DNA from: an uncultured Actinomycetota bacterium
GTDB taxonomy: Bacteria; Actinomycetota; Actinomycetes; Streptosporangiales; Streptosporangiaceae
Length of the DNA stretch: 64,000 bases
NCBI GenBank assembly: GCA_963808705.1
Contig: CAWEHB010000001.1
Location: 72,397 to 136,396, forward strand
Reading direction: 5' to 3'
Part shown: one piece after another, positions 1-64,000 of the stretch
How positions within the stretch are numbered: position 1 is the stretch's first letter
Layout: each line of letters opens with the position of its first letter
Translations under genes and position numbers: made by a program
The notes under the pieces: model-generated
The model's database searches: none
Seen by the model: only the letters and a program-made list of their open reading frames with translations
Told to the model about the DNA's origin: nothing

Positions 1-428
1 TCGACGAGCGCGGCCACGTGACGCCGGTCTTCGGGCGTCAGCTCGTCGATGCTGGCGATCAGGAGCTCCCGTTCCGGGTCGCCCGGGTGCTCCCGCTCGG
101 CCGGGACCTCGTCGTAGTAGTGCAGTCCGGTGGACTCGGCCGCGGCAGCACGGACCGCGGAGACCGGTACGTCGAGGCCTTTGGCGAGCGCGTCGATCGT
201 GGCCGGGCGCGGCGGCCGGGCCAGGTTACGTGTGGTCGCGAGGGTGTAGACGGTGGAACGCGGCATCCCTCCGCGCCGGGCCACCTCGCCGTAGGACCAG
301 CCCCGCTCGCGCAACCGCTGCTGGATCAGGTGCTGAAGCGGGTTGATATCAGGTTCCAACGCTGCAGCGGCGCTGCGTGGCCGGTCTCGCGGAGGATTCT
401 GCTCGCCTCCTGTCGCATGCGCCGTCAT
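1..428 (-). CDS. XRE-family helix-turn-helix transcriptional regulator (3' end lies outside the window)
   Basis: Manual minus-strand translation from the ATG at 428-426 gives MTAHATGGEQNPPRDRP...LIQQRLRERGWSYGEVARRGGMPRSTVYTLATTRNLARPPRPATIDALAKGLDVP... This is a typical HTH_XRE core with high GC3. It is missing from the ORF track because it runs off the window edge. Confidence 0.6.
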   Translation of the reverse strand, partial: MTAHATGGEQNPPRDRPRSAAAALEPDINPLQHLIQQRLRERGWSYGEVARRGGMPRSTVYTLATTRNLARPPRPATIDALAKGLDVPVSAVRAAAAESTGLHYYDEVPAEREHPGDPERELLIASIDELTPEDRRHVAALV

Positions 429-625
429 AGCCAGCCTAGCCGTCTCCATCCGATGGGCTTTGGTCGCGATCCACCCACCTTGCCAAACTCCGGGGTAAAG
501 AGTACTGTACGGTGGTGACCGAACAAAATGTAGGCCACTGAGCAAACACCAGGTTCGGACCCGGCGCCACAGGGGCCGCCGGGTGGGTCCCAGAGACCCG
601 GGCACCCGCAGACGCGGGCAAACCC

Positions 626-648
626 GATCTGCCTGGCCGAGGCAGATC
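626..648 (+). promoter_or_regulatory. 8-bp perfect hairpin in the 5' leader of the small peptide gene
   Basis: gatctgcc-tggccga-ggcagatc lies 6 nt upstream of the GAAGGAGG Shine-Dalgarno at 655-662. Two smaller hairpins (gggtc..gaccc and cccgc..gcggg) precede it at about 584-617. Confidence 0.3.
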
Positions 649-666
649 ACTCCCGAAGGAGGATCC

Positions 667-894
667 ATGTCCACTCGACCGGCCGTGACCACGCAGGAGC
701 TCGAACTCGAGCACGCCGAACTGCTCCCGAGCCGGGAGACCCTCTGCGTGTCCCACCACGGCTACGGCGGCAACAGCTTCAGCTTCACCCAGGTGGGGTA
801 CGGCAACACCGCTCAGTCGGGGCTGGTGAACGTCTCCGCCCTGAACGGCAGCTTCGACAACATCCTCAGCCTGGGCTCCGGCAACATCCTCTAG
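667..894 (+). CDS. 75-aa small peptide, leader/core-like. It has an acidic helical N-part and a Gly/Asn/Ser-rich amphipathic C-part, with no signal peptide.
   Basis: Internal ATG of track ORF 583..894, with a strong SD (GAAGGAGG) 4 nt upstream. Sequence: MSTRPAVTTQELELEHAELLPSRETLCVSHHGYGGNSFSFTQVGYGNTAQSGLVNVSALNGSFDNILSLGSGNIL. It sits directly upstream of a membrane metalloprotease gene. Confidence 0.55.
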   Translation: MSTRPAVTTQELELEHAELLPSRETLCVSHHGYGGNSFSFTQVGYGNTAQSGLVNVSALNGSFDNILSLGSGNIL

Positions 895-958
895 CACCTG
901 TCCGGCTCGCCACGGGTGCTGGCCTGCTGTGCGGTAGAGGGGAATGCACAGCAGATAA

Positions 959-997
959 GGGAAGGGCCGCCTGGGGAGGTCTCGGGCGGCCCTTTCC
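959..997 (+). terminator. Stem-loop between the peptide gene and the protease gene (possible attenuator or partial terminator)
   Basis: gggaagggccgcc ... ggcggccctttcc forms a stem of about 12 bp with one bulged T. No clear T-tract follows. Confidence 0.35.
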
Positions 998-1077
998 GCT
1001 GCGTACGGCCTGCCGGGCCGCGCGCACTCAGCCACTGGCGAGGTCCCCCAGGTGAGCACGCGAGACAGGAGCAGACC

Positions 1078-2497
1078 CATGACCGCGGCCGCAGGGCACG
1101 TGACCACCGAGCGCACGCAGCCCATCCTGCCCCCGGCGGACGCGCCCGAAGCCGCCCCGGCGCCCCGGCTGGCCAACGGGGTCGAACTGCTCGGCGAGTA
1201 CAAGGACTCCGGCTACAGCCAGCCGCCGTCGCTCGTGCGGCGGCTCGATGGCCAGGTCATCCAGATGTCCCGGCTGCTGTACCAGGTGACCTGCCGGATC
1301 GACGGCTCCCGCGACCCGGCCGCCATCGCGGAACTGGTCAGCGAGGACCTCGGCCGGTCCCTGGACGCCGGCCAGGTCCGCCATCTCATCACGTCGAAGC
1401 TGCTGCCCCTCGGCATCGTCGCCGACGAGGATGCCCCGGCCGCCCCGCCGAGGGCCAACCCGCTGCTCGCGCTCAGAGCGCGGGGCACGCTGCTGCCCGA
1501 ACGTGCGGCGAATCTCGCCGGCACGCTTCTCCGGCCGCTGTTCCGGCCGCCGATCGTCGCGGCCGTGGTGGGCAGCGTCCTGGCCGTGGACAGCTGGCTG
1601 TTCGCGGGCCACGGGCTGGGCGGGGGCCTTCAGCAGGTCCTGCACGACCCGGTGGACCTGCTCCTCGTGGCCGGCCTCTCCCTGCTCTCTGCCGCGTTCC
1701 ACGAGTGCGGACACGCGGCGGCCTGCCGTTACGGCGGGGCACGGCCCGGCGTGATCGGTGTCGGCGTTTACCTGGTCTGGCCGTCGTTCTTCACCAACGT
1801 CACCGACTCCTACCGGCTCAGCCGCGCCGGCCGACTGCGGACCGACCTCGGCGGCCTGTACTTCAACCTGATCTTCATACTGGCTTTGGCCGGCGTCTAC
1901 TCGGCTACCTCGGCCGGGGTCCTGCTCCTCGTCATGGCCATAACGCACCTGGAGATGCTGGAGCAACTGCTCCCGTTCGTCCGGTTCGATGGCTACTTCA
2001 TCCTCAGCGACCTCGTCGGCGTGCCGGACCTGTTCGCCCGCGTCGCCCCCATCCTGCGCAACGCCGTATCCAGGGGGCCCAGGGACCCGCGCGTCACCGG
2101 CCTCCGGCGCCGCGCCCGGATCGCGGTGACCGGCTGGGTGCTGTGCGTCATCCCGCTGCTCACGCTCAGCTTCGGGTACCTCGTGCTGCACCTCCCCCAG
2201 ATCAACCGGGCGCTGTGGCGTTCCGCGAGCCGTCAGGCGCACCTGGCGTCCGCCGCGGTGGCCGGCCACGGCTACGCGATGGCCGCGGTCGATGCCATCG
2301 GCGTCGCCCTGCTGGCCCTGTCGCTGGCCGGTTCGCTCTACATCGTGACCGGGCTGGCGCGGCGGGTCGCCGCCGCGGGCCTGCGCTGGTCCGCCGGCCA
2401 TCGCACCCGCCGCCTCCTGGTCGCCGTGGCCGGCCTGGCGTGCGTGACGACGCTGGCCGTCTTCTGGAACGCACAGGGCCAGTTCCACGGCTGGTAG
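1078..2497 (+). CDS. Polytopic membrane zinc metalloprotease, M50/site-2-protease-like (YydH-like 'peptide zinc metalloprotease')
   Basis: Track ORF 1052..2497. An HExxH motif (FHECGH, nt 1700-1714) lies inside a hydrophobic segment. A downstream PFVRFDGYF motif (xDG) and multiple TM helices are present. ATG 1078 has an AGGAG 7 nt upstream. GTG 1052 is an alternative start. Confidence 0.8.
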
Positions 2498-2584
2498 CCG
2501 AGCCGCGGCTCCGCCGGATCCAAGACGTCCGTCACAACCAAGGCCAGAAACGGCCGCCCTGACAAGATCCAGAAAGGTAGCCTC

Positions 2585-2863
2585 ATGGAACCATCGGCCC
2601 AGCCCGTCAAGGCGGGTAACTACACGATCAGATCGCGAGACGTTACCCCGGCGCAGCCTTATACGTACGAGATCACTTTCGCCGGCGCGGCGGGCGATGA
2701 ATTGCGCGCAGAATTCGACGACTGCGAGATCACCACAGGCCAGGACTCGACCACGCTCCGCGCCGACCTGCCCGATCAGGCCGCCTTGGCCGGGCTCGTG
2801 CTCCGGATCACCAGCCTCCGGCTCAAGGTGACCCACCTGCGCCTGGTCGCGCCGACCTCGTGA
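2585..2863 (+). CDS. Small conserved actinobacterial protein of unknown function (92 aa)
   Basis: Track ORF. The C-terminal pattern TTLRADLPDQAALAGLVLRITSLRLKVTHLRLV resembles a common small actinobacterial family (..LxGxxxDQAALHGLLxxLRDLGLxLxxV). GAAAGG lies upstream. Confidence 0.6.
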   Translation: MEPSAQPVKAGNYTIRSRDVTPAQPYTYEITFAGAAGDELRAEFDDCEITTGQDSTTLRADLPDQAALAGLVLRITSLRLKVTHLRLVAPTS

Positions 2864-2959
2864 CCCGGGCGACTCACCCTGGCAAGGGCGAGTCGCCCCA
2901 CCGGGAACTGCGAGATCCTTGATGCGGTCTGCATCCCCCTATGAGCGCAGGAGCGTGAC

Positions 2960-3406
2960 ATGACGATAAAGTCCGACTTTACGCCCGAGGAATGGAAGAT
3001 GATCCTGGCAGGCCCGCCGGCCGCGGGCACGATCGTGGCCACCGCGGCGCACGGGGGGATGCTCCGCGAGTCGTTCGCGATGTCGAAGGCCTACGCCGAG
3101 GCGCGCGCCCAGCACGGCGAGAGCGTGCTCCTCGACGAGATCGTGGCCGCCAAGCCCAAGATGGACCACACGCTGTACCACTCTCCCGAAGAACTCAGGA
3201 AGGCCGGCCTCGGGCACATTCGCGACGCGATGGCGCTGCTCGAGAGCAAGGCGACCGCCGAGGAACGCGACGACTACCGGCGGTTCGTCGTCATCCTCGC
3301 CAACAAGGTCGCCGCTGCCCATCGGGAGCACGGGCAGAGCGTGAGCTCCGCCGAGTCAGAGGCCATCGAGGAGATCACGACGGCGCTCGGCGCGGCCGGT
3401 TCCTGA
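2960..3406 (+). CDS. Conserved hypothetical protein (148 aa, helical)
   Basis: Track ORF with a non-shadow amino-acid composition (K, E, M, I present) and high GC3. Confidence 0.7.
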   Translation: MTIKSDFTPEEWKMILAGPPAAGTIVATAAHGGMLRESFAMSKAYAEARAQHGESVLLDEIVAAKPKMDHTLYHSPEELRKAGLGHIRDAMALLESKATAEERDDYRRFVVILANKVAAAHREHGQSVSSAESEAIEEITTALGAAGS

Positions 3407-3534
3407 CCGACCCGGGCCGACCGGCCAGGCGGGCCGGGGTCTCGCCAACGGGAGGACACCACACCGGCCTGCGGGCCAGCGGATTCTGCCGTGCCCCTTT
3501 CTCGCCTGTCCCCGGGCCACTACGGTCATTCAAC

Positions 3535-4560
3535 GTGACCCCGATCAGTTTCGAAGAACGAGAGCTTGAGGCGAGGGTGCCGGACCTGGCCGCCGGCGGG
3601 GCCTGGACCCGGGTCCGGCTGCGCTGGCGGCAGGACCCGCTGACCGGGGCGAGCGCCCGGATTCTCACCGGGGTGAAACTCCAGCCTCCGGGCCGGCCGG
3701 ACCTGACGGAACTCACGGCGAAGCCCGCCTTCTGCCCGTTCGACAGCGAGCGCCTGGAGACGGCCACCTTCCCGTTTCCCGCCGAGCTCACCACCGAGGG
3801 CCGCATCCGGAAGGGCAAGGCCGTCGTGGTGCCCAACATCCTGGCGTACGCGACCCACAGCGCCGTCGGCATCTATGACCCCGGGCGGCACTTCCTCGAC
3901 CTGGACGAGCTGACGCCCTCTCTCCTGGGGGACGCCCTGGTCGCCATGGTCCGGCACGCCCGGGCGGTGCGGCGCCTGGACCCGGCGGCGCTGTGGAGCT
4001 CGATCAGCGCCAACTACCTGCCGCCGTCAGGCGCCTCGCTGGTCCATCCCCACCTGCAGTCCGCGCACGACGACTGCGGCCTGACCGGCCAGCGCCTCCT
4101 GGTCGAGCAGTCGCGAGCCTGGCAGGAGAGGCACGGACCTTACTGGGCGGCCCTGGTCGACCAGGAAGCCGGCGGTCCGCGCTGGGTGGGGCACATCGGC
4201 CGGGTGGCCTGGCTGACGCCGTTCGCGCCGGTCGGGTTCCACGAGGTGTGGGGAGTGGCCGGCGGGGCGGCGGACGTGACCGACCTGACCGAGGAGGACT
4301 GCCAGGCGCTGGGGCAGGGGCTCTCCCAGGTGCTGGCCGCGTACCGGGACTGGAACCTGGCCTCGTTCAACTTCGGCCTGATCGGCGGCGGGCCGCAGGC
4401 ACGCGAGCACGGCCACCAGGTGGTGCTCAAGGTGGTCAGCCGGTCGAATCCGGAGCCGGTGTACCGCAGCGACGCGACCTACTTCGAGCGCCTCTACGGG
4501 GAGGCCATGATCGATCTGAGCCCGGAGGAAGTCGCGGACGGTATCCGGGCCAGGTTCTGA
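3535..4560 (+). CDS. GalT-branch HIT-superfamily nucleotidyltransferase (galactose-1-phosphate uridylyltransferase-like)
   Basis: This is the C-terminal 341 aa of track ORF 2992..4560. It has the motif SLVHPHLQS (HxHxQ). The upstream part of that ORF is an R/G-rich shadow of 2960..3406. GTG at 3535 is the proposed start and is uncertain. Confidence 0.7.
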   Translation: MTPISFEERELEARVPDLAAGGAWTRVRLRWRQDPLTGASARILTGVKLQPPGRPDLTELTAKPAFCPFDSERLETATFPFPAELTTEGRIRKGKAVVVPNILAYATHSAVGIYDPGRHFLDLDELTPSLLGDALVAMVRHARAVRRLDPAALWSSISANYLPPSGASLVHPHLQSAHDDCGLTGQRLLVEQSRAWQERHGPYWAALVDQEAGGPRWVGHIGRVAWLTPFAPVGFHEVWGVAGGAADVTDLTEEDCQALGQGLSQVLAAYRDWNLASFNFGLIGGGPQAREHGHQVVLKVVSRSNPEPVYRSDATYFERLYGEAMIDLSPEEVADGIRARF

Positions 4561-4778
4561 CCGCAGACGCTGCGCCCCGCGCGGTCAGGTCAGGGTGGTG
4601 TAGTCGCCCGCTTGCCACTTGACCCAATCCCACTGCCCGAGGAACTTCTGACCGGCCGCAGCAGCCCAGAACCTCGCCCGGCTTCTCGAAGCGCAGGAAA
4701 CGTGGAGCTGCCGTGCAGATTGTGTGGGGTGCCCTCGGCCGACCGGGCGGGCTCATGGCTGCGGCAGAATAGACAGTC

Positions 4779-6038
4779 ATGTCCGAGGAAACCGGCACGA
4801 AGCCGATGGTGATCGTCGGTGGCGGGATCGCCGGGGGGAATGCCGCCGCGACACTGCGCGACGAAGGCTTCCGCGACCCGGTCGTGATCATCAGCCGGGA
4901 GCCGGGTGTGCCGTTCGGCCGTCCCCCGTTGTCCAAGACGTATCTGCGCTCCGAGGAAAGCCTCGACGACTGGTACGTCAGGCCGGCCGGCTGGTACGCG
5001 GCGCACGACGTGGACCGGCTGGCCGCCAGCGTCACGGCCATTGATCCCGCGGCGCACCGGCTGGTGCTGGACTCGGGCCGGGAGCTTGACTACCAGAAGG
5101 TCCTGATCGCGACCGGCGGGCAGAACCGGCGCCTGGCGATCCCCGGGTCCGAGCTGCCCGGGATCCACTACCTGCGCACGAAGGCCGACTGTGACGCGAT
5201 CAAGCGCGAAGCCATAACGGGCCGGCGCGCGGTCGTGGTGGGCATGGGGTTCATCGGCTGCGAGGTGGCGGCCTCGCTGACCCAGCTCGGGGTGCACGTG
5301 ACCACGGCCTTCCCCGAGCGCAACCCGCTGGAACGGGTCCTGGGCGCAGAGGTCGGCGCGGTGTTCGGCGCGATACACCGCGCCAAGGGAGTCACGCTGC
5401 TGGCCGGATCCCAGGTGGCCGCGTTCGAGGGGGCCGAACGCGTCGAGGCGGTAGTGATCAAGGACGGCTCCCGGGTGGCGTGCGACTTCGCCGTCGTCGG
5501 CGTCGGGATCAACCCCGACGTGCAGGCCGTCGCGGGGACGTCCGTTGCCCTGGAGAACGGGATTCTGGTCGACGAGCTGTGCCGGACCAGCGCGGCCGAC
5601 GTCTACGCGGCCGGCGATGTCGCCAACCAGCTCCACCCGCTCTTCGGGCGGGTCCGCGTCGAGCACTACAACAACGGCGAGAAGCAGGGAGCGGCGGCGG
5701 CGCGGTCGATGCTGGGCTCGACGGCGCCCTACGACTACCTCCACACCTTCTGGTCCGACCAGTACGAGCACAAGCTCGAGTACGCCGGCCACGCCACGAC
5801 CTGGGACGACTTCGCCGTCCGGGGCAGCCTCGCCGAGGGTAAGCTCATCGGCTTCTACCTGCAGGGCGGGGTGCTGCTCGCGGCCGTCGGCGTCGACCGC
5901 GGCGGCGATCCGGAACTGGACCACGACGGCGAGATGGCGGCGTGCGCGCGGCTCGTGGCCCAGCGCGCCCGGCCGGATCGGGGCGCGCTGACCGACGAGC
6001 ACACGGACCTCTGGTCGCTCGCGCGCCATGACGGATAA
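4779..6038 (+). CDS. FAD/NAD(P)-dependent oxidoreductase, ferredoxin-reductase type
   Basis: Two dinucleotide-binding motifs (VIVGGGIAGGNAA and VVVGMGFIGCEVA). The length and order are typical of putidaredoxin/rubredoxin reductase-like enzymes. Confidence 0.9.
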   Translation: MSEETGTKPMVIVGGGIAGGNAAATLRDEGFRDPVVIISREPGVPFGRPPLSKTYLRSEESLDDWYVRPAGWYAAHDVDRLAASVTAIDPAAHRLVLDSGRELDYQKVLIATGGQNRRLAIPGSELPGIHYLRTKADCDAIKREAITGRRAVVVGMGFIGCEVAASLTQLGVHVTTAFPERNPLERVLGAEVGAVFGAIHRAKGVTLLAGSQVAAFEGAERVEAVVIKDGSRVACDFAVVGVGINPDVQAVAGTSVALENGILVDELCRTSAADVYAAGDVANQLHPLFGRVRVEHYNNGEKQGAAAARSMLGSTAPYDYLHTFWSDQYEHKLEYAGHATTWDDFAVRGSLAEGKLIGFYLQGGVLLAAVGVDRGGDPELDHDGEMAACARLVAQRARPDRGALTDEHTDLWSLARHDG

Positions 6039-6049
6039 CAGCCGGCCGG

Positions 6050-6775
6050 TCAGGCGTTGGAGAACAGCGGTATGTTCGCCCCGCTGGCCGGGGCCAGCGG
6101 GCTGTCGAGCAGCGCGACGATGAGTTCCGCCACGTCACCGGGGGTCAGGCCGGGGCGGAGCTCGGGGTTGGCCTGACGCAGCATCGGCGTGTCGACGGCG
6201 CCCGGGCTGACGCAGATGGCGCTGATCCCGTGCTCCTTGCCCTCCACCGCGACGGCCTCGGTGAGGCCGATGACCCCGTACTTGGAGATGTTGTACGCGG
6301 CCAGGCCGGGGAACTTCTCGGTGGCGTAGACGCCGGAGAGCGAGGCGATGTTGACGATCCGCCCTCCGCCGGCCGACCGCATGGCGGTGAACGCCGCGCG
6401 GCAGCACAGGAACGCGCCCGTCAGGTTGACCCCGAGCGTCCGCTGCCACGTTTCCAGGCTGGTCTCGGCGAACGGGACGCTGGTCAGCACCGCGGCCGCG
6501 CAGACCAGGGCGGTGGGACCGCCCGCCTCCCCGGCGGTGGCGAACAGCCGCTGCACATCGGCGGCCTGGCTCACGTCGGCGGGCGCCGCGGTGGCCTGGC
6601 CGCCGGCCTGGCGGATGCGCCGGGCGACCGCACCGAGCGCCTCGGCGTTGCGGGCGGCGAGGACGACGTGCGCGCCACGCGCGGCGATGGCCTCGGCGGT
6701 GGCGGCCCCGATTCCCTGGCTCGCGCCCGTGACCACCGCCACCCGCCCGGCGAGCCAGTGCCCGGGGTCAGGCAC
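6050..6775 (-). CDS. Short-chain dehydrogenase/reductase (SDR)
   Basis: VAVVTGASQGIGAATA near the N-terminus, and ISKYG (a YxxxK region). The GTG start at 6775 overlaps the stop of the upstream glycosyltransferase gene by 8 nt. The track ORF extends to 6868, but that part is out-of-frame overlap. Confidence 0.85.
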   Translation of the reverse strand: MPDPGHWLAGRVAVVTGASQGIGAATAEAIAARGAHVVLAARNAEALGAVARRIRQAGGQATAAPADVSQAADVQRLFATAGEAGGPTALVCAAAVLTSVPFAETSLETWQRTLGVNLTGAFLCCRAAFTAMRSAGGGRIVNIASLSGVYATEKFPGLAAYNISKYGVIGLTEAVAVEGKEHGISAICVSPGAVDTPMLRQANPELRPGLTPGDVAELIVALLDSPLAPASGANIPLFSNA

Positions 6776-7862
6776 TGGCCTGCGCTGCGGTGCCCCGGCC
6801 GACCACCCGCCGGTAGAGCTGCTCGTGGGCATCCAGGCTCCGTTCCAGGTCCAGCTGGGCCTCGGCATGTTCCCGGCACGCCGGGCGCGAGATCCCGGCG
6901 GCGGCGGTGATCGCGGCGGCGGCCGCCCGCAGGTCGCCGGGCGGGACCAGGAAGCCGGTCCGCCCGTCGGCGATCACCTCGCCGAGCGCGCCGCGCCGGA
7001 ACGCGACCACGGGCGTCCCGCAGGCCTGCGCCTCGGCGGCGGCCATGCCGAACGGCTCGTCCCACCGTACGGGATACAGGACGACGGCCGCGCGCGCCAT
7101 CACCGCCCACAGCGATGTCCGCGGCACGCCCTGATGCACGATCACGCCCGGCAGGGCGCGGCGCGGGCCGATCTGCTCCCGGGCGTAATCGGCGTCGTAG
7201 GCGTCGCCGTAGACGTCGATCGGGATTCCCGCCGCGCGGGCGATGTCGATGGCTTCGGCGGCTCCCTTCTCGGGACTCAGCCTGCAGGCGAACACCGCGC
7301 CGGCCCCGGGCGAGCGCGACCAGGCGATCAGGGCCGTGGGCACCAGCGGCGGCAGGATCGCGTCCACCTGGACGACCTGGCCCCAGGCCCGGGCCTGGGC
7401 CGCCGACACGGTGGCCACCGCCGGCGGTCCGCCGCGGTGGCCGGCCTGGCGCAGGGCCGCCGTTATCGCCTCATCCGGGGGCAGGTGGAGGGTGTGCACG
7501 ACCGGCGCGCCCAGCCCGGTCGCGAGCGTGATGGCGGGCGCGTCGAAGGCGTGATTGTGCACCACGTCGTACCGGGTCTGCCGCACTCTCGCGTACACGC
7601 TGGCGAAGGCGGCCCCGGCCGGGGCCAGGCCGGGCGCGGCCGGCCCGGACGCCCGGTAGAGCGTGGCGGCCAGGGACTCCGGATCGATCCCGGTGTCGAT
7701 CACCTGGGCCTCCGGGATGTCGGACCCGGAGGCGGCGTAGACGTGAACGTCGTGCCCCCGGCGGGTCAGGCCGCGCGCCAGGTCGGACACGAAGGCCTGC
7801 GACCCGCCACGCTGCGGCTCGTTGATGACCGTTACCAGCGGCGCGATGATGGCGACCTTCAC
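6768..7862 (-). CDS. Glycosyltransferase, GT4/GT-B fold
   Basis: MKVAIIAPLV...GGSQAFVSDLARGLTRRGHDVHVY and a C-terminal EPFGMAAAEAQACGTPVVA motif. The GTG start overlaps the upstream stop (GTGA). Confidence 0.9.
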   Translation of the reverse strand: MKVAIIAPLVTVINEPQRGGSQAFVSDLARGLTRRGHDVHVYAASGSDIPEAQVIDTGIDPESLAATLYRASGPAAPGLAPAGAAFASVYARVRQTRYDVVHNHAFDAPAITLATGLGAPVVHTLHLPPDEAITAALRQAGHRGGPPAVATVSAAQARAWGQVVQVDAILPPLVPTALIAWSRSPGAGAVFACRLSPEKGAAEAIDIARAAGIPIDVYGDAYDADYAREQIGPRRALPGVIVHQGVPRTSLWAVMARAAVVLYPVRWDEPFGMAAAEAQACGTPVVAFRRGALGEVIADGRTGFLVPPGDLRAAAAAITAAAGISRPACREHAEAQLDLERSLDAHEQLYRRVVGRGTAAQASA

Positions 7863-8632
7863 CGCGGCACCCGCTTGAACGCGAGGTCGCGCGGCGGGTT
7901 GATGCCGAGGACGTCGTAGGGGACCCGCCGCTGGCCGCGGCGGCGGACCTCGGCGACGGCGCGGGGGTAGAAGATCCGGGCCAGCTCGACCGCTTCGGCG
8001 TGGCTGGCGAACTCGGCCGCCATGGGCCCGGCGAAGCTGACGTACTCGTAACCGTGGGCGGCGAGCCAGTCGAGGTGGTTGGGCCAGATGATGGCGACGC
8101 AGCCGCCGGGCCGGCAGACGCGCTCCATCTCGGCCAGGCCGGCCTGGCCGCCGTGCCCGGCGGCCGGGGTCAGGGCCGAGCAGGCGACCACCAGGTCAGC
8201 GGATCCGCTGGCCACCGGCAGGTCGTCGAAGAAGCCCGGGATCACCCGGGCGCGGTCCCCGTGATCCGCTTCGGCGAGCTTCCTGGTCAGGATCTGGCGC
8301 AACGGCAGGGCCGGCTCGATCGCCACCACCTCCCGCGCGCGGCCGACGAGCTCCAGGGTCAGCCGTCCCGCGCCCGCCCCCACCTCCACGATCCGGCCCG
8401 CGTCCCGCGGCAGCCAGCCCAGCACGCCAGGATGCAGCCGTTCCGCGCCGACCAGCCGGTCGTAGAGCTCGGGTTCGAGCCGGTACAGCAGCTCCCAGGC
8501 CAGGGTGAGATCGGCCCGGGGATCTGCGTCCCCGCCGGGGGCGAAGCGGCTCAGCTCGTCGCGGGTGAGCACGCCGAGATCCGCGGCCGTGTAACGCCGG
8601 CCCAGCCGGGTCGGGTCCTCAGACGTGATCAC
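7859..8632 (-). CDS. Class I SAM-dependent methyltransferase
   Basis: RIVEVGAGAGRLTLEL (motif I). The proposed GTG start at 8632 overlaps the PTPS stop by 14 nt. The track ORF reaching 8773 overlaps the PTPS gene out of frame. Confidence 0.8.
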   Translation of the reverse strand: MITSEDPTRLGRRYTAADLGVLTRDELSRFAPGGDADPRADLTLAWELLYRLEPELYDRLVGAERLHPGVLGWLPRDAGRIVEVGAGAGRLTLELVGRAREVVAIEPALPLRQILTRKLAEADHGDRARVIPGFFDDLPVASGSADLVVACSALTPAAGHGGQAGLAEMERVCRPGGCVAIIWPNHLDWLAAHGYEYVSFAGPMAAEFASHAEAVELARIFYPRAVAEVRRRGQRRVPYDVLGINPPRDLAFKRVPR

Positions 8633-9038
8633 CGACCTCGGCCCAGTTCTTCTCGGTCTCCCACACGCGGACCGACCGCAGCAGCCCGTCCGGGAACTCC
8701 GGCCGTAGCCGGTCCCAGAAGACCAGGGCCAGGTTCTCGGCGGTCGGGATGCGCCCGTCGAGCCACGGGACATCGGTGTTCAGGTTGCGATGATCCACAT
8801 CCCGGATGATCTGCCGGCCGATGACGTCCGAGAGCACCTTCAGGTCAAGGACATAGCCGCTGGACTCGTCGACCCGGCCGGCCACGACGACTTCCAGGAC
8901 GTAGTTGTGCCCGTGCAGGTTGGTGCACTTACCGAAAAGGCGCTGGTTCTCGGCTTCTGACAGCTGCGGGTCACGCAACTGGTGCGCGGCATTGAACGAT
9001 TCGCGTCGGGCTATTCGCACAGTCGCCGGGCCGGTCAT
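8619..9038 (-). CDS. 6-pyruvoyl-tetrahydropterin synthase (PTPS-I type; QueD superfamily)
   Basis: MTGPATVRIARRESFNAAHQLRDPQLSEAENQRLFGKCTNLHGHNYVLEVVV. The LxxPxLSxxENxxxFGKC..HGHNY signature matches eukaryote/cyanobacterial-type PTPS better than E. coli QueD. The ATG at 9038 has an AAGGG upstream. Confidence 0.85.
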   Translation of the reverse strand: MTGPATVRIARRESFNAAHQLRDPQLSEAENQRLFGKCTNLHGHNYVLEVVVAGRVDESSGYVLDLKVLSDVIGRQIIRDVDHRNLNTDVPWLDGRIPTAENLALVFWDRLRPEFPDGLLRSVRVWETEKNWAEVGDHV

Positions 9039-9350
9039 GACTGAACCCTTTTCGTCCGCCGATCTCAGCTCTCCGACCATAGCAGTGCCCGCATTAGCCG
9101 ACGCCGGCGGCGAGCACACCGTCATCCTGACGATGACGACCACGGCGACCAACAGGGTACCCAGCGCGTAGCCGCCCAGGACGTCGGTCAGCCAGTGGGC
9201 GCCGAGGTAGATGCGTGAGGCGCCCACGGCCAGGATCACCAGCGCGGCCGCGCTCCACAGGGCGGTCTTGGCCCGGGCGGTCCGCCCGGCGCCCAGCGTC
9301 CCGCGGTCAAGACGCCGCCTGCCCCATGCCACCGGTTCCACGTCGTTCAA
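9039..9350 (-). pseudogene. Possible relic of a PAP2-family phosphatase (C-terminal fragment only), reading in frame into the PTPS gene
   Basis: Only the third PAP2 motif is present (SRIYLGAHWLTDVLGG), followed by one TM helix. It would start at a TTG. No KxxxxxxRP or PSGH motifs were found upstream in any frame. Confidence 0.3.
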
Positions 9351-9468
9351 CCCTACGGGCCCATTGACCGCAAGTGACCTGGCGGCTAGCGATCGGCGAC
9401 TCCGCCCGCGGCGCGATCACCCGCGATGGATGAACCGTGGCCCCGGGTGTCCTTGTTTCAATGGCCGC

Positions 9469-9576
9469 ATGGTGATTTTCGGCTTCGGCCGGGACCAGTC
9501 GGACGACCAGGGCGTGCTATCCGACGCCCACTATGAGGCAGCCAAGCGGCGCCTGCTCGAACGGAAGCCGCCGTGA
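9469..9576 (+). CDS. Possible 35-aa small ORF translationally coupled (GTGA) to the UbiB-family gene
   Basis: MVIFGFGRDQSDDQGVLSDAHYEAAKRRLLERKPP. GC3 is high across the ORF, and its stop overlaps the GTG start at 9573. No homology is known to me. Confidence 0.25.
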   Translation: MVIFGFGRDQSDDQGVLSDAHYEAAKRRLLERKPP

Positions 9577-11555
9577 GCGGGATCGTTTTCGCGGCGGTCG
9601 TGCTGGTCACCAGCGTGGTGCTGGTCGCCGGCCTGGCGTGGGTGGCGCGGCGGGCGGTCGGGCTGCCGGTGGGGGCGCTGCGGGCCCTGATCGCGGGCTT
9701 GCTCGGCTACGCCGCCGCCCTGGGGCTCGGCGCGCTGCTGCGGGCGGCCCAGCCCGGGCATCCGGCCGCGTTCATCACCGTGGCGCTCGGCGTTCCGCTG
9801 ATCGTCGCGATGATCTTCATCGTGGCGGCCGAGGTGCTGGTGCCGAGCGGGACGGCGCCGCAGCCCGTCGGCCTGATCCGCAGCGCGCGGCGCGCGCTCG
9901 CCCGCTCGCGGCGTTATTCACAGATCACCCGGATCGCGGTGCAGCACGGGCTAGGCCCTTACTTGCGCGGGCGGCGGCTGAACCCCGCGGACGCGGCCGG
10001 CGGGCGGGCCGCGGTCGCGTCGTCGCTGCGCAGTGCGCTGGAAGCGGGCGGGGTGACGTTCACCAAGCTGGGCCAGCTGCTGTCCACTCGCCGTGATCTG
10101 CTCCCCGAGGAGTTCATCACCGAACTCGCCCGGCTGCAGGACCGGGCCGAGCCCGCGCCGTGGGAGCAGGTCGAGGAGGTGCTGGCTCAGTCGCTCGGGG
10201 TGCCGGTGGCTCAGGTCTTCGCGGAGCTGGAGCCGGAGCCGGCCGCGGCCGCATCGATCGCCCAGGTGCACAAGGCCCGGCTGCGCTGCGGCGACGGCGC
10301 GGGTGCCGTGGTGGCCGTGAAGGTGCAGCGCCCGGGAATCCGGGCCACGGTGGAACAGGACCTGGACATCCTGCAGCGTATGGCGGCCACGCTCGAGAAG
10401 CGCGCCCAATGGGCGCGCGCGGTCGGCGCGGCCGGCGTGGCCCGCGGTTTCGCCGCCGCCATGCGGGAGGAACTCGACTTCCGGGTGGAGGCCAGCAACA
10501 TGGCCGTCATCGCGGCCACCTGGCCGGCCCAGCAACGCGCCGTGGGCGGCGGCGTCACCGTGGTGATGCCCGCCCTGCACGACGAGCTGAGCACGGAGCA
10601 CGTGCTGGTCATCGAGTGGCTGGACGGGGTCAGCCTGCGCGCCGCGGCGCAGCTGATCGATGACCGCGGGCTCGACCGGGCCGAGCTGACCAGTGCGCTG
10701 CTGCGCAGCGTGGTGTACCAGATCACCGAGGGCGGGGCGTACCACGCCGACCCGCATCCGGGCAACGTCCTGCTGCTCACCGACGGACGCCTGGCCCTGC
10801 TGGACTTCGGGTCGGTCGGCCGCCTCGACGCCCAGCAGCGGGCCGCGCTGCAGAACTTGCTGCTCGCCGTCGGGCGCGGCGACCCCGCGGCGCTCCGCGA
10901 TGCGCTGCTGGAACTGGTTACCCGCACGACGGACATCGACGAGCAGCAGCTGGAGCGGGCCCTCGGCCAGTTCATGGCGCGCCACCTCGCGGTTGGCCTC
11001 CCGCCGTCGGCTGAGATCTTCACCGACCTGTTCCGCCTGGCTTCCCGGTTCGAGCTGTCCATCCCGCCGGAGATCGGCACCGTGCTGCGCGCCCTCGCCA
11101 CGCTGGAGGGCACGCTCACCGTGCTGGAGCCTGACTTTGACATCGTCACGGAAGCGCGCCGGTACGCGGCCACCCACGTGACCGCGCAGCTGACGCCGAA
11201 GACCGTGCAGAAGACCGCCACCGACGAGCTGCTCGCGCTGGTTCCCGTGCTGCGCCGGCTGCCGCGCCGGCTCGACCGCATCAGCGGGGCGCTGGAACAG
11301 GGCAGGCTCGGCCTCAACGTGCGGCTGTTCGCCGACGAACGGGACCGGCGGGTGGTCACCGGCCTGACCAACCAGTTCCTGCTGACGTTCCTCGGCGCGG
11401 CCACCGGCATCATCGCCGCCCTGCTGCTGGGCATATCCGGGGGTCCCAAGATCGCCTCGGAGGTCAGCCTCGCTCAGCTGATCGGCTACAACCTGCTCGT
11501 CGTGGCCGCCGTCCTCGTCCTGCGCGTGCTCTTCGTGATCTTCAGGAACCGGTGA
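9573..11555 (+). CDS. ABC1/UbiB-family atypical protein kinase with C-terminal TM helices
   Basis: FTKLGQLLSTRRDLLPEEFITELARLQDRAEP and AAASIAQVHKARL...VAVKVQRPGI are ABC1/UbiB signatures. Confidence 0.9.
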   Translation: MSGIVFAAVVLVTSVVLVAGLAWVARRAVGLPVGALRALIAGLLGYAAALGLGALLRAAQPGHPAAFITVALGVPLIVAMIFIVAAEVLVPSGTAPQPVGLIRSARRALARSRRYSQITRIAVQHGLGPYLRGRRLNPADAAGGRAAVASSLRSALEAGGVTFTKLGQLLSTRRDLLPEEFITELARLQDRAEPAPWEQVEEVLAQSLGVPVAQVFAELEPEPAAAASIAQVHKARLRCGDGAGAVVAVKVQRPGIRATVEQDLDILQRMAATLEKRAQWARAVGAAGVARGFAAAMREELDFRVEASNMAVIAATWPAQQRAVGGGVTVVMPALHDELSTEHVLVIEWLDGVSLRAAAQLIDDRGLDRAELTSALLRSVVYQITEGGAYHADPHPGNVLLLTDGRLALLDFGSVGRLDAQQRAALQNLLLAVGRGDPAALRDALLELVTRTTDIDEQQLERALGQFMARHLAVGLPPSAEIFTDLFRLASRFELSIPPEIGTVLRALATLEGTLTVLEPDFDIVTEARRYAATHVTAQLTPKTVQKTATDELLALVPVLRRLPRRLDRISGALEQGRLGLNVRLFADERDRRVVTGLTNQFLLTFLGAATGIIAALLLGISGGPKIASEVSLAQLIGYNLLVVAAVLVLRVLFVIFRNR

Positions 11556-11666
11556 GCGCCGGAGCCGGGCCGGGAGGTCGTGATCTTTTCTCGGGCCAGC
11601 CCGCCCCGTAGGGTATTCATGGCGCCGGGCGGGTGGCCGGTAAGTTCCGAAAGGAAGTTGGCCGGC

Positions 11667-14114
11667 ATGGTCGAGGACACGGTAAAGAGCACGGGCTCTC
11701 TTCCCGAGCCGCATCCCCTGCGCGGCTGGCGCTCGGTGTTTTTCGCCCCCGTCGGCGACGGGCAGCGGCGGCGGCGCGGAAGCGACGGAGCGCGGCTGGT
11801 CGGCGCCATCCTCGCCCTGGCGGCCTGCCTCATCACCATCCACTTCAACTCGCGCATCGACCAGGCCATCGTCCAGGTCATCCACCCGCCGCCGCGGAGC
11901 ATCACGTGGCTGGTGACGGTGGTCTACGAGGCCGGCTCATTCGGCGTCATCATCGTCCTGGTGGGGCTGGCCCTGCTCGCGCGCCGCTGGGATGTCGCGC
12001 GCGATCTCGCGCTGAGCGCCGCCGGCACGGCCGCGGCGAGCGGGATCCTCATCGCATTGATCGGGCGCAACGGCGGCAGGCCGAGCGGAATCGTCATCCA
12101 CGGCTACTTCCTGAGTTTTCCCGTGCTGCAGATCGCCCTGTTCATGGCGGTCGCGACCGCCGCGCTGCCCTACCTGGCGCGCGGCGTGCAGCGCCTCATC
12201 GAGATCTTCATCGGCCTGGTGGCCCTGGCCTGCGCGGTCGGGGGTCACGGGCTGCCGCTCAACGTCCTCGGCAGCCTGGCCATCGGCTGGGGCGTGACGG
12301 CCCTGGTCCGGCTCGTCTTCGGCTCGCCGCTCGGCCTGCCGTCCACCGATGACGTGCAACTGCTGCTCGACGAGCTCGGCGTCCGCGCCGGCCGCGTGCA
12401 CCCGGCGTCACGGCAGGTCTGGGGGGTGGCTAAGTACGAGGCCACCGAGATCGGCCCGGACGGCTCGTCCGGCCCGCGCCTCCGGGTCGAGGTCTACGGC
12501 CGGGATGCCGCCGACGCCAAGCTCCTCACCAAGGCCGGCCGGTTCCTGCTCTACCGGGACTCCGGGCCGAGCCTGACGTTCACCCGGCTGCAGCAGGTCG
12601 AGCACGAGGCCTTCCTCACCGTGCGGGCGGGCCAGGCGGGCGTGTCCGTGCCCGAGATCCTCGAGGCGGGAACCGCGGGACCGTCGAAGGACGCGCTGCT
12701 CGCCTACCGCTGGCCGGCCGGGACGACGCTGTCCGAGGCCGACGCCGACGACGTCAGCGACGCCCGCCTGGACGAGCTCTACCGCCAGATGCTGACGCTG
12801 CGGAAGGCCCGCATCGCGCACGGCGCGATCAGCGGTGACGCGCTGCTGGTCGGCCCGGGCACGGAGGCCGTCGTCGTGACGGACTTCCGCAACGCCGTGT
12901 CGAATGCCGGGCCGGATCAGCTCGACCGGGACCTGGCCGGCGGGTTGGCCGCGACGGCGGTGGTGGTCGGCGCCGATCGGGCCGCGGCGGCCGCGGCCCG
13001 GAACCTGGAGCCCGAGGTGCTGGAGGGCGCCCTGCGGCATCTGGTCCGCGCCGGGCTCGACCCCGCGCTCATCCGGGACCTGCGCGGCAAGCGCGGGCTC
13101 CTGGAGGAGGTCCGCCAGCGCGCCGCGGAAGCCAAGTCGATCGAGGCGCCCAAGCTGGCGGAACCCCGCCGGGTGAGCTGGCCGACACTGATCATGATCG
13201 TCGGCACGCTCATCGGCGGCTGGGCCCTGATCGGGGTGCTCATCGACGTCTCCAAGTCCTTCGACACCGTGATCGGGGCGGACTGGCTCTGGGTCATCCT
13301 GGCGTTCGTGCTGGCCCAGCTGGCCTACGTGGCCTCGGCCGTGGAGAGCATCGGCAGCGTGGCCGGGCCGCTCCCGTTCGGGCGGACGCTGGCGGTCGAG
13401 GTCGCCAACACGTTCAGCTCCCTGGCCGGCGGGACCCCGGCCGTCTTCGCCACCCGGGTGCGCTTCTACCAGCAGCAGGGCTACGACGCCACGGTGGCCC
13501 TGAGCTCGGGCGCCATCATGTCCGCCGTCAGCTGGATCGCCATCGCGGTGCTGTTCGCCGTCTCGCTGCCGTTCGCCTGGGGGTCGATCCACCTCGAGGT
13601 CACCCCCGAGTCGGGAGACGACTCGAAGCTGGTATGGGTCATCCTGGCCGTCGTGGTGCTGGTCGCCCTGGTGATCGGCGTGGCCCTGGCCGTGCCCCGG
13701 CTGCGCCGGCTGGCGGTCGCGAAGGTGCGCCCCCGGATCAACGACATCTGGGGCAACCTCAGGCAGGTCGCCACCTCCCCGGGCAAGCTGGTGCTGCTGG
13801 TGGGCGGCTCGTTTGCGCAGAGACTGTTCGTGGCGATGGCCCTGTCCGTCTCGCTGCGGGCCTTCGACGACCATCTGCGGCTGCCCATCCTGATCGTGGT
13901 CATCACCCTGGCCGGGATCATCGGGGGCATCTCGCCGGCGCCCGGCGGCCTGGGGGTGGTGGAGGCGGGCATGATCCTCGGCCTCACCGCGGCCGGCGTC
14001 TCGGAGGCCGACGCCACCGCCGCGGTCTTCATCCAGCGCCTGTTCACCTCGTACCTGCCGCCCATCTGGGGCTGGATCACGCTCGTCTGGGCGCGGCGGA
14101 GAGAGTACCTGTGA
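11667..14114 (+). CDS. Large integral membrane protein. It has an N-terminal TM bundle, a central soluble kinase-like region and a C-terminal LPG-synthase-TM/flippase-like domain.
   Basis: ATG at 11667 with a GAAAGGAAG upstream. The C-terminal 330 aa are typical of the TIGR00374/LPG_synthase_TM family (..ISPAPGGLGVVEAG..). Confidence 0.8.
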   Translation: MVEDTVKSTGSLPEPHPLRGWRSVFFAPVGDGQRRRRGSDGARLVGAILALAACLITIHFNSRIDQAIVQVIHPPPRSITWLVTVVYEAGSFGVIIVLVGLALLARRWDVARDLALSAAGTAAASGILIALIGRNGGRPSGIVIHGYFLSFPVLQIALFMAVATAALPYLARGVQRLIEIFIGLVALACAVGGHGLPLNVLGSLAIGWGVTALVRLVFGSPLGLPSTDDVQLLLDELGVRAGRVHPASRQVWGVAKYEATEIGPDGSSGPRLRVEVYGRDAADAKLLTKAGRFLLYRDSGPSLTFTRLQQVEHEAFLTVRAGQAGVSVPEILEAGTAGPSKDALLAYRWPAGTTLSEADADDVSDARLDELYRQMLTLRKARIAHGAISGDALLVGPGTEAVVVTDFRNAVSNAGPDQLDRDLAGGLAATAVVVGADRAAAAAARNLEPEVLEGALRHLVRAGLDPALIRDLRGKRGLLEEVRQRAAEAKSIEAPKLAEPRRVSWPTLIMIVGTLIGGWALIGVLIDVSKSFDTVIGADWLWVILAFVLAQLAYVASAVESIGSVAGPLPFGRTLAVEVANTFSSLAGGTPAVFATRVRFYQQQGYDATVALSSGAIMSAVSWIAIAVLFAVSLPFAWGSIHLEVTPESGDDSKLVWVILAVVVLVALVIGVALAVPRLRRLAVAKVRPRINDIWGNLRQVATSPGKLVLLVGGSFAQRLFVAMALSVSLRAFDDHLRLPILIVVITLAGIIGGISPAPGGLGVVEAGMILGLTAAGVSEADATAAVFIQRLFTSYLPPIWGWITLVWARRREYL

Positions 14115-14232
14115 GCATGGCCGGCGGCCGCGCGGCTTCCTGACCGATTCCCCGATCCAGGCCGACCGGGCGCGGGCTGATTTACGCTTCGGGATAGCCA
14201 AGGTTACGGAAACGACACCACAGGATGGCCAG

Positions 14233-15696
14233 ATGGCGACGTCGGTTAGCTCGCGGGAAGAAGCCGCACCGTTCGCGTCCGCATGGCGGCGCGCGCACCT
14301 GACCGTGGCTGAGCGCAAGGCCCGGGGCCTGGCGGCCCGCAAGGATGCGTCCCGGTCGAGCCACGGGCGCTGGGAGCCGGCGCCGGACCGCCCGGACCCG
14401 GTGGCCCTGCTCGAGGAGCAGGCGGAGAGCCGGGTTCCCCAGCTGGTCCCGGTCCGCTACGGGCGGATGCTGGTCTCGCCGTTCACGTTCTACCGAGGCG
14501 CCGCGCTGATCATGGCGACGGACCTGGCGCCGACCCCCCGCTCCGGGGTGACCGTCCAGTTGTGCGGCGACGCGCACCTGTCGAACTTCGGCCTGTTCGG
14601 GTCGCCCGAGCGGCGGATGCTGTTCGACATCAACGACTTCGACGAGACCCTGCCCGGCCCGTGGGAGTGGGACGTCAAGCGCCTCGCGGCCAGTTTCGAG
14701 ATCATGGGACGCGACCGCGGCTTCGCCCCCGCCGACCGCCGCGCCATCGTCATGTCCGGCGTCCGGGAATACCGGGACCGGATGCGCCAGGCCGCCGGGA
14801 TGGGGACCCTGGACGCGTGGTACGACCACTTCGAAGCGGGGATGCTGCTCAACCTGGTCCGCAAGGAGGTCCAGGTCAAGCGGGTCAGCAAGGCCGAGGC
14901 CCGGGCAACCGAGCAGATGGTGGCCAAGGCGCATGCCCGCGACAGCACGCGGGTGCTGGCCCGGCGGGCGGACGAGGTCGACGGTGAGCTGAGGATCGTC
15001 GCCGACCCGCCGCTCATCATCCCGATCGAGGACCTGGTCACGCCGGGGTCGGAATGGGAGGATCCCGCTCCGCTGATCAAGAAGCTGCTCAGCTCCTACC
15101 GGCGCACGCTCGGGCAGCACCACCACCCGATCGAGGAGTTCCGCTACGCCCACGTCGCGTACAAGATGGTGGGCGTGGGCAGCGTCGGGACCCGCTGCTA
15201 CATCATGCTGATGCTGGGCCGTGACCATAAAGACCCGCTGTTCCTTCAGGTCAAGGAGGCGCAAGCGTCCGTGCTCGAGCGTTTCGCGGGCAAGAGCACC
15301 TATCCGCACCACGGCCAGCGCGTGGTCGCGGGGCAGCGGCTGATGCAGGCGGCGACCGACATCTTCCTGGGCTGGCAGCGCATCAAGGGACTCGACGGTG
15401 TCACCCGCGACTACTACGTCCGGCAGTTCCAGGACTGGAAGGGCAGCGCGGACACCGACACCATGCTCGTCCCCAGCGCCACCCTGTACTCGCGCATCTG
15501 CGCGGCCACCCTGGCCCGGGCCCACGCCCGGTGGGGCGACCGGATCGCCATTGCCTCCTACCTCGGCAAGGGCGACGCCTTCGACCGGGCCATCGCGGAC
15601 TTCTCCGCCGCCTACGCCGACCAGAACGAGCGGGATTACGCCGCGTTCGCCGAGGCCGTCAAGTCGGGGCGGCTGACCGCCCAGACCGGGCTGTAG
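14233..15696 (+). CDS. DUF2252 domain-containing protein
   Basis: LVPVRYGRMLVSPFTFYRGAALIMATDL...CGDAHLSNFGLFGSPERRMLFDINDFDET is the characteristic DUF2252 signature. Confidence 0.9.
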   Translation: MATSVSSREEAAPFASAWRRAHLTVAERKARGLAARKDASRSSHGRWEPAPDRPDPVALLEEQAESRVPQLVPVRYGRMLVSPFTFYRGAALIMATDLAPTPRSGVTVQLCGDAHLSNFGLFGSPERRMLFDINDFDETLPGPWEWDVKRLAASFEIMGRDRGFAPADRRAIVMSGVREYRDRMRQAAGMGTLDAWYDHFEAGMLLNLVRKEVQVKRVSKAEARATEQMVAKAHARDSTRVLARRADEVDGELRIVADPPLIIPIEDLVTPGSEWEDPAPLIKKLLSSYRRTLGQHHHPIEEFRYAHVAYKMVGVGSVGTRCYIMLMLGRDHKDPLFLQVKEAQASVLERFAGKSTYPHHGQRVVAGQRLMQAATDIFLGWQRIKGLDGVTRDYYVRQFQDWKGSADTDTMLVPSATLYSRICAATLARAHARWGDRIAIASYLGKGDAFDRAIADFSAAYADQNERDYAAFAEAVKSGRLTAQTGL

Positions 15697-15724
15697 GCCG
15701 GGCCGACCGTCCTGGGGCCGGCGC

Positions 15725-15771
15725 CGTCGCGGCGCCGGCGAGCACCCCCCAGGCTCGCCGGCGCCGCGACG
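15725..15771. terminator. 19-bp perfect GC-rich hairpin between convergent genes (putative bidirectional terminator)
   Basis: cgtcgcggcgccggcgagc - 9-nt loop - gctcgccggcgccgcgacg. It lies between the stops at 15696 (+) and 15788 (-). Confidence 0.5.
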
Positions 15772-15787
15772 GGTGGTGTCGAAGCGG

Positions 15788-16873
15788 TCACGGACGCGCC
15801 TCGTACACCAGGTTGAACGGGGTCTCCGCGGCCCGGCGGAACCGGGTGAAGCCGCCGGCCCCGGTCACGTCGGCGATCCTGGCCTGGCCCGCCTGCGCGC
15901 CCAGGGCCAGCCCGACGTCCTGGGAGAGCGACGCCGGGGTGCAGAGCAGGGTGGAGAACGCGTAGTAGGCGCGCCCCACCGGGTTCAGGTTCTCCTCCAC
16001 CCGGTCGCCGGCGAACGGCTCGACGATCATCCAGGTGCCGTCGGGCTTGAGCGTCCCGTGGACGTGCCGCGCCGCGCCGACCGGGTCGCCCATGTCGTGC
16101 AGGCAGTCGAACGTGGTGACCAGGTCGTACCCGGTGCCGCTGTAGGCGGCCGCCGGCCCGACCTCGAAGCGGACCCGCTCGGCCACGCCCGCCTCCTGCG
16201 CCCGGCGGCGTGCGATCTCGATCGATCCGGCGTGGTAGTCCGAGCCGACGAAGGTCGAGTTCGGGAACGCCTGGGCCATCAGGATCGTGGACGCGCCGTG
16301 GCCGCAGCCGACGTCGGCCACGACCGCCCCGCGCTCCAGCTTGGCCACGACCCCGTCCAGCGCGGGCAGCCACTCGGCGACCAGGTGCGCGTTGTACATG
16401 GTCCGGAAGAACCGCTCGCAGCCGTCAAACACGTCACTGCCGTGCTCGTGCCAGCCGAACCCGGCGCCGCTGCGGGTTACCTCGGAGATCTTCGAAGCGT
16501 CGAGCACCGAGCCCAGGGCGATCTGGAAGAACCCGGGCAGGTACGCCGGGCAGTCCGGAGCGGTGAGCGCGGCGGCCTGCTCGGGCGGCAGCGTATAGCG
16601 GCCGCTGTCCGGGTCGTAGGTGACATAGCCGCCCGCGGCCTGTGCGTTCAGCCACTCGCGCACGTAACGCTCGGCGGTGCCGGTGCGCTCCGCGAGTTCC
16701 GCGGGCGACAGCGCGCCCGCTCCGGCCAGCGCGCGGTACAGGCCGAGCTTGTCGCCCATCACCACGAGCGCGGTGTTGAGGGTCGCGCCGACCTCCTCCA
16801 CGGCGCGGAACACGAACTGCATAAGCTTGTCGCCGTCGATCTCGACGGGCTGGTCGGTGGTGGTCATGATCAT
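15788..16873 (-). CDS. Class I SAM-dependent methyltransferase with an N-terminal winged-helix dimerisation domain
   Basis: VADVGCGHGASTILMAQ (motif I), and an N-terminal MGDKLGLYRALA...SPAELAERTG region. The SD spacing favours the second ATG at 16867. Confidence 0.9.
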   Translation of the reverse strand: MIMTTTDQPVEIDGDKLMQFVFRAVEEVGATLNTALVVMGDKLGLYRALAGAGALSPAELAERTGTAERYVREWLNAQAAGGYVTYDPDSGRYTLPPEQAAALTAPDCPAYLPGFFQIALGSVLDASKISEVTRSGAGFGWHEHGSDVFDGCERFFRTMYNAHLVAEWLPALDGVVAKLERGAVVADVGCGHGASTILMAQAFPNSTFVGSDYHAGSIEIARRRAQEAGVAERVRFEVGPAAAYSGTGYDLVTTFDCLHDMGDPVGAARHVHGTLKPDGTWMIVEPFAGDRVEENLNPVGRAYYAFSTLLCTPASLSQDVGLALGAQAGQARIADVTGAGGFTRFRRAAETPFNLVYEARP

Positions 16874-16994
16874 CCTCCCCGTTCGGGTAACTCCTCGCCG
16901 CGAAGCTACGTCCGGGGCGGCCGTCCTCGCTTCCGGGGGGGCACCTAGTCTCCGGGAGCAGCGCTCCGGCTGGTATCGGGCCTAGAATCGCGTC

Positions 16995-19900
16995 ATGCTG
17001 CTCGGTCGGGAGCGGGAGCGGCTGGAGATCGAGGACGCTCTGGACAGGGCGCGATCGGGGGCAAGCGCCGTGATCGCGCTCGTCGGTGCGCCCGGGATCG
17101 GCAAGACGGCGCTGCTCGACGAGGCGGCGCAGCGCGCAGCGGGGATGCGGCTGCTGCGCGCCCGCGGGGTCGAGTCCGAGGCGCACATCCCGTTCGGGTC
17201 CCTGCTCGAGCTGGTCCGGCCCGCCCTGGTCATGCTGGAGAAGGTGCCGGAGCCGCAGGCGGTCGCGCTGGGCGGCGCGCTGGCGCTGCGCCCCGGGCCG
17301 GCCCAGGAGCGTTTCGCGATCGGCGCGGCCACGCTCAGCCTGCTGGCCGCCTACGCCGAGCAGGGCCCGGTGGCGGTGCTGATCGACGACGCCCACTGGC
17401 TCGACGAGTCCAGCGCCCAGGCGCTGCTGTTCGCGTTCCGGCGGCTGATGGCCGACCCGATCGCGGTCTTCCTGGCCGTCCGCGAGGGCGAGCCGTCGCT
17501 GATCGACGGCTCCGACCTGCCCACGCTGCACCTGAAGGGCCTCAGCAGCGACGACGCTGCGACGCTGCTGCACGGCCTGCCGGCCGAGACGGCCCGGCGG
17601 CTGCACGGCGCCACGGCCGGCAACCCGCTCGCGCTGCTCGAGCTCGCGCCGGACGCGCACGACCTGGCGCTGGCTCCCGAGGGCGCCCCGGTCCTGGTCT
17701 CCACCCGGATCTCGCGCGCATTCCTGCAACGGGCCGGCTCGCTCGACGAGTCCGCCCGGCGCGCGCTGGTCCTCGCCGCGACCAGCGACAGCGGCGACCT
17801 GCCGACGCTCGAGCGGGCCGCGGCGCGGCTCGGGATCGACCTGAAGGCGCTGGCCGTCGCGGAAAGCGCGGGCCTGGTCACGCTGCGCGCGGGCGCGGTG
17901 GAGTTCCGGCATCCGCTCGCGCGGTCGGCGATCTACGCCGACGCGACCGCCGGGCAGCGGCGCGACGCGCACCGGGCGCTGGCCGCCGCCCTGCCCGACC
18001 GGGACGTGGACCGTCGGGCCTGGCACCTGGCCGCCGCGGCGATCGGCACGGACGACTCGGCGTCGGCCGCGCTGGAGCAGGCGGGTGCCCGCGCCCGCGA
18101 CCGCAGCGCGTACGCCACCGCGGCCGCGGCGTTCGAGCGGGCCGGGCAGCTCGCGGCCGACACCGAGCGGCGTGCCCGGCTGCTGTGGGAGGCGGGCGAG
18201 GCGGCGTGGCTGGCCGGCCTGGCCGACCGCGCCGTGTCCCTGCTCGACCAGGCCCGCGCGGCCACCGGCGATCCCGGGCGGCTGGCCGAGATCGACCAGC
18301 TCGCCGGGCACATCGCGGTGCGCCGCGGTCCCGTGATGCGCGGCCACGCGATCCTGACCGCGGCCGCCGGGCGGGCCGATCCCGAGCGGGCCGTGGAGAT
18401 GCTCGCCGATGCCGCATTCGCCTGCCTCTGCGCCGGGAACCCGGCCGAGGTGCTGTCAATCGCCGAGCGGGCGCGAGTCCTGCTGCCCCGCAGCGCCTCG
18501 GTGCGCGCCCGCTTCCTGGCCGAAATGACCGCCGGGATGGCCCGGATCCTCGGCGGTGACGCCGCAGCCGGCGCGGAAGCGGTGCACGAAGCGGTCACCC
18601 TCGCCGAGAGCTCGCCCGACCTGCGCGATGATCTCCGGCTGATGCCCTGGCTGACCCTCGGGCCGCTTTTCCTGCGGCGGACCGGGGCCGCCGGGCGCTG
18701 GCTGCTTGAGCACGCGCTGCGGACCGCCCGGGACCGGGCCGCGGTCGGCGCGCTCCCGTTCCTGCTCAACCTGATCGCCCGCGACCAGGCCAACACCGAC
18801 CGCTGGGCGGTGGCCGGGGCCACCTACCGCGAGGCGATCGACCTGGCCCGGGAGAGCGGGCAGCAGACCGAGCTGACCTTCGGCCTGGCCGGGCTGGCCT
18901 GGCTGCAGGCGCGCCGCGGGCGGGAGCAGGAATGCCGGGCCTGTACCGCCGAGGCGCTCAGCCTCAGCCACGAGCTCGGGACACGGCTGTATGAGGTCTG
19001 GGCCACGGCCGCGCTCGGCGAGCTCGAGCTGGGCCTCGGCGACGCGGCCCGCGCCGCCGGGCACTTCGAGCAGCAGCAGAAGCTCCTGCTTGACCTGGCC
19101 ATCACCGACGCCGATCTCTCGCCCGCGGCCGAGCTCGTCGAGGCCTACGCCCGGCTCGGGCGCGACGGCGAGGCGCGGCAGGCCGCCGACCGGTTCATCG
19201 CCGCGGCCCGGGCCAAGGGCCAGCCATGGTCGCTCGCCCGCGCCCTGCGCTGCCAGGGGATACTCGCCGCGGGCCCCGGCTTCACCGCGTCCTTCGAGCA
19301 GGCGCTGAGCTACCACGAGCAGACCCCGGACGCGTTCGAGACGGCGCGCACGCGGCTGGCTTACGGCGAGCGCCTACGGCGGGCCCGGGACCGGATCCGG
19401 GCCCGGGAGCAGCTCCGCGCCGCGGCGGACGCATTCGAGCGCCTCGACGCCCGCCCCTGGGCCGACCGGGCCCGCGCCGAGCTCGCGGCGACCGGCGAGA
19501 CGCTCCGGCGACGGGACTCCAGCACGCTCGAGGAGCTGACGCCGCAGGAACTGCAGATCGCGCTGCTGCTCACCGCGGGCAAGACGACCCGGGAAACCGC
19601 GGCCGCGCTGTTCCTCAGCCCGAAGACCGTCGAGTACCACCTGCGCCATGTGTACCAGAAGCTCGGCATCCACTCGCGCGAGGAGCTGGCGCTGGCGCTC
19701 GCCGCGCAGGATCCCCAGCGGGCGGGCCGGCCCGCCCCCCGGTTACCCGGCCGGTCACTGGTTCCGCCAGCGCGCCCGGCGCTTCTGCGCGAACGAGGTC
19801 GTCCCTCGATCCCGTTTGCGCGGGCCCGTTCCGGGACACGTCCCGACGCAGTACTCGAGCCCGATCAGGAACGTGGAGGGATTCATGTCGGCGACGGCGA

Positions 19901-20372
19901 CGAGCATGATGCGACAGACCATGGACCGCCAGGCCGAGGTGCTGGCCGTGATCTTGAACGATACGGCACCGGTCCTGGCCGTGGCCGACCGGCTGCGCGG
20001 CCGCCGGGTCCTGGTGATCGGCACCGGCACCAGCTGGCACGCTGCCAACCAGGCGGCCGCGCTGCTGCGCGCGGCCGGGCTCGACGCTGCCGCGGCCCAG
20101 TCGGCCGACGCCGCGGCCGACGGCCCGCTGCCCGCCGCCGGCGGCGTGCTGCTGGCCTTCACCCACACCGGCGCCAAGCGCTACACGGCGCAGGCCGTGG
20201 CCCGTGCCCGGGCCCGGGGCGCGGACGTCGTCCAGATCTCCGGCACCGCCGTCCCGGACGCGGACCTGCACACCGTGGAACGGGAGCGCTCGTCGGCCTA
20301 CACCGCCAGCCACCTGGGTGCGCTGCTGCGCGCGGCGCAGCTGGCGCAGGCGCTGGGCGCGGATCTTCCTGA
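16995..20372 (+). CDS. LAL-type (large ATP-binding LuxR family) transcriptional regulator. The ORF has no stop for about 660 nt after its HTH.
   Basis: N-terminal Walker A (VGAPGIGKTALL), a TPR-like middle, and a LuxR HTH (LTPQELQIALLLTAGKTTRETAAALFLSPKTVEYHLRHVYQKLGI) ending near nt 19700. The remaining ORF is R/G/P-rich and overlaps the SIS gene out of frame. Confidence 0.8.
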   Translation: MLLGRERERLEIEDALDRARSGASAVIALVGAPGIGKTALLDEAAQRAAGMRLLRARGVESEAHIPFGSLLELVRPALVMLEKVPEPQAVALGGALALRPGPAQERFAIGAATLSLLAAYAEQGPVAVLIDDAHWLDESSAQALLFAFRRLMADPIAVFLAVREGEPSLIDGSDLPTLHLKGLSSDDAATLLHGLPAETARRLHGATAGNPLALLELAPDAHDLALAPEGAPVLVSTRISRAFLQRAGSLDESARRALVLAATSDSGDLPTLERAAARLGIDLKALAVAESAGLVTLRAGAVEFRHPLARSAIYADATAGQRRDAHRALAAALPDRDVDRRAWHLAAAAIGTDDSASAALEQAGARARDRSAYATAAAAFERAGQLAADTERRARLLWEAGEAAWLAGLADRAVSLLDQARAATGDPGRLAEIDQLAGHIAVRRGPVMRGHAILTAAAGRADPERAVEMLADAAFACLCAGNPAEVLSIAERARVLLPRSASVRARFLAEMTAGMARILGGDAAAGAEAVHEAVTLAESSPDLRDDLRLMPWLTLGPLFLRRTGAAGRWLLEHALRTARDRAAVGALPFLLNLIARDQANTDRWAVAGATYREAIDLARESGQQTELTFGLAGLAWLQARRGREQECRACTAEALSLSHELGTRLYEVWATAALGELELGLGDAARAAGHFEQQQKLLLDLAITDADLSPAAELVEAYARLGRDGEARQAADRFIAAARAKGQPWSLARALRCQGILAAGPGFTASFEQALSYHEQTPDAFETARTRLAYGERLRRARDRIRAREQLRAAADAFERLDARPWADRARAELAATGETLRRRDSSTLEELTPQELQIALLLTAGKTTRETAAALFLSPKTVEYHLRHVYQKLGIHSREELALALAAQDPQRAGRPAPRLPGRSLVPPARPALLRERGRPSIPFARARSGTRPDAVLEPDQERGGIHVGDGDEHDATDHGPPGRGAGRDLERYGTGPGRGRPAARPPGPGDRHRHQLARCQPGGRAAARGRARRCRGPVGRRRGRRPAARRRRRAAGLHPHRRQALHGAGRGPCPGPGRGRRPDLRHRRPGRGPAHRGTGALVGLHRQPPGCAAARGAAGAGAGRGSS

Positions 20373-20853
20373 GCTGGGCGCGGTCCCGGCCGCCGTCGAT
20401 CGCGTCTACCGCGACCCGAACGGCGGGCAGCCGCTGGCGCCGCCACCGGCGCGGCTCATCGAGTTCATCGGCGGCGGGATCAACCAGTGGACCGCGGCCG
20501 AGGGGGCGCTGAAGATCCGCGAGGCCGCGTACGTGGCCAGCGAGGGCCTTGGCGTGGAGCAGTTCCTGCACGGGCCCTCGGTGGCCCTGGGCCGGCAGGA
20601 CCGGCTGGTCTCGCTCGACGGCGGCGGGGCGTGGTCGGAGCGGATCGCCGAGGTGACCGGGGCCGCCGAGGACTCCGGCACCCCGGCGACCCGGGTTACC
20701 GATGTCGAGCTGGGGGAACTACTGTCGATCTTCCCGCTGACCGTGGCCGCGCAGCGCATCGCGCTCGAGGCCGCCGAGATACTCGGGACCAACCCCGACA
20801 GCTTCGGGCGGGACGTGCCCGGACGCGACGCCTGGAAGCGGGTCGAGCTGTGA
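19885..20853 (+). CDS. SIS (sugar isomerase) domain protein, GlmS-C/AgaS-like
   Basis: ATG at 19885 with a GGAGGG 4 nt upstream. VLVIGTGTSWHAANQAA..., then a second SIS half (FIGGGINQWTAAEGALKIRE). Confidence 0.85.
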   Translation: MSATATSMMRQTMDRQAEVLAVILNDTAPVLAVADRLRGRRVLVIGTGTSWHAANQAAALLRAAGLDAAAAQSADAAADGPLPAAGGVLLAFTHTGAKRYTAQAVARARARGADVVQISGTAVPDADLHTVERERSSAYTASHLGALLRAAQLAQALGADLPELGAVPAAVDRVYRDPNGGQPLAPPPARLIEFIGGGINQWTAAEGALKIREAAYVASEGLGVEQFLHGPSVALGRQDRLVSLDGGGAWSERIAEVTGAAEDSGTPATRVTDVELGELLSIFPLTVAAQRIALEAAEILGTNPDSFGRDVPGRDAWKRVEL

Positions 20854-20854
20854 C

Positions 20855-21670
20855 TCAGGCGGGTTCCGGCGCACCGAGCCGGGCCAGCAGCGCGTCGCGG
20901 GAGGCCGGGCGCAGCGCGTAGACCAGGATGAACAAGGCTTCCCGGGCCAGCCGCTGACCATGCTCGGCGACGAGCAGCGACCTGCTGCCTTGCGTCGTCA
21001 TCAGCGCGGACGCGGCCCGCAGCGCGAGCTCCCCGGCGGCCGCGCGAGCGGCCGCGGTGCCCGGGCCGGGCCGGTCAAGTTCCGCCCGCAGCGACGCGAG
21101 CTCGGCGTCCGTCGCGTTCAGGGCAGCTAGCTTGAGCCGCTCGGCGCGCACCGACGGCCCCTCGGCCGCGTCGACCAGCAGCCAGACGATCTCGTCGCCG
21201 GCCCGGGCCGCCACGTGGATGACGTCGATCCGGCCCCAGCCGGAGACGAACGGCGCCACCCCGTCCAGCCGCCAGCCCCCGGCGTCGGGCCTGGCCCGCA
21301 ACGGCGGCCGCGGCAGCAGGCCCGCCAGCGCGACCCCAGCCCGGATCTCGCCGCGCGCCAGCGGAGCCAGCCAGGTCGCGGTCAGCTCCGAGCGTCCGCC
21401 CTCGGCCAGGGCGCGCACCAGCCCGTTGTGCTGCGCCCAGACAAACGCCGTGGTCAGGCAGCCGCTGGCCAGGGCCTCCTGGACCGCGCAGACCGTGGGG
21501 AAATCGGCGCTCAGCCCGGCCGCGTCCTCCGGCGCCGCCAGGCCGTACAGCCCGGCGCCGGCCAGGGCGTCGAGCAACTCGCGCGGGACGACGTCGCTGG
21601 CGTCGGTGGCCAGCGCCGCGGGAAACAGCACCTCGTCGGCGATACGCTGAGCCACCTCAACGATGTCCAC
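20855..21670 (-). CDS. Acyl-CoA dehydrogenase-family protein (short, 271 aa)
   Basis: N-terminal and middle ACAD-like segments (LYGLAAPEDAGG.., GWRLDGVAPFVSGWGRID). GTG start. Its stop is 1 nt from the convergent SIS stop. Confidence 0.7.
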   Translation of the reverse strand: MDIVEVAQRIADEVLFPAALATDASDVVPRELLDALAGAGLYGLAAPEDAAGLSADFPTVCAVQEALASGCLTTAFVWAQHNGLVRALAEGGRSELTATWLAPLARGEIRAGVALAGLLPRPPLRARPDAGGWRLDGVAPFVSGWGRIDVIHVAARAGDEIVWLLVDAAEGPSVRAERLKLAALNATDAELASLRAELDRPGPGTAAARAAAGELALRAASALMTTQGSRSLLVAEHGQRLAREALFILVYALRPASRDALLARLGAPEPA

Positions 21671-21742
21671 CGGCCGAGCCTAGATCATCTCGGTCACGGT
21701 GACGCGACACCGACCGCCCTAGCCGACCGCGAGGCGGAACTG

Positions 21743-22459
21743 ATGCACTTTGAGCACTCTGGCGAGATCTGGCGCGACTTCCCCGAACTGGTGCCCGGCG
21801 TCGTGTTCGCCGAGGGCCTCGGCCCGGAGGTGCCGGCCGACGCCCGGACGGCTAAGTTCACCGCGGCCGCAAGGTCCCGGCTGGCGACGGCGACCGAGGC
21901 CGAGCTGCCCGAGATACGAGCCTGGCGGCGCGCCTTCGCCAGAATGGGGCTGAAGCCGACCCAGTACCGGTGCGCCTCGGAGTCGCTGCTGCGGCGCTTC
22001 CGCAAGGAAGGGGCCCTCCCGCAGGTTCACCCCCTGGTCGACCTGTGCAACGCGATCTCGCTGGCCTTCGCGATCCCGGTGGCCGTCTTCGACGTCTCCA
22101 GGATCACCGGGGATCTGCGGGTGCGGTACGCGGACGGCGACGAGGACTACCTGACGTTCTCCGGCGAAACGGAGCACCCGTCCCCGCACGAGGTGATCTT
22201 CTCGGACGCCGCCCGGCGGGTGCACGCCCGCCGGTGGACGAACCGGCAGAGCGGCTGGTCGGCCGTCCAGGTTTCGACGACCGCGGCCCTGATCGTGGCG
22301 GAGGCGATGCACGACTCGGCCCCGTCGGACGTGCGGGAACTCACCGATGCCGTGGCCGGCGAGCTGTCCGGTGCCTGGTCGGTCACGCCGGCGCACGCCG
22401 TGCTCAGCCCGTCCTCGCCGCGCTTCGCCTTCGGGCGCCGGCCCGGCCCGGCCGCGTAA
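21743..22459 (+). CDS. B3/B4 tRNA-binding domain-containing protein
   Basis: Internal ATG of track ORF 21215..22459. IRAWRRAFARMGLKPTQYRCASESLLRRFRKEG..PLVDLCNAISL is typical of the B3_4 family. Confidence 0.8.
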   Translation: MHFEHSGEIWRDFPELVPGVVFAEGLGPEVPADARTAKFTAAARSRLATATEAELPEIRAWRRAFARMGLKPTQYRCASESLLRRFRKEGALPQVHPLVDLCNAISLAFAIPVAVFDVSRITGDLRVRYADGDEDYLTFSGETEHPSPHEVIFSDAARRVHARRWTNRQSGWSAVQVSTTAALIVAEAMHDSAPSDVRELTDAVAGELSGAWSVTPAHAVLSPSSPRFAFGRRPGPAA

Positions 22460-22493
22460 CCACCAGCCCGGGGCCAGCCGCGTAACCACCGGG

Positions 22494-23867
22494 TCAGCGG
22501 CTCACCGCCTGCTTGACCAGCGTGCGCCCGAAGTCCCACATCAGGCCGCTGCCGCGGTGGGCGTCCTTCATGACGTCGTCGAACGCCTCCCGGAACAGCG
22601 CCACCTCGGTCTCCCCGATGGTCAGCGGCGGCAGCAGCTTGATCACCTCGGTGTGGTCGCCGGACACCTGGGTGAGGATGCGGTGCCGCTGGAACAGCGC
22701 GACGACCACCATCTGGGCGAACAGGCCGACCCGCGCGGACTGCAGCATGCTCCAGCCGGGCCGCAGCTTCAGCGAGCGGGGCTTGCCGAACTCCAGGCCG
22801 ATCATCAGCCCGCGCCCGCGCACCTCGGCCAGCAGTTCGTACTCCTCCACCATGTCCTGGAGTGCGGCCTGCAGTGCGGCTCCGGTGCGCTCGGCGTTGC
22901 TGACGAGCTGCTCGTCCTCGATGACGGCGAGCGAGGCCAGCCCGGCCGCCATGGCCGCCGCGTTGGAGCCGAAGGTCGAGTCGTGCACCAGCACCCGGTC
23001 CATCGAGGAGTACACCTTGTCGAAGATCCAGCCCTTGGCCAGCGTCGCGCCTACCGGGACGAACCCGCCGGACAGGGCCTTGGCCACGGTGACGATGTCC
23101 GGCTCGGCGTCCTCGTACTGGTAGGCGAAGAACCGCCCGGTCCGGCCCAGGCCGGTCTGCACCTCGTCGCAGATCAGCAGCGCGCCGTGGTCGTGCAGTA
23201 GCTTGCCCGCGGCGCTGAGGAACCCGTCCAGCGGCATCCAGACGCCCTTGCCCTGGATCGGCTCGACGATGAGCGCCGCGACGTCGCCCTTGCGCAGCTC
23301 GACTTCTAGCGCGTCGGTGTCGCCGAGCGGGATCGGGACGTCCGGCAGCAGCGGGTCGAAGCCCTTGCGGAACTCGGCCGCGCCGTTGACCGACAGCGAG
23401 CCCGTGGTCAGGCCGTGGAAGGCGTGGCTGCAGTACAGGATCCGCTTCCTGCCGGTCGCGTACCGGGCGAACTTCAGCGCCGTCTCGACCGCCTCGGTGC
23501 CGCTGTTGCCGAAGTACACCCGGTCGAACTCGGGCGCCTGGCCCAGCAGCCGCTCGGCGAGCAGGCCGGGCAGCAGCGCGCAGTCGAACTGGACCATGCT
23601 GGCGAGCTCGGCGTCGAGCATGTCGTGCAGCGCCTTGCGGACCACCGGGTGGTTGTGGCCCACCCCGAAAACGCCGAAGCCGGCCAGGAAGTCGGCGTAG
23701 CGGTTGCCGTCGCGGTCCCACAGGTAGGCGCCCTCGGCCCGTTCATACACCTTGTCGAATCCGATGGCGTGCAGCATGCGGGGCAGCTGCGGGTTGAGGT
23801 ATCGGGCGTGCAGGTCGTATCCCTCGCCGCGCCGGGCGGTGAGGAGAGAGGGCAAGTCGAATCCCAT
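22494..23867 (-). CDS. Class III PLP-dependent aminotransferase (ornithine/putrescine/GABA aminotransferase family)
   Basis: FLAGFGVFGVGHNHPVV, LICDEVQTGLGRTGRFFA and DIVTVAKALSGG (the PLP lysine region). AGGAGGAAAA SD. Confidence 0.9.
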   Translation of the reverse strand: MGFDLPSLLTARRGEGYDLHARYLNPQLPRMLHAIGFDKVYERAEGAYLWDRDGNRYADFLAGFGVFGVGHNHPVVRKALHDMLDAELASMVQFDCALLPGLLAERLLGQAPEFDRVYFGNSGTEAVETALKFARYATGRKRILYCSHAFHGLTTGSLSVNGAAEFRKGFDPLLPDVPIPLGDTDALEVELRKGDVAALIVEPIQGKGVWMPLDGFLSAAGKLLHDHGALLICDEVQTGLGRTGRFFAYQYEDAEPDIVTVAKALSGGFVPVGATLAKGWIFDKVYSSMDRVLVHDSTFGSNAAAMAAGLASLAVIEDEQLVSNAERTGAALQAALQDMVEEYELLAEVRGRGLMIGLEFGKPRSLKLRPGWSMLQSARVGLFAQMVVVALFQRHRILTQVSGDHTEVIKLLPPLTIGETEVALFREAFDDVMKDAHRGSGLMWDFGRTLVKQAVSR

Positions 23868-24032
23868 GGCAGCAGTTTTCCTCCTGGTCGCCTATCGGGC
23901 TGCCGACGTCGACATTAGTGGCCGAGGATCAGTCGCACGCCGGCCGCGGCCCGGCAGTTCCATGATCGTGGTTGATCCATGACGTATATCGCCACCGATC
24001 CGCCACGATGATGAATGCCCCGGCCTCGAAGG

Positions 24033-24866
24033 TCAGGCTAGCGGGCGCAGCGCGTCGGCGAGCGGGCCGAGGATGTCCGGCGGCGCCTGGTGCGGCAAGT
24101 TCATGATCACTAGGTCCGCCCCGGCGTCGCGGTAGGCGGCGGCCACCTCGGCCGCGGGGCCGATGCCGTCCTCCATCCGGACGTTGACCGAGCAGGTGAT
24201 CTCGGCCGGGTCGCGCCCGAGCCGCTCGCAGTGCTCGACCAGGGTCTCCTTGAGGCTCTGCCAGTCGTCGGGGCTCTGCGTGATCGCGTTCCACTGCTGG
24301 GCCCAGCGCGCGGCGGTGCGCAGGGTCCGGGTCCGGCCGCGGCCGCCGATGGTGATCGGCGGGTGCGGCCGCTGCACGGGCTTGGGCTCGCAGCGGGCCT
24401 CGGTCAGGTGCAGGTACTTGCCGTCGAACGTCGTCGTGGTGTCGCTGAGCAGCCGGATGATGACCTCGACGCCCTCGTCGAAGCGGTCGAACCGCTCGCG
24501 GAGCGGAGGCAGGTCGATGCCGTAGGCGTCGCACTCCATCTGGTTCCAGCCCGCGCCGAGCCCGATCTCGAGCCGGCCGTCCGAGATGATGTCCACGGTC
24601 GCGGCCATGTTGGCCAGCACCGCCGGGTGGCGGTAGACCATGCCGGTGACCTGGCAGCCGAGCCTGATCCGCCTGGTGGCCTGGGCCAGCCCGGCCAGCA
24701 TCGTCCATGCTTCGAGGTTGGGCCCGGTGAGGTCACCGGTCAGCGGGTAGAAGTGATCCCAGTTCCAGCCCGACTCGAACAGGTCAATCTCGTCGGCCGC
24801 CAGCCACACGTCGCGGAACTGTGCCCACGTTGCGTGCTCGGGCCTGGTCTTGATCGCGAAGCGCAC
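24033..24866 (-). CDS. LLM-class (luciferase-like) flavin/F420-dependent oxidoreductase
   Basis: VRFAIKTRPE...GRLEIGLGAGWNQMECDAYGI... GTG at 24866 is preceded by GAGGAGGA. Confidence 0.85.
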   Translation of the reverse strand: MRFAIKTRPEHATWAQFRDVWLAADEIDLFESGWNWDHFYPLTGDLTGPNLEAWTMLAGLAQATRRIRLGCQVTGMVYRHPAVLANMAATVDIISDGRLEIGLGAGWNQMECDAYGIDLPPLRERFDRFDEGVEVIIRLLSDTTTTFDGKYLHLTEARCEPKPVQRPHPPITIGGRGRTRTLRTAARWAQQWNAITQSPDDWQSLKETLVEHCERLGRDPAEITCSVNVRMEDGIGPAAEVAAAYRDAGADLVIMNLPHQAPPDILGPLADALRPLA

Positions 24867-24988
24867 TGATCCTCCTCGTCCGCAGGCCGGTGCCCGGCTC
24901 GGCACCTCATGCCGGAAACGTAACAGAACGCTCCGGGGCGGCAGCCCTGCCCCCGGGCCGTCCATCGGGCCTGGGCGGCCGGGAGGAT

Positions 24989-25114
24989 CTCACCGCCGTC
25001 GTGCTGGACGAGTACAACCTGACCAGGGAACTCGTGCTGGCGGTGACGGGGCACGACAGGCTGCTGGCCGAGCGGCCCGTGCTGTCCCGGGCCGTCGCGC
25101 TGCGACGGCCCGTA
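24989..25114 (+). pseudogene. Relic of the extreme C-terminal region of a phosphoenolpyruvate carboxylase gene
   Basis: LDEYNLTRELVLAVTGHDRLLAERPVLSRAVALRRP(V/Y) matches the conserved PEPC C-terminal pattern (..LL..xPxLxxSIxLRNPY). The frame is lost at the NPY position, and no upstream PEPC sequence remains. Confidence 0.35.
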
Positions 25115-25211
25115 CGTGGAACCCGGCCGACGCGGCACGACGGCACGGCGGCACGGCGGCACAGCGGCAGCGGCGCGGCGGAGGCAACTGCGGGGACGGT
25201 AGGGTCGGTTC

Positions 25212-25841
25212 GTGGCTAATGACTGGCGGGTGACGGTGACGCTGCACGATCCGGCCCATGTCGGGCGGGCGCTGGAGTCGCTGCATGAGCACGAGGTCGA
25301 GGACGACGCGCGCCGCCGGCTCGGCCATCGCGTCGCGGTGAGCGTGGACGCCCCCAGGATCTTCCTCTACGCGGGTACCGAGAATGCCGCCCGGGAGGCA
25401 GACCAGGTAGCGCGCGAACTGACCAAGCAGCACGGCCTGTCCGCCGACTTCGCGCTCGAGCGGTGGCATCCGATCGAGGAGGAATGGGAGGACGCCGACG
25501 TCGCGATGCCGCAGACCGCCGAGCAGCGCGAGGCGGAGCACCGGCGTCTCGAGGCAGACGAGACGCGGGAATCCGACGAGTACGGATCCCCCCAGTGGGA
25601 AGTGCGCATCGAGATGCCGTCGCGTCACGCCGCGGAGGAACTGGCCGAGCGGCTGCAAGCAGAGGGGCACCCGGTGGTCCGGCGCTGGACGCTGCTGGTC
25701 CTCGGGGCTGACGACTCCGACGACGCCGATGCCCTGGCCCAGGTGCTCAAGCGGGAGGCCCCCGCGGACGCGAAAGTGGAGACCGCGGAACTCGGTCCCC
25801 TGGTGCCGTTCACCCAGATCGGGCCGATCCCCATCTGGTAA
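25212..25841 (+). CDS. Hypothetical acidic protein (209 aa) with two similar halves
   Basis: Track ORF with a GTG start. It has a realistic composition and repeated WRVTV.../WEVRIEMP... modules. Confidence 0.65.
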   Translation: MANDWRVTVTLHDPAHVGRALESLHEHEVEDDARRRLGHRVAVSVDAPRIFLYAGTENAAREADQVARELTKQHGLSADFALERWHPIEEEWEDADVAMPQTAEQREAEHRRLEADETRESDEYGSPQWEVRIEMPSRHAAEELAERLQAEGHPVVRRWTLLVLGADDSDDADALAQVLKREAPADAKVETAELGPLVPFTQIGPIPIW

Positions 25842-25877
25842 CCGCCGCGCCCCGCGGCATCCGGCTGCGTACCGCCG

Positions 25878-25927
25878 CATCCCCCGCACCCCGGGCATCA
25901 GGCCATCCCCCGCACCCCGGGCATCAG
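25878..25927. repeat. 24-bp direct repeat x2 (26-bp period) covering the stop codon of the TauE gene
   Basis: catcccccgcaccccgggcatcag occurs at 25878-25901 and 25904-25927. Confidence 0.85.
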
Positions 25928-26679
25928 TGATAGGCGCCGATGCCGAGCCGGACGGCCAGGATCAGGCCGCCTATCCCGATGCCGGTGCGCAGGGCCCGCG
26001 CGGGAAGCCGGCGGACCAGCGCGGGCCCGATCCAGCCGCCGAGCAGGAATCCCGCCGCGAGCGGCGCGGCAGCGGCCCACCGCACCGGCCCGAAGATCGC
26101 GAAGCCTATGGCGGCGGCGGCGTTCGCCATCCCGGACACGACGTTCTTGACCGCGTTGATCCTGGGCAGCGGCTGGTCCAGCATCGCGGTGAGGACCACG
26201 AGCAGGAGGATCCCCGCGGCCGCGCCGAAGTACCCGACGTAGACCGCGACCCCCGCCAGCGCCGCGCGCAACCGCCAGCTGCGCTCGCCGCCCGGGCGCG
26301 CGGTCAGCCCGGCGATCATCGGCTGGATGATCAGCAGCACCGAGGCGACGCCGATGAGGACCGGGGCGACGGCCTCGAACGCGGAGGCGGGGGTGAGCAG
26401 CAGCAGCGCCGCGCCGGCCGCCCCGCCGGCCGCGGTCAGCGCGCCCAGTCGGCGGACCAGCCTGCCCTGCCCGGCCAGTTCCTGGCGGGACCCGGCGGCC
26501 GCGCCCGCCCCGGTGAACACCAGCGCCACGGTGTTGGTCACGTTCGCGCTCACCGGGGGCAGCCCGAGCGCGAGCAGCACCGGGTAGGAGATGAGGGAGG
26601 CGAGGCTGGCCACGGTGCTGGACACGCCGGCCAGGGTTCCGGCGCCGAACAGCGCCAGGATCGCGAGCCAACTCACCAC
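25924..26679 (-). CDS. Sulfite exporter TauE/SafE-family membrane protein
   Basis: 251 aa with about 7-8 TM helices. LISYPVLLALGLPPVSANVTNTVAL is typical of TauE/SafE. Confidence 0.9.
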   Translation of the reverse strand: MVSWLAILALFGAGTLAGVSSTVASLASLISYPVLLALGLPPVSANVTNTVALVFTGAGAAAGSRQELAGQGRLVRRLGALTAAGGAAGAALLLLTPASAFEAVAPVLIGVASVLLIIQPMIAGLTARPGGERSWRLRAALAGVAVYVGYFGAAAGILLLVVLTAMLDQPLPRINAVKNVVSGMANAAAAIGFAIFGPVRWAAAAPLAAGFLLGGWIGPALVRRLPARALRTGIGIGGLILAVRLGIGAYH

Positions 26680-26952
26680 CTGACCCTAGCGGGCAGGATT
26701 CTGGTCATCCTCCCGGCTATCGTGACGCACGTGACCGCGACTGAGACCCGGCCGACAGGCCTGGCCGGGCTGGTGAAGGCGCACCGACCGCGGGGACATG
26801 GCGCCGTCCGCCCGGTGACACCGCCATTATTTTCCTGAACGTCACGCCGCGTGCTCACCCAAGCCACGCAGCCGCACGGCCCGCGTAGATTTCACTCAGC
26901 GCGTCATCACGCTGCCGTGGCCCCGGTGCCCCGGCCCGATTGGAGGTAGTAC

Positions 26953-28581
26953 GTGGCCGCACCGATGGTCACCCCGCCCGTTGGCGCCAGCCTGCAACGC
27001 CTGGCCGAGCAGTCCTGGGACCGGCTTGGGGCCAGGTCCGTGCTGCACTACGAGGGCAGCCAGTGGACCGGGGAGCAGCTCGCCGAGCGTATCCGCCGGG
27101 TGGCCGGCGGCCTGCAGGAAGCGGGCCTGGAGCCGGGCGAGCGGGTGGTGGTCTGCATGGCCAACTGCCCCGAGGTCAGCATCACCTACTCCGCGGTATG
27201 GCGCACGGGCGCGGTGGCCACACCGGTGCTGTTCCTGCTGAGCGAGGACGAACTGCGGCACGTGGTCAGCGACAGCGGCGCGGCCCTGATCGTCACGACG
27301 CCAGAGTTCCTGCCGAAGGTGACGGCGGCAGCGGCCGACCTGCCCAGCGTGCGCGGCATCATCGTGGTCGGCGGGCCCATGGCCGAGCAGCGCGCAGCCG
27401 AGGTCGCCGGGCCGCCGCTGCTGCCGTTCGCCGAGCTGGAGACGGCCCCGCCCGCCCGGCTGGTCGACTCTGATCCGGCCGGGCTCGCGGCCCTGCTCTA
27501 CACGGGGGGCACGACCGGGCGCTCCAAGGGAGTGATGATCAGCCACAACGCGCTGTCCGCGGCGGCCTGGGCGGCCACGGCCACGTCCTACGACGAGGAC
27601 CTCAGCTCGGCCCTGCTCCCGTTGCCGCTGTCCCACGTCTACGGGCTGATGGTGAGCGTGATGAGCCTGCACTCGCCGGGCCCGGGCACCTCCGTGCTGA
27701 TGCGCTGGTTCGATCCCATCACCTGGCTGGAACTCGCGCAGCAGCACCGGATCAACATCAGCCCGCTGGTGCCGTCGATGCTGCAGATGCTGCTGCAGCA
27801 GCCGCTCGAGGACTACGACCTGTCCGCCCTGGCCCGGCTCACCAGCGGCAGCGCGCCGCTGCCGCCGCAGGTCACCGAGGATTTCCGCAAGCGGCTGCCG
27901 CATGTCGAGGTCGGCGAGGGTTACGGGTGCACCGAGACCGCGGCCATCATCTCGACCTCACCGCGCGGGCAGGTACGCGTGGGCAGCGTGGGCAGGCCGG
28001 CCCCGGGCGTGGAGGTTCGCATCGAGCAGCGGGACGGCTCGGCGGCGGCGCCGGGCGAGGAGGGCGAGATCTGCGTGCGCGGGCCGGTGCTGATGAGCGG
28101 TTACTGGAACGCGGAGGAGGAGACCGCGCAGGTCATGCGCGGCGGCTGGCTGCACACCGGCGACGTGGGCCGGCTCGACCAGGACGGCTACCTCTACATC
28201 GTGGACCGGATCAAGGACCTGATCATCCGCGGCGGCTACAACGTGTACCCCCGTGACGTGGAGGACGTCCTGATGCGGCACCGCGACGTGGTGGGGGCGG
28301 CCGTGGTGGGGCGGCCGGACGAGAAGTACGGCGAGGAGGTCGTCGCCTTCGTGCAACTGCGCGAGGGTGCCATGGCCGGGCCCGCGGACCTGATCGAGTT
28401 CAGCCGGAGTCACCTGTCCGCGGTGAAGTACCCGCGCGAGATCCGCCTCGTCGACGCGATCCCGCTGACCAGCGTCATGAAGACCGACCGCAAGCTGCTG
28501 CGCGCCATGGTCGCCAGCGACCAGGCCGAGGGCGACGAACCGCCCGGCCCGCTGGCCGAGGAGCCGCCGACCCTCCCTTGA
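26953..28581 (+). CDS. AMP-dependent synthetase/ligase (acyl-CoA synthetase family)
   Basis: LLYTGGTTGRSKGVMISH (the AMP-binding P-loop), GEGYGCTET, and GWLHTGDVGRLDQDGYLYIVDRIKDLII. Confidence 0.9.
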   Translation: MAAPMVTPPVGASLQRLAEQSWDRLGARSVLHYEGSQWTGEQLAERIRRVAGGLQEAGLEPGERVVVCMANCPEVSITYSAVWRTGAVATPVLFLLSEDELRHVVSDSGAALIVTTPEFLPKVTAAAADLPSVRGIIVVGGPMAEQRAAEVAGPPLLPFAELETAPPARLVDSDPAGLAALLYTGGTTGRSKGVMISHNALSAAAWAATATSYDEDLSSALLPLPLSHVYGLMVSVMSLHSPGPGTSVLMRWFDPITWLELAQQHRINISPLVPSMLQMLLQQPLEDYDLSALARLTSGSAPLPPQVTEDFRKRLPHVEVGEGYGCTETAAIISTSPRGQVRVGSVGRPAPGVEVRIEQRDGSAAAPGEEGEICVRGPVLMSGYWNAEEETAQVMRGGWLHTGDVGRLDQDGYLYIVDRIKDLIIRGGYNVYPRDVEDVLMRHRDVVGAAVVGRPDEKYGEEVVAFVQLREGAMAGPADLIEFSRSHLSAVKYPREIRLVDAIPLTSVMKTDRKLLRAMVASDQAEGDEPPGPLAEEPPTLP

Positions 28582-28680
28582 CCCGCCGACCGCCCCTTTG
28601 ACCCGCCGACCGCCCCCTTGGGCTGCCGACCGCCCCCTTGGGCTGCCGACCGCCCCCTTGGGCTGCCGGACCTCCTTCAG
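28561..28680. repeat. Tandem array of a 20-bp unit (about 6 units, 4 nearly perfect) between convergent stop codons
   Basis: Units: gagccgccgaccctcccttg / acccgccgaccgcccctttg / acccgccgaccgcccccttg / ggctgccgaccgcccccttg x2 / ggctgccggacctccttcag. The first unit encodes the last codons and stop of the ligase gene. Confidence 0.85.
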
Positions 28681-29351
28681 TGCGGGAGGGCGGACAGGGG
28701 GGTGATCGCGGAGACCTCGCCGGTGGGCGAGCCGTTGACGGCGGCGCAGGAGGGCAGGTAGGACCGGGCCCCGGGCAGCCACGCCGACACCACCACGCCC
28801 GCCGAGGCGCCGGGCGGGCTGACCCGCAGCCGCACGTACGGCGCCGGGCAGGCCGCCGCGGTTCCGGAGGGCTGGTCGGCCGCGGCCACCACCGCGTAGG
28901 CCGAGCCCCCCGGCGCCAGCGTGACCGCCGGCAGCGGGGAGGGAGCCTGCCAGGCCCCGTACATGGTCGAGTGCGCGCGGCGCAACGCGGTGGCGTTCCC
29001 GGCCGCGGTCACCGCGACCACGGCCGGCCAGCCGTGCATCTGGCAGGCGGCCGGGCCGGTGTTGGTGAACCGCAGGTACCCCCCGGCCTGGCCGCCCAGC
29101 GCCCCGGTATCGGTCAGGCCTACCTTCAGCTGGGCCGGGGCACACGCCGCCACCCCGCCCGCCGGCACCGACGGCGTGGCCGGCCCGGGCGCGGTGGCGG
29201 CCGGCGACGGGGTGCCGGCCGCCGAGGGGGTACCGGACGCGGACGGGGCGCCGGACGCCGCGGGCGCGCCGCCCGGGGCCGGCACGCTGCCGCACGCCGC
29301 CAGCACCAGCCCGCAAGCCACCACAACCACGCTCGCCGTTAATGACCGCAT
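28677..29351 (-). CDS. DUF4232-domain lipoprotein, copy A
   Basis: MRSLTASVVVVACGLVLAAC|GS lipobox, a Pro/Ala/Ser linker, then C..AQLKVGLTDTGALGGQAGGYLRFTNTGPAACQMHGWPAV (the DUF4232 pattern). The ATG at 29351 has a GAAGGGGGA SD. Confidence 0.8.
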   Translation of the reverse strand: MRSLTASVVVVACGLVLAACGSVPAPGGAPAASGAPSASGTPSAAGTPSPAATAPGPATPSVPAGGVAACAPAQLKVGLTDTGALGGQAGGYLRFTNTGPAACQMHGWPAVVAVTAAGNATALRRAHSTMYGAWQAPSPLPAVTLAPGGSAYAVVAAADQPSGTAAACPAPYVRLRVSPPGASAGVVVSAWLPGARSYLPSCAAVNGSPTGEVSAITPLSALPH

Positions 29352-30269
29352 GACTCCCCCTTCCGGTATCCGGCTCCGCAGAGAACCGTGGGTCATGGCC
29401 GGGACGGCAGGCTCACGCGGAGCGAGCCCCAGGCCCCGTGCGCTGATGACCCGCGCCGGCATCTCGCCCGACGGCGGGGCCTCCCGCGCCGAGGCCTGCA
29501 CGGCGAGCTCCCCGCCCGGCCCGGCGTGCCGGACCTGGAACACCACCACACCGCCCCCGGCGGCGTCCAGCGGGGTGAACCAGAACTCCCCGGCGCAGCC
29601 GGCCCGGCGGTAGCGCACCACCGGCCCGAACGGGCCCGCCGCCTGCGCCACGGCCGCGAACACCCCGTGCCCGGCCAGCGCGCGCAGCCCGGCCCGGGCC
29701 GGGAACCACCACGGCCGGCCGCACACCGGCGTGCGCGGCAGCGCCCGCATGCTCAGCCCCGCCAGCACGGCCCCGCCGGCCGCCGCACCGGCCCAGAACC
29801 AGGGACGGCCGAACGCGCCCGCCTCCCCGCGCAGGAAGACCACCCCGGCCACCCCGGCCACGGCCAGCACCGCGTCCCGGGCCAGCTCGCGCCCTGGGCT
29901 TTCTCCCGCCGCCTGCGGCGACGCGCGCCACTGGATGCACCCGCAGCCGCCGGGCACGCCCTTCGCCCGCGCGTACCCGAGCAGGACGCAGAAACCGGCC
30001 CCCAGCGCGGCCATGGCCGCCCCGCCCAGCGCTGGGTAAGCTCCGGCGCACACCACCAGCCCGACCGCGCACTCCAGGCCGCCGGCCGCCGCCTCCACCC
30101 GCCGCCACCGGCGCTTGGTCATCCCCAGCGCGCGCCGGACCGCGCTCAAGGAAGGCACCTGGCGGGCGGCCCGGTACAGCTTGCTCGCCCCGGCCACCAC
30201 CAGCAGCCCGCCGCAGCTGGCCACCCACCCGGCCAGGAACAACGACGCACCCGAACCGATCTCGACCAT
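28677..30269 (-). CDS. MauE/DoxX-like membrane protein, copy A. This ORF continues in frame, with no stop, into lipoprotein gene A.
   Basis: MVEIGSGASLFLAGWVASCGGLLVVAGASKLY...VPGGCGCIQW (a MauE-like CGC motif) with 4-5 TM helices. The MauE-homologous part spans about 29400-30269. The stop present in copy B (TAA at 33517-33519) is missing here. Confidence 0.6.
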   Translation of the reverse strand: MVEIGSGASLFLAGWVASCGGLLVVAGASKLYRAARQVPSLSAVRRALGMTKRRWRRVEAAAGGLECAVGLVVCAGAYPALGGAAMAALGAGFCVLLGYARAKGVPGGCGCIQWRASPQAAGESPGRELARDAVLAVAGVAGVVFLRGEAGAFGRPWFWAGAAAGGAVLAGLSMRALPRTPVCGRPWWFPARAGLRALAGHGVFAAVAQAAGPFGPVVRYRRAGCAGEFWFTPLDAAGGGVVVFQVRHAGPGGELAVQASAREAPPSGEMPARVISARGLGLAPREPAVPAMTHGSLRSRIPEGGVMRSLTASVVVVACGLVLAACGSVPAPGGAPAASGAPSASGTPSAAGTPSPAATAPGPATPSVPAGGVAACAPAQLKVGLTDTGALGGQAGGYLRFTNTGPAACQMHGWPAVVAVTAAGNATALRRAHSTMYGAWQAPSPLPAVTLAPGGSAYAVVAAADQPSGTAAACPAPYVRLRVSPPGASAGVVVSAWLPGARSYLPSCAAVNGSPTGEVSAITPLSALPH

Positions 30270-30345
30270 CCCGCCATCACCTGTCATTACTCGCGTCACC
30301 CTGCCCGGCCAAACGCCGGCTCCGGAGGGTGCCCGGAGCCGGTCG

Positions 30346-31086
30346 CTAGGGGTCGGCTATGACCCGGAAGCAGTAACTGGCGGTGGCCACGTTGCCCACG
30401 TCCAGGTCGACGTTGGCCGAGAAGCCGCAGGCGTCCTGCTCGCCGAACTGCCACAGGTGGGATCCGACCTTGGACTTTGACACCGAGGAGCACTCATCGG
30501 GGTCGAAGTTGGGCCTGTTCTTCAGCGTTCCGCACGGCTCCGGCTCGCTGGACCACACCGAGGCGGGAATGTTGAGGCCCCTGGCCGCGGCGATGGTCGT
30601 GCAGTTGGGGTAGGGCGAGAACGGAGCGCAGTACAGGGCCGGGTACAGCGGGTACGTGCGCAGGTGCGCGAAGTTGTAGTTCGCGATGTAGTTCGCCCAT
30701 CCGTCCCAGTAGCTCTGGCTCAGCGACGTGGAGTACTCCTGGTCGAGGTAGCACCACAGCTGGTTGCTGGCCGGCAGCTTGAGCTGCGCGACCGCGTTCC
30801 AGGCCGCGAGCATCGACGCCGCGTAGGTCTGCGCGTCGGCCAGGCCCTCCGCGAAGGACCCGCTCAACCGGTGCTGGGGGGGCGCGGAGACGCAGCCGAC
30901 GTAGGGCCCGCCGCTGGCCCACGCTCCCGCGCTCTCCGCCACCGCGGCGTCGGCGAAGATGTCGGCGGCCGGCGACGGCGAGAAGTAGCGGATCCAGAAC
31001 GCCGGGTCGCGGCCGAATTCGTTGCGCGCTGACTGGTAGGTGTGGTGGATCTGTCCGGCGGTGTCATATCCCGTCATGGCTGGCAT
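30346..31086 (-). CDS. DUF1906 (Rv2525c-like glycoside-hydrolase-like) protein, copy A. It has 8 Cys and no signal peptide.
   Basis: FWIRYFSPS..., LWCYLDQEYSTSLSQSYWDGWANYI..., and HLWQFGEQDACGFSANVDLDVGN parallel Rv2525c segments (IRYVS; IYASIDDNPSYEQY; HLHQVEID..GVDVNQ). The ORF starts 39 nt after the upstream stop, so there is no room for a signal peptide. Confidence 0.75.
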   Translation of the reverse strand: MPAMTGYDTAGQIHHTYQSARNEFGRDPAFWIRYFSPSPAADIFADAAVAESAGAWASGGPYVGCVSAPPQHRLSGSFAEGLADAQTYAASMLAAWNAVAQLKLPASNQLWCYLDQEYSTSLSQSYWDGWANYIANYNFAHLRTYPLYPALYCAPFSPYPNCTTIAAARGLNIPASVWSSEPEPCGTLKNRPNFDPDECSSVSKSKVGSHLWQFGEQDACGFSANVDLDVGNVATASYCFRVIADP

Positions 31087-31124
31087 CCCTCATACGAAAG
31101 CAGCGTGGTGGAATTGCGGCTGGA

Positions 31125-32600
31125 TCAGAACACGGCCGATACGTGCAGGCTCGTAGCGACCGTCCCGAGCGGGCTCAGGCCGGGAGAGAAGAACTCCAGG
31201 CGCGGGTTCTCCGGGCTTATGGTGAGCAGGGTTCCGCTGGGTAGCTGGTACAGGCCGAAATACTGCCGGCCGTGGCTGTAGGACCCGGCCAGCTTCCCGG
31301 TGGCCACGTCATAGGCGGAGATCCCGCCGGCCTTGGCCCCGCCCAGGACATAGAGCGTGTCCCCGGCGGGCGACAGGGCCGCCTTGCTCCACGGGGCGCC
31401 GCCGGGCGACGCGGGTGCCGGGAAGCTGACCTCGGCCTTGACCCGGAACGAGTCCGCCGGGTCGGCGACGACCGCCCGGCCGATGCCTGGCTTGGTCATG
31501 AACACCGTCCCCTCCGGGCGTGACTCCATGGTCACCGCGCTCGGCTTGGCCCGGGTCACGCCGAGCGGCGCGATCGCGGTCTGGGTCACCTCCCCGGTCT
31601 GTGCCGAGCTGACCTGCACCGCGCGGCCGTTGACGAGCCGGGCCACCTCTCCGGTGGCCAGCGTCACCACCGGCTCGCCGGCCGGCCAGGGCGCCGGAGA
31701 CGGCACGGAAACCCGGGCCCGCCCCGAGCCGAGCGGGAACACGCTGACCCACGGCAGCGGCGGCGGCTGCGGCCGGGACGCCGCCGGCTGCGGCTCCCTG
31801 GTCGTCCACACGAACAGGTCCGAGGAATTCGCCGCCGCGGTGGTCAGCGCCAGCGACGGGGCGTTGCCGAGGTGGAACGGCCCGGTGAACTCCCCGCTGT
31901 CCGAGTCGAAGTAGGCCAGTGCGTGGCGCGACGTCCAGGTCACGGCGTGCATGGGCATGATGCGACCGGTGTGCGACTCCGCCTTGTGGGTCAGGTGCTG
32001 CTGCGTGGGCTCGATAATGGCCAGCACCACCGCGACGGTCGCGGTACCCGACGCGAAGACCGGCGTCGCAAGAATGTTCGCGCCGTCCCGGATATCGGCG
32101 ATGGTCAGCGACCCCTGCTTGCTGATCACAGCCGAGGCCGAGTCGACGAGGGCCAGCGTCACCTTCGCCCCGGCCGCCACGGTGTGCACGGTGACCAGGG
32201 CCACGGTGGTCTGGTCGGGTGACGAGACCGGCGTCGACGCGAGCTTGGCGGCGACCGGCCTGGCCGCTATGGACCTGCCCTCGATGGACTTGGCCGCGGT
32301 CCGCGACCAGACCCGGGGAGCCGGATATGGTGCCCACGCGACCGCCCCGCCAGCGAGGGGTCTCGATTCGGGCATGCCGTACAGGAGCACGTACCGGGAG
32401 TCGGCCCCGGGAAGACTGTGAGACCGGGCTAGGCGGCCGGCCAGCGACGGGTCCGGCAGCGCGATGAGGGCACCGACCCCGAGGCCGCCGGCCAGCATCT
32501 CGCGGCGACTGACTCCTGGAACACCGCCGACAGCGGAGCGCGACGGGACCGCCGCGTCTGCCCGATGTACGGCTGCGTCTGCCCGATGTAGAGACCGCAC
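31125..32600 (-). CDS. Tat-signal secreted protein, beta-propeller-like C-terminus, copy A
   Basis: Twin-arginine motif SRREMLAGGLGVGALIALP. The C-terminus (LSPAGDTLYVLGGAKAGGISAYDVATGKLAGSY) is YVTN/lactonase-propeller-like. The GTG start has a GGAAGGAAG SD. Confidence 0.8.
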   Translation of the reverse strand: MRSLHRADAAVHRADAAVPSRSAVGGVPGVSRREMLAGGLGVGALIALPDPSLAGRLARSHSLPGADSRYVLLYGMPESRPLAGGAVAWAPYPAPRVWSRTAAKSIEGRSIAARPVAAKLASTPVSSPDQTTVALVTVHTVAAGAKVTLALVDSASAVISKQGSLTIADIRDGANILATPVFASGTATVAVVLAIIEPTQQHLTHKAESHTGRIMPMHAVTWTSRHALAYFDSDSGEFTGPFHLGNAPSLALTTAAANSSDLFVWTTREPQPAASRPQPPPLPWVSVFPLGSGRARVSVPSPAPWPAGEPVVTLATGEVARLVNGRAVQVSSAQTGEVTQTAIAPLGVTRAKPSAVTMESRPEGTVFMTKPGIGRAVVADPADSFRVKAEVSFPAPASPGGAPWSKAALSPAGDTLYVLGGAKAGGISAYDVATGKLAGSYSHGRQYFGLYQLPSGTLLTISPENPRLEFFSPGLSPLGTVATSLHVSAVF

Positions 32601-32764
32601 GTAGGTTACTTCCTTCCCCCCAGCCTCACACGGGTCATAGTCTCGTACCTGTTGCGAATTTCGGTGTATTTCAGTGCGAGATTCTCGATCGTGTCGTGGC
32701 GCACGAATTCAGCGGTGGCCGCGACCGCCGGGGGATACGGTAAGGCGGAGAAAGCCCAGTACAG

Positions 32765-33484
32765 CTAGTGCGGGAGGGCGGACAGGGGGGTGATCGCGGA
32801 GACCTCGCCGGTGGGCGAGCCGTTGACGGCGGCGCAGGAGGGCAGGTAGGACCGGGCCCCGGGCAGCCACGCCGACACCACCACGCCCGCCGAGGCGCCG
32901 GGCGGGCTGACCCGCAGCCGCACGTACGGCGCCGGGCAGGCCGCCGCGGTTCCGGAGGGCTGGTCGGCCGCGGCCACCACCGCGTAGGCCGAGCCCCCCG
33001 GCGCCAGCGTGACCGCCGGCAGCGGGGAGGGAGCCTGCCAGGCCCCGTACATGGTCGAGTGCGCGCGGCGCAACGCGGTGGCGTTCCCGGCCGCGGTCAC
33101 CGCGACCACGGCCGGCCAGCCGTGCATCTGGCAGGCGGCCGGGCCGGTGTTGGTGAACCGCAGGTACCCCCCGGCCTGGCCGCCCAGCGCCCCGGTATCG
33201 GTCAGGCCTACCTTCAGCTGGGCCGGGGCACACGCCGCCACCCCGCCCGCCGGCACCGACGGCGTGGCCGGCCCGGGCGCGGTGGCGGCCGGCGACGGGG
33301 TGCCGGCCGCCGAGGGGGTACCGGACGCGGACGGGGCGCCGGACGCCGCGGGCGCGCCGCCCGGGGCCGGCACGCTGCCGCACGCCGCCAGCACCAGCCC
33401 GCAAGCCACCACAACCACAGCCGTCCCGCCCGCCGTCCGCGCGGCCGCGCGGCAGGCGGAGCCGTGCACCGCCAAGAACCTCAT
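32765..33484 (-). CDS. DUF4232-domain lipoprotein, copy B
   Basis: MRFLAVHGSACRAAARTAGGTAVVVVACGLVLAAC|GS. The mature part is identical to copy A. ATG at 33484 with a GGAAGGAAG SD. Confidence 0.8.
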   Translation of the reverse strand: MRFLAVHGSACRAAARTAGGTAVVVVACGLVLAACGSVPAPGGAPAASGAPSASGTPSAAGTPSPAATAPGPATPSVPAGGVAACAPAQLKVGLTDTGALGGQAGGYLRFTNTGPAACQMHGWPAVVAVTAAGNATALRRAHSTMYGAWQAPSPLPAVTLAPGGSAYAVVAAADQPSGTAAACPAPYVRLRVSPPGASAGVVVSAWLPGARSYLPSCAAVNGSPTGEVSAITPLSALPH

Positions 33485-33516
33485 CGCTCTTCCTTCCGGT
33501 ACCCCGGCCTCGTCTG

Positions 33517-34419
33517 TTATGACGACAGACCGTGCGTCGTGGTTGGGGTGAGTCTCATCCGGGCGGGGGCCAGCGGGGTGCTCCGTGCGCTGATGATCCG
33601 GGCCGGCGCCTCGCCCGCGGCCGGGGTGTCCTGCACCGACGCCTGCACGGCCAGCGCCCCGCCGTACCCGGCGTGCCGGACCCGGAACACCACGGCGCGG
33701 TCCTGGCCGGGCCCGTCCAGCGGGATGAACCAGAACTCCCCGGCGCAGCCGGCCCGGCGGTAGCGCACCACCGGCCCGAACGGGCCCGCCGCCTGCGCCA
33801 CGGCCGCGAACACCCCGTGCCCGGCCAGCGCGCGCAGCCCGGCCCGGGCCGGGAACCACCACGGCCGGCCGCACACCGGCGTGCGCGGCAGCGCCCGCAT
33901 GCTCAGCCCCGCCAGCACGGCCCCGCCGGCCGCCGCACCGGCCCAGAACCAGGGACGGCCGAACGCGCCCGCCTCCCCGCGCAGGAAGACCACGCTGGCC
34001 ACCCCGGCCACGGCCAGCACCGCGTCCCGGGCCAGCTCCCGCCAGGAGACCGTCTCCGCCGGCCGCTGCGCCGCGCGCCACTGGATGCAGCCGCAGCCGC
34101 CGGGCACGCCCTTCGCCCGCGCGTACCCGAGCAGGGCGCAGAAACCGGCCCCCAGCGCGGCCATGGCCGCCCCGCCCGCCGCCGGGTACACCCCGGCGCA
34201 CACGACCACGCCGACCGCGCACTCCAGGCCGCCGGCCGCCGCCTCCACCCGCCGCCACCGGCGCTTGGTCATCCCCAGCGCGCGCCGGACCGCGCTCAAG
34301 GAAGGCACCTGGCGGGCGGCCCGGTACAGCTTGCTCGCCCCGGCCACCACCAGCAGCCCGCCGCAGCTGGCCACCCACCCGGCCAGGAACAACGACGCAC
34401 CCGAACCGATCTGGGCCAC
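33517..34419 (-). CDS. MauE/DoxX-like membrane protein, copy B (has its own stop)
   Basis: Track ORF 33517..34446. GTG at 34419 is preceded by AAGAAGGGA and gives VAQIGSGASLF..., parallel to copy A MVEIGSGASLF. Confidence 0.75.
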   Translation of the reverse strand: MAQIGSGASLFLAGWVASCGGLLVVAGASKLYRAARQVPSLSAVRRALGMTKRRWRRVEAAAGGLECAVGVVVCAGVYPAAGGAAMAALGAGFCALLGYARAKGVPGGCGCIQWRAAQRPAETVSWRELARDAVLAVAGVASVVFLRGEAGAFGRPWFWAGAAAGGAVLAGLSMRALPRTPVCGRPWWFPARAGLRALAGHGVFAAVAQAAGPFGPVVRYRRAGCAGEFWFIPLDGPGQDRAVVFRVRHAGYGGALAVQASVQDTPAAGEAPARIISARSTPLAPARMRLTPTTTHGLSS

Positions 34420-34463
34420 CCGGCATCCCTTCTTAACCGCCACCACACGTTTTCGGGCCGCCG

Positions 34464-35195
34464 CTAGGGGTCGGATACGACCCGGAAGCAGTAGTCGGGC
34501 GTGTTCACGTTGCCCAGGTCCAGGTCAACGTTGGCCGAGTAGCCGCAACCCACCTGCTCGCCGAACTGCCACAGGTGGGACGGGGCCTTCGAGCGCGACA
34601 CCGAGGAGCATTCGTCCGCGTCAAAGGCGGGCGGGCTCCCGAGGCTCCCGCACGGTTCCGGCTCGCTGGCCCACACCGAGGCGGGAATGTTGACGCCCTT
34701 GGCGGCGGCGAGGACCGAGCAGTTAGGGAACGGCGAGAACGGGTCGCAGTAGATCGCCGGGTACAGCGGATACGTGCGCAGGTCCGCGAAGTTGTATTCC
34801 GCGATGTAGTTCGCCCAGGCGTCCCAGTAGCTCAGGCTCAGCGACGTGGAGTACTCCTGGTCGAGGTAGCACCACAGCTGGTTGCTGGCCGGCAGCTTGA
34901 GCTGCGCGACCGCGTTCCAGGCGGCGAGCATCGACGCCGCGTAGGTCTGCGCGTCGGCTAGGCCCTCCGCGAAGGACCCGCTCAGCCGGGACTGGTACGG
35001 CGCGCTGACGCAGCCGACGTAGGGCCCGCCGCTGGCCCACGCTCCCGCGCTCTCCGCTACCGCGGCGTCGGCGAAGATGTCGGCGGCCGGCGACGGCGAG
35101 AAGTAGCGGATCCAGAACGCCGGATCCCGGCCGAACTCCTCGTGCGCCGACACGTACGTGTCGTGGATCGGTCCTGCGGTGTCATATCCCGCCAT
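34464..35195 (-). CDS. DUF1906 (Rv2525c-like) protein, copy B. It has 8 conserved Cys and no signal peptide.
   Basis: Paralogue of 30346..31086, with all eight Cys positions conserved. Confidence 0.75.
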   Translation of the reverse strand: MAGYDTAGPIHDTYVSAHEEFGRDPAFWIRYFSPSPAADIFADAAVAESAGAWASGGPYVGCVSAPYQSRLSGSFAEGLADAQTYAASMLAAWNAVAQLKLPASNQLWCYLDQEYSTSLSLSYWDAWANYIAEYNFADLRTYPLYPAIYCDPFSPFPNCSVLAAAKGVNIPASVWASEPEPCGSLGSPPAFDADECSSVSRSKAPSHLWQFGEQVGCGYSANVDLDLGNVNTPDYCFRVVSDP

Positions 35196-35250
35196 GGCTG
35201 ACTTCCCCTCCGGAGGCGGCGTGCTGGTAGCTGCGGACGGTGCGGCCGGA

Positions 35251-36717
35251 TCAGAACACGGCCGATACGTGCAGGTTGGTGGCGGCGGTCCCGAGCAGGC
35301 TCAGGCCGGGAGAGAAGAACTCCAGGCGCGGGTTCCCTGGGCTCAGGGTGAGCAGGGTTCCGCTGGGCAGCTGGTACAGGCCGAAATACTGCCGGCCGTG
35401 GCTGTAGGACCCGGCCAGCTTCCCGGTGGCCACGTCATAGGCGGAGATCCCCCCGGCCTTGGCCCCGCCCAGGACATAGAGCGTGTCCCCGGCGGGCGAC
35501 AGCACCGCCTTGCTGGCCGGGGCGCCGCCCGGTGCCGCCGGTACCGGGTAGTCCACCTGGGCCGTCACCCGGAACGAGTCCGCGGGGTCGGCGACGACCG
35601 CCCGGCCGATGCCCGGCTTGGTCATGAACACCGTCCCGTCCGGGCGTGACTCCATGGTCACCGCGCTCGGCTTGGCCCGGGTCACGCCGAGCGGCGCGAT
35701 CGCGGTCTGGGTCACCTCCCCGGTCTCCGCCGAGCTGACCTGCACCGCGCGGCCGTTGACCAGGCGCGCCACGTCCCCGGTGGCCAGCGTGACGACTGGT
35801 TCGCTGGCGGGCCAGGGCGCCGGGGACGGCACCGAGGCCCTGGCCTGGCCCGAGCCCAGCGGGAACACGCTGACCCACGGCAGCGGCGGCGGCTGCGGCC
35901 GGGACGCCGCCGGCTGCGGCTCCCTGGTCGTCCACACGAACAGGTCGGAGGAATTGGCAGCCGCGGCGGTCAGCGCCAGCGCTGGGGCGTTGCCGAGGTA
36001 GAACGGCCCGGTGAACTCCCCGCTGTCCGAGTCGAAGTAGGCCAGCGCGTGACGCGACGTCCAGGTCACGGGGTGTATGACCCGGGTGCCGCCGGTAGCC
36101 GGGTCAGCCTTGCGGGCCAGGCCCAGGCCGACGGGCTCGGTGATGGCCAGGACCACGGCGATGGTGGCGGTGCCCGGGGCGAAGACCGGCGTCGGGAGAA
36201 TGCTGGTGCCGTCCGCGATGCCGGTGATGGTCAGCGACCCCTGCTTGCTGATGACGGCCGAGGCCGAGTCGACGACGGTCAGCGTCACCTTCGCCCCGGC
36301 CGGCACGGTGTCCACGGTGACCAGCGCCACGCTGGCCTGATCCGCGGAAGCGGCCGGCGCGGACGTGAGCTGGGTGGCGACCGGTCTGGCCGCGGGCAGT
36401 GACCTGGCCGCGGGCAGTGACCTGGCCCGGGACGCGGGAGACAGCGCCGACGCGACCGATCCGCCGGGGAACGGCGTCGCCTCGGGCGTGCCGTAGAGGA
36501 GCACGTACCGGGAGCCAGAACCGGCGGAACTCGCCGACCGGGCGGACCCCGCGGCCGCGCGGTCCGTCAGGGAGATATCCGGCAGCGCGACGAGGGCGCC
36601 AACGCCGATCCCGCCAGCCAGCATCTCGCGGCGGCTGAGTCTCACTGCGGCATCGGCAGCGCCGGCGGCACCGGGCGGGGCGGCCGCGCGAGCCCGCTGC
36701 AAAGCACGCATGAGCAT
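35251..36717 (-). CDS. Tat-signal secreted protein, beta-propeller-like, copy B
   Basis: LSRREMLAGGIGVGALVALP. Paralogue of 31125..32600. The track ORF starts at TTG 36726. ATG 36717 or 36711 is more likely. Confidence 0.8.
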   Translation of the reverse strand: MLMRALQRARAAAPPGAAGAADAAVRLSRREMLAGGIGVGALVALPDISLTDRAAAGSARSASSAGSGSRYVLLYGTPEATPFPGGSVASALSPASRARSLPAARSLPAARPVATQLTSAPAASADQASVALVTVDTVPAGAKVTLTVVDSASAVISKQGSLTITGIADGTSILPTPVFAPGTATIAVVLAITEPVGLGLARKADPATGGTRVIHPVTWTSRHALAYFDSDSGEFTGPFYLGNAPALALTAAAANSSDLFVWTTREPQPAASRPQPPPLPWVSVFPLGSGQARASVPSPAPWPASEPVVTLATGDVARLVNGRAVQVSSAETGEVTQTAIAPLGVTRAKPSAVTMESRPDGTVFMTKPGIGRAVVADPADSFRVTAQVDYPVPAAPGGAPASKAVLSPAGDTLYVLGGAKAGGISAYDVATGKLAGSYSHGRQYFGLYQLPSGTLLTLSPGNPRLEFFSPGLSLLGTAATNLHVSAVF

Positions 36718-37066
36718 CACATCCAACCCAAGTCATAGCAAGCATGTATAAATCATATGATGAGCGATGAGGGTAAGGAGGCGGGTAAGAGCCTGTCAAG
36801 GGCCATCGGCCAGCATCCCCCGTGGCCCGCCTTCCCCTGACCAGCGGATTCGGGCATGCTTACGCCACCACACGGCATGCTCCGGATCTCCCCTCCTCGC
36901 GGTCCTGCTGGCGCGGTCGCGAGGGCTCCCGCCCGCGCACGAGCCATAGTCTCGCGGTTCCGCGATTATGGAGCGTTATTCGGGAAGATCCCCGGAACAA
37001 TCACGATGGGCGGCTTGTCCGTTCTGCCCCGCCCGTCCCGCGTGTCACGCCTGTCCCGCCGACCAC

Positions 37067-37122
37067 GCCCCGGAATACCGCGCGGACGGGAAGGGCCCCG
37101 GAATACCGCGCGGACGGGACGG
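37067..37122. promoter_or_regulatory. 28-bp tandem direct repeat x2 upstream of trxC (candidate operator pair)
   Basis: gccccggaataccgcgcggacggga(a/c)gg occurs at 37067-37094 and 37095-37122. Each unit contains the palindrome ccgcgcgg. Related cccgtcccgcg motifs lie at about 37030-37060 in the opposite orientation. Confidence 0.5.
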
Positions 37123-37164
37123 CTTGTGCTGAGGCAGTGCTGTTCGGCGAGACCGGGAAATAAC

Positions 37165-37587
37165 ATGTCTGACCTGATCAAGTGCCCGCACTGCGGGCGC
37201 CGGAACCGGGTGCCCGCGGTCGCGGCCGGCACCCCGCGCTGTGGCCACTGCCACCAGCCGCTGCCCTGGATCGTCGACGCGGCCGACGGGACCTTCGCGG
37301 AGGTCGCCGAGCAGGCCACCGTCCCGGTGCTGGTGGACCTCTGGGCGCCGTGGTGCGGCCCGTGCCGCATGGTGAGCCCGGCGCTGGAGCAACTGGCCGC
37401 GGAGATGGCCTGGCTGAAGCTCGTTAAGGTCAATGTGGACTCCTCGCCGGCGCTGCAGCAGCGCTTCGGCGTGCAGGCCATACCGACCCTGATGGTGCTG
37501 CGCGGAGGGCAGGTGGCAGCGCGCCGGACCGGAGCCGCGCCCGCGCCCGCGCTGCGCACCTGGCTGACCGAGGCGCTGGCATCCTGA
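37165..37587 (+). CDS. trxC: Thioredoxin 2 type (N-terminal zinc-finger extension plus a WCGPC active site)
   Basis: MSDLIKCPHCGRRNRVPAVAAGTPRCGHCHQPL (CxxC..CxxC), followed by VLVDLWAPWCGPCRM. Confidence 0.9.
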   Translation: MSDLIKCPHCGRRNRVPAVAAGTPRCGHCHQPLPWIVDAADGTFAEVAEQATVPVLVDLWAPWCGPCRMVSPALEQLAAEMAWLKLVKVNVDSSPALQQRFGVQAIPTLMVLRGGQVAARRTGAAPAPALRTWLTEALAS

Positions 37588-37596
37588 CCCCCGGCT

Positions 37597-38541
37597 CTAC
37601 CTGGCCAGCCTTGCGTGCTCTACCGCCACCTCGGCGGCCAGCGCCGCGTTGTCGGCGATCAGCCGCTGATTGACCTCGACGCTGCGGCCGCCGCTCAGCT
37701 CCTCGACCCGGGTGAGGACGGCGGGCGTCACCGCCTGCCCGGTCACGCCCTCGCGCCGCACCTGCCGCACGGCCTCGGCGACGATCGGCTCGATGTCCAG
37801 CCCGCCCGCGGGCGGCCGGGCGAGCAGCAGCCCGGATGACGGGCTCAGCCGCCACTGGGTGAGCGCGATGCGGGCCGCCTCCTCGCTCGTGGTGACCACC
37901 GCGGGCACGGCCGGGCCGCCGTCCGCGCTGTAAAACAGGGGCAGCGTGGCCGTCTGCCAGCCGAGGACCGGGACCCCGAGGGTCTCCAGCAGTTCGGCGG
38001 TCGCGCTGACGTCCAGGATCGACTTGGCCCCCGAGCACACCACGACCGCCGGGGTGCGCGCGATCTGCAGCAGGTCGCCCGATATGTCGAGGCTGTCGGC
38101 GAACCCCCGGTGCACGCCGCCGATGCCGCCGGTCCCCAGGAACCGGATGCCCAGCGCCCGGCACACAGCGAGCGTGCCGCCCACGGTGGTGGCGCCGAGC
38201 GCGCCCTGCACCACGCAGGCCGCGATGTCGCGGGCGCCCACCTTGCGCGCGCCGGGGCCGGCCTCGGCGAAGCGCTCGAGGTCGGCGTCGCTGAGCCCGG
38301 CCCGCACGGTGCCCTCGACGATGCCGATCGTGGCGGGGACCGCTCCGGCCGCGCGCACCCGGGCCTCGGCCGCCCGCGCCGCGGCCAGCCCCCGCCCGCC
38401 GGAGAAGCCGTGCGAGACCAGGGTGGTCTCGAGCGCCACGACCGGCCGGGCGCTCCGCAGCGCCTCGGCCACCTCCTCGGCCAGCACCGCGGGGGGTTCC
38501 GGGCCATCGGGGTCGGGGGTGCCCCCAGGAGGTACTGTCAC
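37597..38541 (-). CDS. psuG: Pseudouridine-5'-phosphate glycosidase
   Basis: VVALETTLVSHGF, GTGGIGGVHRG and DISGDL are characteristic of PsuG/IndA. Confidence 0.9.
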   Translation of the reverse strand: MTVPPGGTPDPDGPEPPAVLAEEVAEALRSARPVVALETTLVSHGFSGGRGLAAARAAEARVRAAGAVPATIGIVEGTVRAGLSDADLERFAEAGPGARKVGARDIAACVVQGALGATTVGGTLAVCRALGIRFLGTGGIGGVHRGFADSLDISGDLLQIARTPAVVVCSGAKSILDVSATAELLETLGVPVLGWQTATLPLFYSADGGPAVPAVVTTSEEAARIALTQWRLSPSSGLLLARPPAGGLDIEPIVAEAVRQVRREGVTGQAVTPAVLTRVEELSGGRSVEVNQRLIADNAALAAEVAVEHARLAR

Positions 38542-39323
38542 GGCATCGCCCCCATCGTCGCCACGGCCCGCGCGGCCGCTTCCAGGCCGAGCCTGATCCC
38601 GCCGACCAGGTAGCCGGCGGCGAACGCGTCGCCTGCTCCGGTCGGGTCGACCGGGTGCGTGGGCAGCGCGGGGAACACCCTCCCGGCCGCGCGGACGCCG
38701 CGCGCGCCCAGCTTAACCACGAGCTGGGGTCCGGGCAGGTCCCCGACCAGGGCGGCCTCGGCCTCGTTGCCGAAGACCACGTCCGGGCGCAGCCGCGCGA
38801 TCAGCTCGCCGAACCGCCGGACGCCGTAGGCGCGCAGCGCGGCGGTGGAGGAGAGATCGATGCTCAGCCGCGGCGCGCGCTCGGCGGCGGCGAGCGCCGC
38901 GCCCGCGACCGGCTCGGCGACCAGGCTGTAGGCGGGCAGGTGCAGCCAGTCGCACCCGTCGAGCCAGTCCGGCTGCAGCAGGTGAGCCGCCAGGCTCGGG
39001 CCCACCCCGCGGTCGGTGAGCATCGAGCGGGTGACGCCGTCGGTCAGGGACACCACCACGCCGGTCCGGCCCTCGATGACCGGCCCGACCAGTTCCACCG
39101 CGCGGCGGGCCAGCTCCCCGGCGACCAGCTGGCCGGCCAGGTCGGTCCCGCGGGCCGCGATCAGCCGGGCCCGGCCGCCGAGCGCGGCCACCCACGCGGC
39201 GACGTTGGCCGCCTGTCCCCCGGCTCCCACCGCCGTGCGCGCCGGCGTGTCGGTCTCCTGCGCCACGGGCCCGCGGGCGGACACGACGACATCGAGGTGA
39301 GCGTCGCCGAGCACGCAGATCAT
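38538..39323 (-). CDS. psuK: PfkB-family carbohydrate kinase, probably pseudouridine kinase
   Basis: C-terminal DPTGAGDAFAAGYL (PfkB motif). It overlaps the psuG start by 4 nt. The assignment rests on this coupling to psuG. Confidence 0.7.
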   Translation of the reverse strand: MICVLGDAHLDVVVSARGPVAQETDTPARTAVGAGGQAANVAAWVAALGGRARLIAARGTDLAGQLVAGELARRAVELVGPVIEGRTGVVVSLTDGVTRSMLTDRGVGPSLAAHLLQPDWLDGCDWLHLPAYSLVAEPVAGAALAAAERAPRLSIDLSSTAALRAYGVRRFGELIARLRPDVVFGNEAEAALVGDLPGPQLVVKLGARGVRAAGRVFPALPTHPVDPTGAGDAFAAGYLVGGIRLGLEAAARAVATMGAMP

Positions 39324-39348
39324 GCCGGATACGGTAAGACTCCGGCCA

Positions 39349-40779
39349 TTACCCGGAACGGCGCTGGTCTGCCGCTTGCGCCAGTTCCCGCACGAACGCC
39401 AGCGCGTTGACCGTGCCGACTCCCGACGCGAGATCGTAACCGGCCCGTGCCCGGAAGCCCGGCACGGTGTGCAGCCTGCCGCCCTGGCGGAACGAGACGG
39501 TGTTGTTGCCGGACACCACGTCCACGATGCCGGGCGCGTCCCGCGCCGCGAGCCGGTAGAGGTAGCCGTTGATCACTCCGAGCGGGTGGCCGGCCGCCTG
39601 GTCGGCCAGGGCCACGATCCCGGCGAACTCCGGTGTCGCCTCGCTGGTGCCGCAGGTCGGGTACCATCCGGCGGGCTGGCCGCCGAAGCTCTGGTACATG
39701 TCGGCCGCGCCGTTGCAGGCGCCGCTCATCGAGATGTCGGGCACGCCGCGCTGGCCGCCCACGACGGCCCGCACCCCGTTCTGGAACCGGGGCCGGGCGA
39801 ACACGACCGACTTCCCGCCGCCACCTGCCAGCGGGTTCGGCCCGGCGTTGCCGACGGCGAACTCGTTGGTCCCAGCGTTGAAGGTGTCGTTCCAGACGGT
39901 AGGCGGCGCGACGTTGTCACCTGCCGCGTTGAGGTGCAGCTGGGTTCCGCCGACCCCGGTCACCAGCGGGTCGCTGTCCGGCCACGACGTCACCGGGTGC
40001 AGGTAGTACGTCACCTCGTTGAACTTGACGTCCGCCGCGCCGCTGTCACCGGAGGCGGCCAGGACGGTCACGCCCTTGCGCGCCGCGTCAATGTAGGCGC
40101 CGCGCAGCCTGAGCAGCGACTGCCGGGCCGGGAAGGTCTGCTCCGTGGCGCTGAAGCTCTGGCTGATCACCCCGCCGAGGTGGTGGTTGATCACGTACTT
40201 CTCGGCCGCGACGATCTGCGCGAAGCCGGTCGTGCCCTCGTTCTCGGAGGTCGGGGTCTCGACGAGCAGGATGCTCGCGCCGGGGGCGATCGCGTGGGCG
40301 TACTCGACGTCCAGGTCGGTCTCGCCGGCCCAGCCTTCCCGGTCGGAGGCGGGCTGGTACGGCGGGACCTTCCCGGCGGGCTGGATGACCTTCAGCGACG
40401 GCGGCGCGGGCAGGCCCGCGGCCCGGTCGAACCGGCTGAGGTCACGCCGGACGGTCGGGGACCCGAACGAGTCGACGATGATGATCGTCTGCCCGCGGCC
40501 GGTGACCCCCTGCCGGTACAGCCGGGGCAGGTTGTAGGCCTGCCGGATCTGCGCGGGCAGGTAGCACGCGATGTGGTAGTGCCGCTCGCAGAACGCGGTG
40601 GTGGGCGGCGCGGGCAGGGCCCCGGCCAGGACGTGGATCGCGCCCGGCCGGATCGCCACGATGTTCCCCGGCCCAGCCGCGCCCTGGCGGGCGTGGCCCG
40701 CGACCGCGAGGGCGCCGACCCCGGCGACGGCCGCGGCCAGCAACGGTACGGCGGCTACCGCAGGCCGGGCGAGGCGCAT
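39349..40779 (-). CDS. Secreted S53 (sedolisin/kumamolisin-like) serine peptidase
   Basis: Signal peptide, IIIVDSFGSP, ETDLDVEYAHAIAPGA, and CGTSEATPEFAGIVAL (the catalytic Ser region). Confidence 0.85.
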   Translation of the reverse strand: MRLARPAVAAVPLLAAAVAGVGALAVAGHARQGAAGPGNIVAIRPGAIHVLAGALPAPPTTAFCERHYHIACYLPAQIRQAYNLPRLYRQGVTGRGQTIIIVDSFGSPTVRRDLSRFDRAAGLPAPPSLKVIQPAGKVPPYQPASDREGWAGETDLDVEYAHAIAPGASILLVETPTSENEGTTGFAQIVAAEKYVINHHLGGVISQSFSATEQTFPARQSLLRLRGAYIDAARKGVTVLAASGDSGAADVKFNEVTYYLHPVTSWPDSDPLVTGVGGTQLHLNAAGDNVAPPTVWNDTFNAGTNEFAVGNAGPNPLAGGGGKSVVFARPRFQNGVRAVVGGQRGVPDISMSGACNGAADMYQSFGGQPAGWYPTCGTSEATPEFAGIVALADQAAGHPLGVINGYLYRLAARDAPGIVDVVSGNNTVSFRQGGRLHTVPGFRARAGYDLASGVGTVNALAFVRELAQAADQRRSG

Positions 40780-40871
40780 GTAGTCTCCCTGGGTTGGCGG
40801 GCGACCGCCGGTCGCGCCCGTACCTGCTGGCCAGCGTACCGTGGGGGCCAGCGCCGGACGGAGACAGCCCG

Positions 40872-41126
40872 ATGAAGCTCACGCTCGACCTGCACGACAT
40901 CTACAACCGCGGCCAGGACATCGACCGGGCGCTGCGCGACATCATGGACGAGGCGGTGCGGAAGAAGGCTCCGCTCGTCGAGATCATCCCGGGCAAGGGC
41001 TCGGGCCAGCTCAAGAAGCACGTGCTCAGGTTCCTGCAGCAGAAGGAGATCAAGGCGCTCTATCACCGCGTCGAGAAGGACTCCAAGAACTTCGGCCGGC
41101 TCTTCGTCCATTTCCGCTGGAAGTGA
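40872..41126 (+). CDS. Smr-domain protein (84 aa)
   Basis: MKLTLDLHDIYNRGQDIDRALRDIMDEAVRKKAPLVEIIPGKGSGQLKKHVLRFL. This matches the stand-alone Smr pattern (LDLHG.. / I.HGKG.G.L). Confidence 0.8.
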   Translation: MKLTLDLHDIYNRGQDIDRALRDIMDEAVRKKAPLVEIIPGKGSGQLKKHVLRFLQQKEIKALYHRVEKDSKNFGRLFVHFRWK

Positions 41127-41235
41127 CCGTCGGCCGGCGCCGTCACGGCCGTCCCGTCACCACCGGCCCGCCGCCCCGTCACCGCCGGTCCCGCGCCCGT
41201 CCTGACCATCCCGTCGACCATGGCAGGATGTGCGC

Positions 41236-41628
41236 ATGCGGTTCGTCATCCGGGTCCTGATCACCGCCGTGGCCCTGCTCGTGGCGACGCTGGTGCTCCC
41301 CGGCATCGAGGTGACGGCCGGCACTACCCTGTCCAAGGTCGCGACCCTGGTCGTGGTGGCGCTGATCTTCGGCGTGATCAACGCCGTGCTCAAGCCGATC
41401 GTCAAGGTGGTCGGCTGCGTCTTCTACATCCTGACCCTCGGCCTGATCGGCCTGGTGGTCAACGCGCTGCTGCTGTGGCTCACCAGCTGGGTGGCAGGCA
41501 AGCTCAACCTGCCGTTCCACATCACCGGCTTCTGGCCGGCGTTCTGGGGCGCGATCATCGTGGGCGTGGGGGCGTGGCTGCTGAGCATCACGCTGGGCGA
41601 GAACCGGCACCGCCAGCAGGACAGCTGA
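41236..41628 (+). CDS. Phage-holin-4_2 family small membrane protein (4 TM)
   Basis: MRFVIRVLITAVALLVATLVLPGI...VINAVLKPIVKVVGCVFYILTLGLIGLVVNALLLWL is typical of the 'phage holin family protein' common in actinobacterial chromosomes. Confidence 0.8.
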   Translation: MRFVIRVLITAVALLVATLVLPGIEVTAGTTLSKVATLVVVALIFGVINAVLKPIVKVVGCVFYILTLGLIGLVVNALLLWLTSWVAGKLNLPFHITGFWPAFWGAIIVGVGAWLLSITLGENRHRQQDS

Positions 41629-41724
41629 ACGCCCACTTTCCATGATTACGGAGCACGCCGCGAATCCGGCCACTCGCTGACCTATGCGTAGGTCAGCGGT
41701 CATAGGCGGTGAGTAAGGCCTTTT

Positions 41725-41752
41725 CAGGTCGAAGGAGTCAGGTCGAAGGAGC
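41725..41752. repeat. 14-bp tandem repeat x2 (caggtcgaaggagN) in the low-GC leader upstream of fhs
   Basis: Read directly at 41725-41738 and 41739-41752. It is flanked by perfect hairpins at 41676-41697 and 41775-41794. Confidence 0.8.
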
Positions 41753-41905
41753 TAGGCGGGTTGTGTAGCAGGCCGTAGGGCCTTTTGGCCCTACGATGAC
41801 AAACGAATGTCCCTGTGTCGCAGGCGCAGCGGCAAGGCATCCTTGGCCTTGCGGTTCAGATCATCGATCTTCGTCCGAGATGAACGAGATGAAGAGGCAC
41901 CCGAG

Positions 41906-43603
41906 ATGACGATGCCCAGCGCGCTGGAGATCTCCCGGCAGGCCTCGCTCAAGCCGATCCCCGACATCGCCGAGGAGATGGGGATCCCGCCGGGAATGGT
42001 GGAGCTGTATGGCGAATACGTCGCCAAGATCGGGCTGGATGCCGTCGAGGCGCTCGCGGACCGGCCCCGCGCCCGGTACGTGGTCGTCACCGCGGTCACC
42101 CCGACGCCGCTCGGCGAGGGCAAGACGACGGCGGCGGTAGGCCTGGGGGAAGCGATGTATCACATCGGCCGGTCCGCGACGGTCACGATCCGCCAGGGGT
42201 CGATGGGCCCGACGTTCGGGATCAAGGGGGGCGCGGCGGGCGGCGGTTACAGCCAGGTAGTGCCGTTCGAGAAGCTGAACCTGCACCTGACCGGGGACAT
42301 GCATGCCGTCACCGCGGCGCACAACCAGCTCGCCGCGATGCTGGACAACCACCTGCACCAGGGCAACGCGCTGGGCATCGACCTGCGCAACATCACCTGG
42401 CGGCGGGTGCTGGATGTCAACGACCGGGCACTGCGCAACATCGTCATCGGGCTGGGCGCGCACGAGGACGGCGTGCCCCGCCAGTCCGGGTTCGACATCA
42501 CCGCGGCCTCGGAGGCGATGGCGGTGCTGGCGCTGGCGGTGTCGCTGCGCGACATGCGGCAGCGGCTGGGAAAGATCGTGGTCGGCTACACCGGCGCGGG
42601 GGTGCCGGTCACCGCCGAGCAACTGCGGGCAGCAGGCGCGATGACGGTGATCATGCGGGATGCGCTCAAGCCGAACCTGCTGCAGACGCTGGAGAACACC
42701 CCGGTGCTGGTGCACGCTGGCCCGTTCGGCAACATCGCGCACGGCAACTCGTCGGTGCTGGCCGACCTGATCGGCATCCGCGCCGGGGACTTCCTGATCA
42801 CCGAGGCCGGTTTCGGCGCCGACATGGGCGCCGAGCGCTTCTTCAACATCAAGTGCCGGGACTCCGGCCTGGTCCCGGACGCCGCGGTCGTGGTGACGAC
42901 GGTCCGCGCGCTCAAGGCTCAGTCCGGCAACCACAAGATTGTCGCCGGCAGGCCGCTGCCGCCCGCCTTGCTGGCGGAGAACCCTGGCGAGGTCCACATC
43001 GGCGGGGCGAACCTGCGCAAGCAGGTCGAGAACGTGCTGCTGCACGGGGTGACGCCGGTGGTGGCGATCAACGCGATGCCGGGCGACTTCGCCTCCGAGC
43101 ACGCCGCGATCGGCGAGATCGCCGCGGATATGCGGGTACGCTGCGCGGTCACCACTCACTTCGCCGACGGCGGCCGGGGCGCCGCCGAGTTGGCCGAGGC
43201 GGTGGCCGAGGCCGCGGAGCAGCCCGGCGAGTTCCGGTTCCTGTACCCGGCGGAAGCGCCGCTCCGGGAGAAGATCGAGACGATCGCGACCCGCATCTAC
43301 GGTGCCGACGGGGTGGACTACGCTCCGCTGGCCGCCCGGCAGCTGGACAGCTACGAGCGTAACGGGTTCGGCACGCTCCCGGTCTGCATCGCCAAGACCC
43401 CGCTGTCGCTGTCGCATGACCCGTCGCTCCGTGGCGTCCCCACGGGCTGGCGGCTGCCCGTGCGGGAGGTGCGCGCCTCGGTCGGAGCGGGGTTCATCTA
43501 CCCGATCTGCGGCGAGATGCGGACGATGCCTGGCCTGGCCTCCACCTGCGCCGCCGAGCGCATTGACATCGATGATGACGGCAACATCGTCGGCCTGGCG
43601 TGA
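41906..43603 (+). CDS. fhs: Formate--tetrahydrofolate ligase
   Basis: TPTPLGEGKTTAAVGL, GPTFGIKGGAAGGGYSQVVP, and a length of about 565 aa. ATG at 41906 with a GAAGAGG SD. Confidence 0.95.
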   Translation: MTMPSALEISRQASLKPIPDIAEEMGIPPGMVELYGEYVAKIGLDAVEALADRPRARYVVVTAVTPTPLGEGKTTAAVGLGEAMYHIGRSATVTIRQGSMGPTFGIKGGAAGGGYSQVVPFEKLNLHLTGDMHAVTAAHNQLAAMLDNHLHQGNALGIDLRNITWRRVLDVNDRALRNIVIGLGAHEDGVPRQSGFDITAASEAMAVLALAVSLRDMRQRLGKIVVGYTGAGVPVTAEQLRAAGAMTVIMRDALKPNLLQTLENTPVLVHAGPFGNIAHGNSSVLADLIGIRAGDFLITEAGFGADMGAERFFNIKCRDSGLVPDAAVVVTTVRALKAQSGNHKIVAGRPLPPALLAENPGEVHIGGANLRKQVENVLLHGVTPVVAINAMPGDFASEHAAIGEIAADMRVRCAVTTHFADGGRGAAELAEAVAEAAEQPGEFRFLYPAEAPLREKIETIATRIYGADGVDYAPLAARQLDSYERNGFGTLPVCIAKTPLSLSHDPSLRGVPTGWRLPVREVRASVGAGFIYPICGEMRTMPGLASTCAAERIDIDDDGNIVGLA

Positions 43604-43729
43604 CAGCGTCAGACAGGAGGGGCAGGGAATGAAGACTCTGGTTAAGTCGCCGGCTGAGCCCGGGAGCACGGGAGAACGCGCCTGTGCCGCTCGACATCGG
43701 CCACGAGTTCGATAGAGGGCTGGAGCACC

Positions 43730-44470
43730 ATGGCGAATGTCTCGGCGTATCTGCGCCCTGCCACCCTCGACGACGCGCTCGCGTGCCTGGGCCGTCCCGG
43801 CGCGGTCGTGGTGGGCGGCGGGACGATAGTGAACACGACCCATGCTCTCGAGCCCGTCCTGGTCGTCGACCTTCAGGACCTTCACATCGACGCGATTGAG
43901 CGGGACGGCGAGGATGGGCTCCTGATCGGTGCTACCGCGACCTTCCAGCGATTGGCCGACGACGTCAGCGTCCCGGTGGCGATCCGGGAGGCAGCCCGGC
44001 GCGAGGAGCCCAGTACCCTCCGGACGCTGGCGACCGTCGGCGGCCTGGTGGCCACGGCCGATCCGTCCAGCGAGCTTCTGGCGACCCTCCTCGTCCACGA
44101 CGGCGAGGTCTGGCTGGCCGGACGCGGTGGCGTGCACACCGTGAAGCTCGCGGCGCTGCTGGAGGACAGCCGACAGCTGGCGAACAAGATCATTACGGCG
44201 GTCAGGATCGAGACCGGGGGCGCCACGGCCATGGAGCGCACGGCCCGCACCCGGGCCGACCGGGCGATCGTGGCCGCGGTAGCCCGGCGCACGACAGACG
44301 GGAGGCGCCGCCTGGCGCTCACGGGGGTGGCCGGAACGCCCTTGCTCGTGGCTCCCACGCCGGACACGGCCAACGGCCTCGACCCGCCGGGCGACTACCG
44401 CGGGTCGACGGAGTACCGCCGTGCCCTCGCGGCCGTGCTGGCCAGGCGCGCGTTGGAGGAGATCGGCTGA
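43730..44470 (+). CDS. Xanthine-dehydrogenase-family FAD-binding (medium, CoxM/XdhB-like) subunit
   Basis: VVVGGGTIVNT..., and TLATVGGLVATADPSSELLATLLVHDGEVWL parallels the TIGGNL..ASP..D..P.LLA pattern. Its stop overlaps the next ATG (ATGA-type coupling at 44470). Confidence 0.8.
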   Translation: MANVSAYLRPATLDDALACLGRPGAVVVGGGTIVNTTHALEPVLVVDLQDLHIDAIERDGEDGLLIGATATFQRLADDVSVPVAIREAARREEPSTLRTLATVGGLVATADPSSELLATLLVHDGEVWLAGRGGVHTVKLAALLEDSRQLANKIITAVRIETGGATAMERTARTRADRAIVAAVARRTTDGRRRLALTGVAGTPLLVAPTPDTANGLDPPGDYRGSTEYRRALAAVLARRALEEIG

Positions 44471-47418
44471 TGGACGTCAAGATCACCCTTAACGGCCGTG
44501 CGCTCGAGCTCAGCTGTGGGCCCGGCGAGACGCTTCTCGCGCTGCTCCGGCGCGAAGGATGCGTGAGCGTCCGGTTCGGGTCGGAGACCGGCGAGACCGG
44601 CGCGGCCGCGGTACTGCTGGATGGCCGGGTTGTTGCGGCTGACGTCTTGCTGGCCGCACAGGCCGGCGGTCACGAGGTGACCACGGTGGAGTCCCTCAAC
44701 GTGGCCACCGGCGAGCTTCACCCCATCCAGGAGGCCTTCGTCGAGACAGGCGCGCTGCAGTCGGGGTATTCGGCGGGCGCCATGGTGCTCGCCGCCAAGG
44801 CGCTCCTGGAGCAGAACCCGGACCCCGGCGAGAGCGAGATCCGGGACGCCCTGTCCGGAATCCTTGACCGCGAGACCGGCTACGTGAAGGTCGTCGCGGC
44901 GGTACAGCGCGCCGCGGCGCTGCTGCGCGGCGAGAAGCCCGAGCCGGTGCAGCCGGTGGCCATCGAGCCGCTCGCCGGCCCCGTGCCTGCCGCGCCGGGC
45001 TGGTGCGCCACGGATCGTGACGGCTGGCCGGCCGTGCCCGGGGTCGTGGCGTCGCCCGATGTGGCCGAGACCGTCGTTGTCGGCAGGCCTGAGCCCAAAG
45101 TGGACGCGCTGCGGCTGGTCAAAGGCAATCCCGCCTTCACCGACGATGTGGAGCCGCGCGGGATGCTGCACGCGAAGGTGCTCCGAAGCCCGCACGCCCA
45201 CGCCCGGATCATCGCGATCGACGACGCTGAGGCCAGGGCCATGCCCGGAGTGCACGCGGTGCTGCACTGCTTCAACACGCGGCGGGTCAAGTACGCATCG
45301 GGAGGCCAGAGCTGGCCCAACCCGTATCCGTGGGATCAGGTGAGCTTCGACGACAAGGTCCGCCATGTGGGCGACCGGGTGGCGGCGGTGGGGGCGGAGA
45401 CGGCGGAGCTCGCGGCCGCGGCCTGCCGCCGGATCAAGGTGACCTATGAGGTCCTGCCGGCGGTGTTCGACGAGTTCGAGGCGCTGGCCGAGGGAGCGCC
45501 CCGGATCCATGACGAGCAGGACTCCGTCGGCATCCACGACGTCTCGCGCAACATCAGCTCACACATCGAGGGTCAGACCACGCCGGACATCCAGGCCGCC
45601 CTGGCCCGTGCGGATCACGTGTTCGAACAGACCTTTCACCTTCATCAGGTGCAGCACTGCTCCATCGAGCCGCACGTCGCCATCGGCTGGCTCGACGAGG
45701 ACGAGCGGCTGGTGCTGCGCACGTCGACGCAGGTGCCCTTCCATGTCCGGCGCATGGTCGCCCCGCTGCTCGGCCTGCCGGTCAAGCGGATACGGGTGAT
45801 CAAGCCCCGGATCGGCGGCGGCTTCGGCGGCAAGCAGGAGATGCTGATCGAAGACATCGTGGGCCACCTGGCGCTGGCCACCCGCCGGCCGGTACGCCTG
45901 GAGCTGACCCGCGAGGAAGAGTTCACCTCGGCGCGCACCAGGCACAAGCAAACGATCACCTTCCGCACCGGGATCAACGATGACGGAAAGCTCGTGGCCC
46001 TGGACATGAAGGTGGTCGCCAACACCGGCGCCTACGGCGTTCACGGCTTCACCGTGCAATCCGTCACCGGGCTGCGGGGCCTGTCCTCCTACAACTGCCC
46101 GGCCAAGCGCTACCAGTGCGACGTTGTGTACACCAACCGGCTGGTCGCCGGCGCGATGCGCGGCTACGGCGCGCCGCAGGGCGTCTTCGCGCTCGAGTCC
46201 CACATGGACGACATCGCCCGGGCACTGGGCATCGACCCGGTGGAACTGCGACGGCGTAACTGGGTCGGGCTTGGCGACGCCTTCGACATCGCGCCAAGAC
46301 TCGGTGAGCGGGGAGGCGTCGACGACATCGCCCCCGAAGACCTGCCGCGCATCACCAGTTGCGGCACCGAGGAATGCGTGGCCCAGACGCTGCGGGCCAT
46401 CGGCTGGGACCGGCGCCACGACGAGTCGTGGAAGCGCCCGCCCGGGCGGCCCAGCATCCGCCGGGGGATAGGGTTCGCCCTCTGTGTCATGGGCTCGGGC
46501 ATCCCCTTCGTCGACATGGGCGCGGCCTCGATCAAGATGAACGACGATGGTTCGTTCAACCTGCTGATCGGCGGCACGGACCTCGGCACCGGCGCTGACA
46601 CCGTGGTCGCTCAGATCGCGGCTGAGGTGCTCGGAGTGGACGTCGATGACATCATCGTGTACGCCGCCGACACCGACGTCACGCCGTTCGATGTCGGCGC
46701 CTACGCGTCGGGCACCACCTACATCACCGGCATGGCCGCCAAGCAGGCGGCCGAGGCGGCGCGGGCACGGATCGCGCAGCGGGCCGCGCGGATGCTGGGC
46801 CTCGATGAGTCGGCTCCGATCGAGCTGCGTGACCGCCGGGCGTGGGCGGGCGACGGCCGGTCGGTATCACTGGCGGACCTGGCGCTGCATGTGCTGCACG
46901 CCGAGGATCAGGAACAGATCATGGGCACGGCGTCGTACCTGGCCCGCGACTCCCCGTCGCCCTTCGCCGCCCAGGCCGCGGAGGTCGAGGTGGACGTCGA
47001 CACGGGCCAGGTCACCGTCAGCAAGCTGGTGACCGCCGTGGACTGCGGCGTGCCCATCAACCCGCTGACGGCGAGCGGGCAGGTCGAGGGCGGCGTGATG
47101 ATGGCCCTCGGCTACGCCCTGTGCGAGGAACTCGTGCTCGACGACGACGGGCGGCCGGTCAACGCCAGGCTCGGCCCCTACTGGATCTACCGGGCGGACG
47201 ACGCCCCGGCTACCGAGGTGTTCCTCGTTCAGACGAACGAGCCGTCGGGCCCGTTCGGGGCCAAGGCGGTCGGCGAGATTCCCACCGTGGGGGTCGCCCC
47301 CGCGGTGCGAAACGCCATCCTGGACGCCACCGGCGCCGCCATCAACGCCACACCGTTCACCCCCGAGCGCGTCTGGCAGGCCCTGCACGCGCCCCGGGGT
47401 GGCGGGCCGCGGCCATGA
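44470..47418 (+). CDS. Xanthine-dehydrogenase-family molybdopterin-binding subunit fused to an N-terminal [2Fe-2S]-like domain that lacks all eight Cys ligands
   Basis: The Mo domain has RIGGGFGGKQE, AGAMRGYGAPQG and GPFGAKAVGEIP. The N-terminal 160 aa align with the canonical small subunit at 53412..53963, but every ligand Cys is replaced (see findings). Confidence 0.9.
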   Translation: MDVKITLNGRALELSCGPGETLLALLRREGCVSVRFGSETGETGAAAVLLDGRVVAADVLLAAQAGGHEVTTVESLNVATGELHPIQEAFVETGALQSGYSAGAMVLAAKALLEQNPDPGESEIRDALSGILDRETGYVKVVAAVQRAAALLRGEKPEPVQPVAIEPLAGPVPAAPGWCATDRDGWPAVPGVVASPDVAETVVVGRPEPKVDALRLVKGNPAFTDDVEPRGMLHAKVLRSPHAHARIIAIDDAEARAMPGVHAVLHCFNTRRVKYASGGQSWPNPYPWDQVSFDDKVRHVGDRVAAVGAETAELAAAACRRIKVTYEVLPAVFDEFEALAEGAPRIHDEQDSVGIHDVSRNISSHIEGQTTPDIQAALARADHVFEQTFHLHQVQHCSIEPHVAIGWLDEDERLVLRTSTQVPFHVRRMVAPLLGLPVKRIRVIKPRIGGGFGGKQEMLIEDIVGHLALATRRPVRLELTREEEFTSARTRHKQTITFRTGINDDGKLVALDMKVVANTGAYGVHGFTVQSVTGLRGLSSYNCPAKRYQCDVVYTNRLVAGAMRGYGAPQGVFALESHMDDIARALGIDPVELRRRNWVGLGDAFDIAPRLGERGGVDDIAPEDLPRITSCGTEECVAQTLRAIGWDRRHDESWKRPPGRPSIRRGIGFALCVMGSGIPFVDMGAASIKMNDDGSFNLLIGGTDLGTGADTVVAQIAAEVLGVDVDDIIVYAADTDVTPFDVGAYASGTTYITGMAAKQAAEAARARIAQRAARMLGLDESAPIELRDRRAWAGDGRSVSLADLALHVLHAEDQEQIMGTASYLARDSPSPFAAQAAEVEVDVDTGQVTVSKLVTAVDCGVPINPLTASGQVEGGVMMALGYALCEELVLDDDGRPVNARLGPYWIYRADDAPATEVFLVQTNEPSGPFGAKAVGEIPTVGVAPAVRNAILDATGAAINATPFTPERVWQALHAPRGGGPRP

Positions 47419-47557
47419 CGCGGTGGCGGCAGCAGCCAGGTCTTGCCCGGGTCTTTGGTCCCTTTCTCGGCGTCCCCGTACGGGAGTAGCGTGCGGATCT
47501 AGAACAGGTCGTCACGTGGGAGCGAGAATTCCCCGCGAATCGCGCTGGTACCGCCGC

Positions 47558-47590
47558 CCGCGCAGACCACGCGAGCCGCGCGGTTTTCTT
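47558..47590 (+). terminator. Candidate intrinsic terminator after the XDH-like genes
   Basis: ccgcgc - 14-nt loop - gcgcgg followed by TTTTCTT. The stem is short and the loop is long. Confidence 0.3.
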
Positions 47591-47720
47591 GGCTGGCGAT
47601 TCATTGCGGTCGCCAGCGCGGTCGCGGGATCCGTTGAGGAGCGAGGCAAGGGAGGGTGGCGGTGGAAACCATGGGCCGGTCGGGCAGCGCCGCGTCAGGC
47701 GCACAGGCGGTGAGGTAGCG

Positions 47721-49205
47721 ATGAGCGGCGACATCAGCGTCGGGGCGAGCGGAGAACGTAAGACCGAGCAGTCGCAGGAGTACGCGGCCTTCAAGGTCGA
47801 GCAGCGGGGGATCGACCTGATCCCGGACACGCCCGCCGAACGCAAGATGAAGCCCTCGGGCCTGTTCTGGCTGTGGGCCGGCGCGGTGTTCAACGTGGAG
47901 TTCTTCTTCTACGGAACCCTGATCATGACCTTCGGCCTGTCGGTGGGGCAGGCGATCTTGGCCATCGTGGTCGGCAACCTGTTCTACGCGTTGCTCGGAT
48001 GGGCCAGCCTGCAGGGACCGGAGACGGGCACGACGGCGTTCATGGTCAGCCGCGCGCCGTTCGGGCAGAACGGGAACCGCATGGTGGCGCTGTTCAACTG
48101 GGTGACCCAGGTCGGGTTCGAGATCGAGGGCGTCTATTTCGTGGTCGCCACCGTGATCCTGCTGTTCCTCCACTACGGGACCACGCTCGGGACCCCGGCC
48201 AAGATCGTGATAATCATCCTGGCGGCGGCGGTGCAGCTGGTCATGCCCTTCTTCGGCCACGCGACGATCACCCAGATGCTCCGCTACCTCGCCTACGCGT
48301 TCATCGTCTTCTTCGCGGTCCTGGCCGGCTTCACCTTCAACCGGCTGCACCTGAGCACCTTCCACCAGCCCTCGGCGTCGTGGGCCGTATGGACCACCGC
48401 GCTGGTGCTGATCATCTCGGTGGGCGGCCTGGGGTGGACCGAGAACGGCAACGACTACTCGCGCTACCTGCCCCGCAGGACCCCCAAGACCCGGACGTTC
48501 TGGTCGGCGTCGCTGGGCGGCGCGATCCCGTCCCTGCTGCTGGAGATCCTCGGGGTGCTGGCCTTCACGGTCACCAAGAAGACCGTCGGCATCACCCAGC
48601 TCGGCGTCCCGCAGAGCTTCCCCGGCTGGTTCGTGGTGCCATTCCTGATCTTCGCCATCTTCCAGCTGTTCGCCATCAACACCATCGATCTGTACTCGTC
48701 CGGCGTCACGCTGCAGGCGCTGGGCATCCCGATCAAGCGCTGGGGCGCGGTGATCATCGACACCGTGGTGTGCGCCGTGGTCACCGGGATCATCTTGTTC
48801 CACGGCAACTTCTACGCGGACTTCGCCGGGTTCCTGCTCTACATCGTGGTGTGGCTGTCGGCGTGGTTCGGCATCCTCATGGTGGACTACCTGCTGCGGC
48901 GGGGGCGCTATGACCCGCCCGCGCTGGCCGCCGACCGAGGCGGGCTGTACTGGCGTAACGGCGGCATCCACTGGCCCGCCATCATCGCCCAGGTGCTTGG
49001 CATGGTGGCGTCGCTGATGTGGATCAACGCCGATTTCGCCGTCCCGTCCTACATCGGACCGATCTCCAACCACTTCCCCGGCCTGCAGGGCGGGGACCTC
49101 AGCTGGGCCATCGGCATCGTGGTCGGCGCCGGCGTCTACTACCTGCTCGCCCGCACGTCCGTGCGACACGAGGGCGAGGTGACCCCGGACATCGGCACGG
49201 CCTGA
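47721..49205 (+). CDS. NCS1-family purine/cytosine-type permease
   Basis: Internal ATG of track ORF 47589..49205. 12 predicted TM helices. IDLIPDTPAERKMKPSGLFWLWAGAVFNVEFFFYG is typical of CodB/NCS1. Confidence 0.9.
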   Translation: MSGDISVGASGERKTEQSQEYAAFKVEQRGIDLIPDTPAERKMKPSGLFWLWAGAVFNVEFFFYGTLIMTFGLSVGQAILAIVVGNLFYALLGWASLQGPETGTTAFMVSRAPFGQNGNRMVALFNWVTQVGFEIEGVYFVVATVILLFLHYGTTLGTPAKIVIIILAAAVQLVMPFFGHATITQMLRYLAYAFIVFFAVLAGFTFNRLHLSTFHQPSASWAVWTTALVLIISVGGLGWTENGNDYSRYLPRRTPKTRTFWSASLGGAIPSLLLEILGVLAFTVTKKTVGITQLGVPQSFPGWFVVPFLIFAIFQLFAINTIDLYSSGVTLQALGIPIKRWGAVIIDTVVCAVVTGIILFHGNFYADFAGFLLYIVVWLSAWFGILMVDYLLRRGRYDPPALAADRGGLYWRNGGIHWPAIIAQVLGMVASLMWINADFAVPSYIGPISNHFPGLQGGDLSWAIGIVVGAGVYYLLARTSVRHEGEVTPDIGTA

Positions 49206-49229
49206 CCCTGACGGCCGGCGTCCGCGGCC

Positions 49230-49257
49230 GGGGCCCGCCCGGAGACGGGCGGGCCCC
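49230..49257. terminator. 12-bp perfect GC hairpin between the convergent permease and adenine deaminase genes
   Basis: ggggcccgcccg-gaga-cgggcgggcccc. A second 9-bp hairpin at 49286-49308 spans the ade stop codon. Confidence 0.5.
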
Positions 49258-49295
49258 GGTTCGCCGGAGACCCGCCCGGCCTGCCGGCGCCAGGC

Positions 49296-51020
49296 TCAGC
49301 CTGGCGCCACGCCGGTCAGCTCGAACCGGTTCACGTCGACCAGGCCCCGGTCGGTGATCCTCAGTTCGGGGATCACCGACAGGGCCAGGAAGCTCAGGTG
49401 CATGAACGGGGCCGCGATGCCGACGCCGAGTGCCGCGGCTGCGGCATGCTCGACCGCCTCCACCTCCGCGGCCACGCCGGCCACGGGCTTGTCGCTCATC
49501 AGCCCGCCGATCGGCAGCGGGACCTCGGCGATGACCCGGCCGTCGAGTATCGCCACCTGCCCGCCGCCGATCTCGGCCAGCCTGGCCACGCCGGCCGCCA
49601 TGTCGGCGGGCCCGGAGGCGTCCAGGGCCCCCACGACCATGCAGTTGTGCGCGTCGTGGGCCACGGTCGAGGCGATGGCGCCGCGCGCTAGCCCGAAGCC
49701 GTGCACGTAGCCCAGGCCGATGCGGCCGGTCTCATGGTGCCGCTCCACCACGCCGATGCGGGCGATTCCCGCTGACGCGTCCGTGACATCGAGCACGAGG
49801 TGCCTGGTGGTGAGCGTATCTGGCTCGATCCCGATTACCCGCGCCAGCCCGCCTGCGGGCGGCGCCAGCGCCAGCGCCGCTGGCCCGGGCGGTGACGCCA
49901 GGTGGACCGAACGGCGCATCCAGCCGGGCGCCGGCACCGAAGGCACGGTCCCGGCGATCACCTGCCCGCCCTCGGCGGCCAGTTTGCCCGCCCGATAGAC
50001 CCGTACCGGCGAGAGGCGATCGAGGGAGTCGAAACAGAGCACGTCCGCCTGATAGCCCGGGGCCAGCCAGCCAAGATGGTCGAAGTTGTGATACTCGGCT
50101 GGGTTCGCCGTGGCGAGCACGAGGGCGTCCTCCACCCGCACACCGCAGGAAACGGCCAGCCTGACACAGTCATCCACGTGGCCTTCGGCGACGATCGTGT
50201 CCGGCTCGCGGTCGTCGGTGCAGAGCGCGACCCGCGGCGTTCCGTGCTGCAGCACGGTCGGGATCAGGGTGGCCAGGTTACGGCTCGCCGACCCCTGCCG
50301 GGCAAAGATCCACATTCCCTTGCGGCGCTTCTCGGCCGCCTCCGCCAGCGTCGTGCACTCGTGGTCGGACTCGATCCCTGCGGCCAGGTAGGCGTCGAGC
50401 TGCCGGCCGGCCAGCCCGGGTGCGTGCCCGTCCACCCGGCGGCCGCCGGCGGCGGCGATCTTCGCCAGCAGTTCGGCATCGCCGGCCACGACGCCGGGAT
50501 AGTTCATCACCTCGGCGACTCCGATCGCGCCGAACTCGTCGAGCAGCTGGCGGACCTCGGCGGTGTGCAGCTCCGCCCCCGGGCTCTCGAACGGCGAGGC
50601 CGGCACACAGCTGGACGCGCAGATCCCGAAGGTGAACGGCAGGCCCGCGGCCGCCTCCGCCAGGGCCGCGACGCCACGGACGCCGAACACGTTGGCGATC
50701 TCGTGCGGGTCGGCGGCCACCGCCGTGGTGCCATGCGGGAGGACGGCCCGGACGAACTCATCAACCCAGAGCTTGGTCGACTCCAGGTGCATGTGAGCGT
50801 CGATGAAGCCAGGCGTCAGCGCGGCGCCGGACATGTCGGCGACCTCTCGCGCATCGCGCGCGCCCCATCCGGCGATCACGCCATCGGCCACGGCCAGGTC
50901 CGTGTCGACCCATTCCCTGGTGCCGGGGACGAAGACTCTCCCGCCGGTGAGCAGGAGATCAGCTGGCTCGTCGCCGCGAGCGACGGCCAGGACGTGCGGC
51001 GTGCCTTTGCGTGCGGACAC
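49296..51020 (-). CDS. ade: Adenine deaminase
   Basis: LTPGFIDAHMHLESTKL, GTTAVAADPHEIANV, DGHAPGL.., SDHECT, HDAHNCMVVG. Length 574 aa. Confidence 0.9.
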   Translation of the reverse strand: MSARKGTPHVLAVARGDEPADLLLTGGRVFVPGTREWVDTDLAVADGVIAGWGARDAREVADMSGAALTPGFIDAHMHLESTKLWVDEFVRAVLPHGTTAVAADPHEIANVFGVRGVAALAEAAAGLPFTFGICASSCVPASPFESPGAELHTAEVRQLLDEFGAIGVAEVMNYPGVVAGDAELLAKIAAAGGRRVDGHAPGLAGRQLDAYLAAGIESDHECTTLAEAAEKRRKGMWIFARQGSASRNLATLIPTVLQHGTPRVALCTDDREPDTIVAEGHVDDCVRLAVSCGVRVEDALVLATANPAEYHNFDHLGWLAPGYQADVLCFDSLDRLSPVRVYRAGKLAAEGGQVIAGTVPSVPAPGWMRRSVHLASPPGPAALALAPPAGGLARVIGIEPDTLTTRHLVLDVTDASAGIARIGVVERHHETGRIGLGYVHGFGLARGAIASTVAHDAHNCMVVGALDASGPADMAAGVARLAEIGGGQVAILDGRVIAEVPLPIGGLMSDKPVAGVAAEVEAVEHAAAAALGVGIAAPFMHLSFLALSVIPELRITDRGLVDVNRFELTGVAPG

Positions 51021-51034
51021 CGGTCACCTCCGGG

Positions 51035-53431
51035 TTACATTAGCTGCTGCTGGGCGGAGACCTGATGGTGGTAGTAAGGCACCGGCCACTGTCCCGGCAC
51101 GTCCGGGACCGGCGGCGGCCCGCTGGTCGGCCGCGGCGGGCGCAGGCCGATCAGGTCGTCCGGGGTCACCGGAGCCCGGTTCAGTTCGCGGCCGGTGGCG
51201 TCGCGCAGCGCGGCGACGATGGCCGCGGTCGAGACGATGGCCGGTGCCTCGCCGATGCCCTTCAGGCCGTAGGGCGCCGCCGGGTCCGGCTCTTCCACCG
51301 CGTGGGTCTCGACGGGCGGCATGTCCGGGAACGTGGGGATCAGGTAGTCGGTGAATGACGGGTTCCTGACCACCCCGTTCTCGGTCTGGAGCTCCTCCAT
51401 CAGCGCGAAGCCCAGCCCCTGGGCGGTGCCCCCTTCTATCTGGCCCTCGAAACCGAGCGGGTTCAGCACCTTCCCGGCGTCGATCGCCGCCGCGACGTGC
51501 AGGACCCGGGCGATGCCCAGCTCGGTGTCCACCTCGACCACCGCGCGCTCGGCCGCGAACGTGAAGGCCGCATGGATATCTCCCTGCCCGGCGGAGTCGA
51601 AGCCCGCGGTCGGCCGGTGATGATAGACCGCGGTCTCGGCGATCGGTTCCGCTAGCAGGCCGGCCAGGCCGGCGACCGGCTCGCCCCCCGCAACCAGCAT
51701 GCCGTCGCGGAGTTCCGCCGGCCTCGGCAACGGCCCGTCGGCCCCGGCGACACGATCGCGCGCCCGCGCGGCGAGCCGGTCGCGGACCAGGCGGCAGGCC
51801 ATCTGCACCGCACCGCCGGCCATCATGGATTGCCGGGACGCCGAGGTGGAGCCCGCGTTGCCCATGCTGGTGTCGGCGGCGTGCAGCACCACGTGCTCGA
51901 CGCCAAGCTCGGTGCGGGCGATCTGGGTGAGGACCGTGGTCAGGCCCTGACCCATCTCCACCGCAGCAGTGTGGATCTCGGCGACAGGGGTGCCCTGGCT
52001 CAGGCTCAGCGTCACGCGCGCGGTGGCCGAGTCGTCGAATCCCTCGCTGAACGCGGTGTTCTTGAACCCCACCGCGTACCCCACGCCGATGGCCAGGCCC
52101 TCCCCGTGATTCGCATTCCCGGTCCCGCCGGGGTAGTCAAGCTGGTCGCGGCCGTGCGCGGGCTCGGGGACCGGCATGGGCGCGCGCGCACACAGCTCAA
52201 TCAGCTCGCGCACCGGTGCGCTGCCCGCTACCACCTGGCCGGTCGGCAGAACGGAGCCGGTGTGCAGCGCGTTGCGCAGCCGCAGTTCCACCGGGTCCAT
52301 CCGCAGTGCCGCGGCCAGCTTGTCCATCTGGGCTTCGTGGGCGAAGCAGACCTGCGGCGCCCCGAAGCCACGCATGGCCCCGCACGGCGGGTTGTTCGTG
52401 AAAACGAGGGTCCCCTCGATCCGGGCGTTGGGCAGCTCGTACGGGCCTGCCGCGAACGTCGCCGCGTTCCCGAGGACCGCGGGCGAGGACGAGGTGTAGG
52501 CGCCACCGTCGAACAGCAGCCTGGCGTCGACCACGACGAGCCGGCCGTCGCGGGCCGCGCCGTGACGAAGCCAGATCCGTGACGGGTGGCGGTGCACGTG
52601 CCCGAGGAAGGACTCCTCGCGGCCAAAGCTCATCTTGACCGGCCTGCCGGTGCGCAGGGCGAGCAGGGACGCGTGAATCTGCATGTGGATGTCCTCGCGG
52701 GCACCGAATGCGCCGCCCACCCCGGCCAGGCTGATGCGTACCTTCTCCGGCGGCAGCTTCAGGCAGGGAGCGATCTGTTCCTGGTCCACATGCAGCCACT
52801 GGGTCGCCACGAGCAGGTGGATGCCTCCGTCCGGCGCGGGTACGGCCAGCCCGGCTTCCGGGCCCAGCGGTGCCTGATCCTGCATGCCGGTTTCGTAGTA
52901 ACCGTCCACCCACACATCCGCCTCGGCCGCATCCGGGTTACCGTGCAGGATGTGCACGTGCCGCAGCACGTTGCCGAACTCGTGCAACTGTGGCGCCTCC
53001 GGCCGCAGCGCGGCCTCCATGTCGGTCACGACCGGAAGCGGCACCCAGTCGACGTCGATGAGCGTCGTGGCCTGGTGCGCGATCGCAGGTGTGTCGGCGG
53101 CGACTATGGCGACCGGCTCCCCGTGATAGCGGACGAGGTCGTCGGCCAGGACCGGCTGATCATCGAAGTTCAGCCCGAACGTCCGCTTGCCCTCCAGGTC
53201 GGCAGCGAGCAGGACGGCGTGAACGCCTGGCAGCGAGGCGGCCGCGGTCGCGTCAGCACGACGGATCCGCGCGTGCGGGTGGGGCGATCGCAGCGTTGCC
53301 CCCCAGAGCATCCCGTCAGCCCAGAGGTCGCTGGCATAGTCGAACGTCCCGGTCACCTTGGGGATGACGTCGACCCGGACGGCGCTCTCGCCAACCCCGC
53401 CGCGGACCCGGCTAGGAGTCGTGGTGATCAT
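51035..53431 (-). CDS. Xanthine-dehydrogenase-family molybdopterin-binding large subunit
   Basis: GVGGAFGAREDI, NNPPCGAMRGFGAPQ, PYGLKGIGEAP. Length 798 aa. Confidence 0.9.
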   Translation of the reverse strand: MITTTPSRVRGGVGESAVRVDVIPKVTGTFDYASDLWADGMLWGATLRSPHPHARIRRADATAAASLPGVHAVLLAADLEGKRTFGLNFDDQPVLADDLVRYHGEPVAIVAADTPAIAHQATTLIDVDWVPLPVVTDMEAALRPEAPQLHEFGNVLRHVHILHGNPDAAEADVWVDGYYETGMQDQAPLGPEAGLAVPAPDGGIHLLVATQWLHVDQEQIAPCLKLPPEKVRISLAGVGGAFGAREDIHMQIHASLLALRTGRPVKMSFGREESFLGHVHRHPSRIWLRHGAARDGRLVVVDARLLFDGGAYTSSSPAVLGNAATFAAGPYELPNARIEGTLVFTNNPPCGAMRGFGAPQVCFAHEAQMDKLAAALRMDPVELRLRNALHTGSVLPTGQVVAGSAPVRELIELCARAPMPVPEPAHGRDQLDYPGGTGNANHGEGLAIGVGYAVGFKNTAFSEGFDDSATARVTLSLSQGTPVAEIHTAAVEMGQGLTTVLTQIARTELGVEHVVLHAADTSMGNAGSTSASRQSMMAGGAVQMACRLVRDRLAARARDRVAGADGPLPRPAELRDGMLVAGGEPVAGLAGLLAEPIAETAVYHHRPTAGFDSAGQGDIHAAFTFAAERAVVEVDTELGIARVLHVAAAIDAGKVLNPLGFEGQIEGGTAQGLGFALMEELQTENGVVRNPSFTDYLIPTFPDMPPVETHAVEEPDPAAPYGLKGIGEAPAIVSTAAIVAALRDATGRELNRAPVTPDDLIGLRPPRPTSGPPPVPDVPGQWPVPYYHHQVSAQQQLM

Positions 53432-53963
53432 CGGCCCTCCCGGAAGCGCGGTGCCCGTCGATCCCCCCTGAAGCGCGGTGCGCGCTGGCCCCTCTCGCGG
53501 CCAGGTGGACCGCGCTGATGATCTTCTGGTAGCCGGTGCACCGGCAGAGGTTGCCTGCCAGCGCCTCCCGGATCTGCCCGTCTGAGGGGTCTGGCTCCTG
53601 GCGGAGCAGGTCGTGAACGGCCATCACCAGTCCCGGGGTGCAGAAGCCGCACTGGACCGCGCCGGCGTGCGCGAACGCTTCCTGGACCGGGTCCAGCTCG
53701 CCGCTGGCCGCTAGCCCTTCCACCGTGACGACATCCCGGCCCGCGGCCTGCCCGGCCAGCACCAGGCACGAGCACACCAGGCCTCCGGCCAGGTAGACGG
53801 CGCAGGAGCCGCATTCCCCCTGCTCGCAGGCGTTCTTCGTGCCGGTCAGGTGCAGCCCGTCGCGCAGGACGGTCAGCAGGCTCTCGCCGGCGCCGACGTT
53901 GTCGATCACGCGCGGTTCGCCGTTCACGGTCAGGCGCAGTCTCATCCCGCCCGCCCGTCTCAT
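53412..53963 (-). CDS. (2Fe-2S)-binding small subunit of an XDH-family enzyme (canonical, all Cys present)
   Basis: CEQGECGSC..C, QCGFCTPG and NLCRCTGY. There are two in-frame ATGs (53963 and 53945) because of an 18-bp duplication. It overlaps the downstream gene by 20 nt. Confidence 0.9.
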   Translation of the reverse strand: MRRAGGMRLRLTVNGEPRVIDNVGAGESLLTVLRDGLHLTGTKNACEQGECGSCAVYLAGGLVCSCLVLAGQAAGRDVVTVEGLAASGELDPVQEAFAHAGAVQCGFCTPGLVMAVHDLLRQEPDPSDGQIREALAGNLCRCTGYQKIISAVHLAARGASAHRASGGIDGHRASGRADDHHDS

Positions 53964-53976
53964 CCCGCCCGCCCGT
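53941..53976. repeat. 18-bp tandem duplication (ctcatcccgcccgcccgt x2) duplicating the ATGA stop/start junction
   Basis: Read directly at 53941-53958 and 53959-53976. Confidence 0.9.
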
Positions 53977-54853
53977 TCCCTTGCGGCCCCTCTCTCAGGT
54001 AGTCGTCCCAGGCCCAGTCAAGGACCCGGCCGGCCATGACCCGCAGGGCCTGGGCGCGGTAGGCGGCCGTCCCGCGCACGTCGTCGACCGGCCGGGCCGC
54101 CGACGCGACGAGATCGGCGAACTTGCTCTTCACGGCGTCGCCGAGCGGCCGGGGCGCCTCCCAGAGGCCGCCCTCGGCGAGCACGCCCTCCAGGAAGCGC
54201 TCGGCCCCGGCCGCCTGCAAGGGCACCGGCCCCGCCGAGCCGATACCCGTGCCTACCCGGCCGCGGTCCGGGTGCAGCGCCAGGGCGAACGAGCACACCG
54301 CGATGACCATGGCGTTACGGGGCCCGACCTTGGCAAACTGCTGCGGTCCGCTGGCCCGCGGCACGTACACCGCGCTGATCAGCTCATCCGGCGCCAGCGC
54401 GTTCTGCTTGGGTCCCGTGAAGAAGTCCGTGATCGCGATCCGCCTGGTCCCGGCCACGGAGGCGACCTCGACCTGTGCCCCGGCGGCCAGCAATGGCGGA
54501 TGAGCGTCACCGGCCGGGGAGGCCGTGCCCAGGTTGCCGCCGATCGTGCCGCGGCGGCGGATCTGTGGCGAGCCGACCGTCCGCGCCGCCAGCGCGAGCG
54601 CCGGGAAGTCGCGCCGCAGTGCCGGTATGAGGTGCTCATAGGTCGCGGTGGCGCCGAGCCGCAGCCACCCGTCGTCCGCGGACACCTCATCCAGGCGTGG
54701 AACCCGGCCGAGGTCGATGAGCGCAACGGGGTGGCACCGGTGGAAGTTGAGCTCCACCAGGAGATCTGTGGCGCCCGCCACGGGAAGCCCGTCGGGGAGC
54801 CCGGCCCTGGCCTCCAGGGCCTCGGCCCAGGCGGCCGGCTGCAGGAAGTGCAC
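53960..54853 (-). CDS. XDH-family FAD-binding subunit
   Basis: VAGATDLLVELN, and GTIGGNLGTASPAGDAHPPLLAAGAQV. GTG start. The stop overlaps the FeS gene ATG. Confidence 0.9.
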   Translation of the reverse strand: MHFLQPAAWAEALEARAGLPDGLPVAGATDLLVELNFHRCHPVALIDLGRVPRLDEVSADDGWLRLGATATYEHLIPALRRDFPALALAARTVGSPQIRRRGTIGGNLGTASPAGDAHPPLLAAGAQVEVASVAGTRRIAITDFFTGPKQNALAPDELISAVYVPRASGPQQFAKVGPRNAMVIAVCSFALALHPDRGRVGTGIGSAGPVPLQAAGAERFLEGVLAEGGLWEAPRPLGDAVKSKFADLVASAARPVDDVRGTAAYRAQALRVMAGRVLDWAWDDYLREGPQGNGRAG

Positions 54854-54866
54854 CGGAATCGCTCCT

Positions 54867-55844
54867 CTAGCTCATGGTCAGCGCCATGACTGCCTTCTGG
54901 GCATGCAGGCGGTTCTCTGCCTCGTCGTAGACGGCCGACTGCGAGCCGTCGATCACCGCGTCGGTGACCTCGATGTTGCGGTCCGCGGGCAGCGGGTGCA
55001 TGAAGATGGCGTCCGGGCCGGCCGTGGCCATCCGGGGCTCGTCGGTGATCCACGCCTTGTATGAGTCGATGATCTTCGCGCCCTCGGCCGCGTCCGGCGT
55101 GGTGAGCAGGGCCCCCCAGCTCTTGGCGTAGACGACGTCGGTGCCGCGGATGCCCTCGTCGAAGTCGTGCAGGATCTCGAAGCCGGCCCGGGCCCGCCGG
55201 GCATTCTCCTGTGCCTGCTCGATTATCTCCGGCATGAGCATGAACTCGGGCGGGTGGACCAGTCGGACGTTCATGCCGAACCGCGGCAACAGCAGCGCCA
55301 GGCTCTGCGGGACGCTGATCGGCTTCTGGTAGCTGGATGCGTACGCCCAGCTGATGGTGGCGGTGCGGCCCCGCGGATCACCGAAGCGCTCGATGATCGT
55401 CATCAGGTCAGCCAGCGCCTGATGGGGGTGGTAGATGTCGCACTGCATGTTGAGCACGGGTACCCGGCTGGCCTCGGCGACCTCGCGCAGGTACTTGTTG
55501 CCTTGCTGCCAGTCGACGTAGCGGATCGCGATGCCGTCGTTGTAGCGGCCGAGGATCTCGCCGATCTCCCTGGCCGTGTCGCCGTGCGCGATCTGGGTGG
55601 TCCGGCTGTCGATGAACATCGCATGCCCGCCGAGCTGGGCCATGCCCGCCTCGAACGAGGCCCGGGTGCGGGTGCTGGGGAAGAAGAACAGCATAGCCAG
55701 GACCTTGTCCCGCAGGTACGGGTGCGGCCGCCCGAGCGCGCGGTCGCGCTTGAGCTCGAACGCGACGTCGAGCAGCGTGGTGATCTCGTCCTTGGTCCAC
55801 TCCTGCAGGTCGATGAGGTCGCGGCCGCGAAGATTGGTCTGCAT
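54867..55844 (-). CDS. Ornithine/putrescine-carbamoyltransferase-family enzyme; substrate unknown (YgeW/oxamate-CTase-type role possible)
   Basis: FFFPSTRTRASFE (carbamoyl-phosphate site), HPHQALAD, and HPLPADRNIEV in place of the OTCase HCLP. Confidence 0.85.
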   Translation of the reverse strand: MQTNLRGRDLIDLQEWTKDEITTLLDVAFELKRDRALGRPHPYLRDKVLAMLFFFPSTRTRASFEAGMAQLGGHAMFIDSRTTQIAHGDTAREIGEILGRYNDGIAIRYVDWQQGNKYLREVAEASRVPVLNMQCDIYHPHQALADLMTIIERFGDPRGRTATISWAYASSYQKPISVPQSLALLLPRFGMNVRLVHPPEFMLMPEIIEQAQENARRARAGFEILHDFDEGIRGTDVVYAKSWGALLTTPDAAEGAKIIDSYKAWITDEPRMATAGPDAIFMHPLPADRNIEVTDAVIDGSQSAVYDEAENRLHAQKAVMALTMS

Positions 55845-55853
55845 GGCCGGCTC

Positions 55854-56816
55854 CTACCCGGCCGCGCCGAGGACCAGGGCGAGCAGCGCCATACGCAGGA
55901 CCACGCCGTTGAAGGCCTCGGCCCAGTACCTGTTGTGGCGGGTTTCGTCCACGTCCGGGGGAAGCTCGTCCATCCGGGGCAGCGAATGCAGGATGATCGA
56001 GTCGCTCTTGGCCTTGCTGCGCAGCAGCTCCCTGGTGACCCGGTAGGCGGCCGGGGTGAGCGGGTGCTCCGCGGTGGGCTCCACCCGCGACTTCTCGTAG
56101 TCGGCCTGCACCACCGGCTCCATGTAGATGACGTCGGCCTCCGCGATGCACTTCTCCGTGCTCTCCGCCTCCCGGTACTGCGTGTTCCGCTCGTCAAGCT
56201 CCGCCCTGAACTCCGGCAGCAGGGACATCTCCGGCGGGCTGACCACGAACGCCTCCATGTCGAACTGCGACATCGCGTACAGGATCGAGTGCATCGTGCG
56301 CATACGCATGTCGCCGACGCACAGCACCTTCAGCCCGTCGAGCCGGCCCCTGGACAGCCAGATGGTGTAAAGGTCGGTGAGCACCTGGGTCGGGTGCTCA
56401 CCCCAGCCGTCCCCGCAGTTGATGACCGGCACCGACGCCCAGCGGGCGGCCTCGGCCGGCGCGCCCTGCTGGTAGTGGCGCATGGCGATGACATCGCCGT
56501 AGTACTCCAGCATGTGCACGGTGTCCTTGATCGACTCCTGGTAGAAGTCCCCGGCCCTGGTCATCTTCATGTCGGCGAAGCCGAGCACGTGCCCCCCGAG
56601 CCGGTGCATGGCCGCCTCGGTGGCCATCCGGGTGCGCGTGCTCGGCTGGTAGAAGGCGGTGAGCAGGATCTTGTCTTTCAGCAAGCCGCCGTTGCGGCGT
56701 TCCTCCGCGAAGGGCCGGAGCTCGTCGCATACCCGGAAGATCTGGAAATACTCATCACGCTCCATGTCCTTCAGGGACAGGATGTCCCGGCCGAGAAAGC
56801 TTCGCATGGCAGCCAC
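55854..56816 (-). CDS. Aspartate-carbamoyltransferase-like (PyrB-family) enzyme
   Basis: YQPSTRTRMATE, GEHPTQVLTDL and LHSLPR. Length 320 aa. Confidence 0.85.
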   Translation of the reverse strand: MAAMRSFLGRDILSLKDMERDEYFQIFRVCDELRPFAEERRNGGLLKDKILLTAFYQPSTRTRMATEAAMHRLGGHVLGFADMKMTRAGDFYQESIKDTVHMLEYYGDVIAMRHYQQGAPAEAARWASVPVINCGDGWGEHPTQVLTDLYTIWLSRGRLDGLKVLCVGDMRMRTMHSILYAMSQFDMEAFVVSPPEMSLLPEFRAELDERNTQYREAESTEKCIAEADVIYMEPVVQADYEKSRVEPTAEHPLTPAAYRVTRELLRSKAKSDSIILHSLPRMDELPPDVDETRHNRYWAEAFNGVVLRMALLALVLGAAG

Positions 56817-56822
56817 CCCTCC

Positions 56823-57887
56823 TCATCGGGCACCAGCGGGGTGCTCGTCGGTTTCCTCCCGGCCTCCGGCCGGACCAGGCTTGCGGGCAAACGTGTCGAT
56901 CATGAGCTCGACATCGTCGCCGAGCGGGTACAGGATCGGGCACGTGGCGCCCGCCGTGATGTACTCGGCGACCTTGGCCTGGCACTCCTCGGGGGTGCCC
57001 GACGCCGAGATCATCTGGACGGCCTCATCCGGCACCAGCTTCATCGCCCGGCGGATGTCGGCCGCGCTGGCCGGCCAGGTGAGGATCTTCCCGATCTCCG
57101 CGATCAGCGCAGGGTCGACCCCGCTGGCCTTCATGATGTGCGGCTGCTGCCCGAGGTACTGGGTCAGCAGTTCCCTGGATCGGTCGAGCGCCGTGTCACG
57201 GTCGGTGTCCACCGAGCAGACCACCAGCTGCGGCCGGTCGATCTCCCCGACGGTCCGCCCGGCCCGGGCCGCGCCTGCCGCGAGCGCGTCGAGCGCCCGC
57301 CGGTTGTAGTCGGGGCTGACCATGTAGTTGAGCAGGACGCCATCGGCGATCTCGCCGGCCAGCTCCATCATCTTCATTCCGGTAGCGCCGACGTAGATCG
57401 GCACGTCCCGCGGGGAGCGGTCGCCGTGCACTATGTCGATCTCCACGTCGTCGAGGTGCACGAACTCGCCGTGGTAGGACACCCGCTGCAGGGTGAGCAG
57501 TTGCCTGGCCGCCTCGACGACCTCGCGCATGGCCGTCAGCGGCCTGCGCCGGTCCACGCCCACCTTCGACGCCAGGGGTTCCCACCAGGCACCGAGGCCC
57601 ATCATGATCCGGCCGGGCGCGAGCTCGGATAGCGTTGAGAACGTGGCCGCGAGCAGGCCGACGTTCCTCGTCCAGATGGGGATCACGCCGGAGCCGATCT
57701 TGATCCGGCGGGTCACCGCGGCGTAGGCGGCCATCGGCACCGTCGCCTCCCGCACCAGCCTGCTCTCTGCCTGCCACACCGCCTCGAACCCGCGGGACTC
57801 GGCGTACTGCGCGTAGCGCATGCCGTCCCGGATCGGGTGCTTGTCCTGGAGGTACAGGGCCATCCGGCCCTCGGACGTCGCCGTCAT
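56823..57887 (-). CDS. LLM-class flavin/F420-dependent oxidoreductase
   Basis: [15 protein letters not shown]...[12 protein letters not shown]...MGLGAWWEP. The ATG at 57887 overlaps the upstream TGA (ATGA). Confidence 0.85.
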
Positions 57888-59311
57888 CTCGCCTCGCCTC
57901 CCTGGGGCGCGAAATCGTGCTGCGGGATGTCCTCCAGCCGCGCCCACATCCGCCCGGCCTGCGCGGCCGCCTCGGCCGCGAGCGCGGCCTGGTCCACGCG
58001 GGTCGAGCGCCGGTCGGCGACGACCAGTTCGCCGGCCACCACCACGTCCCTGACCTGCCCGGGCGACAGGCCGAAGACCCAGTGCCCGGCGACGGTGCCC
58101 GCCGACAACGGCGTCGGGGCGGCGTAGTCGAGCACGGTGATGTCGGCGGGCGCGCCGGCCCTGATCCGGCCGAGTAGCGGCTCGCCGAAGACCTGGCCGG
58201 CCGCGCGCGAGCCGGCGGCGAGACGGGCGAGCGGCCACGACGGGGACGTGAGCAGGCTCGCCTCCCTGGCCCGGAAGAACGCCGCCTGCGACTCGGTGAT
58301 CATGTCGCCGCCGATGCCGTCGGTGCCCAGCGCGATCCGCCCGGCGCCGCGCGGGCCGGGGCTCTCGTCTCCGGCCGCGGGGGGTTCCGGGCCATCGGGG
58401 TCTGGGGTGTCCCCAGGGAGCGGAGTGCCCACCCGGGTCGGCACAGTCACCGGGCTGTGGCCGACGCCGTTGTTCATGTTGCTGCGGGCGTTGTGCGCGA
58501 TCGTCGCGCCGGAGGCGAGCAGGATCTCGCGCTCCCGGGAGTCGACGTGCACGCAGTGCGCGAGCAGGGCGCGCTCGGTGACCACGCCCGCCGCGGTCAG
58601 CCGGTCCACCACGCGGCACCCGTGCCCGGCCAGCGCGTCTCGCTGGTCGGCGGCGTCCTCGGCCACGTGAATGTGCACGCCCGTGCCGGCCTCAGCGGCC
58701 GCGCCGGCGCAGGCCTCGAGCGTCGCGTCGGACATCGTGAACGACGCGTGCGCGCCCATCAGGCCGCGGGCCAGCGGCTGGCCGGCCTTGAGGAACCTGG
58801 TGTTCTCGGCGATGCCCGCGACGGCCCGGTCTTCGCCGTCCCGATCGGTCACCTCGTAGCACAGCACCGAGCGCAGCCCGAGCTCGCCGAGGGCGGACGC
58901 GATGACGTCGAGCGACCCGTCGATGAAATTCGGCGAGGCGTGATGGTCGAAGACGGTGGTCGTCCCGGCCAGCAGCGCGTCCAGGCCGCCTGCCAGCGCC
59001 GACATCCGGATACTCCGCTCGTCCAGCGCCCGGTCCAGCCGCCACCAGATGCGCTGCAGGATCTGCAGGAAGTTCCCTGGCGGGGCCAGCCGGTAGGGCA
59101 TGCCCCTGGACAGCGCCGAGTACAGGTGGGTGTGCGCGCACACGTTGCCCGGCAGGACCAGGGTGCCGGAGCAGTCTCGGCGCGGCATCCCCCGCGGGGC
59201 GGGACCGACCGCGGCGATCCGGTCACCGTCGATCACGACGTCGGCGCTGGCCAGCTCGACCGGATCGAGGCCGAGCACGACGGTGCCGCCGCAGAGCGCC
59301 AAGGTGCTCAT
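57884..59311 (-). CDS. SsnA-like amidohydrolase (chlorohydrolase/aminohydrolase family) with an inserted Pro/Gly/Asp-rich loop
   Basis: [26 protein letters not shown], and [11 protein letters not shown] ... LGTDG. The ATG at 59311 overlaps the upstream TGA. Confidence 0.85.
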
Positions 59312-61905
59312 GGGCGCCGTCCCAGCCTGGGCACGGCCGCTGCCGCGGCCGGCGAGTCCTTCATCGGAAGCCTGGTCCGGTACCGGCCGTCGAAGGCGTG
59401 CAGCGCGCCAGCCACCGCGCTCGCGGTGGGCACCAGCCCGATCTCGCCGATCCCCTTGGCGCCGTAGGGGCCCTCGGGCTGATATTCCTCGACGAAGACG
59501 CACTCGACGGGCGGCATTCCGGACGGCGGGATGATGTGCAGTGATTTCAGCGTCGTCGTTTCCGGGACCCCGCCGGTGACAACGAACTCCTCGGACAGGG
59601 CGTGGCCCAGGCCCATGTGCACGGCGCCCTCGACCTGGCCGGACAGCAGGGTGGGGTTGATCACCTTGCCGACATCGTGCGCCGCGATGACTCTTTCGAT
59701 CCGGCCGGCCTCGTCGAGCACGACGACCTGCGTGGCCCAGCCGTACGCGAAGTGCGTGACCGGGTTCGCCACGCCGGCACCTGGCTTGGTGGTCCAGTCG
59801 ATCAGCACCTCGCCGTAGAAATCCTGGCCGGCCAGGTCAGCCAGGCAGCGTCCGTTCAGATTCTTCTTCAGCTTGCTGGCCGCGTCGATGACGGCCCGTC
59901 CGCCGAGCACGGTGGCGCGCGAGGCGGTGGTCTGGCCGCAGCCGAGCTCGCGGGCGGTGTCGACGGCCACCCGGACCTGCCCGGGAGTCAGGCCGAGCTC
60001 CTCGCAGGCGATCTGCATGAGCACGGTGTGCACGCCCTGGCCCATTTCGGTCCAGGAATGGAACAGCGTCACCGAACCGTCGGTTTCGGGCCGCAGCACC
60101 ACCTTTCCGAATTCGGCCAGGCCATTGCCGACGCCGGTGTTCTTGACCGCGCAGCCGATGCCGGCGAACGGCGCGGCCCGGTAAGCGTCCCGCACCGCGA
60201 GCAGCGTCTTCTTGAGCCCGACGCCCGGGCCCAGCCGCTGGCCGGTGCCGTAGATGTCGCCCGCCTCGACGGCGTTGCGCCAGCGGATCTCCCAGCCGTC
60301 CAGGCCGGTGCGCTCGGCCAGGCGGTCCAGCATGCCCTCGATCGCGAAATTCGTCTGGTTCGCGCCGAACCCGCGCATCGCGCCGCACGGCGGGTTGTTG
60401 GTGTAGACGGCCCTGGCCTCGATGTCGACGGCATCGAACTTGTACGCGCCGCAGGCGTGGCCGGCGGCGCGCTCGAGCACCTTGGCGCCCACGCTGGCGT
60501 AGGCGCCGGTGTCACCGGTGATCCGCGCCCGCAGGCCGGTCAGCCGGCCCGCGCCGTCGCAGCCCACCGTGTAGGTGAGGGTCAGCGGGTGCCGCTTGAC
60601 GTGGAAGCGGATGCTCTCCGCCCGGCTCAGCGTCAGCTTGACCGGCCGGCCCGCGTGGCAGGCGAGCAGGGCGGCGTGCCCCTGGACGCCGAGATCCTCC
60701 TTGGCCCCGAACGCGCCGCCGGCCGACACCAGGGTGGCCCGGACCTTGTCCTCGGGGAGGCCCAGCAGGCCGGCGACCTGCCTGCGGTCGCTCCAGATGC
60801 CCTGGCCCTGCGAATAGAAGTGCACCCCGCCGCCGTCCGTCGGATAGGCCAGGGATGACTCGGGCTCCAGGAAGGCGTGCTCGATGAACTGGGTCTGGAA
60901 GGCCTCGGTGAGGACGTGCCCCGACCGCGCGAGCGCCGCCTCGACGTCGCCGCGCTTGACCTCGGAGACCGACAGCACGTTGCCGGGCGCGTGGGGGTGC
61001 AGCCGCGGCGCGCCGCGGGCCATCGCGCCGGCGGGGCTGGTGACCGGCTCCAGGACGTCATAGCTGACCTCGACCAGGGCCGCCGCCTCGCGCGCGGCGG
61101 CGCGGGTCTGCCCGGCGACCAGGGCGATCACGTCACCGACATACCTGGTTGTCTCGCCGGTCGCGACGAGTTGCGGCCAGTCCTGGGTGATCTCTCCCTG
61201 GACCCGCTCGCCGGGCACGTCGCCGGCCGTGAGCACGGCGAGCACGCCCGGATGGGCCAGCGCCCGGCTGGTGTCGACGGCGCGCACCACGGCGCGGGGG
61301 TGGTCGGCGAAGCGGATGGCGCCATGCAGCATGCCGGGCATGATCATGTCATTGACATAAGGCTTGTCACCGAGCGCGAGCTCGCGGCCCTGATAGCGGG
61401 CCGTCGGCGAGCCCACGCGGCCGCTGTGGTCGATGCGCGGCAACGGCCTGCCCTGCCTGACGCCGGCCGCCAGCATGATCGCGTCGATGATCTTGACGTA
61501 CCCGGTGCACCGGCACAGGTTGCCCGCCAGTGCCGAGGCCACCTCCTCCCTGGTCGGCTCCGGCGTCTTGGCCAGCAGCACCTCCGCCTTCATGAGGATG
61601 CCGGGCGAGCAGAAGCCGCACTGGGACGCGCCAGCGGCCACGAAGCAATCGGCCCACATCCGCCGGCCGACGGCGGAAAGCCCCTCCTGCGTGGTGACGG
61701 CCCGGCCCGCGAAGCGCTCGGCTGGCTGGGCGCAGGAAACGACGGCCTTGCCATCGACGATCACGGTGCAGGCGCCACATGATCCCTCGGGTGCGCAGCC
61801 GTCCTTGACCGATGTGACGCCGCAGCGGTCCCTGAGCGCCTCCAGCAGGTGCTCTCCGGTCCGGACGTCCGCGGATACCGCGGCACCGTTAAGCGTGAAG
61901 TCCAT
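59308..61905 (-). CDS. XdhD/Mop-like fused [2Fe-2S] + molybdopterin oxidoreductase (865 aa)
   Basis: N-terminal CAPEGSCGACTV, QCGFCSPG and NLCRCTGY are fused to a Mo domain (GGAFGAKED, NNPPCGAMRGFGANQ, PYGAKGIGE). Confidence 0.9.
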   Translation of the reverse strand: MDFTLNGAAVSADVRTGEHLLEALRDRCGVTSVKDGCAPEGSCGACTVIVDGKAVVSCAQPAERFAGRAVTTQEGLSAVGRRMWADCFVAAGASQCGFCSPGILMKAEVLLAKTPEPTREEVASALAGNLCRCTGYVKIIDAIMLAAGVRQGRPLPRIDHSGRVGSPTARYQGRELALGDKPYVNDMIMPGMLHGAIRFADHPRAVVRAVDTSRALAHPGVLAVLTAGDVPGERVQGEITQDWPQLVATGETTRYVGDVIALVAGQTRAAAREAAALVEVSYDVLEPVTSPAGAMARGAPRLHPHAPGNVLSVSEVKRGDVEAALARSGHVLTEAFQTQFIEHAFLEPESSLAYPTDGGGVHFYSQGQGIWSDRRQVAGLLGLPEDKVRATLVSAGGAFGAKEDLGVQGHAALLACHAGRPVKLTLSRAESIRFHVKRHPLTLTYTVGCDGAGRLTGLRARITGDTGAYASVGAKVLERAAGHACGAYKFDAVDIEARAVYTNNPPCGAMRGFGANQTNFAIEGMLDRLAERTGLDGWEIRWRNAVEAGDIYGTGQRLGPGVGLKKTLLAVRDAYRAAPFAGIGCAVKNTGVGNGLAEFGKVVLRPETDGSVTLFHSWTEMGQGVHTVLMQIACEELGLTPGQVRVAVDTARELGCGQTTASRATVLGGRAVIDAASKLKKNLNGRCLADLAGQDFYGEVLIDWTTKPGAGVANPVTHFAYGWATQVVVLDEAGRIERVIAAHDVGKVINPTLLSGQVEGAVHMGLGHALSEEFVVTGGVPETTTLKSLHIIPPSGMPPVECVFVEEYQPEGPYGAKGIGEIGLVPTASAVAGALHAFDGRYRTRLPMKDSPAAAAAVPRLGRRP

Positions 61906-61949
61906 CGCAGGTTCCCTTAACGCGCCGGCTCGGCCCGATGCCGGCCCGC

Positions 61950-63316
61950 TCAGTCACGGCGCACCCCGGTAAACAGCACGGCGACGCGCTCGTCCGCGCC
62001 GACCACCCCGGACTGCCTCAGGTCGAGCAGCCCGGCCAGGCCAGCCGACCCGGTCGGATCAACCGCGATGCCGGTCGCGGCGCCCAGTTCGTTCGCCTCG
62101 GCCAGCCTCTCCTCGGTGACGACCAGTGGCTGGCCGCCCGTGGTGAGCATGGCGCCGACCACGGCTCGCCAGTCGTAGGTCTCGTCATCGAGAATGCCGG
62201 TCGCGATGCTCTTGGGCTCGCTCTCCCATGGCCACATGTAGGCCGAACGGTGCTGCGCGGCCGAGGCGAGCGCCCGCCCGACGTCCGCGCGGCGCAGCCG
62301 TTCGGCGTTATTGCCCTGGCCAGCATCATCATCTTGGGGCAGCAGGGCACGGACCCGGGCGTACGCGCGTTCGAGCGGGTGGGCGCCGGTGGTCTGGACG
62401 GTGTGCAGCCGGGGCTCGCGGGCGATCGCGCCAAGCTCGGCGGCCTCGCGCAGGCCCTGGGCGCACGCGCTGGCCAGGGCGCCGCCGCCGACCTGGATGA
62501 CGATATGGTCAAACGCCGTCCCGGCCAGGTCTGACGCGATCTCATAGGCGATGGTCTCGCCGCCCTCGATCGCCAGGCCGTTCTCGTTGCCCTGGCAGGT
62601 GAAGGGCACCGCCCCGGCCGCAAGTTCCTCGCGCAGCCGCAGGTAGGCGGGATCGCCCGCTACCCCGGGCTCGCGCGGGCAGGCCACGACGTCGCTGCCC
62701 AGCCGGCGCAGCCGGGCCACGGTGCCGGCATCCGCGTCGGCCGGGACGAACACCCGAAGCCGCCGGCCGCCGGCCCGGGCCACGACGGCCGCGGCGAGGG
62801 CCGCGTTCCCGCAGCTGGCGATGGCCAGCGTGGAGCGGCCGGCCGGGGTGAGCCCGAGCCGCTCGGCGACTTCGAGGTGGATCAGCAGGCCCATCAGGTG
62901 CCGGCCCTTGTGCGACCCCGACACGTTCCCCGTCTCGTCCTTGACCCACACGCCGCCCGATTCCGAAAAGCCGAGCCGATCGCTCAGCAGGGTGTTCCTG
63001 TGCATGGGCGTGACCCGGAAGCCGCGGGAGTCCACCGCCGCCACCGATCGCTCGAGTGCGGCGATGAGCTGCACGTACTCGTCATCGTCCAGCCCGGCGT
63101 CCGTGGCGAGATGGTAGGAGTGCATGAGCGACCGGTAGCGGGCGAACGGGTCGGGCTCACCGCCGTCGGGGAAGCGCAGTGTGGTGGTATCCAGCACCCG
63201 GACCAGGATGTGGTCGACGTCGTCACCGTTCGCGTTGGGACACTTGAACGGATACGCCTCCGTGGCCGCCGCTACCCAGCCGCAGCCAGCGCAGCGAATG
63301 GATGAGCGCGCGGTGT

Positions 63317-63320
<4 letters not shown>
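61950..63320 (-). CDS. Fold-type II PLP-dependent enzyme (threonine-synthase/TrpB-like) with an N-terminal Cys-rich segment
   Basis: VKDETGNVSGSHKGRH (candidate PLP lysine), and GNAALAAAVVA... Length 456 aa. Confidence 0.75.

Positions 63321-64000
<680 letters not shown>

Follow-up and report, generated by a model that had tools for sequence, protein, structure and literature searches.

A duplicated, conserved actinomycete cassette that may export a signal-less lysozyme-like protein with a Tat-signal propeller

Tat moves folded proteins, and a dedicated membrane redox protein can be encoded beside a disulfide-containing product, as with the DoxX/thiol-oxidoreductase pair of class I lasso-peptide clusters. 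In the melC operon of Streptomyces, the tyrosinase MelC2, which has no signal peptide, is exported in complex with its Tat-signal helper MelC1 (PMC2758597). The light subunit of methylamine dehydrogenase, which has six disulfides, depends on MauE to mature. The CXC motif located between TM3 and TM4 of MauE is the active site of a disulfide-forming enzyme that replaces DsbB, and in canonical MauE this motif faces the periplasm (bioRxiv 10.64898/2026.03.05.709764). Here, we describe a cassette that recalls each of these systems, as well as the Rv2525c/DUF1906 proteins (PF08924; PDB 1SFS), and that occurs twice in a 64,000-nucleotide stretch of the genome of an uncultured Streptosporangiaceae bacterium (the window). 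We regard it as a conserved, undescribed actinomycete operon built from known parts.

The two copies are arranged head-to-tail on the minus strand, as are all the cassette parts listed below, with copy A at 28677-32600 and copy B at 32765-36726. Every ORF is intact in both copies, with a high GC3. Copy B consists of four genes encoding P491-B, a Tat-signal beta-propeller protein recognised from its ORF and a conserved motif (35251-36726); C246-B, a signal-less eight-cysteine protein, lysozyme-like and remotely related to DUF1906 according to its ORF, family alignment and profile match to 1SFS (34464-35195); a 309-aa MauE-family membrane protein, assigned from Pfam PF07291, alignment and hydropathy (33517-34446); and a 239-aa DUF4232 lipoprotein with the lipobox LAAC, assigned from Pfam PF14016 with a Shine-Dalgarno sequence and an ATG start (32765-33484). 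Copy A begins with the corresponding P491-A (31125-32600; ORF, motif, AF2 model and Foldseek) and C246-A (30346-31086; ORF, alignment, profile and fold matches) and ends with a single 540-aa ORF (28677-30299) in which Pfam finds both MauE-like and DUF4232 regions: compared with copy B, 11 nt are deleted, the stop codon is thereby lost, and the two genes are joined in frame. Inside the fused ORF, DUF4232 still has its own Shine-Dalgarno sequence and ATG start (29351). The sequence-only reading of this DNA had announced two complete four-gene copies; the duplication stands, and copy A has three ORFs. Blastn aligned the copies in three collinear blocks: 30334-32512 with 34454-36638 (85.6% identity, 2204 bp), 29433-30282 with 33580-34430 (93%, 856 bp) and 28679-29330 with 32767-33418 (100%, 652 bp), the last being a gene-conversion tract in the DUF4232 coding sequences of the two copies.

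The families also occur together far beyond this genome, so that the sequence-only reading, which would have fallen had the combination been confined here, passes the survey it had suggested. Among 41 GTDB species loci, all from species-level genomes of uncultured Streptosporangiales-like actinomycetes, the gene order propeller/246-aa protein/MauE is held in about 38, including the most distant (L045), and DUF4232 is present in 28, so that the conserved unit has three core genes, to which DUF4232 is an optional addition, and is not an obligatory set of four. Across these loci, no flanking gene is conserved besides the triad. A-type and B-type orthology of P491 and C246 is kept across three species, whereas MauE and DUF4232 have undergone homogenisation inside each genome, the similarity of the 3' genes being also seen in L005 and L006. 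Judged from these sequence patterns, the duplication is older than speciation and the 3' half of the copies is homogenised by gene conversion. The two copies are old paralogues whose carrier-enzyme pairs have diverged, gene conversion keeping the accessory genes alike. The dN/dS values are only moderately low (0.28-0.49).

A region of low GC content precedes each copy, as first read from the sequence: 0.579 for the intergenic region upstream of copy A (32601-32764) and 0.582 for the region upstream of copy B (36727-36860), divergent from trxC, versus 0.721 for the whole window. These two regions show no mutual alignment. The Shine-Dalgarno sequence GGGGGAAGGAAG precedes the GTG start of copy A at 32600, and a TTGACA hexamer is present in the region upstream of copy B, in which a full promoter match was not called. 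The cassettes are flanked by an acyl-CoA-synthetase-like gene, TauE, trxC and psuG/psuK; no transposase is found among these flanking genes, and a search for inverted matches returned only GC-rich ones of low complementarity, in agreement with the earlier view that neither transposases nor inverted repeats flank the copies. That reading had also included the neighbouring trxC in its picture. The gene adjoins the cassette only in the window and in its three closest syntenic relatives (L005, L006 and L007) and encodes a cytoplasmic-type thioredoxin; its position is therefore probably incidental, a matter of local synteny.

The eight cysteines of the 246-aa protein (residues 65, 112, 153, 162, 185, 199, 220 and 239 in C246-A) are invariant in the family alignment, as had been noticed from the two copies. 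They are dispersed, without CxxC spacing, a pattern typical of disulfides. The alignment also revealed an invariant D8, D115-x-E117, W212-Q213 and a VD motif with D227, which may be the counterparts of the catalytic beta-1 Asp and D-x-E and of the C-terminal WQY...VD of GH25. All 20 family members begin with M-x-GYD, the start lying 3-5 residues before the conserved GYD; C246 thus has no signal peptide, and its ORF leaves no space for a 5' extension. The assignment to DUF1906 proposed earlier survives as a remote relationship, the Pfam call itself being below threshold: PF08924 matches neither copy at E<=1 and none of the 20 family members at E<=10, and among 69 distant relatives it matches one (E=0.002). 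A profile of C246 and 68 relatives matches 1SFS over the full length (residues 29-229, E=2.2e-17), a narrower profile built on the 20 family sequences reaches E=1.2e-4, and the 1SFS segment is a bona fide member of PF08924 (48.6 bits for a threshold of 27.2). By this profile match, C246 is a remote DUF1906 relative. The AF2 model of C246-A (pLDDT 78, pTM 0.82) consists of beta/alpha units in alternation, with beta strands after them. In a viral structure library, phage lysozymes or muramidases took the top 23 positions (best E 7e-6, TM about 0.5), and Foldseek against the PDB returned only generic TIM barrels, at E>=0.02. Pfam GH25 was not called on either copy or on the 20 family members, and hhalign of the family profile with a GH25 sequence, Cpl-1, was non-significant (probability 0.2). 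Some distant relatives are fused to Amidase_2, PG_binding_1 or SLH domains. Together, the profile, the model and these fusions suggest a remote lysozyme-like barrel. C246 would share with Rv2525c the barrel fold and a link to Tat export, and it differs from it by the absence of its own Tat signal, the eight conserved cysteines and the pairing with a propeller gene.

The propeller protein is the gene product that carries the twin-arginine signal. The motif SRRE[MI]LAGG (RR-x-[ML]-L) is conserved throughout the P491 family, RREML being encoded at 36619-36633 in copy B, where the family-consensus start is the ATG at 36711, and at 32493-32507 in copy A. The Pfam TAT_signal profile scores below threshold (E about 0.05-0.06), with a weak match in 13 of 20 family members. 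The AF2 model of P491-A and Foldseek indicate a propeller fold of roughly seven blades spanning residues ~117-465. The twin-arginine signal of the sequence-only reading is thus upheld by the conserved motif, and its propeller "tail" turns out to be most of the mature protein. P491-A contains no cysteine. In its picture of an extracytoplasmic enzyme with helper and anchor, the earlier reading assigned the propeller no function and left unexplained how an enzyme lacking a signal peptide would get outside; the evidence gathered here points to Tat hitchhiking.

At least 55 of the 69 distant C246 relatives have no signal peptide, and signal-less relatives come after a gene for an RR-bearing, beta-rich protein of 460-560 aa. 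These upstream partners share no demonstrable sequence homology with P491, except in L049. Four other relatives (P0436, P0441, P0468 and P0495) bear an RR leader of their own, and one of them, P0441, is not preceded by a partner gene. The partner and the C246 relative are encoded immediately before tatA in both L050 and L051, and in L050 tatC follows as well. The arrangement is that of a hitchhiker: an RR signal on one gene, none on the adjacent one, and a conserved pairing. These observations on distant relatives point to Tat export of C246-type proteins; what suggests co-export of C246 with P491 is gene order. The cassette resembles melC in being an actinomycete operon with an RR signal on the upstream gene product and a downstream enzyme without signal peptide. 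Its carrier would be a 491-aa propeller instead of the small copper chaperone MelC1 and its cargo a cysteine-rich lysozyme-like barrel instead of the copper oxidase MelC2, and the operon adds a MauE-type oxidase and a lipoprotein; hitchhiking is established for MelC, whereas for the cassette we infer it.

The MauE-like identity read from the sequence is borne out by Pfam PF07291, with 36.1 bits and, in copy B, 37.4 bits for a gathering threshold of 27, and most homologues are precomputed as PF07291. The GGCGC sequence (C118 and C120; 34087-34101 in copy B and 29937-29951 in copy A) is invariant in the family alignment, its CGC sitting between hydrophobic segments 89-107 and 137-157 (TM3-TM4). 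The extra C-terminal domain that had been noticed measures ~120 aa and has two conserved cysteines. Both this domain and the five conserved cysteines present besides the CGC motif distinguish the protein from other MauE/DsbB-like systems, with which it shares the motif in the TM3-TM4 loop and a cysteine-rich, putatively exported neighbour. The cassette encodes no thioredoxin-fold carrier such as MauD or DsbA, nor does any conserved flanking gene, and the protein is sometimes fused to DUF4232, not to a thioredoxin domain. The proposed role as an oxidative-maturation helper fits, since CGC corresponds to the active site of the DsbB-like enzyme of the 2026 preprint and an eight-cysteine protein is encoded alongside. 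The lasso-peptide clusters offer a parallel, with a dedicated membrane redox protein beside a product containing disulfides, which are presumed for C246; here the substrate would be a 246-aa enzyme and not a RiPP, and biosynthetic genes are absent. The lipoprotein nature of the last gene product is confirmed by the Pfam PF14016 match (60-63 bits for a threshold of 27; E=5e-17 in copy B) and by the lipobox LAAC|GS following a hydrophobic segment. L006 and seven metagenome clusters share the MauE-DUF4232 fusion.

We tentatively propose, as a reading that falls somewhat short of an even chance, that C246 hitchhikes through Tat on P491 as MelC2 does on MelC1, that a private DsbB-like MauE oxidises the exported pair, and that the pair probably acts on the cell wall. 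Each cassette would form a self-contained module that exports and matures a lysozyme-like enzyme of the GH25/DUF1906 superfamily working outside the cytoplasm. The signal-less barrel would fold and bind the propeller, its twin-arginine carrier, in the cytoplasm and cross the membrane via Tat; outside the cell, the MauE-family protein would act as a CGC oxidase and introduce four presumed disulfides. The DUF4232 lipoprotein may be an optional surface-tethered accessory, and cell-wall glycan is the likely substrate of C246. Gene content, its conservation, the motifs, the remote homology and the evolutionary pattern are observed, and the complex, the joint export, the oxidation by MauE and the substrate are what we infer. 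A difficulty for Tat co-export is that a four-disulfide protein would have to fold in the reducing cytoplasm. Other points also weigh against the proposal: by positive-inside counting, the CGC loop comes to lie in the cytoplasm if the weak fifth hydrophobic segment is a membrane helix; no MauD or DsbA carrier belongs to the cassette; the Pfam, PDB and hhalign comparisons of C246 gave no specific DUF1906 or GH25 match; the distant partner proteins outside L049 lack demonstrable homology to P491; and dN/dS is only moderately low.

The same lack of a signal peptide could mean that C246 stays in the cytoplasm, where its substrate might be wall fragments undergoing recycling or some other sugar, its cysteines binding metal or sensing redox and the MauE-like protein partnering it through its C-terminal domain, with the Tat propeller working separately outside. 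The fusions to DUF4232 imply that this domain, with its two conserved cysteines, is cytoplasmic, and the CGC loop can likewise be cytoplasmic by positive-inside counting. We nevertheless consider this explanation unlikely, given the outward-facing CXC of canonical MauE, the disulfide-typical spacing of the C246 cysteines, the tatA/tatC neighbours in one clade, and the relatives with an RR leader in cis or with fused SLH, PG-binding or amidase domains.

Two further explanations start from the resemblances of single components. The MauE-like protein could pass a signal-less muramidase in the manner of a holin and its endolysin, the propeller and lipoprotein being regulators or wall-binding parts. 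A signal-less lysozyme-like gene next to one for a small multi-pass membrane protein would suit such release, as would the phage lysozymes heading the C246 fold matches and the listing of DUF1906 domains among phage lytic proteins in the literature. It is made very unlikely by the MauE score and invariant CGC of the membrane protein, by the absence of phage genes near the cassettes, and by the many distant C246 relatives that have no membrane protein yet keep an RR-bearing partner or adjacent Tat genes. Alternatively, the propeller could be the heavy subunit of a redox enzyme like methylamine dehydrogenase and C246 a light subunit with a MauE-dependent cross-link or cofactor, in keeping with the requirement for MauE in that enzyme and with the methylamine dehydrogenase heavy chains found among the better single-propeller Foldseek matches of P491-A (target-normalised TM about 0.5, E about 1e-6). 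Such matches are generic, however, as WD40 proteins, BamB and NirF score equally, and the P491 profile has no sequence match in the PDB. C246 is modelled as a lysozyme-like barrel, which is not MauA-like, and neither the cassette nor its flanks contain haem-protein or thioredoxin-fold genes of mau type, MauG, MauD and amicyanin being absent, which renders this option highly improbable.

Starting again from the hitchhiker pair with its private oxidase, a bolder version can be formulated, to which we attach a low probability. The triad would serve solely to make a new heteromeric enzyme of the cell surface, whose lysozyme-like subunit, lacking a signal peptide, would be exported by Tat on the propeller subunit and then oxidised by a MauE-type enzyme of its own. 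DUF4232, recurrently fused to MauE at the place that a thioredoxin domain occupies in other MauE proteins, would act either as a docking partner or as a disulfide relay of non-thioredoxin type. If this were true, the cassette would be the first case of a cell-wall hydrolase hitchhiking through Tat and, methylamine dehydrogenase apart, the first MauE system with a dedicated client.

The two copies of the cassette lie head to tail on the minus strand, and the tandem duplication proposed in the sequence-only reading was confirmed both by the ORFs and by a blastn comparison of copy A with copy B. In copy B, four separate ORFs encode a 491-amino-acid propeller protein (P491; 35251–36726), a signal-less eight-cysteine protein of 243 residues (C246, after the 246-residue version in copy A; 34464–35195), a MauE-like protein of 309 residues (33517–34446) and a DUF4232 lipoprotein (32765–33484), so that the description of a four-gene unit holds for this copy. 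It does not hold for copy A, where the P491 ORF (491 residues, 31125–32600) and the 246-residue C246 ORF (30346–31086) are followed by a single ORF of 540 amino acids (28677–30299) that runs from MauE-like through DUF4232, because an 11-nt deletion relative to copy B leaves no stop between them. A Shine-Dalgarno sequence and an ATG ahead of DUF4232 are nevertheless retained in both copies. The identity between A and B is 85.6% for the first two genes, 93% for MauE-like and 100% across 652 bp of DUF4232, and a 150-bp sliding comparison reveals a mosaic with values from 72% to 100%. As previously noted, each copy has its own low-GC upstream region (GC about 0.58 each, in a window of GC 0.72), and these two regions do not align to one another. 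The 18-nt coding repeats at 36386–36431 encode SLPAAR-SLPAAR in the linker of P491-B, while those at 29169–29271 and 33257–33359 encode Pro/Ala/Ser-rich six-residue repeats in the DUF4232 linker.

The nearest relatives of the window are uncultured Streptosporangiaceae-like MAGs, and gene calls around the cassette returned ordinary genes: an AMP-binding enzyme, TauE, trxC, psuG/psuK and an S8 peptidase. Transposases are absent among them and no meaningful inverted repeats were found, in agreement with the earlier reading. A mobile element or a recent insertion was rejected on the lack of transposases and terminal repeats and on the occupation of the same chromosomal site in four other loci (L001, L005, L006 and L007). 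An Rfam search of the whole window gave zero matches, and consensus scans returned neither promoters nor terminators. At 28566–28668 there is a tandem array of 5.2 copies of a 20-nt unit, GCCGACCGCCCCCTTGGGCT; the array starts within the 3' end of the AMP-binding gene (26953–28581) and otherwise occupies the gap between this gene and the stop of the convergent copy A DUF4232. A few kb from the cassette lie the S8 subtilase gene (39349–40779), syntenic in L001, L005, L006 and L007, and a gene for a Phage_holin_4_2 family membrane protein (41206–41628).

The gene combination is found well beyond its source genome. A survey using one genome per GTDB species yielded 41 loci, all from uncultured Streptosporangiaceae, Streptosporangiales or other Actinomycetes MAGs, and tblastn recovered the order propeller, 246-aa protein, MauE-like in nearly all of them. 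DUF4232, initially listed as the fourth component, was recovered in 28 of the 41 loci. The most distant locus (L045) is a seeming exception, in which the upstream ORF has an SRRQLL motif and the downstream ORF scores as MauE. No flanking gene family other than the cassette genes is conserved across loci. The suggested link with trxC was not upheld: outside the window, the gene adjoins the cassette only in L005, L006 and L007, whose entire chromosomal surroundings correspond to those of the window. As only such close, syntenic relatives have it there, it was rejected as part of the system. Three cassette-bearing contigs (L012, L016 and L041) belong to one MAG, MFD05377.bin.2.80, and their genes are split over several reading frames, which could reflect pseudogenes or long-read indel errors. 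No description of the cassette was found in the literature on DUF4232, DUF1906, 1SFS, or GH25 with Tat. We conclude that the cassette is real, conserved and undescribed.

For C246, Pfam and NCBIfam gave nothing usable, with no Pfam match, and phmmer against PDB sequences retrieved nothing. The family comprises about 230 clusters, every one annotated "hypothetical", which uniformly start with M-x-GYD and conserve D8, D115-x-E117, W212-Q213, D227 and eight cysteines; an exhaustive profile search returned only 221 clusters (50% identity) among 1.84 billion representatives. A profile built from C246 and 68 distant relatives matched PDB 1SFS over its full length (E=2.2e-17), and the matched 1SFS segment scores 48.6 bits on PF08924 (Rv2525c_GlyHyd-like). 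As C246 has this match without a Pfam match of its own, the term "DUF1906-like" is justified as remote homology but not as Pfam membership. The AlphaFold2 model (pLDDT 78, pTM 0.82) retrieved only generic TIM barrels from the PDB with Foldseek, neither 1SFS nor Rv2525c being among the top 50; against a viral structure library, the top 23 matches were all phage lysozymes/muramidases (best E 7e-6). An hhalign comparison of the family profile with an approximate GH25 sequence (Cpl-1) did not reach significance. In distant relatives, the fusion partners are Amidase_2, PG_binding_1 or SLH domains.

P491 likewise has no Pfam match, Pfam and NCBIfam having yielded nothing usable apart from a sub-threshold match to TAT_signal, and neither phmmer nor the family profile found a match among PDB sequences. 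An SRRE[MI]LAGG motif followed by a hydrophobic stretch is conserved across the family, and the protein has no cysteines. Its AlphaFold2 model (pLDDT 66) shows disorder up to about residue 116 and about 27 strands thereafter, for which Foldseek retrieved beta-propellers of all kinds (E about 1e-7 to 1e-6), including WD40 proteins, BamB, NirF and the methylamine dehydrogenase heavy chain. A specific kinship with the latter was rejected, as all kinds of propeller score alike.

The two remaining proteins match Pfam families: MauE (PF07291) with 36–37 bits (threshold 27), and DUF4232 (PF14016) with 60–63 bits. In the MauE-like family, a GGCGC motif is invariant between the third and fourth hydrophobic segments, further cysteines are conserved within membrane helices, and the C-terminal domain of about 120 amino acids, without Pfam match, has two more. 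MauE proteins substitute for DsbB in E. coli, an activity that needs the CGC motif of the periplasm-facing TM3–TM4 loop (2026 preprint, 10.64898/2026.03.05.709764); the cassette protein has the same motif at the same position. In-frame MauE-DUF4232 fusions are recurrent: besides copy A, L006 and seven metagenome clusters have one. They imply a topology with the extra C-terminal domain in the cytoplasm and DUF4232 outside the membrane. A crude positive-inside count would put the CGC loop on the cytoplasmic side, provided that the weak fifth hydrophobic segment is a membrane helix.

The distant relatives of C246 bear on its export. At least 55 of the 69 have only a few residues ahead of the conserved G-x-D motif and four have their own RR leader; one of the latter, P0441, has no upstream RR partner gene. 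Signal-less relatives are instead preceded by a protein with an RR motif in L046 (559 aa, TSRRDFIKV), L049 (460 aa, LTRRQVLKG), L050 (534 aa, FTRRTLLKS) and L052 (531 aa, ITRREVLKV). A membrane protein with a GGCGC motif follows the relative in L049, whereas in L050 tatA and tatC come directly after it, with a DUF4232 gene nearby. Hitchhiking would be expected to leave such a pattern, in which the RR signal is encoded either by the enzyme gene itself or by its neighbour and one clade has Tat genes alongside; MelC1/MelC2 are the established actinomycete precedent (PMC2758597). The P491-family HMM was significant for the upstream partner of L049 only, so that across the wider family the partners are only putative homologues, alike in architecture (RR motif and YVTN-like "LYVxD...GGxW" blades).

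Some distant relatives have a conserved N-terminal segment of about 60–100 residues before the RR motif, with a CxxC (e.g. CTDCADAYF...HGAT) and weak CMD/AhpD-like Pfam matches (L046, 925–2604; L050, 2381–3985; L052, 1665–3260; proteins P0441 and P0495). This leader belongs to the propeller partner at some loci, whereas at others it is attached straight to the lysozyme-like domain. The pair often lies beside an ECF sigma factor gene (L046, L049, L055, L057, L058 and the P0436 contig), in some cases together with a candidate anti-sigma factor, a BNR/Sortilin-like or DUF4232 protein; no such sigma gene was found among the window's cassette and its immediate neighbours.

The cassette is a new assembly of already known kinds of parts. 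In the best-supported mechanism, a prediction that we hold tentatively and rate slightly below even, the lysozyme-like enzyme would hitchhike through Tat on the propeller carrier and would be oxidised by its private MauE, with the DUF4232 lipoprotein as an optional partner. An enzyme remaining in the cytoplasm would agree with its signal-less start, but fits less well with the gene contexts seen in distant relatives, where RR signals and, in one clade, Tat genes accompany the enzyme. Those contexts also agree less with a holin-like release system, in spite of the phage lysozyme matches of the model, and with a redox enzyme of the amine dehydrogenase kind, than with Tat hitchhiking.

The history of the duplication differs between the two halves of the cassette. 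In the first two genes, the first copies of L005 and L006 group with copy B (84–89% identity) and their second copies with copy A (75–84%), which places the duplication before the separation of these species; the dN/dS of these genes is 0.28–0.49. The pattern is reversed for MauE-like and DUF4232, whose copies are more alike within a genome (DUF4232 inter-copy identity of 100% in the window, 95% in L006 and 83% in L005), and this likeness indicates that the 3' half has undergone repeated gene conversion. Carrier and enzyme thus diverge as matched pairs, while the accessories behave as interchangeable. In L036, two cassette copies about 7.8 kb apart (1783–5670 and 9626–13514) have 100% protein identity, due either to a very recent duplication or to an assembly artefact.

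P491 and C246 represent two families without Pfam annotation, both of them common among uncultured Streptosporangiales-like actinomycetes of peat and soil. If the proposed mechanism is true, Tat hitchhiking, known from cofactor enzymes and tyrosinase, would also apply to a disulfide-rich wall hydrolase that has no cofactor, and MauE, only lately shown to replace DsbB, would have a natural dedicated client in Actinomycetota. The repeat, with its old paralogous carrier-enzyme pairs beside homogenised accessory genes, would then be a clear case in nature that separates the parts of a module that have to fit each other from those that can be exchanged.

Follow-up and report, generated by a model that had tools for sequence, protein, structure and literature searches.

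The E. coli XdhD-YgfM pair (b2881/b2880) converts urate to 2,8-dioxopurine (PMC12507026, PMC12990295) in an NADH-dependent activity (Li et al., Life Metab 2025, PMC12507026). The reported assay was an end-point measurement at 10 µM enzyme, without kinetics or metal analysis, which counts against the assignment we favor below. XdhD is labelled "Mo/Fe-S-binding" in databases although all eight cysteine ligands of its iron-sulfur clusters are missing, and we found no mention of these lost ligands, in XdhD or in its family, in the literature searched. The C. sporogenes enzyme XdhAC (DOPDH, TIGR03311), likewise an FeS-Mo fusion, serves the same pathway by interconverting urate and 2,8-dioxopurine, but it keeps both clusters, has no FAD subunit and uses methyl viologen rather than NAD(P)H. 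The aldehyde oxidoreductases of D. gigas and D. desulfuricans (MOP; 1sij, 1vlb, 1dgj) likewise consist of a single chain, two ferredoxin-like domains followed by the Mo domains, but bind two [2Fe-2S] clusters and lack an FAD subunit. 4-Hydroxybenzoyl-CoA reductase (1rm6), a family member that works as a reductive dehydroxylase and does have an FAD subunit, is built from three separate subunits with two [2Fe-2S] clusters plus an extra [4Fe-4S] cluster. Canonical xanthine dehydrogenases (PucCDE/XdhABC) have the same three functional modules and Pfam domains, with a small subunit that carries all eight Cys.

An XdhD/YgfM-type gene pair

Within the 64-kb stretch of DNA analyzed (the window), two translationally coupled genes that overlap by 1 base, the stop of the first and the start of the second, encode a short FAD-binding subunit and a fusion of a ferredoxin-like module with Mo domains, the arrangement seen in E. 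coli XdhD-YgfM (Table 1). An earlier note on this DNA had recognized the upstream FAD-type subunit, and Pfam agrees (FAD_binding_5, 72 bits; CO_deh_flav_C, 26 bits). The note could not place the enzyme; TIGR03313 and JGI naming place it, by sequence, as an XdhD/YgfM-type pair. TIGR03313 is the top NCBIfam model of the large protein (682 bits, under the cut-off of 1102) and TIGR03312 that of the FAD subunit (78 bits, under 241), and the JGI name "putative selenate reductase molybdopterin-binding subunit" is carried alike by this clade's homologues and by proteins in the E. coli XdhD clade. Because both scores fall below their cut-offs and the XdhA model ties with TIGR03313, the protein is not a strict equivalog of E. 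coli XdhD, to which it is 37-41% identical (37% over the full length). The FAD subunit is 31% identical to YgfM.

Table 1 Features of the window around the XdhD-like gene
Feature	Coordinates	Strand	Evidence
Formate-tetrahydrofolate ligase	41807..43603	+	Read by eye from translation
YgfM-like short FAD-binding subunit, 246 aa	43730..44470	+	Pfam, NCBIfam, YgfM identity
XdhD-like protein, 982 aa, ORF intact	44470..47418	+	
Cys-less double ferredoxin-like module, residues 1-155	44470..44934	+	
Former plant-type site (FAD-proximal, cluster II), S38/T43/A46/D58	44581..44643	+	
Former Moco-proximal site (cluster I), S98/S101/D133/E135	44761..44874	+	
Weakly conserved linker, residues 156-205	44935..45084	+	
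Molybdopterin part: hammerhead, MoCoBD_1, MoCoBD_2; XdhD-type active-site signature	45085..47418	+	
Purine/cytosine-family permease	47589..49205	+	Pfam Transp_cyt_pur 153 bits
Adenine deaminase	49296..51020	-	TIGR01178 497 bits, cut-off 472
Canonical three-subunit xanthine dehydrogenase	51035..54853	-	TIGR03196 847 bits (cut-off 784), Pfam
PucD	51035..53431	-	
PucE, all Cys intact	53412..53963	-	
PucC	53960..54853	-	
Two tandem carbamoyltransferase paralogues	54867..56816	-	
OTC/YgeW-like carbamoyltransferase	54867..55844	-	34% identity to E. coli YgeW
ATC-like carbamoyltransferase	55854..56816	-	
Luciferase-like oxidoreductase	56823..57863	-	Pfam Bac_luciferase 230 bits, codon-position GC profile
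SsnA-type amidohydrolase	57884..59311	-	NF005540 414 bits (cut-off 444), TIGR03314 407 bits
Second FeS-Mo fusion, eight Cys intact, without FAD subunit	59308..61905	-	TIGR03311 980 bits, cut-off 830
Two PLP-fold (PALP) genes	61950..64000	-	Pfam PALP 148 bits
First PALP gene, 456 aa	61950..63320	-	
Second PALP gene, truncated at the window end (C-terminal part; full gene roughly 524 aa)	63317..64000	-	

All eight [2Fe-2S] ligands are replaced

Residues 1-149 of the XdhD-like protein align with the canonical small subunit PucE of the same window (44% identity, E = 5e-36). Fer2_2 matches at 72 bits (Pfam cut-off 30; 112 bits for PucE), whereas Fer2 (PF00111; 30.5 bits for PucE) gives no match at E <= 0.01. 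In the alignment the plant-type ligands C46/C51/C54/C66 of PucE become S38/T43/A46/D58 and the Moco-proximal ligands C105/C108/C140/C142 become S98/S101/D133/E135, with QCGFC changed to QSGYS and the CRC cysteines to D133 and E135 of LDRETGY. The alignment and Pfam thus bear out the note's claim that every cluster Cys is replaced. Its reading of the fourth plant-type ligand as a change to Ala is right about the loss but probably followed the wrong Cys, since the C-x4-C-x2-C-x11-C spacing marks C66, aligned with D58, as the ligand; the non-ligand neighbor C64 aligns with A56. About 45 fused relatives have an invariant Cys at each of the eight positions, and the substituted residues hardly vary within the protein's own clade, indicating that the loss is not due to chance. 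As none of the eight is Cys, neither cluster can be ligated and the canonical Moco-FeS-FeS-FAD wire is therefore absent, as the note had concluded.

Conservation and repeated loss

All 119 close homologues are Cys-less with recurring replacement residues: the plant-type positions are S/T/A/D, bar rare conservative changes, and D133 and E135 are present in 119/119. The same state was found in 75 of the 77 species-level homologues and throughout the E. coli XdhD clade (119/119). The Cys-less module is under purifying selection equal to that on the Mo domain (dN/dS 0.13-0.19 and 0.12-0.23, respectively), so that "fossil", the note's word for the domain, fits the cluster sites but not the domain as a whole. 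The linker is looser, with a mean identity of 30% vs 64-74% elsewhere in the protein and a dN/dS of 0.39-0.71. The FAD subunit, which has just one Cys, keeps its GGT, T-x-GG and RGS..YR motifs in 49 orthologues (dN/dS 0.25-0.51). Of 80 related loci, about 55 have an FAD-subunit ORF 0-130 nt upstream in the same orientation; a ten-locus Chloroflexota sub-clade has no FAD subunit within 10 kb.

These data refute gene decay, or a sequencing or assembly artefact, as the source of the Cys-less state, a reading to which we give practically no weight. Of the 80 related loci, three or four do carry frameshifts (L073, L076, L078, L026), but all of these come from draft MAG assemblies, and they too lack the cysteines. 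The ORF in the window is intact, the module dN/dS is low, and identical residues recur across independent assemblies, in the 119 close homologues and in 75 more distant ones.

The nearest fused relatives retain all eight Cys, and one fused relative lacks the FAD-proximal site only. Bootstrapped trees (neighbor-joining only) indicate that complete loss of both clusters arose at least three times independently, the replacement sets of the three Cys-less lineages being STAD/SSDE (the XdhD-like protein), DTDQ/SNDE, and DADS/SNSD (E. coli XdhD). Because the replacements differ and 8-Cys lineages fall between the two clades in the tree, the loss here looks separate from that in the E. coli clade. 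The note had called the enzyme an unusual variant, but E. coli XdhD shares the Cys-less state and has reported urate-reducing activity, which makes a purely non-redox or structural role of the whole protein, one of the note's options, unlikely.

Clusters might still be bound through Asp, Glu or Ser, or a free small subunit (PucE, for example) might provide them in trans, given that three of the eight positions are Asp or Glu, that the gene for the canonical small subunit lies 9 kb away and that a PucE-like ORF lies just downstream in one related locus (L009). We consider this highly improbable. The replacement sets differ between the lineages and include Ala, Gly and Thr, and thus form no conserved alternative ligand set. 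To our knowledge there is no [2Fe-2S] site without any Cys ligand. Moreover, a free small subunit is absent from most related loci, and the model puts the relic module where the canonical small subunit sits.

Predicted fold and molybdenum site

The AlphaFold (AF2) model of the XdhD-like protein (pTM 0.89) keeps the fold of the module, where pLDDT is mostly 83-94, falling to 68-77 at the former ligand loops; linker residues 172-182 are below 50. The top whole-chain structural match was MOP (TM 0.82/0.88 to 1sij and 1dgj; 27-28% sequence identity), and the Cys-less module is predicted to sit where the Desulfovibrio enzyme has its ferredoxin-like domains. Pfam matches to the Mo part reach 82, 274 and 251 bits, those to MoCoBD_1, MoCoBD_2 and Ald_Xan_dh_C being strong, and its top PDB sequence match is the alpha subunit of 4-hydroxybenzoyl-CoA reductase (E = 4e-106).

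The signatures GGGFGGKQE and MRGYGAPQG that the note had listed are present, together with the catalytic-Glu motif GAKAVGEIP. Residues Q421, K455-Q456, R564, E613, S676-G-I, Y745-A746 and E936 are common to E. coli XdhD and 8-Cys relatives. With E. coli XdhD the protein shares K-Q (bovine 801-802), LGE (E606, equivalent to E613 here), G-S-G-I (F1009), GAYAS (A1078) and the catalytic Glu, whereas canonical PucCDE/XdhABC has E at bovine 802 and neither the E606 loop nor GAYAS. At the position of bovine R880 the protein has Arg and the E. coli clade has Gln, a difference that counts against the assignment we favor. The active-site signature is common to 0-Cys and 8-Cys family members. The Mo domain looks, by its sequence, catalytically intact.

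Gene neighborhood

The purine-degradation cluster of the 2,8-dioxopurine pathway is complete in the window, in an F420-type variant. SsnA-type (37% identity to E. coli SsnA) and carbamoyltransferase genes are found both here and around E. coli XdhD-YgfM, but where the E. coli cluster has YgfK the window has the luciferase-like reductase, and it also carries a DOPDH-type paralogue. The luciferase-like enzyme, probably F420-dependent, occupies the slot of YgfK or UacX in other clusters; a luciferase-like variant has been described in Chloroflexota (Li et al., PMC12507026). Among 80 related loci, 43 have SsnA-like genes, 30 luciferase-like oxidoreductases and 42 a YqeB/XdhC-like gene or YqeC. YqeB, YqeC, YgfK and HyuA are all absent from the window, which counts against the assignment we favor. 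It is uncertain whether the formate-tetrahydrofolate ligase belongs to the purine system; it is adjacent to the XdhD-like gene in 0/80 related loci. L003 contains a full-length homologue of the truncated PALP gene, whose frame has no upstream stop codon within the window.

The second FeS-Mo fusion is, by sequence, of the selenium-dependent-XDH/XdhAC (DOPDH) type, with V and T at the positions of bovine F1009 and A1078, matching the DOPDH signature (bioRxiv 10.1101/2025.04.24.650524); the XdhD-like protein scores only 434 bits on TIGR03311, well under the cut-off of 830. This paralogue, encoded beside SsnA, may carry out the urate-reducing step, with the XdhD-like pair acting on another purine.

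Proposed function and electron path

We propose that the XdhD-like protein and its FAD subunit form a molybdenum hydroxylase of the XdhD/YgfM type that belongs to the reductive (2,8-dioxopurine) pathway of purine degradation, and give this explanation as a whole a probability of about 0.65. By homology with the E. coli pair, its intact Moco site would most likely interconvert urate and 2,8-dioxopurine. The N-terminal double-ferredoxin module would bind no iron-sulfur clusters and would be kept as a cofactor-free scaffold, holding the Mo domains and FAD subunit in the canonical xanthine-dehydrogenase architecture.

For the electrons, our top-ranked path, at slightly under even odds, runs from flavin to pterin across the relic module with no relay centers in between. 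At an estimated 20-24 Å edge to edge, the Moser-Dutton rule gives roughly 0.04-10 per second, which is slow yet, on this estimate, sufficient for the reported E. coli end-point activity. It is difficult to see how relay-free transfer from flavin to Mo could sustain normal turnover, and this counts against the proposal.

The missing FeS wire would also suit an external partner, a ferredoxin-like, flavin or F420-dependent protein that feeds the Mo/pterin side directly and leaves YgfM mainly structural. Some clades lack the FAD subunit entirely, 8-Cys relatives such as L077, and XdhAC, function without one, and the clades come from F420-using phyla, often with luciferase-like genes nearby. However, no candidate besides YgfM is kept beside the gene across related loci, the relic module is modelled next to the pterin and so would give a partner little access, and the activity reported for the E. 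coli pair is NADH-dependent. We judge such a partner unlikely as the overall explanation, and as an electron path somewhat less so, though well behind relay-free transfer.

The conversion of xanthine via urate to 2,8-dioxopurine involves no net redox change, and a wire-less transhydroxylase or dismutase could exploit this: a purine substrate would reduce Mo(VI) and urate would re-oxidize it at the same site (ping-pong). With both half-reactions at one site no internal chain is needed, and clusters could therefore be lost repeatedly, in keeping with the three or more complete losses and the relative without the FAD-proximal site. The ten Chloroflexota loci without an FAD subunit also fit, as does the UacX-like gene upstream in L062, the sole FAD-less locus examined, and the looser constraint (dN/dS) on the YgfM-like subunit than on its partner. 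Against this, an E. coli xdhA deletion strain leaves xanthine unused in a medium where XdhD is active, NADH supports E. coli XdhD-YgfM (PMC12507026), the C. sporogenes DOPDH is restricted to the urate/2,8-dioxopurine interconversion, and in most lineages the FAD subunit is kept, translationally coupled and under purifying selection. Ping-pong is thus doubtful as a route and more doubtful still as the overall explanation, in both respects behind an external partner; any further routes share the small remainder.

Loss of the cluster ligands from the N-terminal module

The XdhD-like protein is encoded by an unbroken reading frame, and its N-terminal 155 residues form a double ferredoxin-like part, here called the relic module. 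Residues 1-149 align with PucE, the small subunit of the canonical xanthine dehydrogenase PucCDE, at 44% identity (E = 5e-36), and in sequence and fold the module is a small subunit of the CoxS/XdhC type (Fer2 plus Fer2_2). When the protein was compared with the Pfam models, as the earlier note had advised, Fer2_2 scored 72 bits (cut-off 30) versus 112 bits for the canonical subunit, and the plant-type Fer2 model PF00111 gave no match on it. At the plant-type site, C46, C51, C54, and C66 of PucE are replaced by S38, T43, A46, and D58, and at the second site C105, C108, C140, and C142 are replaced by S98, S101, D133, and E135. Neither the C-x4-C-x2-C-x11-C nor the C-x2-C...C-x-C ligand pattern is present (zero of eight positions are Cys), and the protein departs from the family pattern of two four-Cys [2Fe-2S] clusters joining the molybdenum cofactor (Moco) to the electron exit. 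The alignments with PucE and with homologues confirmed the loss of all eight ligands that had been read from the sequence alone. The eight replacements stand, with one correction: the C-x4-C-x2-C-x11-C spacing places the fourth Cys of the first site against D58, not against A56 as first assigned. The FAD-type subunit reported just upstream is also there, as a short YgfM-like protein.

Two kinds of compensation were considered and rejected. A substitute Cys motif was not found, as the YgfM-like protein has one Cys and the conserved residues C543, C631, and C859 of the fusion are scattered in the Mo domain. A new aromatic hopping path through the module is likewise not indicated, as no aromatic residue is specific to the Cys-less forms and Y100 and Y138 also occur in relatives with eight Cys. 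Note that C543, C631, and C859 show little or no variation in either the actinobacterial or the E. coli clade and could possibly be tied to a labile selenium or sulfur ligand.

An AlphaFold2 model of the protein (pLDDT 83, pTM 0.89) has the relic module confidently folded, with dips in confidence confined to the former ligand loops. The fold, on which the earlier note had asked for a check, appears to be retained, with a predicted domain placement like that in MOP, the Desulfovibrio aldehyde oxidoreductase. The whole chain superimposes on the Desulfovibrio single-chain FeS-FeS-Mo aldehyde oxidoreductases 1sij and 1dgj (TM 0.82/0.88), and therefore the module would occupy the usual place of the cluster-bearing domains. 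Foldseek matches to xanthine oxidase and CODH family structures had E values of ~1e-68 to 1e-55. No solved XdhD structure was found among the PDB sequences searched.

Table. Positions of the features discussed, in window coordinates
Feature	Position	Strand	Remark
Paralogous DUF4232-containing proteins (540, 553 aa)	28677..30299, 32765..34426	-	a few kb apart; unrelated to the finding
Formate-tetrahydrofolate ligase	41807..43603	+	just upstream of the YgfM-like/XdhD-like pair
YgfM-like protein	43730..44470	+	FAD_binding_5 / CO_deh_flav_C; island member
XdhD-like protein	44470..47418	+	982 aa; island member
Codons of C543, C631, C859	46096-46098, 46360-46362, 47044-47046		within the XdhD-like gene
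Purine/cytosine permease			island member
Adenine deaminase			island member
PucCDE, canonical xanthine dehydrogenase	51035..54853	-	all Cys present; island member
PucE, its small subunit	53412..53963	-	
Carbamoyltransferase, OTC/YgeW-like	54867..55844	-	tandem paralogue of the next
Carbamoyltransferase, ATC-like	55854..56816	-	
Luciferase-like oxidoreductase, probably F420-dependent	56823..57863	-	between SsnA and the carbamoyltransferases
SsnA			island member
DOPDH-type paralogue, second FeS-Mo fusion, selenium-dependent-XDH type	59308..61905	-	865 aa; TIGR03311 980 bits
Two PLP-fold enzymes	61950..63320 (PALP gene, 456 aa), 63317..64000	-	island members

The Cys-less state is conserved under selection

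In 119 full-length database homologues (at least 72% identity) the eight positions read S/T/A/D and S/S/D/E with almost no exceptions. When one genome per species was scanned, at least 579 stretches proved to encode relatives. Among the best 80 of these loci (56-91% identity) 75 of the 77 full-length genes were Cys-less, which answers the orthologue survey called for earlier. The hosts include Streptosporangiaceae, Nocardioidaceae, Thermoleophilia, Acidimicrobiia, Anaerolineae, Caldilineae, and others. Mean identity among the homologues from these loci was 64% in the relic module, 67-74% in the Mo domains, and 30% in the linker. Nei-Gojobori dN/dS values, computed against five relatives, were 0.13-0.19 in the module, 0.12-0.23 in the Mo part, and 0.39-0.71 in the linker. 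Constraint on the YgfM-like subunit is weaker (0.25-0.51), and its GGT and T-x-GG motifs persist. Selection maintains the module, the Mo site, and the FAD subunit alike. Sequencing error or a pseudogene is ruled out by the residue conservation and the dN/dS values, and the decay scenario raised by the earlier note, in which the orthologues would be pseudogenised, runs against the 119 homologues with the same residues, the 75 of 77 Cys-less genes, and the low dN/dS of the module. At four loci in draft MAG assemblies (L073, L076, L078, and L026) the XdhD-like genes are frameshifted, owing either to assembly errors or to occasional pseudogenes; their N-terminal modules are also Cys-less.

The Mo domain and family placement

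The Mo part has the hallmarks of the xanthine oxidase/CODH family. Ald_Xan_dh_C, MoCoBD_1, and MoCoBD_2 exceeded the Pfam cut-offs with 82, 274, and 251 bits, respectively, and the Moco-site residues Q421, R564, and E936 and the GGGFGGK motif (449-455) are present and conserved in the clade. On the basis of motif alignment with the bovine sequence, which also underlies the other bovine equivalences given here, we take these three residues to be Gln767, Arg880, and the catalytic Glu1261. Over its whole length the protein shares 37% identity with E. coli K-12 XdhD (b2881), the YgfM-like protein is 31% identical to E. coli YgfM, and E. coli XdhD has D/A/D/S and S/N/S/D at the eight ligand positions. 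The architecture is that of XdhD/YgfM, with a short FAD subunit directly upstream of a ferredoxin-like plus Mo fusion of ~950-1000 aa, and the stop codon of the first gene overlaps the start codon of the second by one base. The best NCBIfam models fell short of their curated cut-offs (TIGR03313 682 bits, cut-off 1102; TIGR03312 78 bits, cut-off 241), and the TIGR03313 score ties with that of the XdhA model. JGI gives the homologues and members of the E. coli XdhD clade alike the name 'putative selenate reductase molybdopterin-binding subunit'.

The XdhD-like protein and E. coli XdhD share a Mo active-site signature that is missing from the PucD of the window. It consists of K-Q at bovine positions 801-802, an LGE loop (LGERGG, with E613 here) that aligns with E. 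coli E606, G-S/T-G/A-I (GSGI here) at the F1009 position, GAYAS at the A1078 position, and the catalytic Glu. The exception is the bovine R880 position, which is Arg (R564) in the XdhD-like protein but Gln in the E. coli clade. C631 sits 18 residues past the E613 loop. The protein is not of the type of DOPDH, the Clostridium sporogenes XdhAC: TIGR03311 scored 434 bits (cut-off 830), and S676 and Y745 stand at the F1009 and A1078 positions in place of F1009V and A1078T/S.

Neither the protein family nor its function in E. coli is new. XdhD-YgfM (b2881/b2880) was recently described as the enzyme that opens the gut urate degradation pathway; XdhD co-purifies with YgfM, and the pair carries out NADH-driven conversion of urate to 2,8-dioxopurine, with an electron path assumed to be xanthine dehydrogenase-like and E606 proposed to orient urate (Li et al., PMC12507026). 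The assay was by end-point LC-MS with 10 µM enzyme, without kinetics or metal analysis, and the E. coli pair is the only XdhD/YgfM-type pair assayed for NADH-dependent urate reduction (PMC12507026). The activity is also discussed in PMC12990295, and one paper among those searched modelled the E. coli enzyme on normal XDH. No mention of missing FeS ligands in XdhD was found in the open-access full texts or in the supplement of Li et al. The absence of the ligands, its conservation across the family, and its recurrence appear undescribed in the open-access literature searched. By homology with the E. coli pair, the XdhD-like protein is probably an active urate/2,8-dioxopurine oxidoreductase.

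Ligand loss has probably occurred repeatedly

Relatives were sought among 1.84 billion cluster representatives, and the closest fused ones have eight Cys (P0121, 55% identity; P0127 and P0128, ~40-43%; P0136, ~40%), as do two Anaerolineae genes (L074 and L077, 55-58%). A natural intermediate, P0124 (943 aa, 47% identical), has lost only the FAD-proximal site (DGDG plus CCCC). The E. coli-type representatives have no ligand Cys, and all 119 members of the E. coli clade (P0271-P0390; xdhD is L001:23317-26187) lack the eight ligands, despite which the clade is named 'molybdopterin-dependent oxidoreductase Mo/Fe-S-binding subunit' in RefSeq/NCBIfam. Note that P0127 and P0128 (~980 aa) are relics of the opposite kind, in which the eight FeS Cys are kept and the Moco motifs are degenerate (GGGFGG to TSGSAG or NSGDA, R880 to C or Y, and the catalytic Glu to T or N).

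A distance-based (neighbour-joining) tree was built from 709 Mo-domain columns with 300 bootstrap replicates. The window clade, the E. coli clade, and a second Cys-less Anaerolineae clade (replacement set DTDQ/SNDE) each had 100% support. Grouping of that Anaerolineae clade with the 8-Cys L077 had 73% support, and the window clade, the Anaerolineae clade, L074, L077, and P0121 fell together at 98%. Loss in one ancestor common to this clade and E. coli XdhD is not supported, as the Cys-less proteins were monophyletic in 0% of the 300 replicates by neighbour-joining. The N-terminal-domain identities follow the Mo-domain tree, with the Cys-less L075 as the nearest sequence to L077 (60%), which argues for loss in place and against a domain swap. 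On the parsimonious reading of these sequences, complete loss would have occurred independently three or more times and partial loss once, and the Mo active site would have stayed unchanged.

Genomic context of the pair

A purine-catabolic island takes up the window from ~41.8 kb to the end. It holds SsnA, carbamoyltransferases, PLP enzymes, and a luciferase-like reductase, the gene associations expected of XdhD. An F420-type variant of the reductive uricolytic cluster was noted in Chloroflexota by Li et al. (PMC12507026), and the cluster of the window is that variant. The luciferase-like gene fills the YgfK/UacX slot of other uricolytic clusters, and the carbamoyltransferase pair may serve the two ureido groups of diureidopropionate, replacing YgeW plus YgeY. 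No homologues of YgeY, HyuA, or YqeA were found within the window.

The window also encodes a DOPDH-type paralogue beside SsnA, so that in this organism the XdhD-like pair might use some purine other than urate. The paralogue has eight intact Cys and no FAD subunit, exceeds the TIGR03311 cut-off of 830 bits, and has V and T at the F1009 and A1078 positions. F1009V plus A1078T/S is the signature reported for C. sporogenes DOPDH, and clostridial XdhAC has FeS domains and no FAD subunit, is selenium-dependent, and uses methyl viologen (bioRxiv 10.1101/2025.04.24.650524). The paralogue probably offers a second enzyme for turning urate into 2,8-dioxopurine. None of yqeB, yqeC, and selD is present in the 64-kb window. 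Selenium-dependent molybdenum hydroxylases reportedly co-occur with these genes (Haft and Self 2008).

An apparent 212-aa orphan ORF (63317..63955) is merely the C-terminal part of the ~524-aa PLP-fold gene cut by the window end. Its full-length homologue is L003:7534-9108. The gene is always paired with the 456-aa PALP gene, and neither resembles E. coli YgeX. No neighbouring formate-tetrahydrofolate ligase gene occurs at any of the 80 related loci, and the annotated start of the one in the window probably over-extends the N-terminus by ~33 residues.

Among the best 80 of the at least 579 related loci, ~55 have an FAD subunit 0-130 nt upstream, 43 have SsnA-like genes, 30 have luciferase-like genes, and 42 have YqeB/XdhC-like or YqeC genes. 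No FAD subunit was found within 10 kb at ten Chloroflexota loci (L060-L067, L069, and L080; several are Promineifilum relatives). At these loci (e.g. L062:8912-9919) one Cys has been regained or retained, giving the pattern ST[AGS]D/SSCE. In L062, the sole locus of this group examined, a DHO_dh-family (UacX-like) gene lies directly upstream.

Possible electron transfer without the clusters

The repeated loss, the loss confined to the FAD-proximal site, and the FAD-less clade suggest that the canonical chain is dispensable in the XdhD-type subfamily, which keeps non-canonical electron routes alive. The double-ferredoxin module is probably a cofactor-free scaffold. The canonical spacings between centres in the family are ~15, 12, and 8 Å (bovine XDH and CODH structures), from which the flavin-pterin gap is estimated at ~20-24 Å edge to edge. 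A single tunnelling step over this distance would proceed at an estimated ~0.04-10 per second (Moser-Dutton, ΔG≈0, λ≈0.7 eV), slow yet compatible with the reported E. coli end-point activity. Relay-free transfer from flavin to pterin is ranked first of three routes, at a little short of even odds. Second, and more doubtful, is a donor that acts directly on the Mo/pterin side. Third is ping-pong at the Mo site between two purines, which is improbable; the failure of an E. coli xdhA deletion strain to consume xanthine weakens the case for it (PMC12507026).

A bolder, tentative reading, to which we give a probability of about 0.3, is that XdhD-type enzymes, E. coli XdhD included, are the xanthine oxidase family's first FeS-cluster-free molybdoenzymes, which discarded the clusters in at least three separate events because the reduction of Mo follows a path around the canonical FeS chain. 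Mo would then receive electrons either straight from a partner or substrate at the Mo/pterin site or from the flavin by relay-free transfer to the pterin, and if this reading is true either path would bring a new electron-transfer logic to molybdenum hydroxylases. To our knowledge, two [2Fe-2S] clusters are treated as defining and obligatory in every enzyme of this family. The sites for them are missing here from a large and widespread subfamily, which spans at least 579 species-level genomes in the scan, mainly from Actinomycetota and Chloroflexota, together with the enterobacterial XdhD clade. Gut urate degradation matters medically in connection with gout. Should the clusters really be missing, the reported NADH to FAD to Mo route would have to be explained anew, the database label 'Mo/Fe-S-binding subunit' and others like it would be wrong, and engineering of uricolytic probiotics should not presume FeS assembly for the urate step. 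The natural series of 8-Cys, 4-Cys, and 0-Cys enzymes would then offer a convenient means of following the loss of an electron wire.
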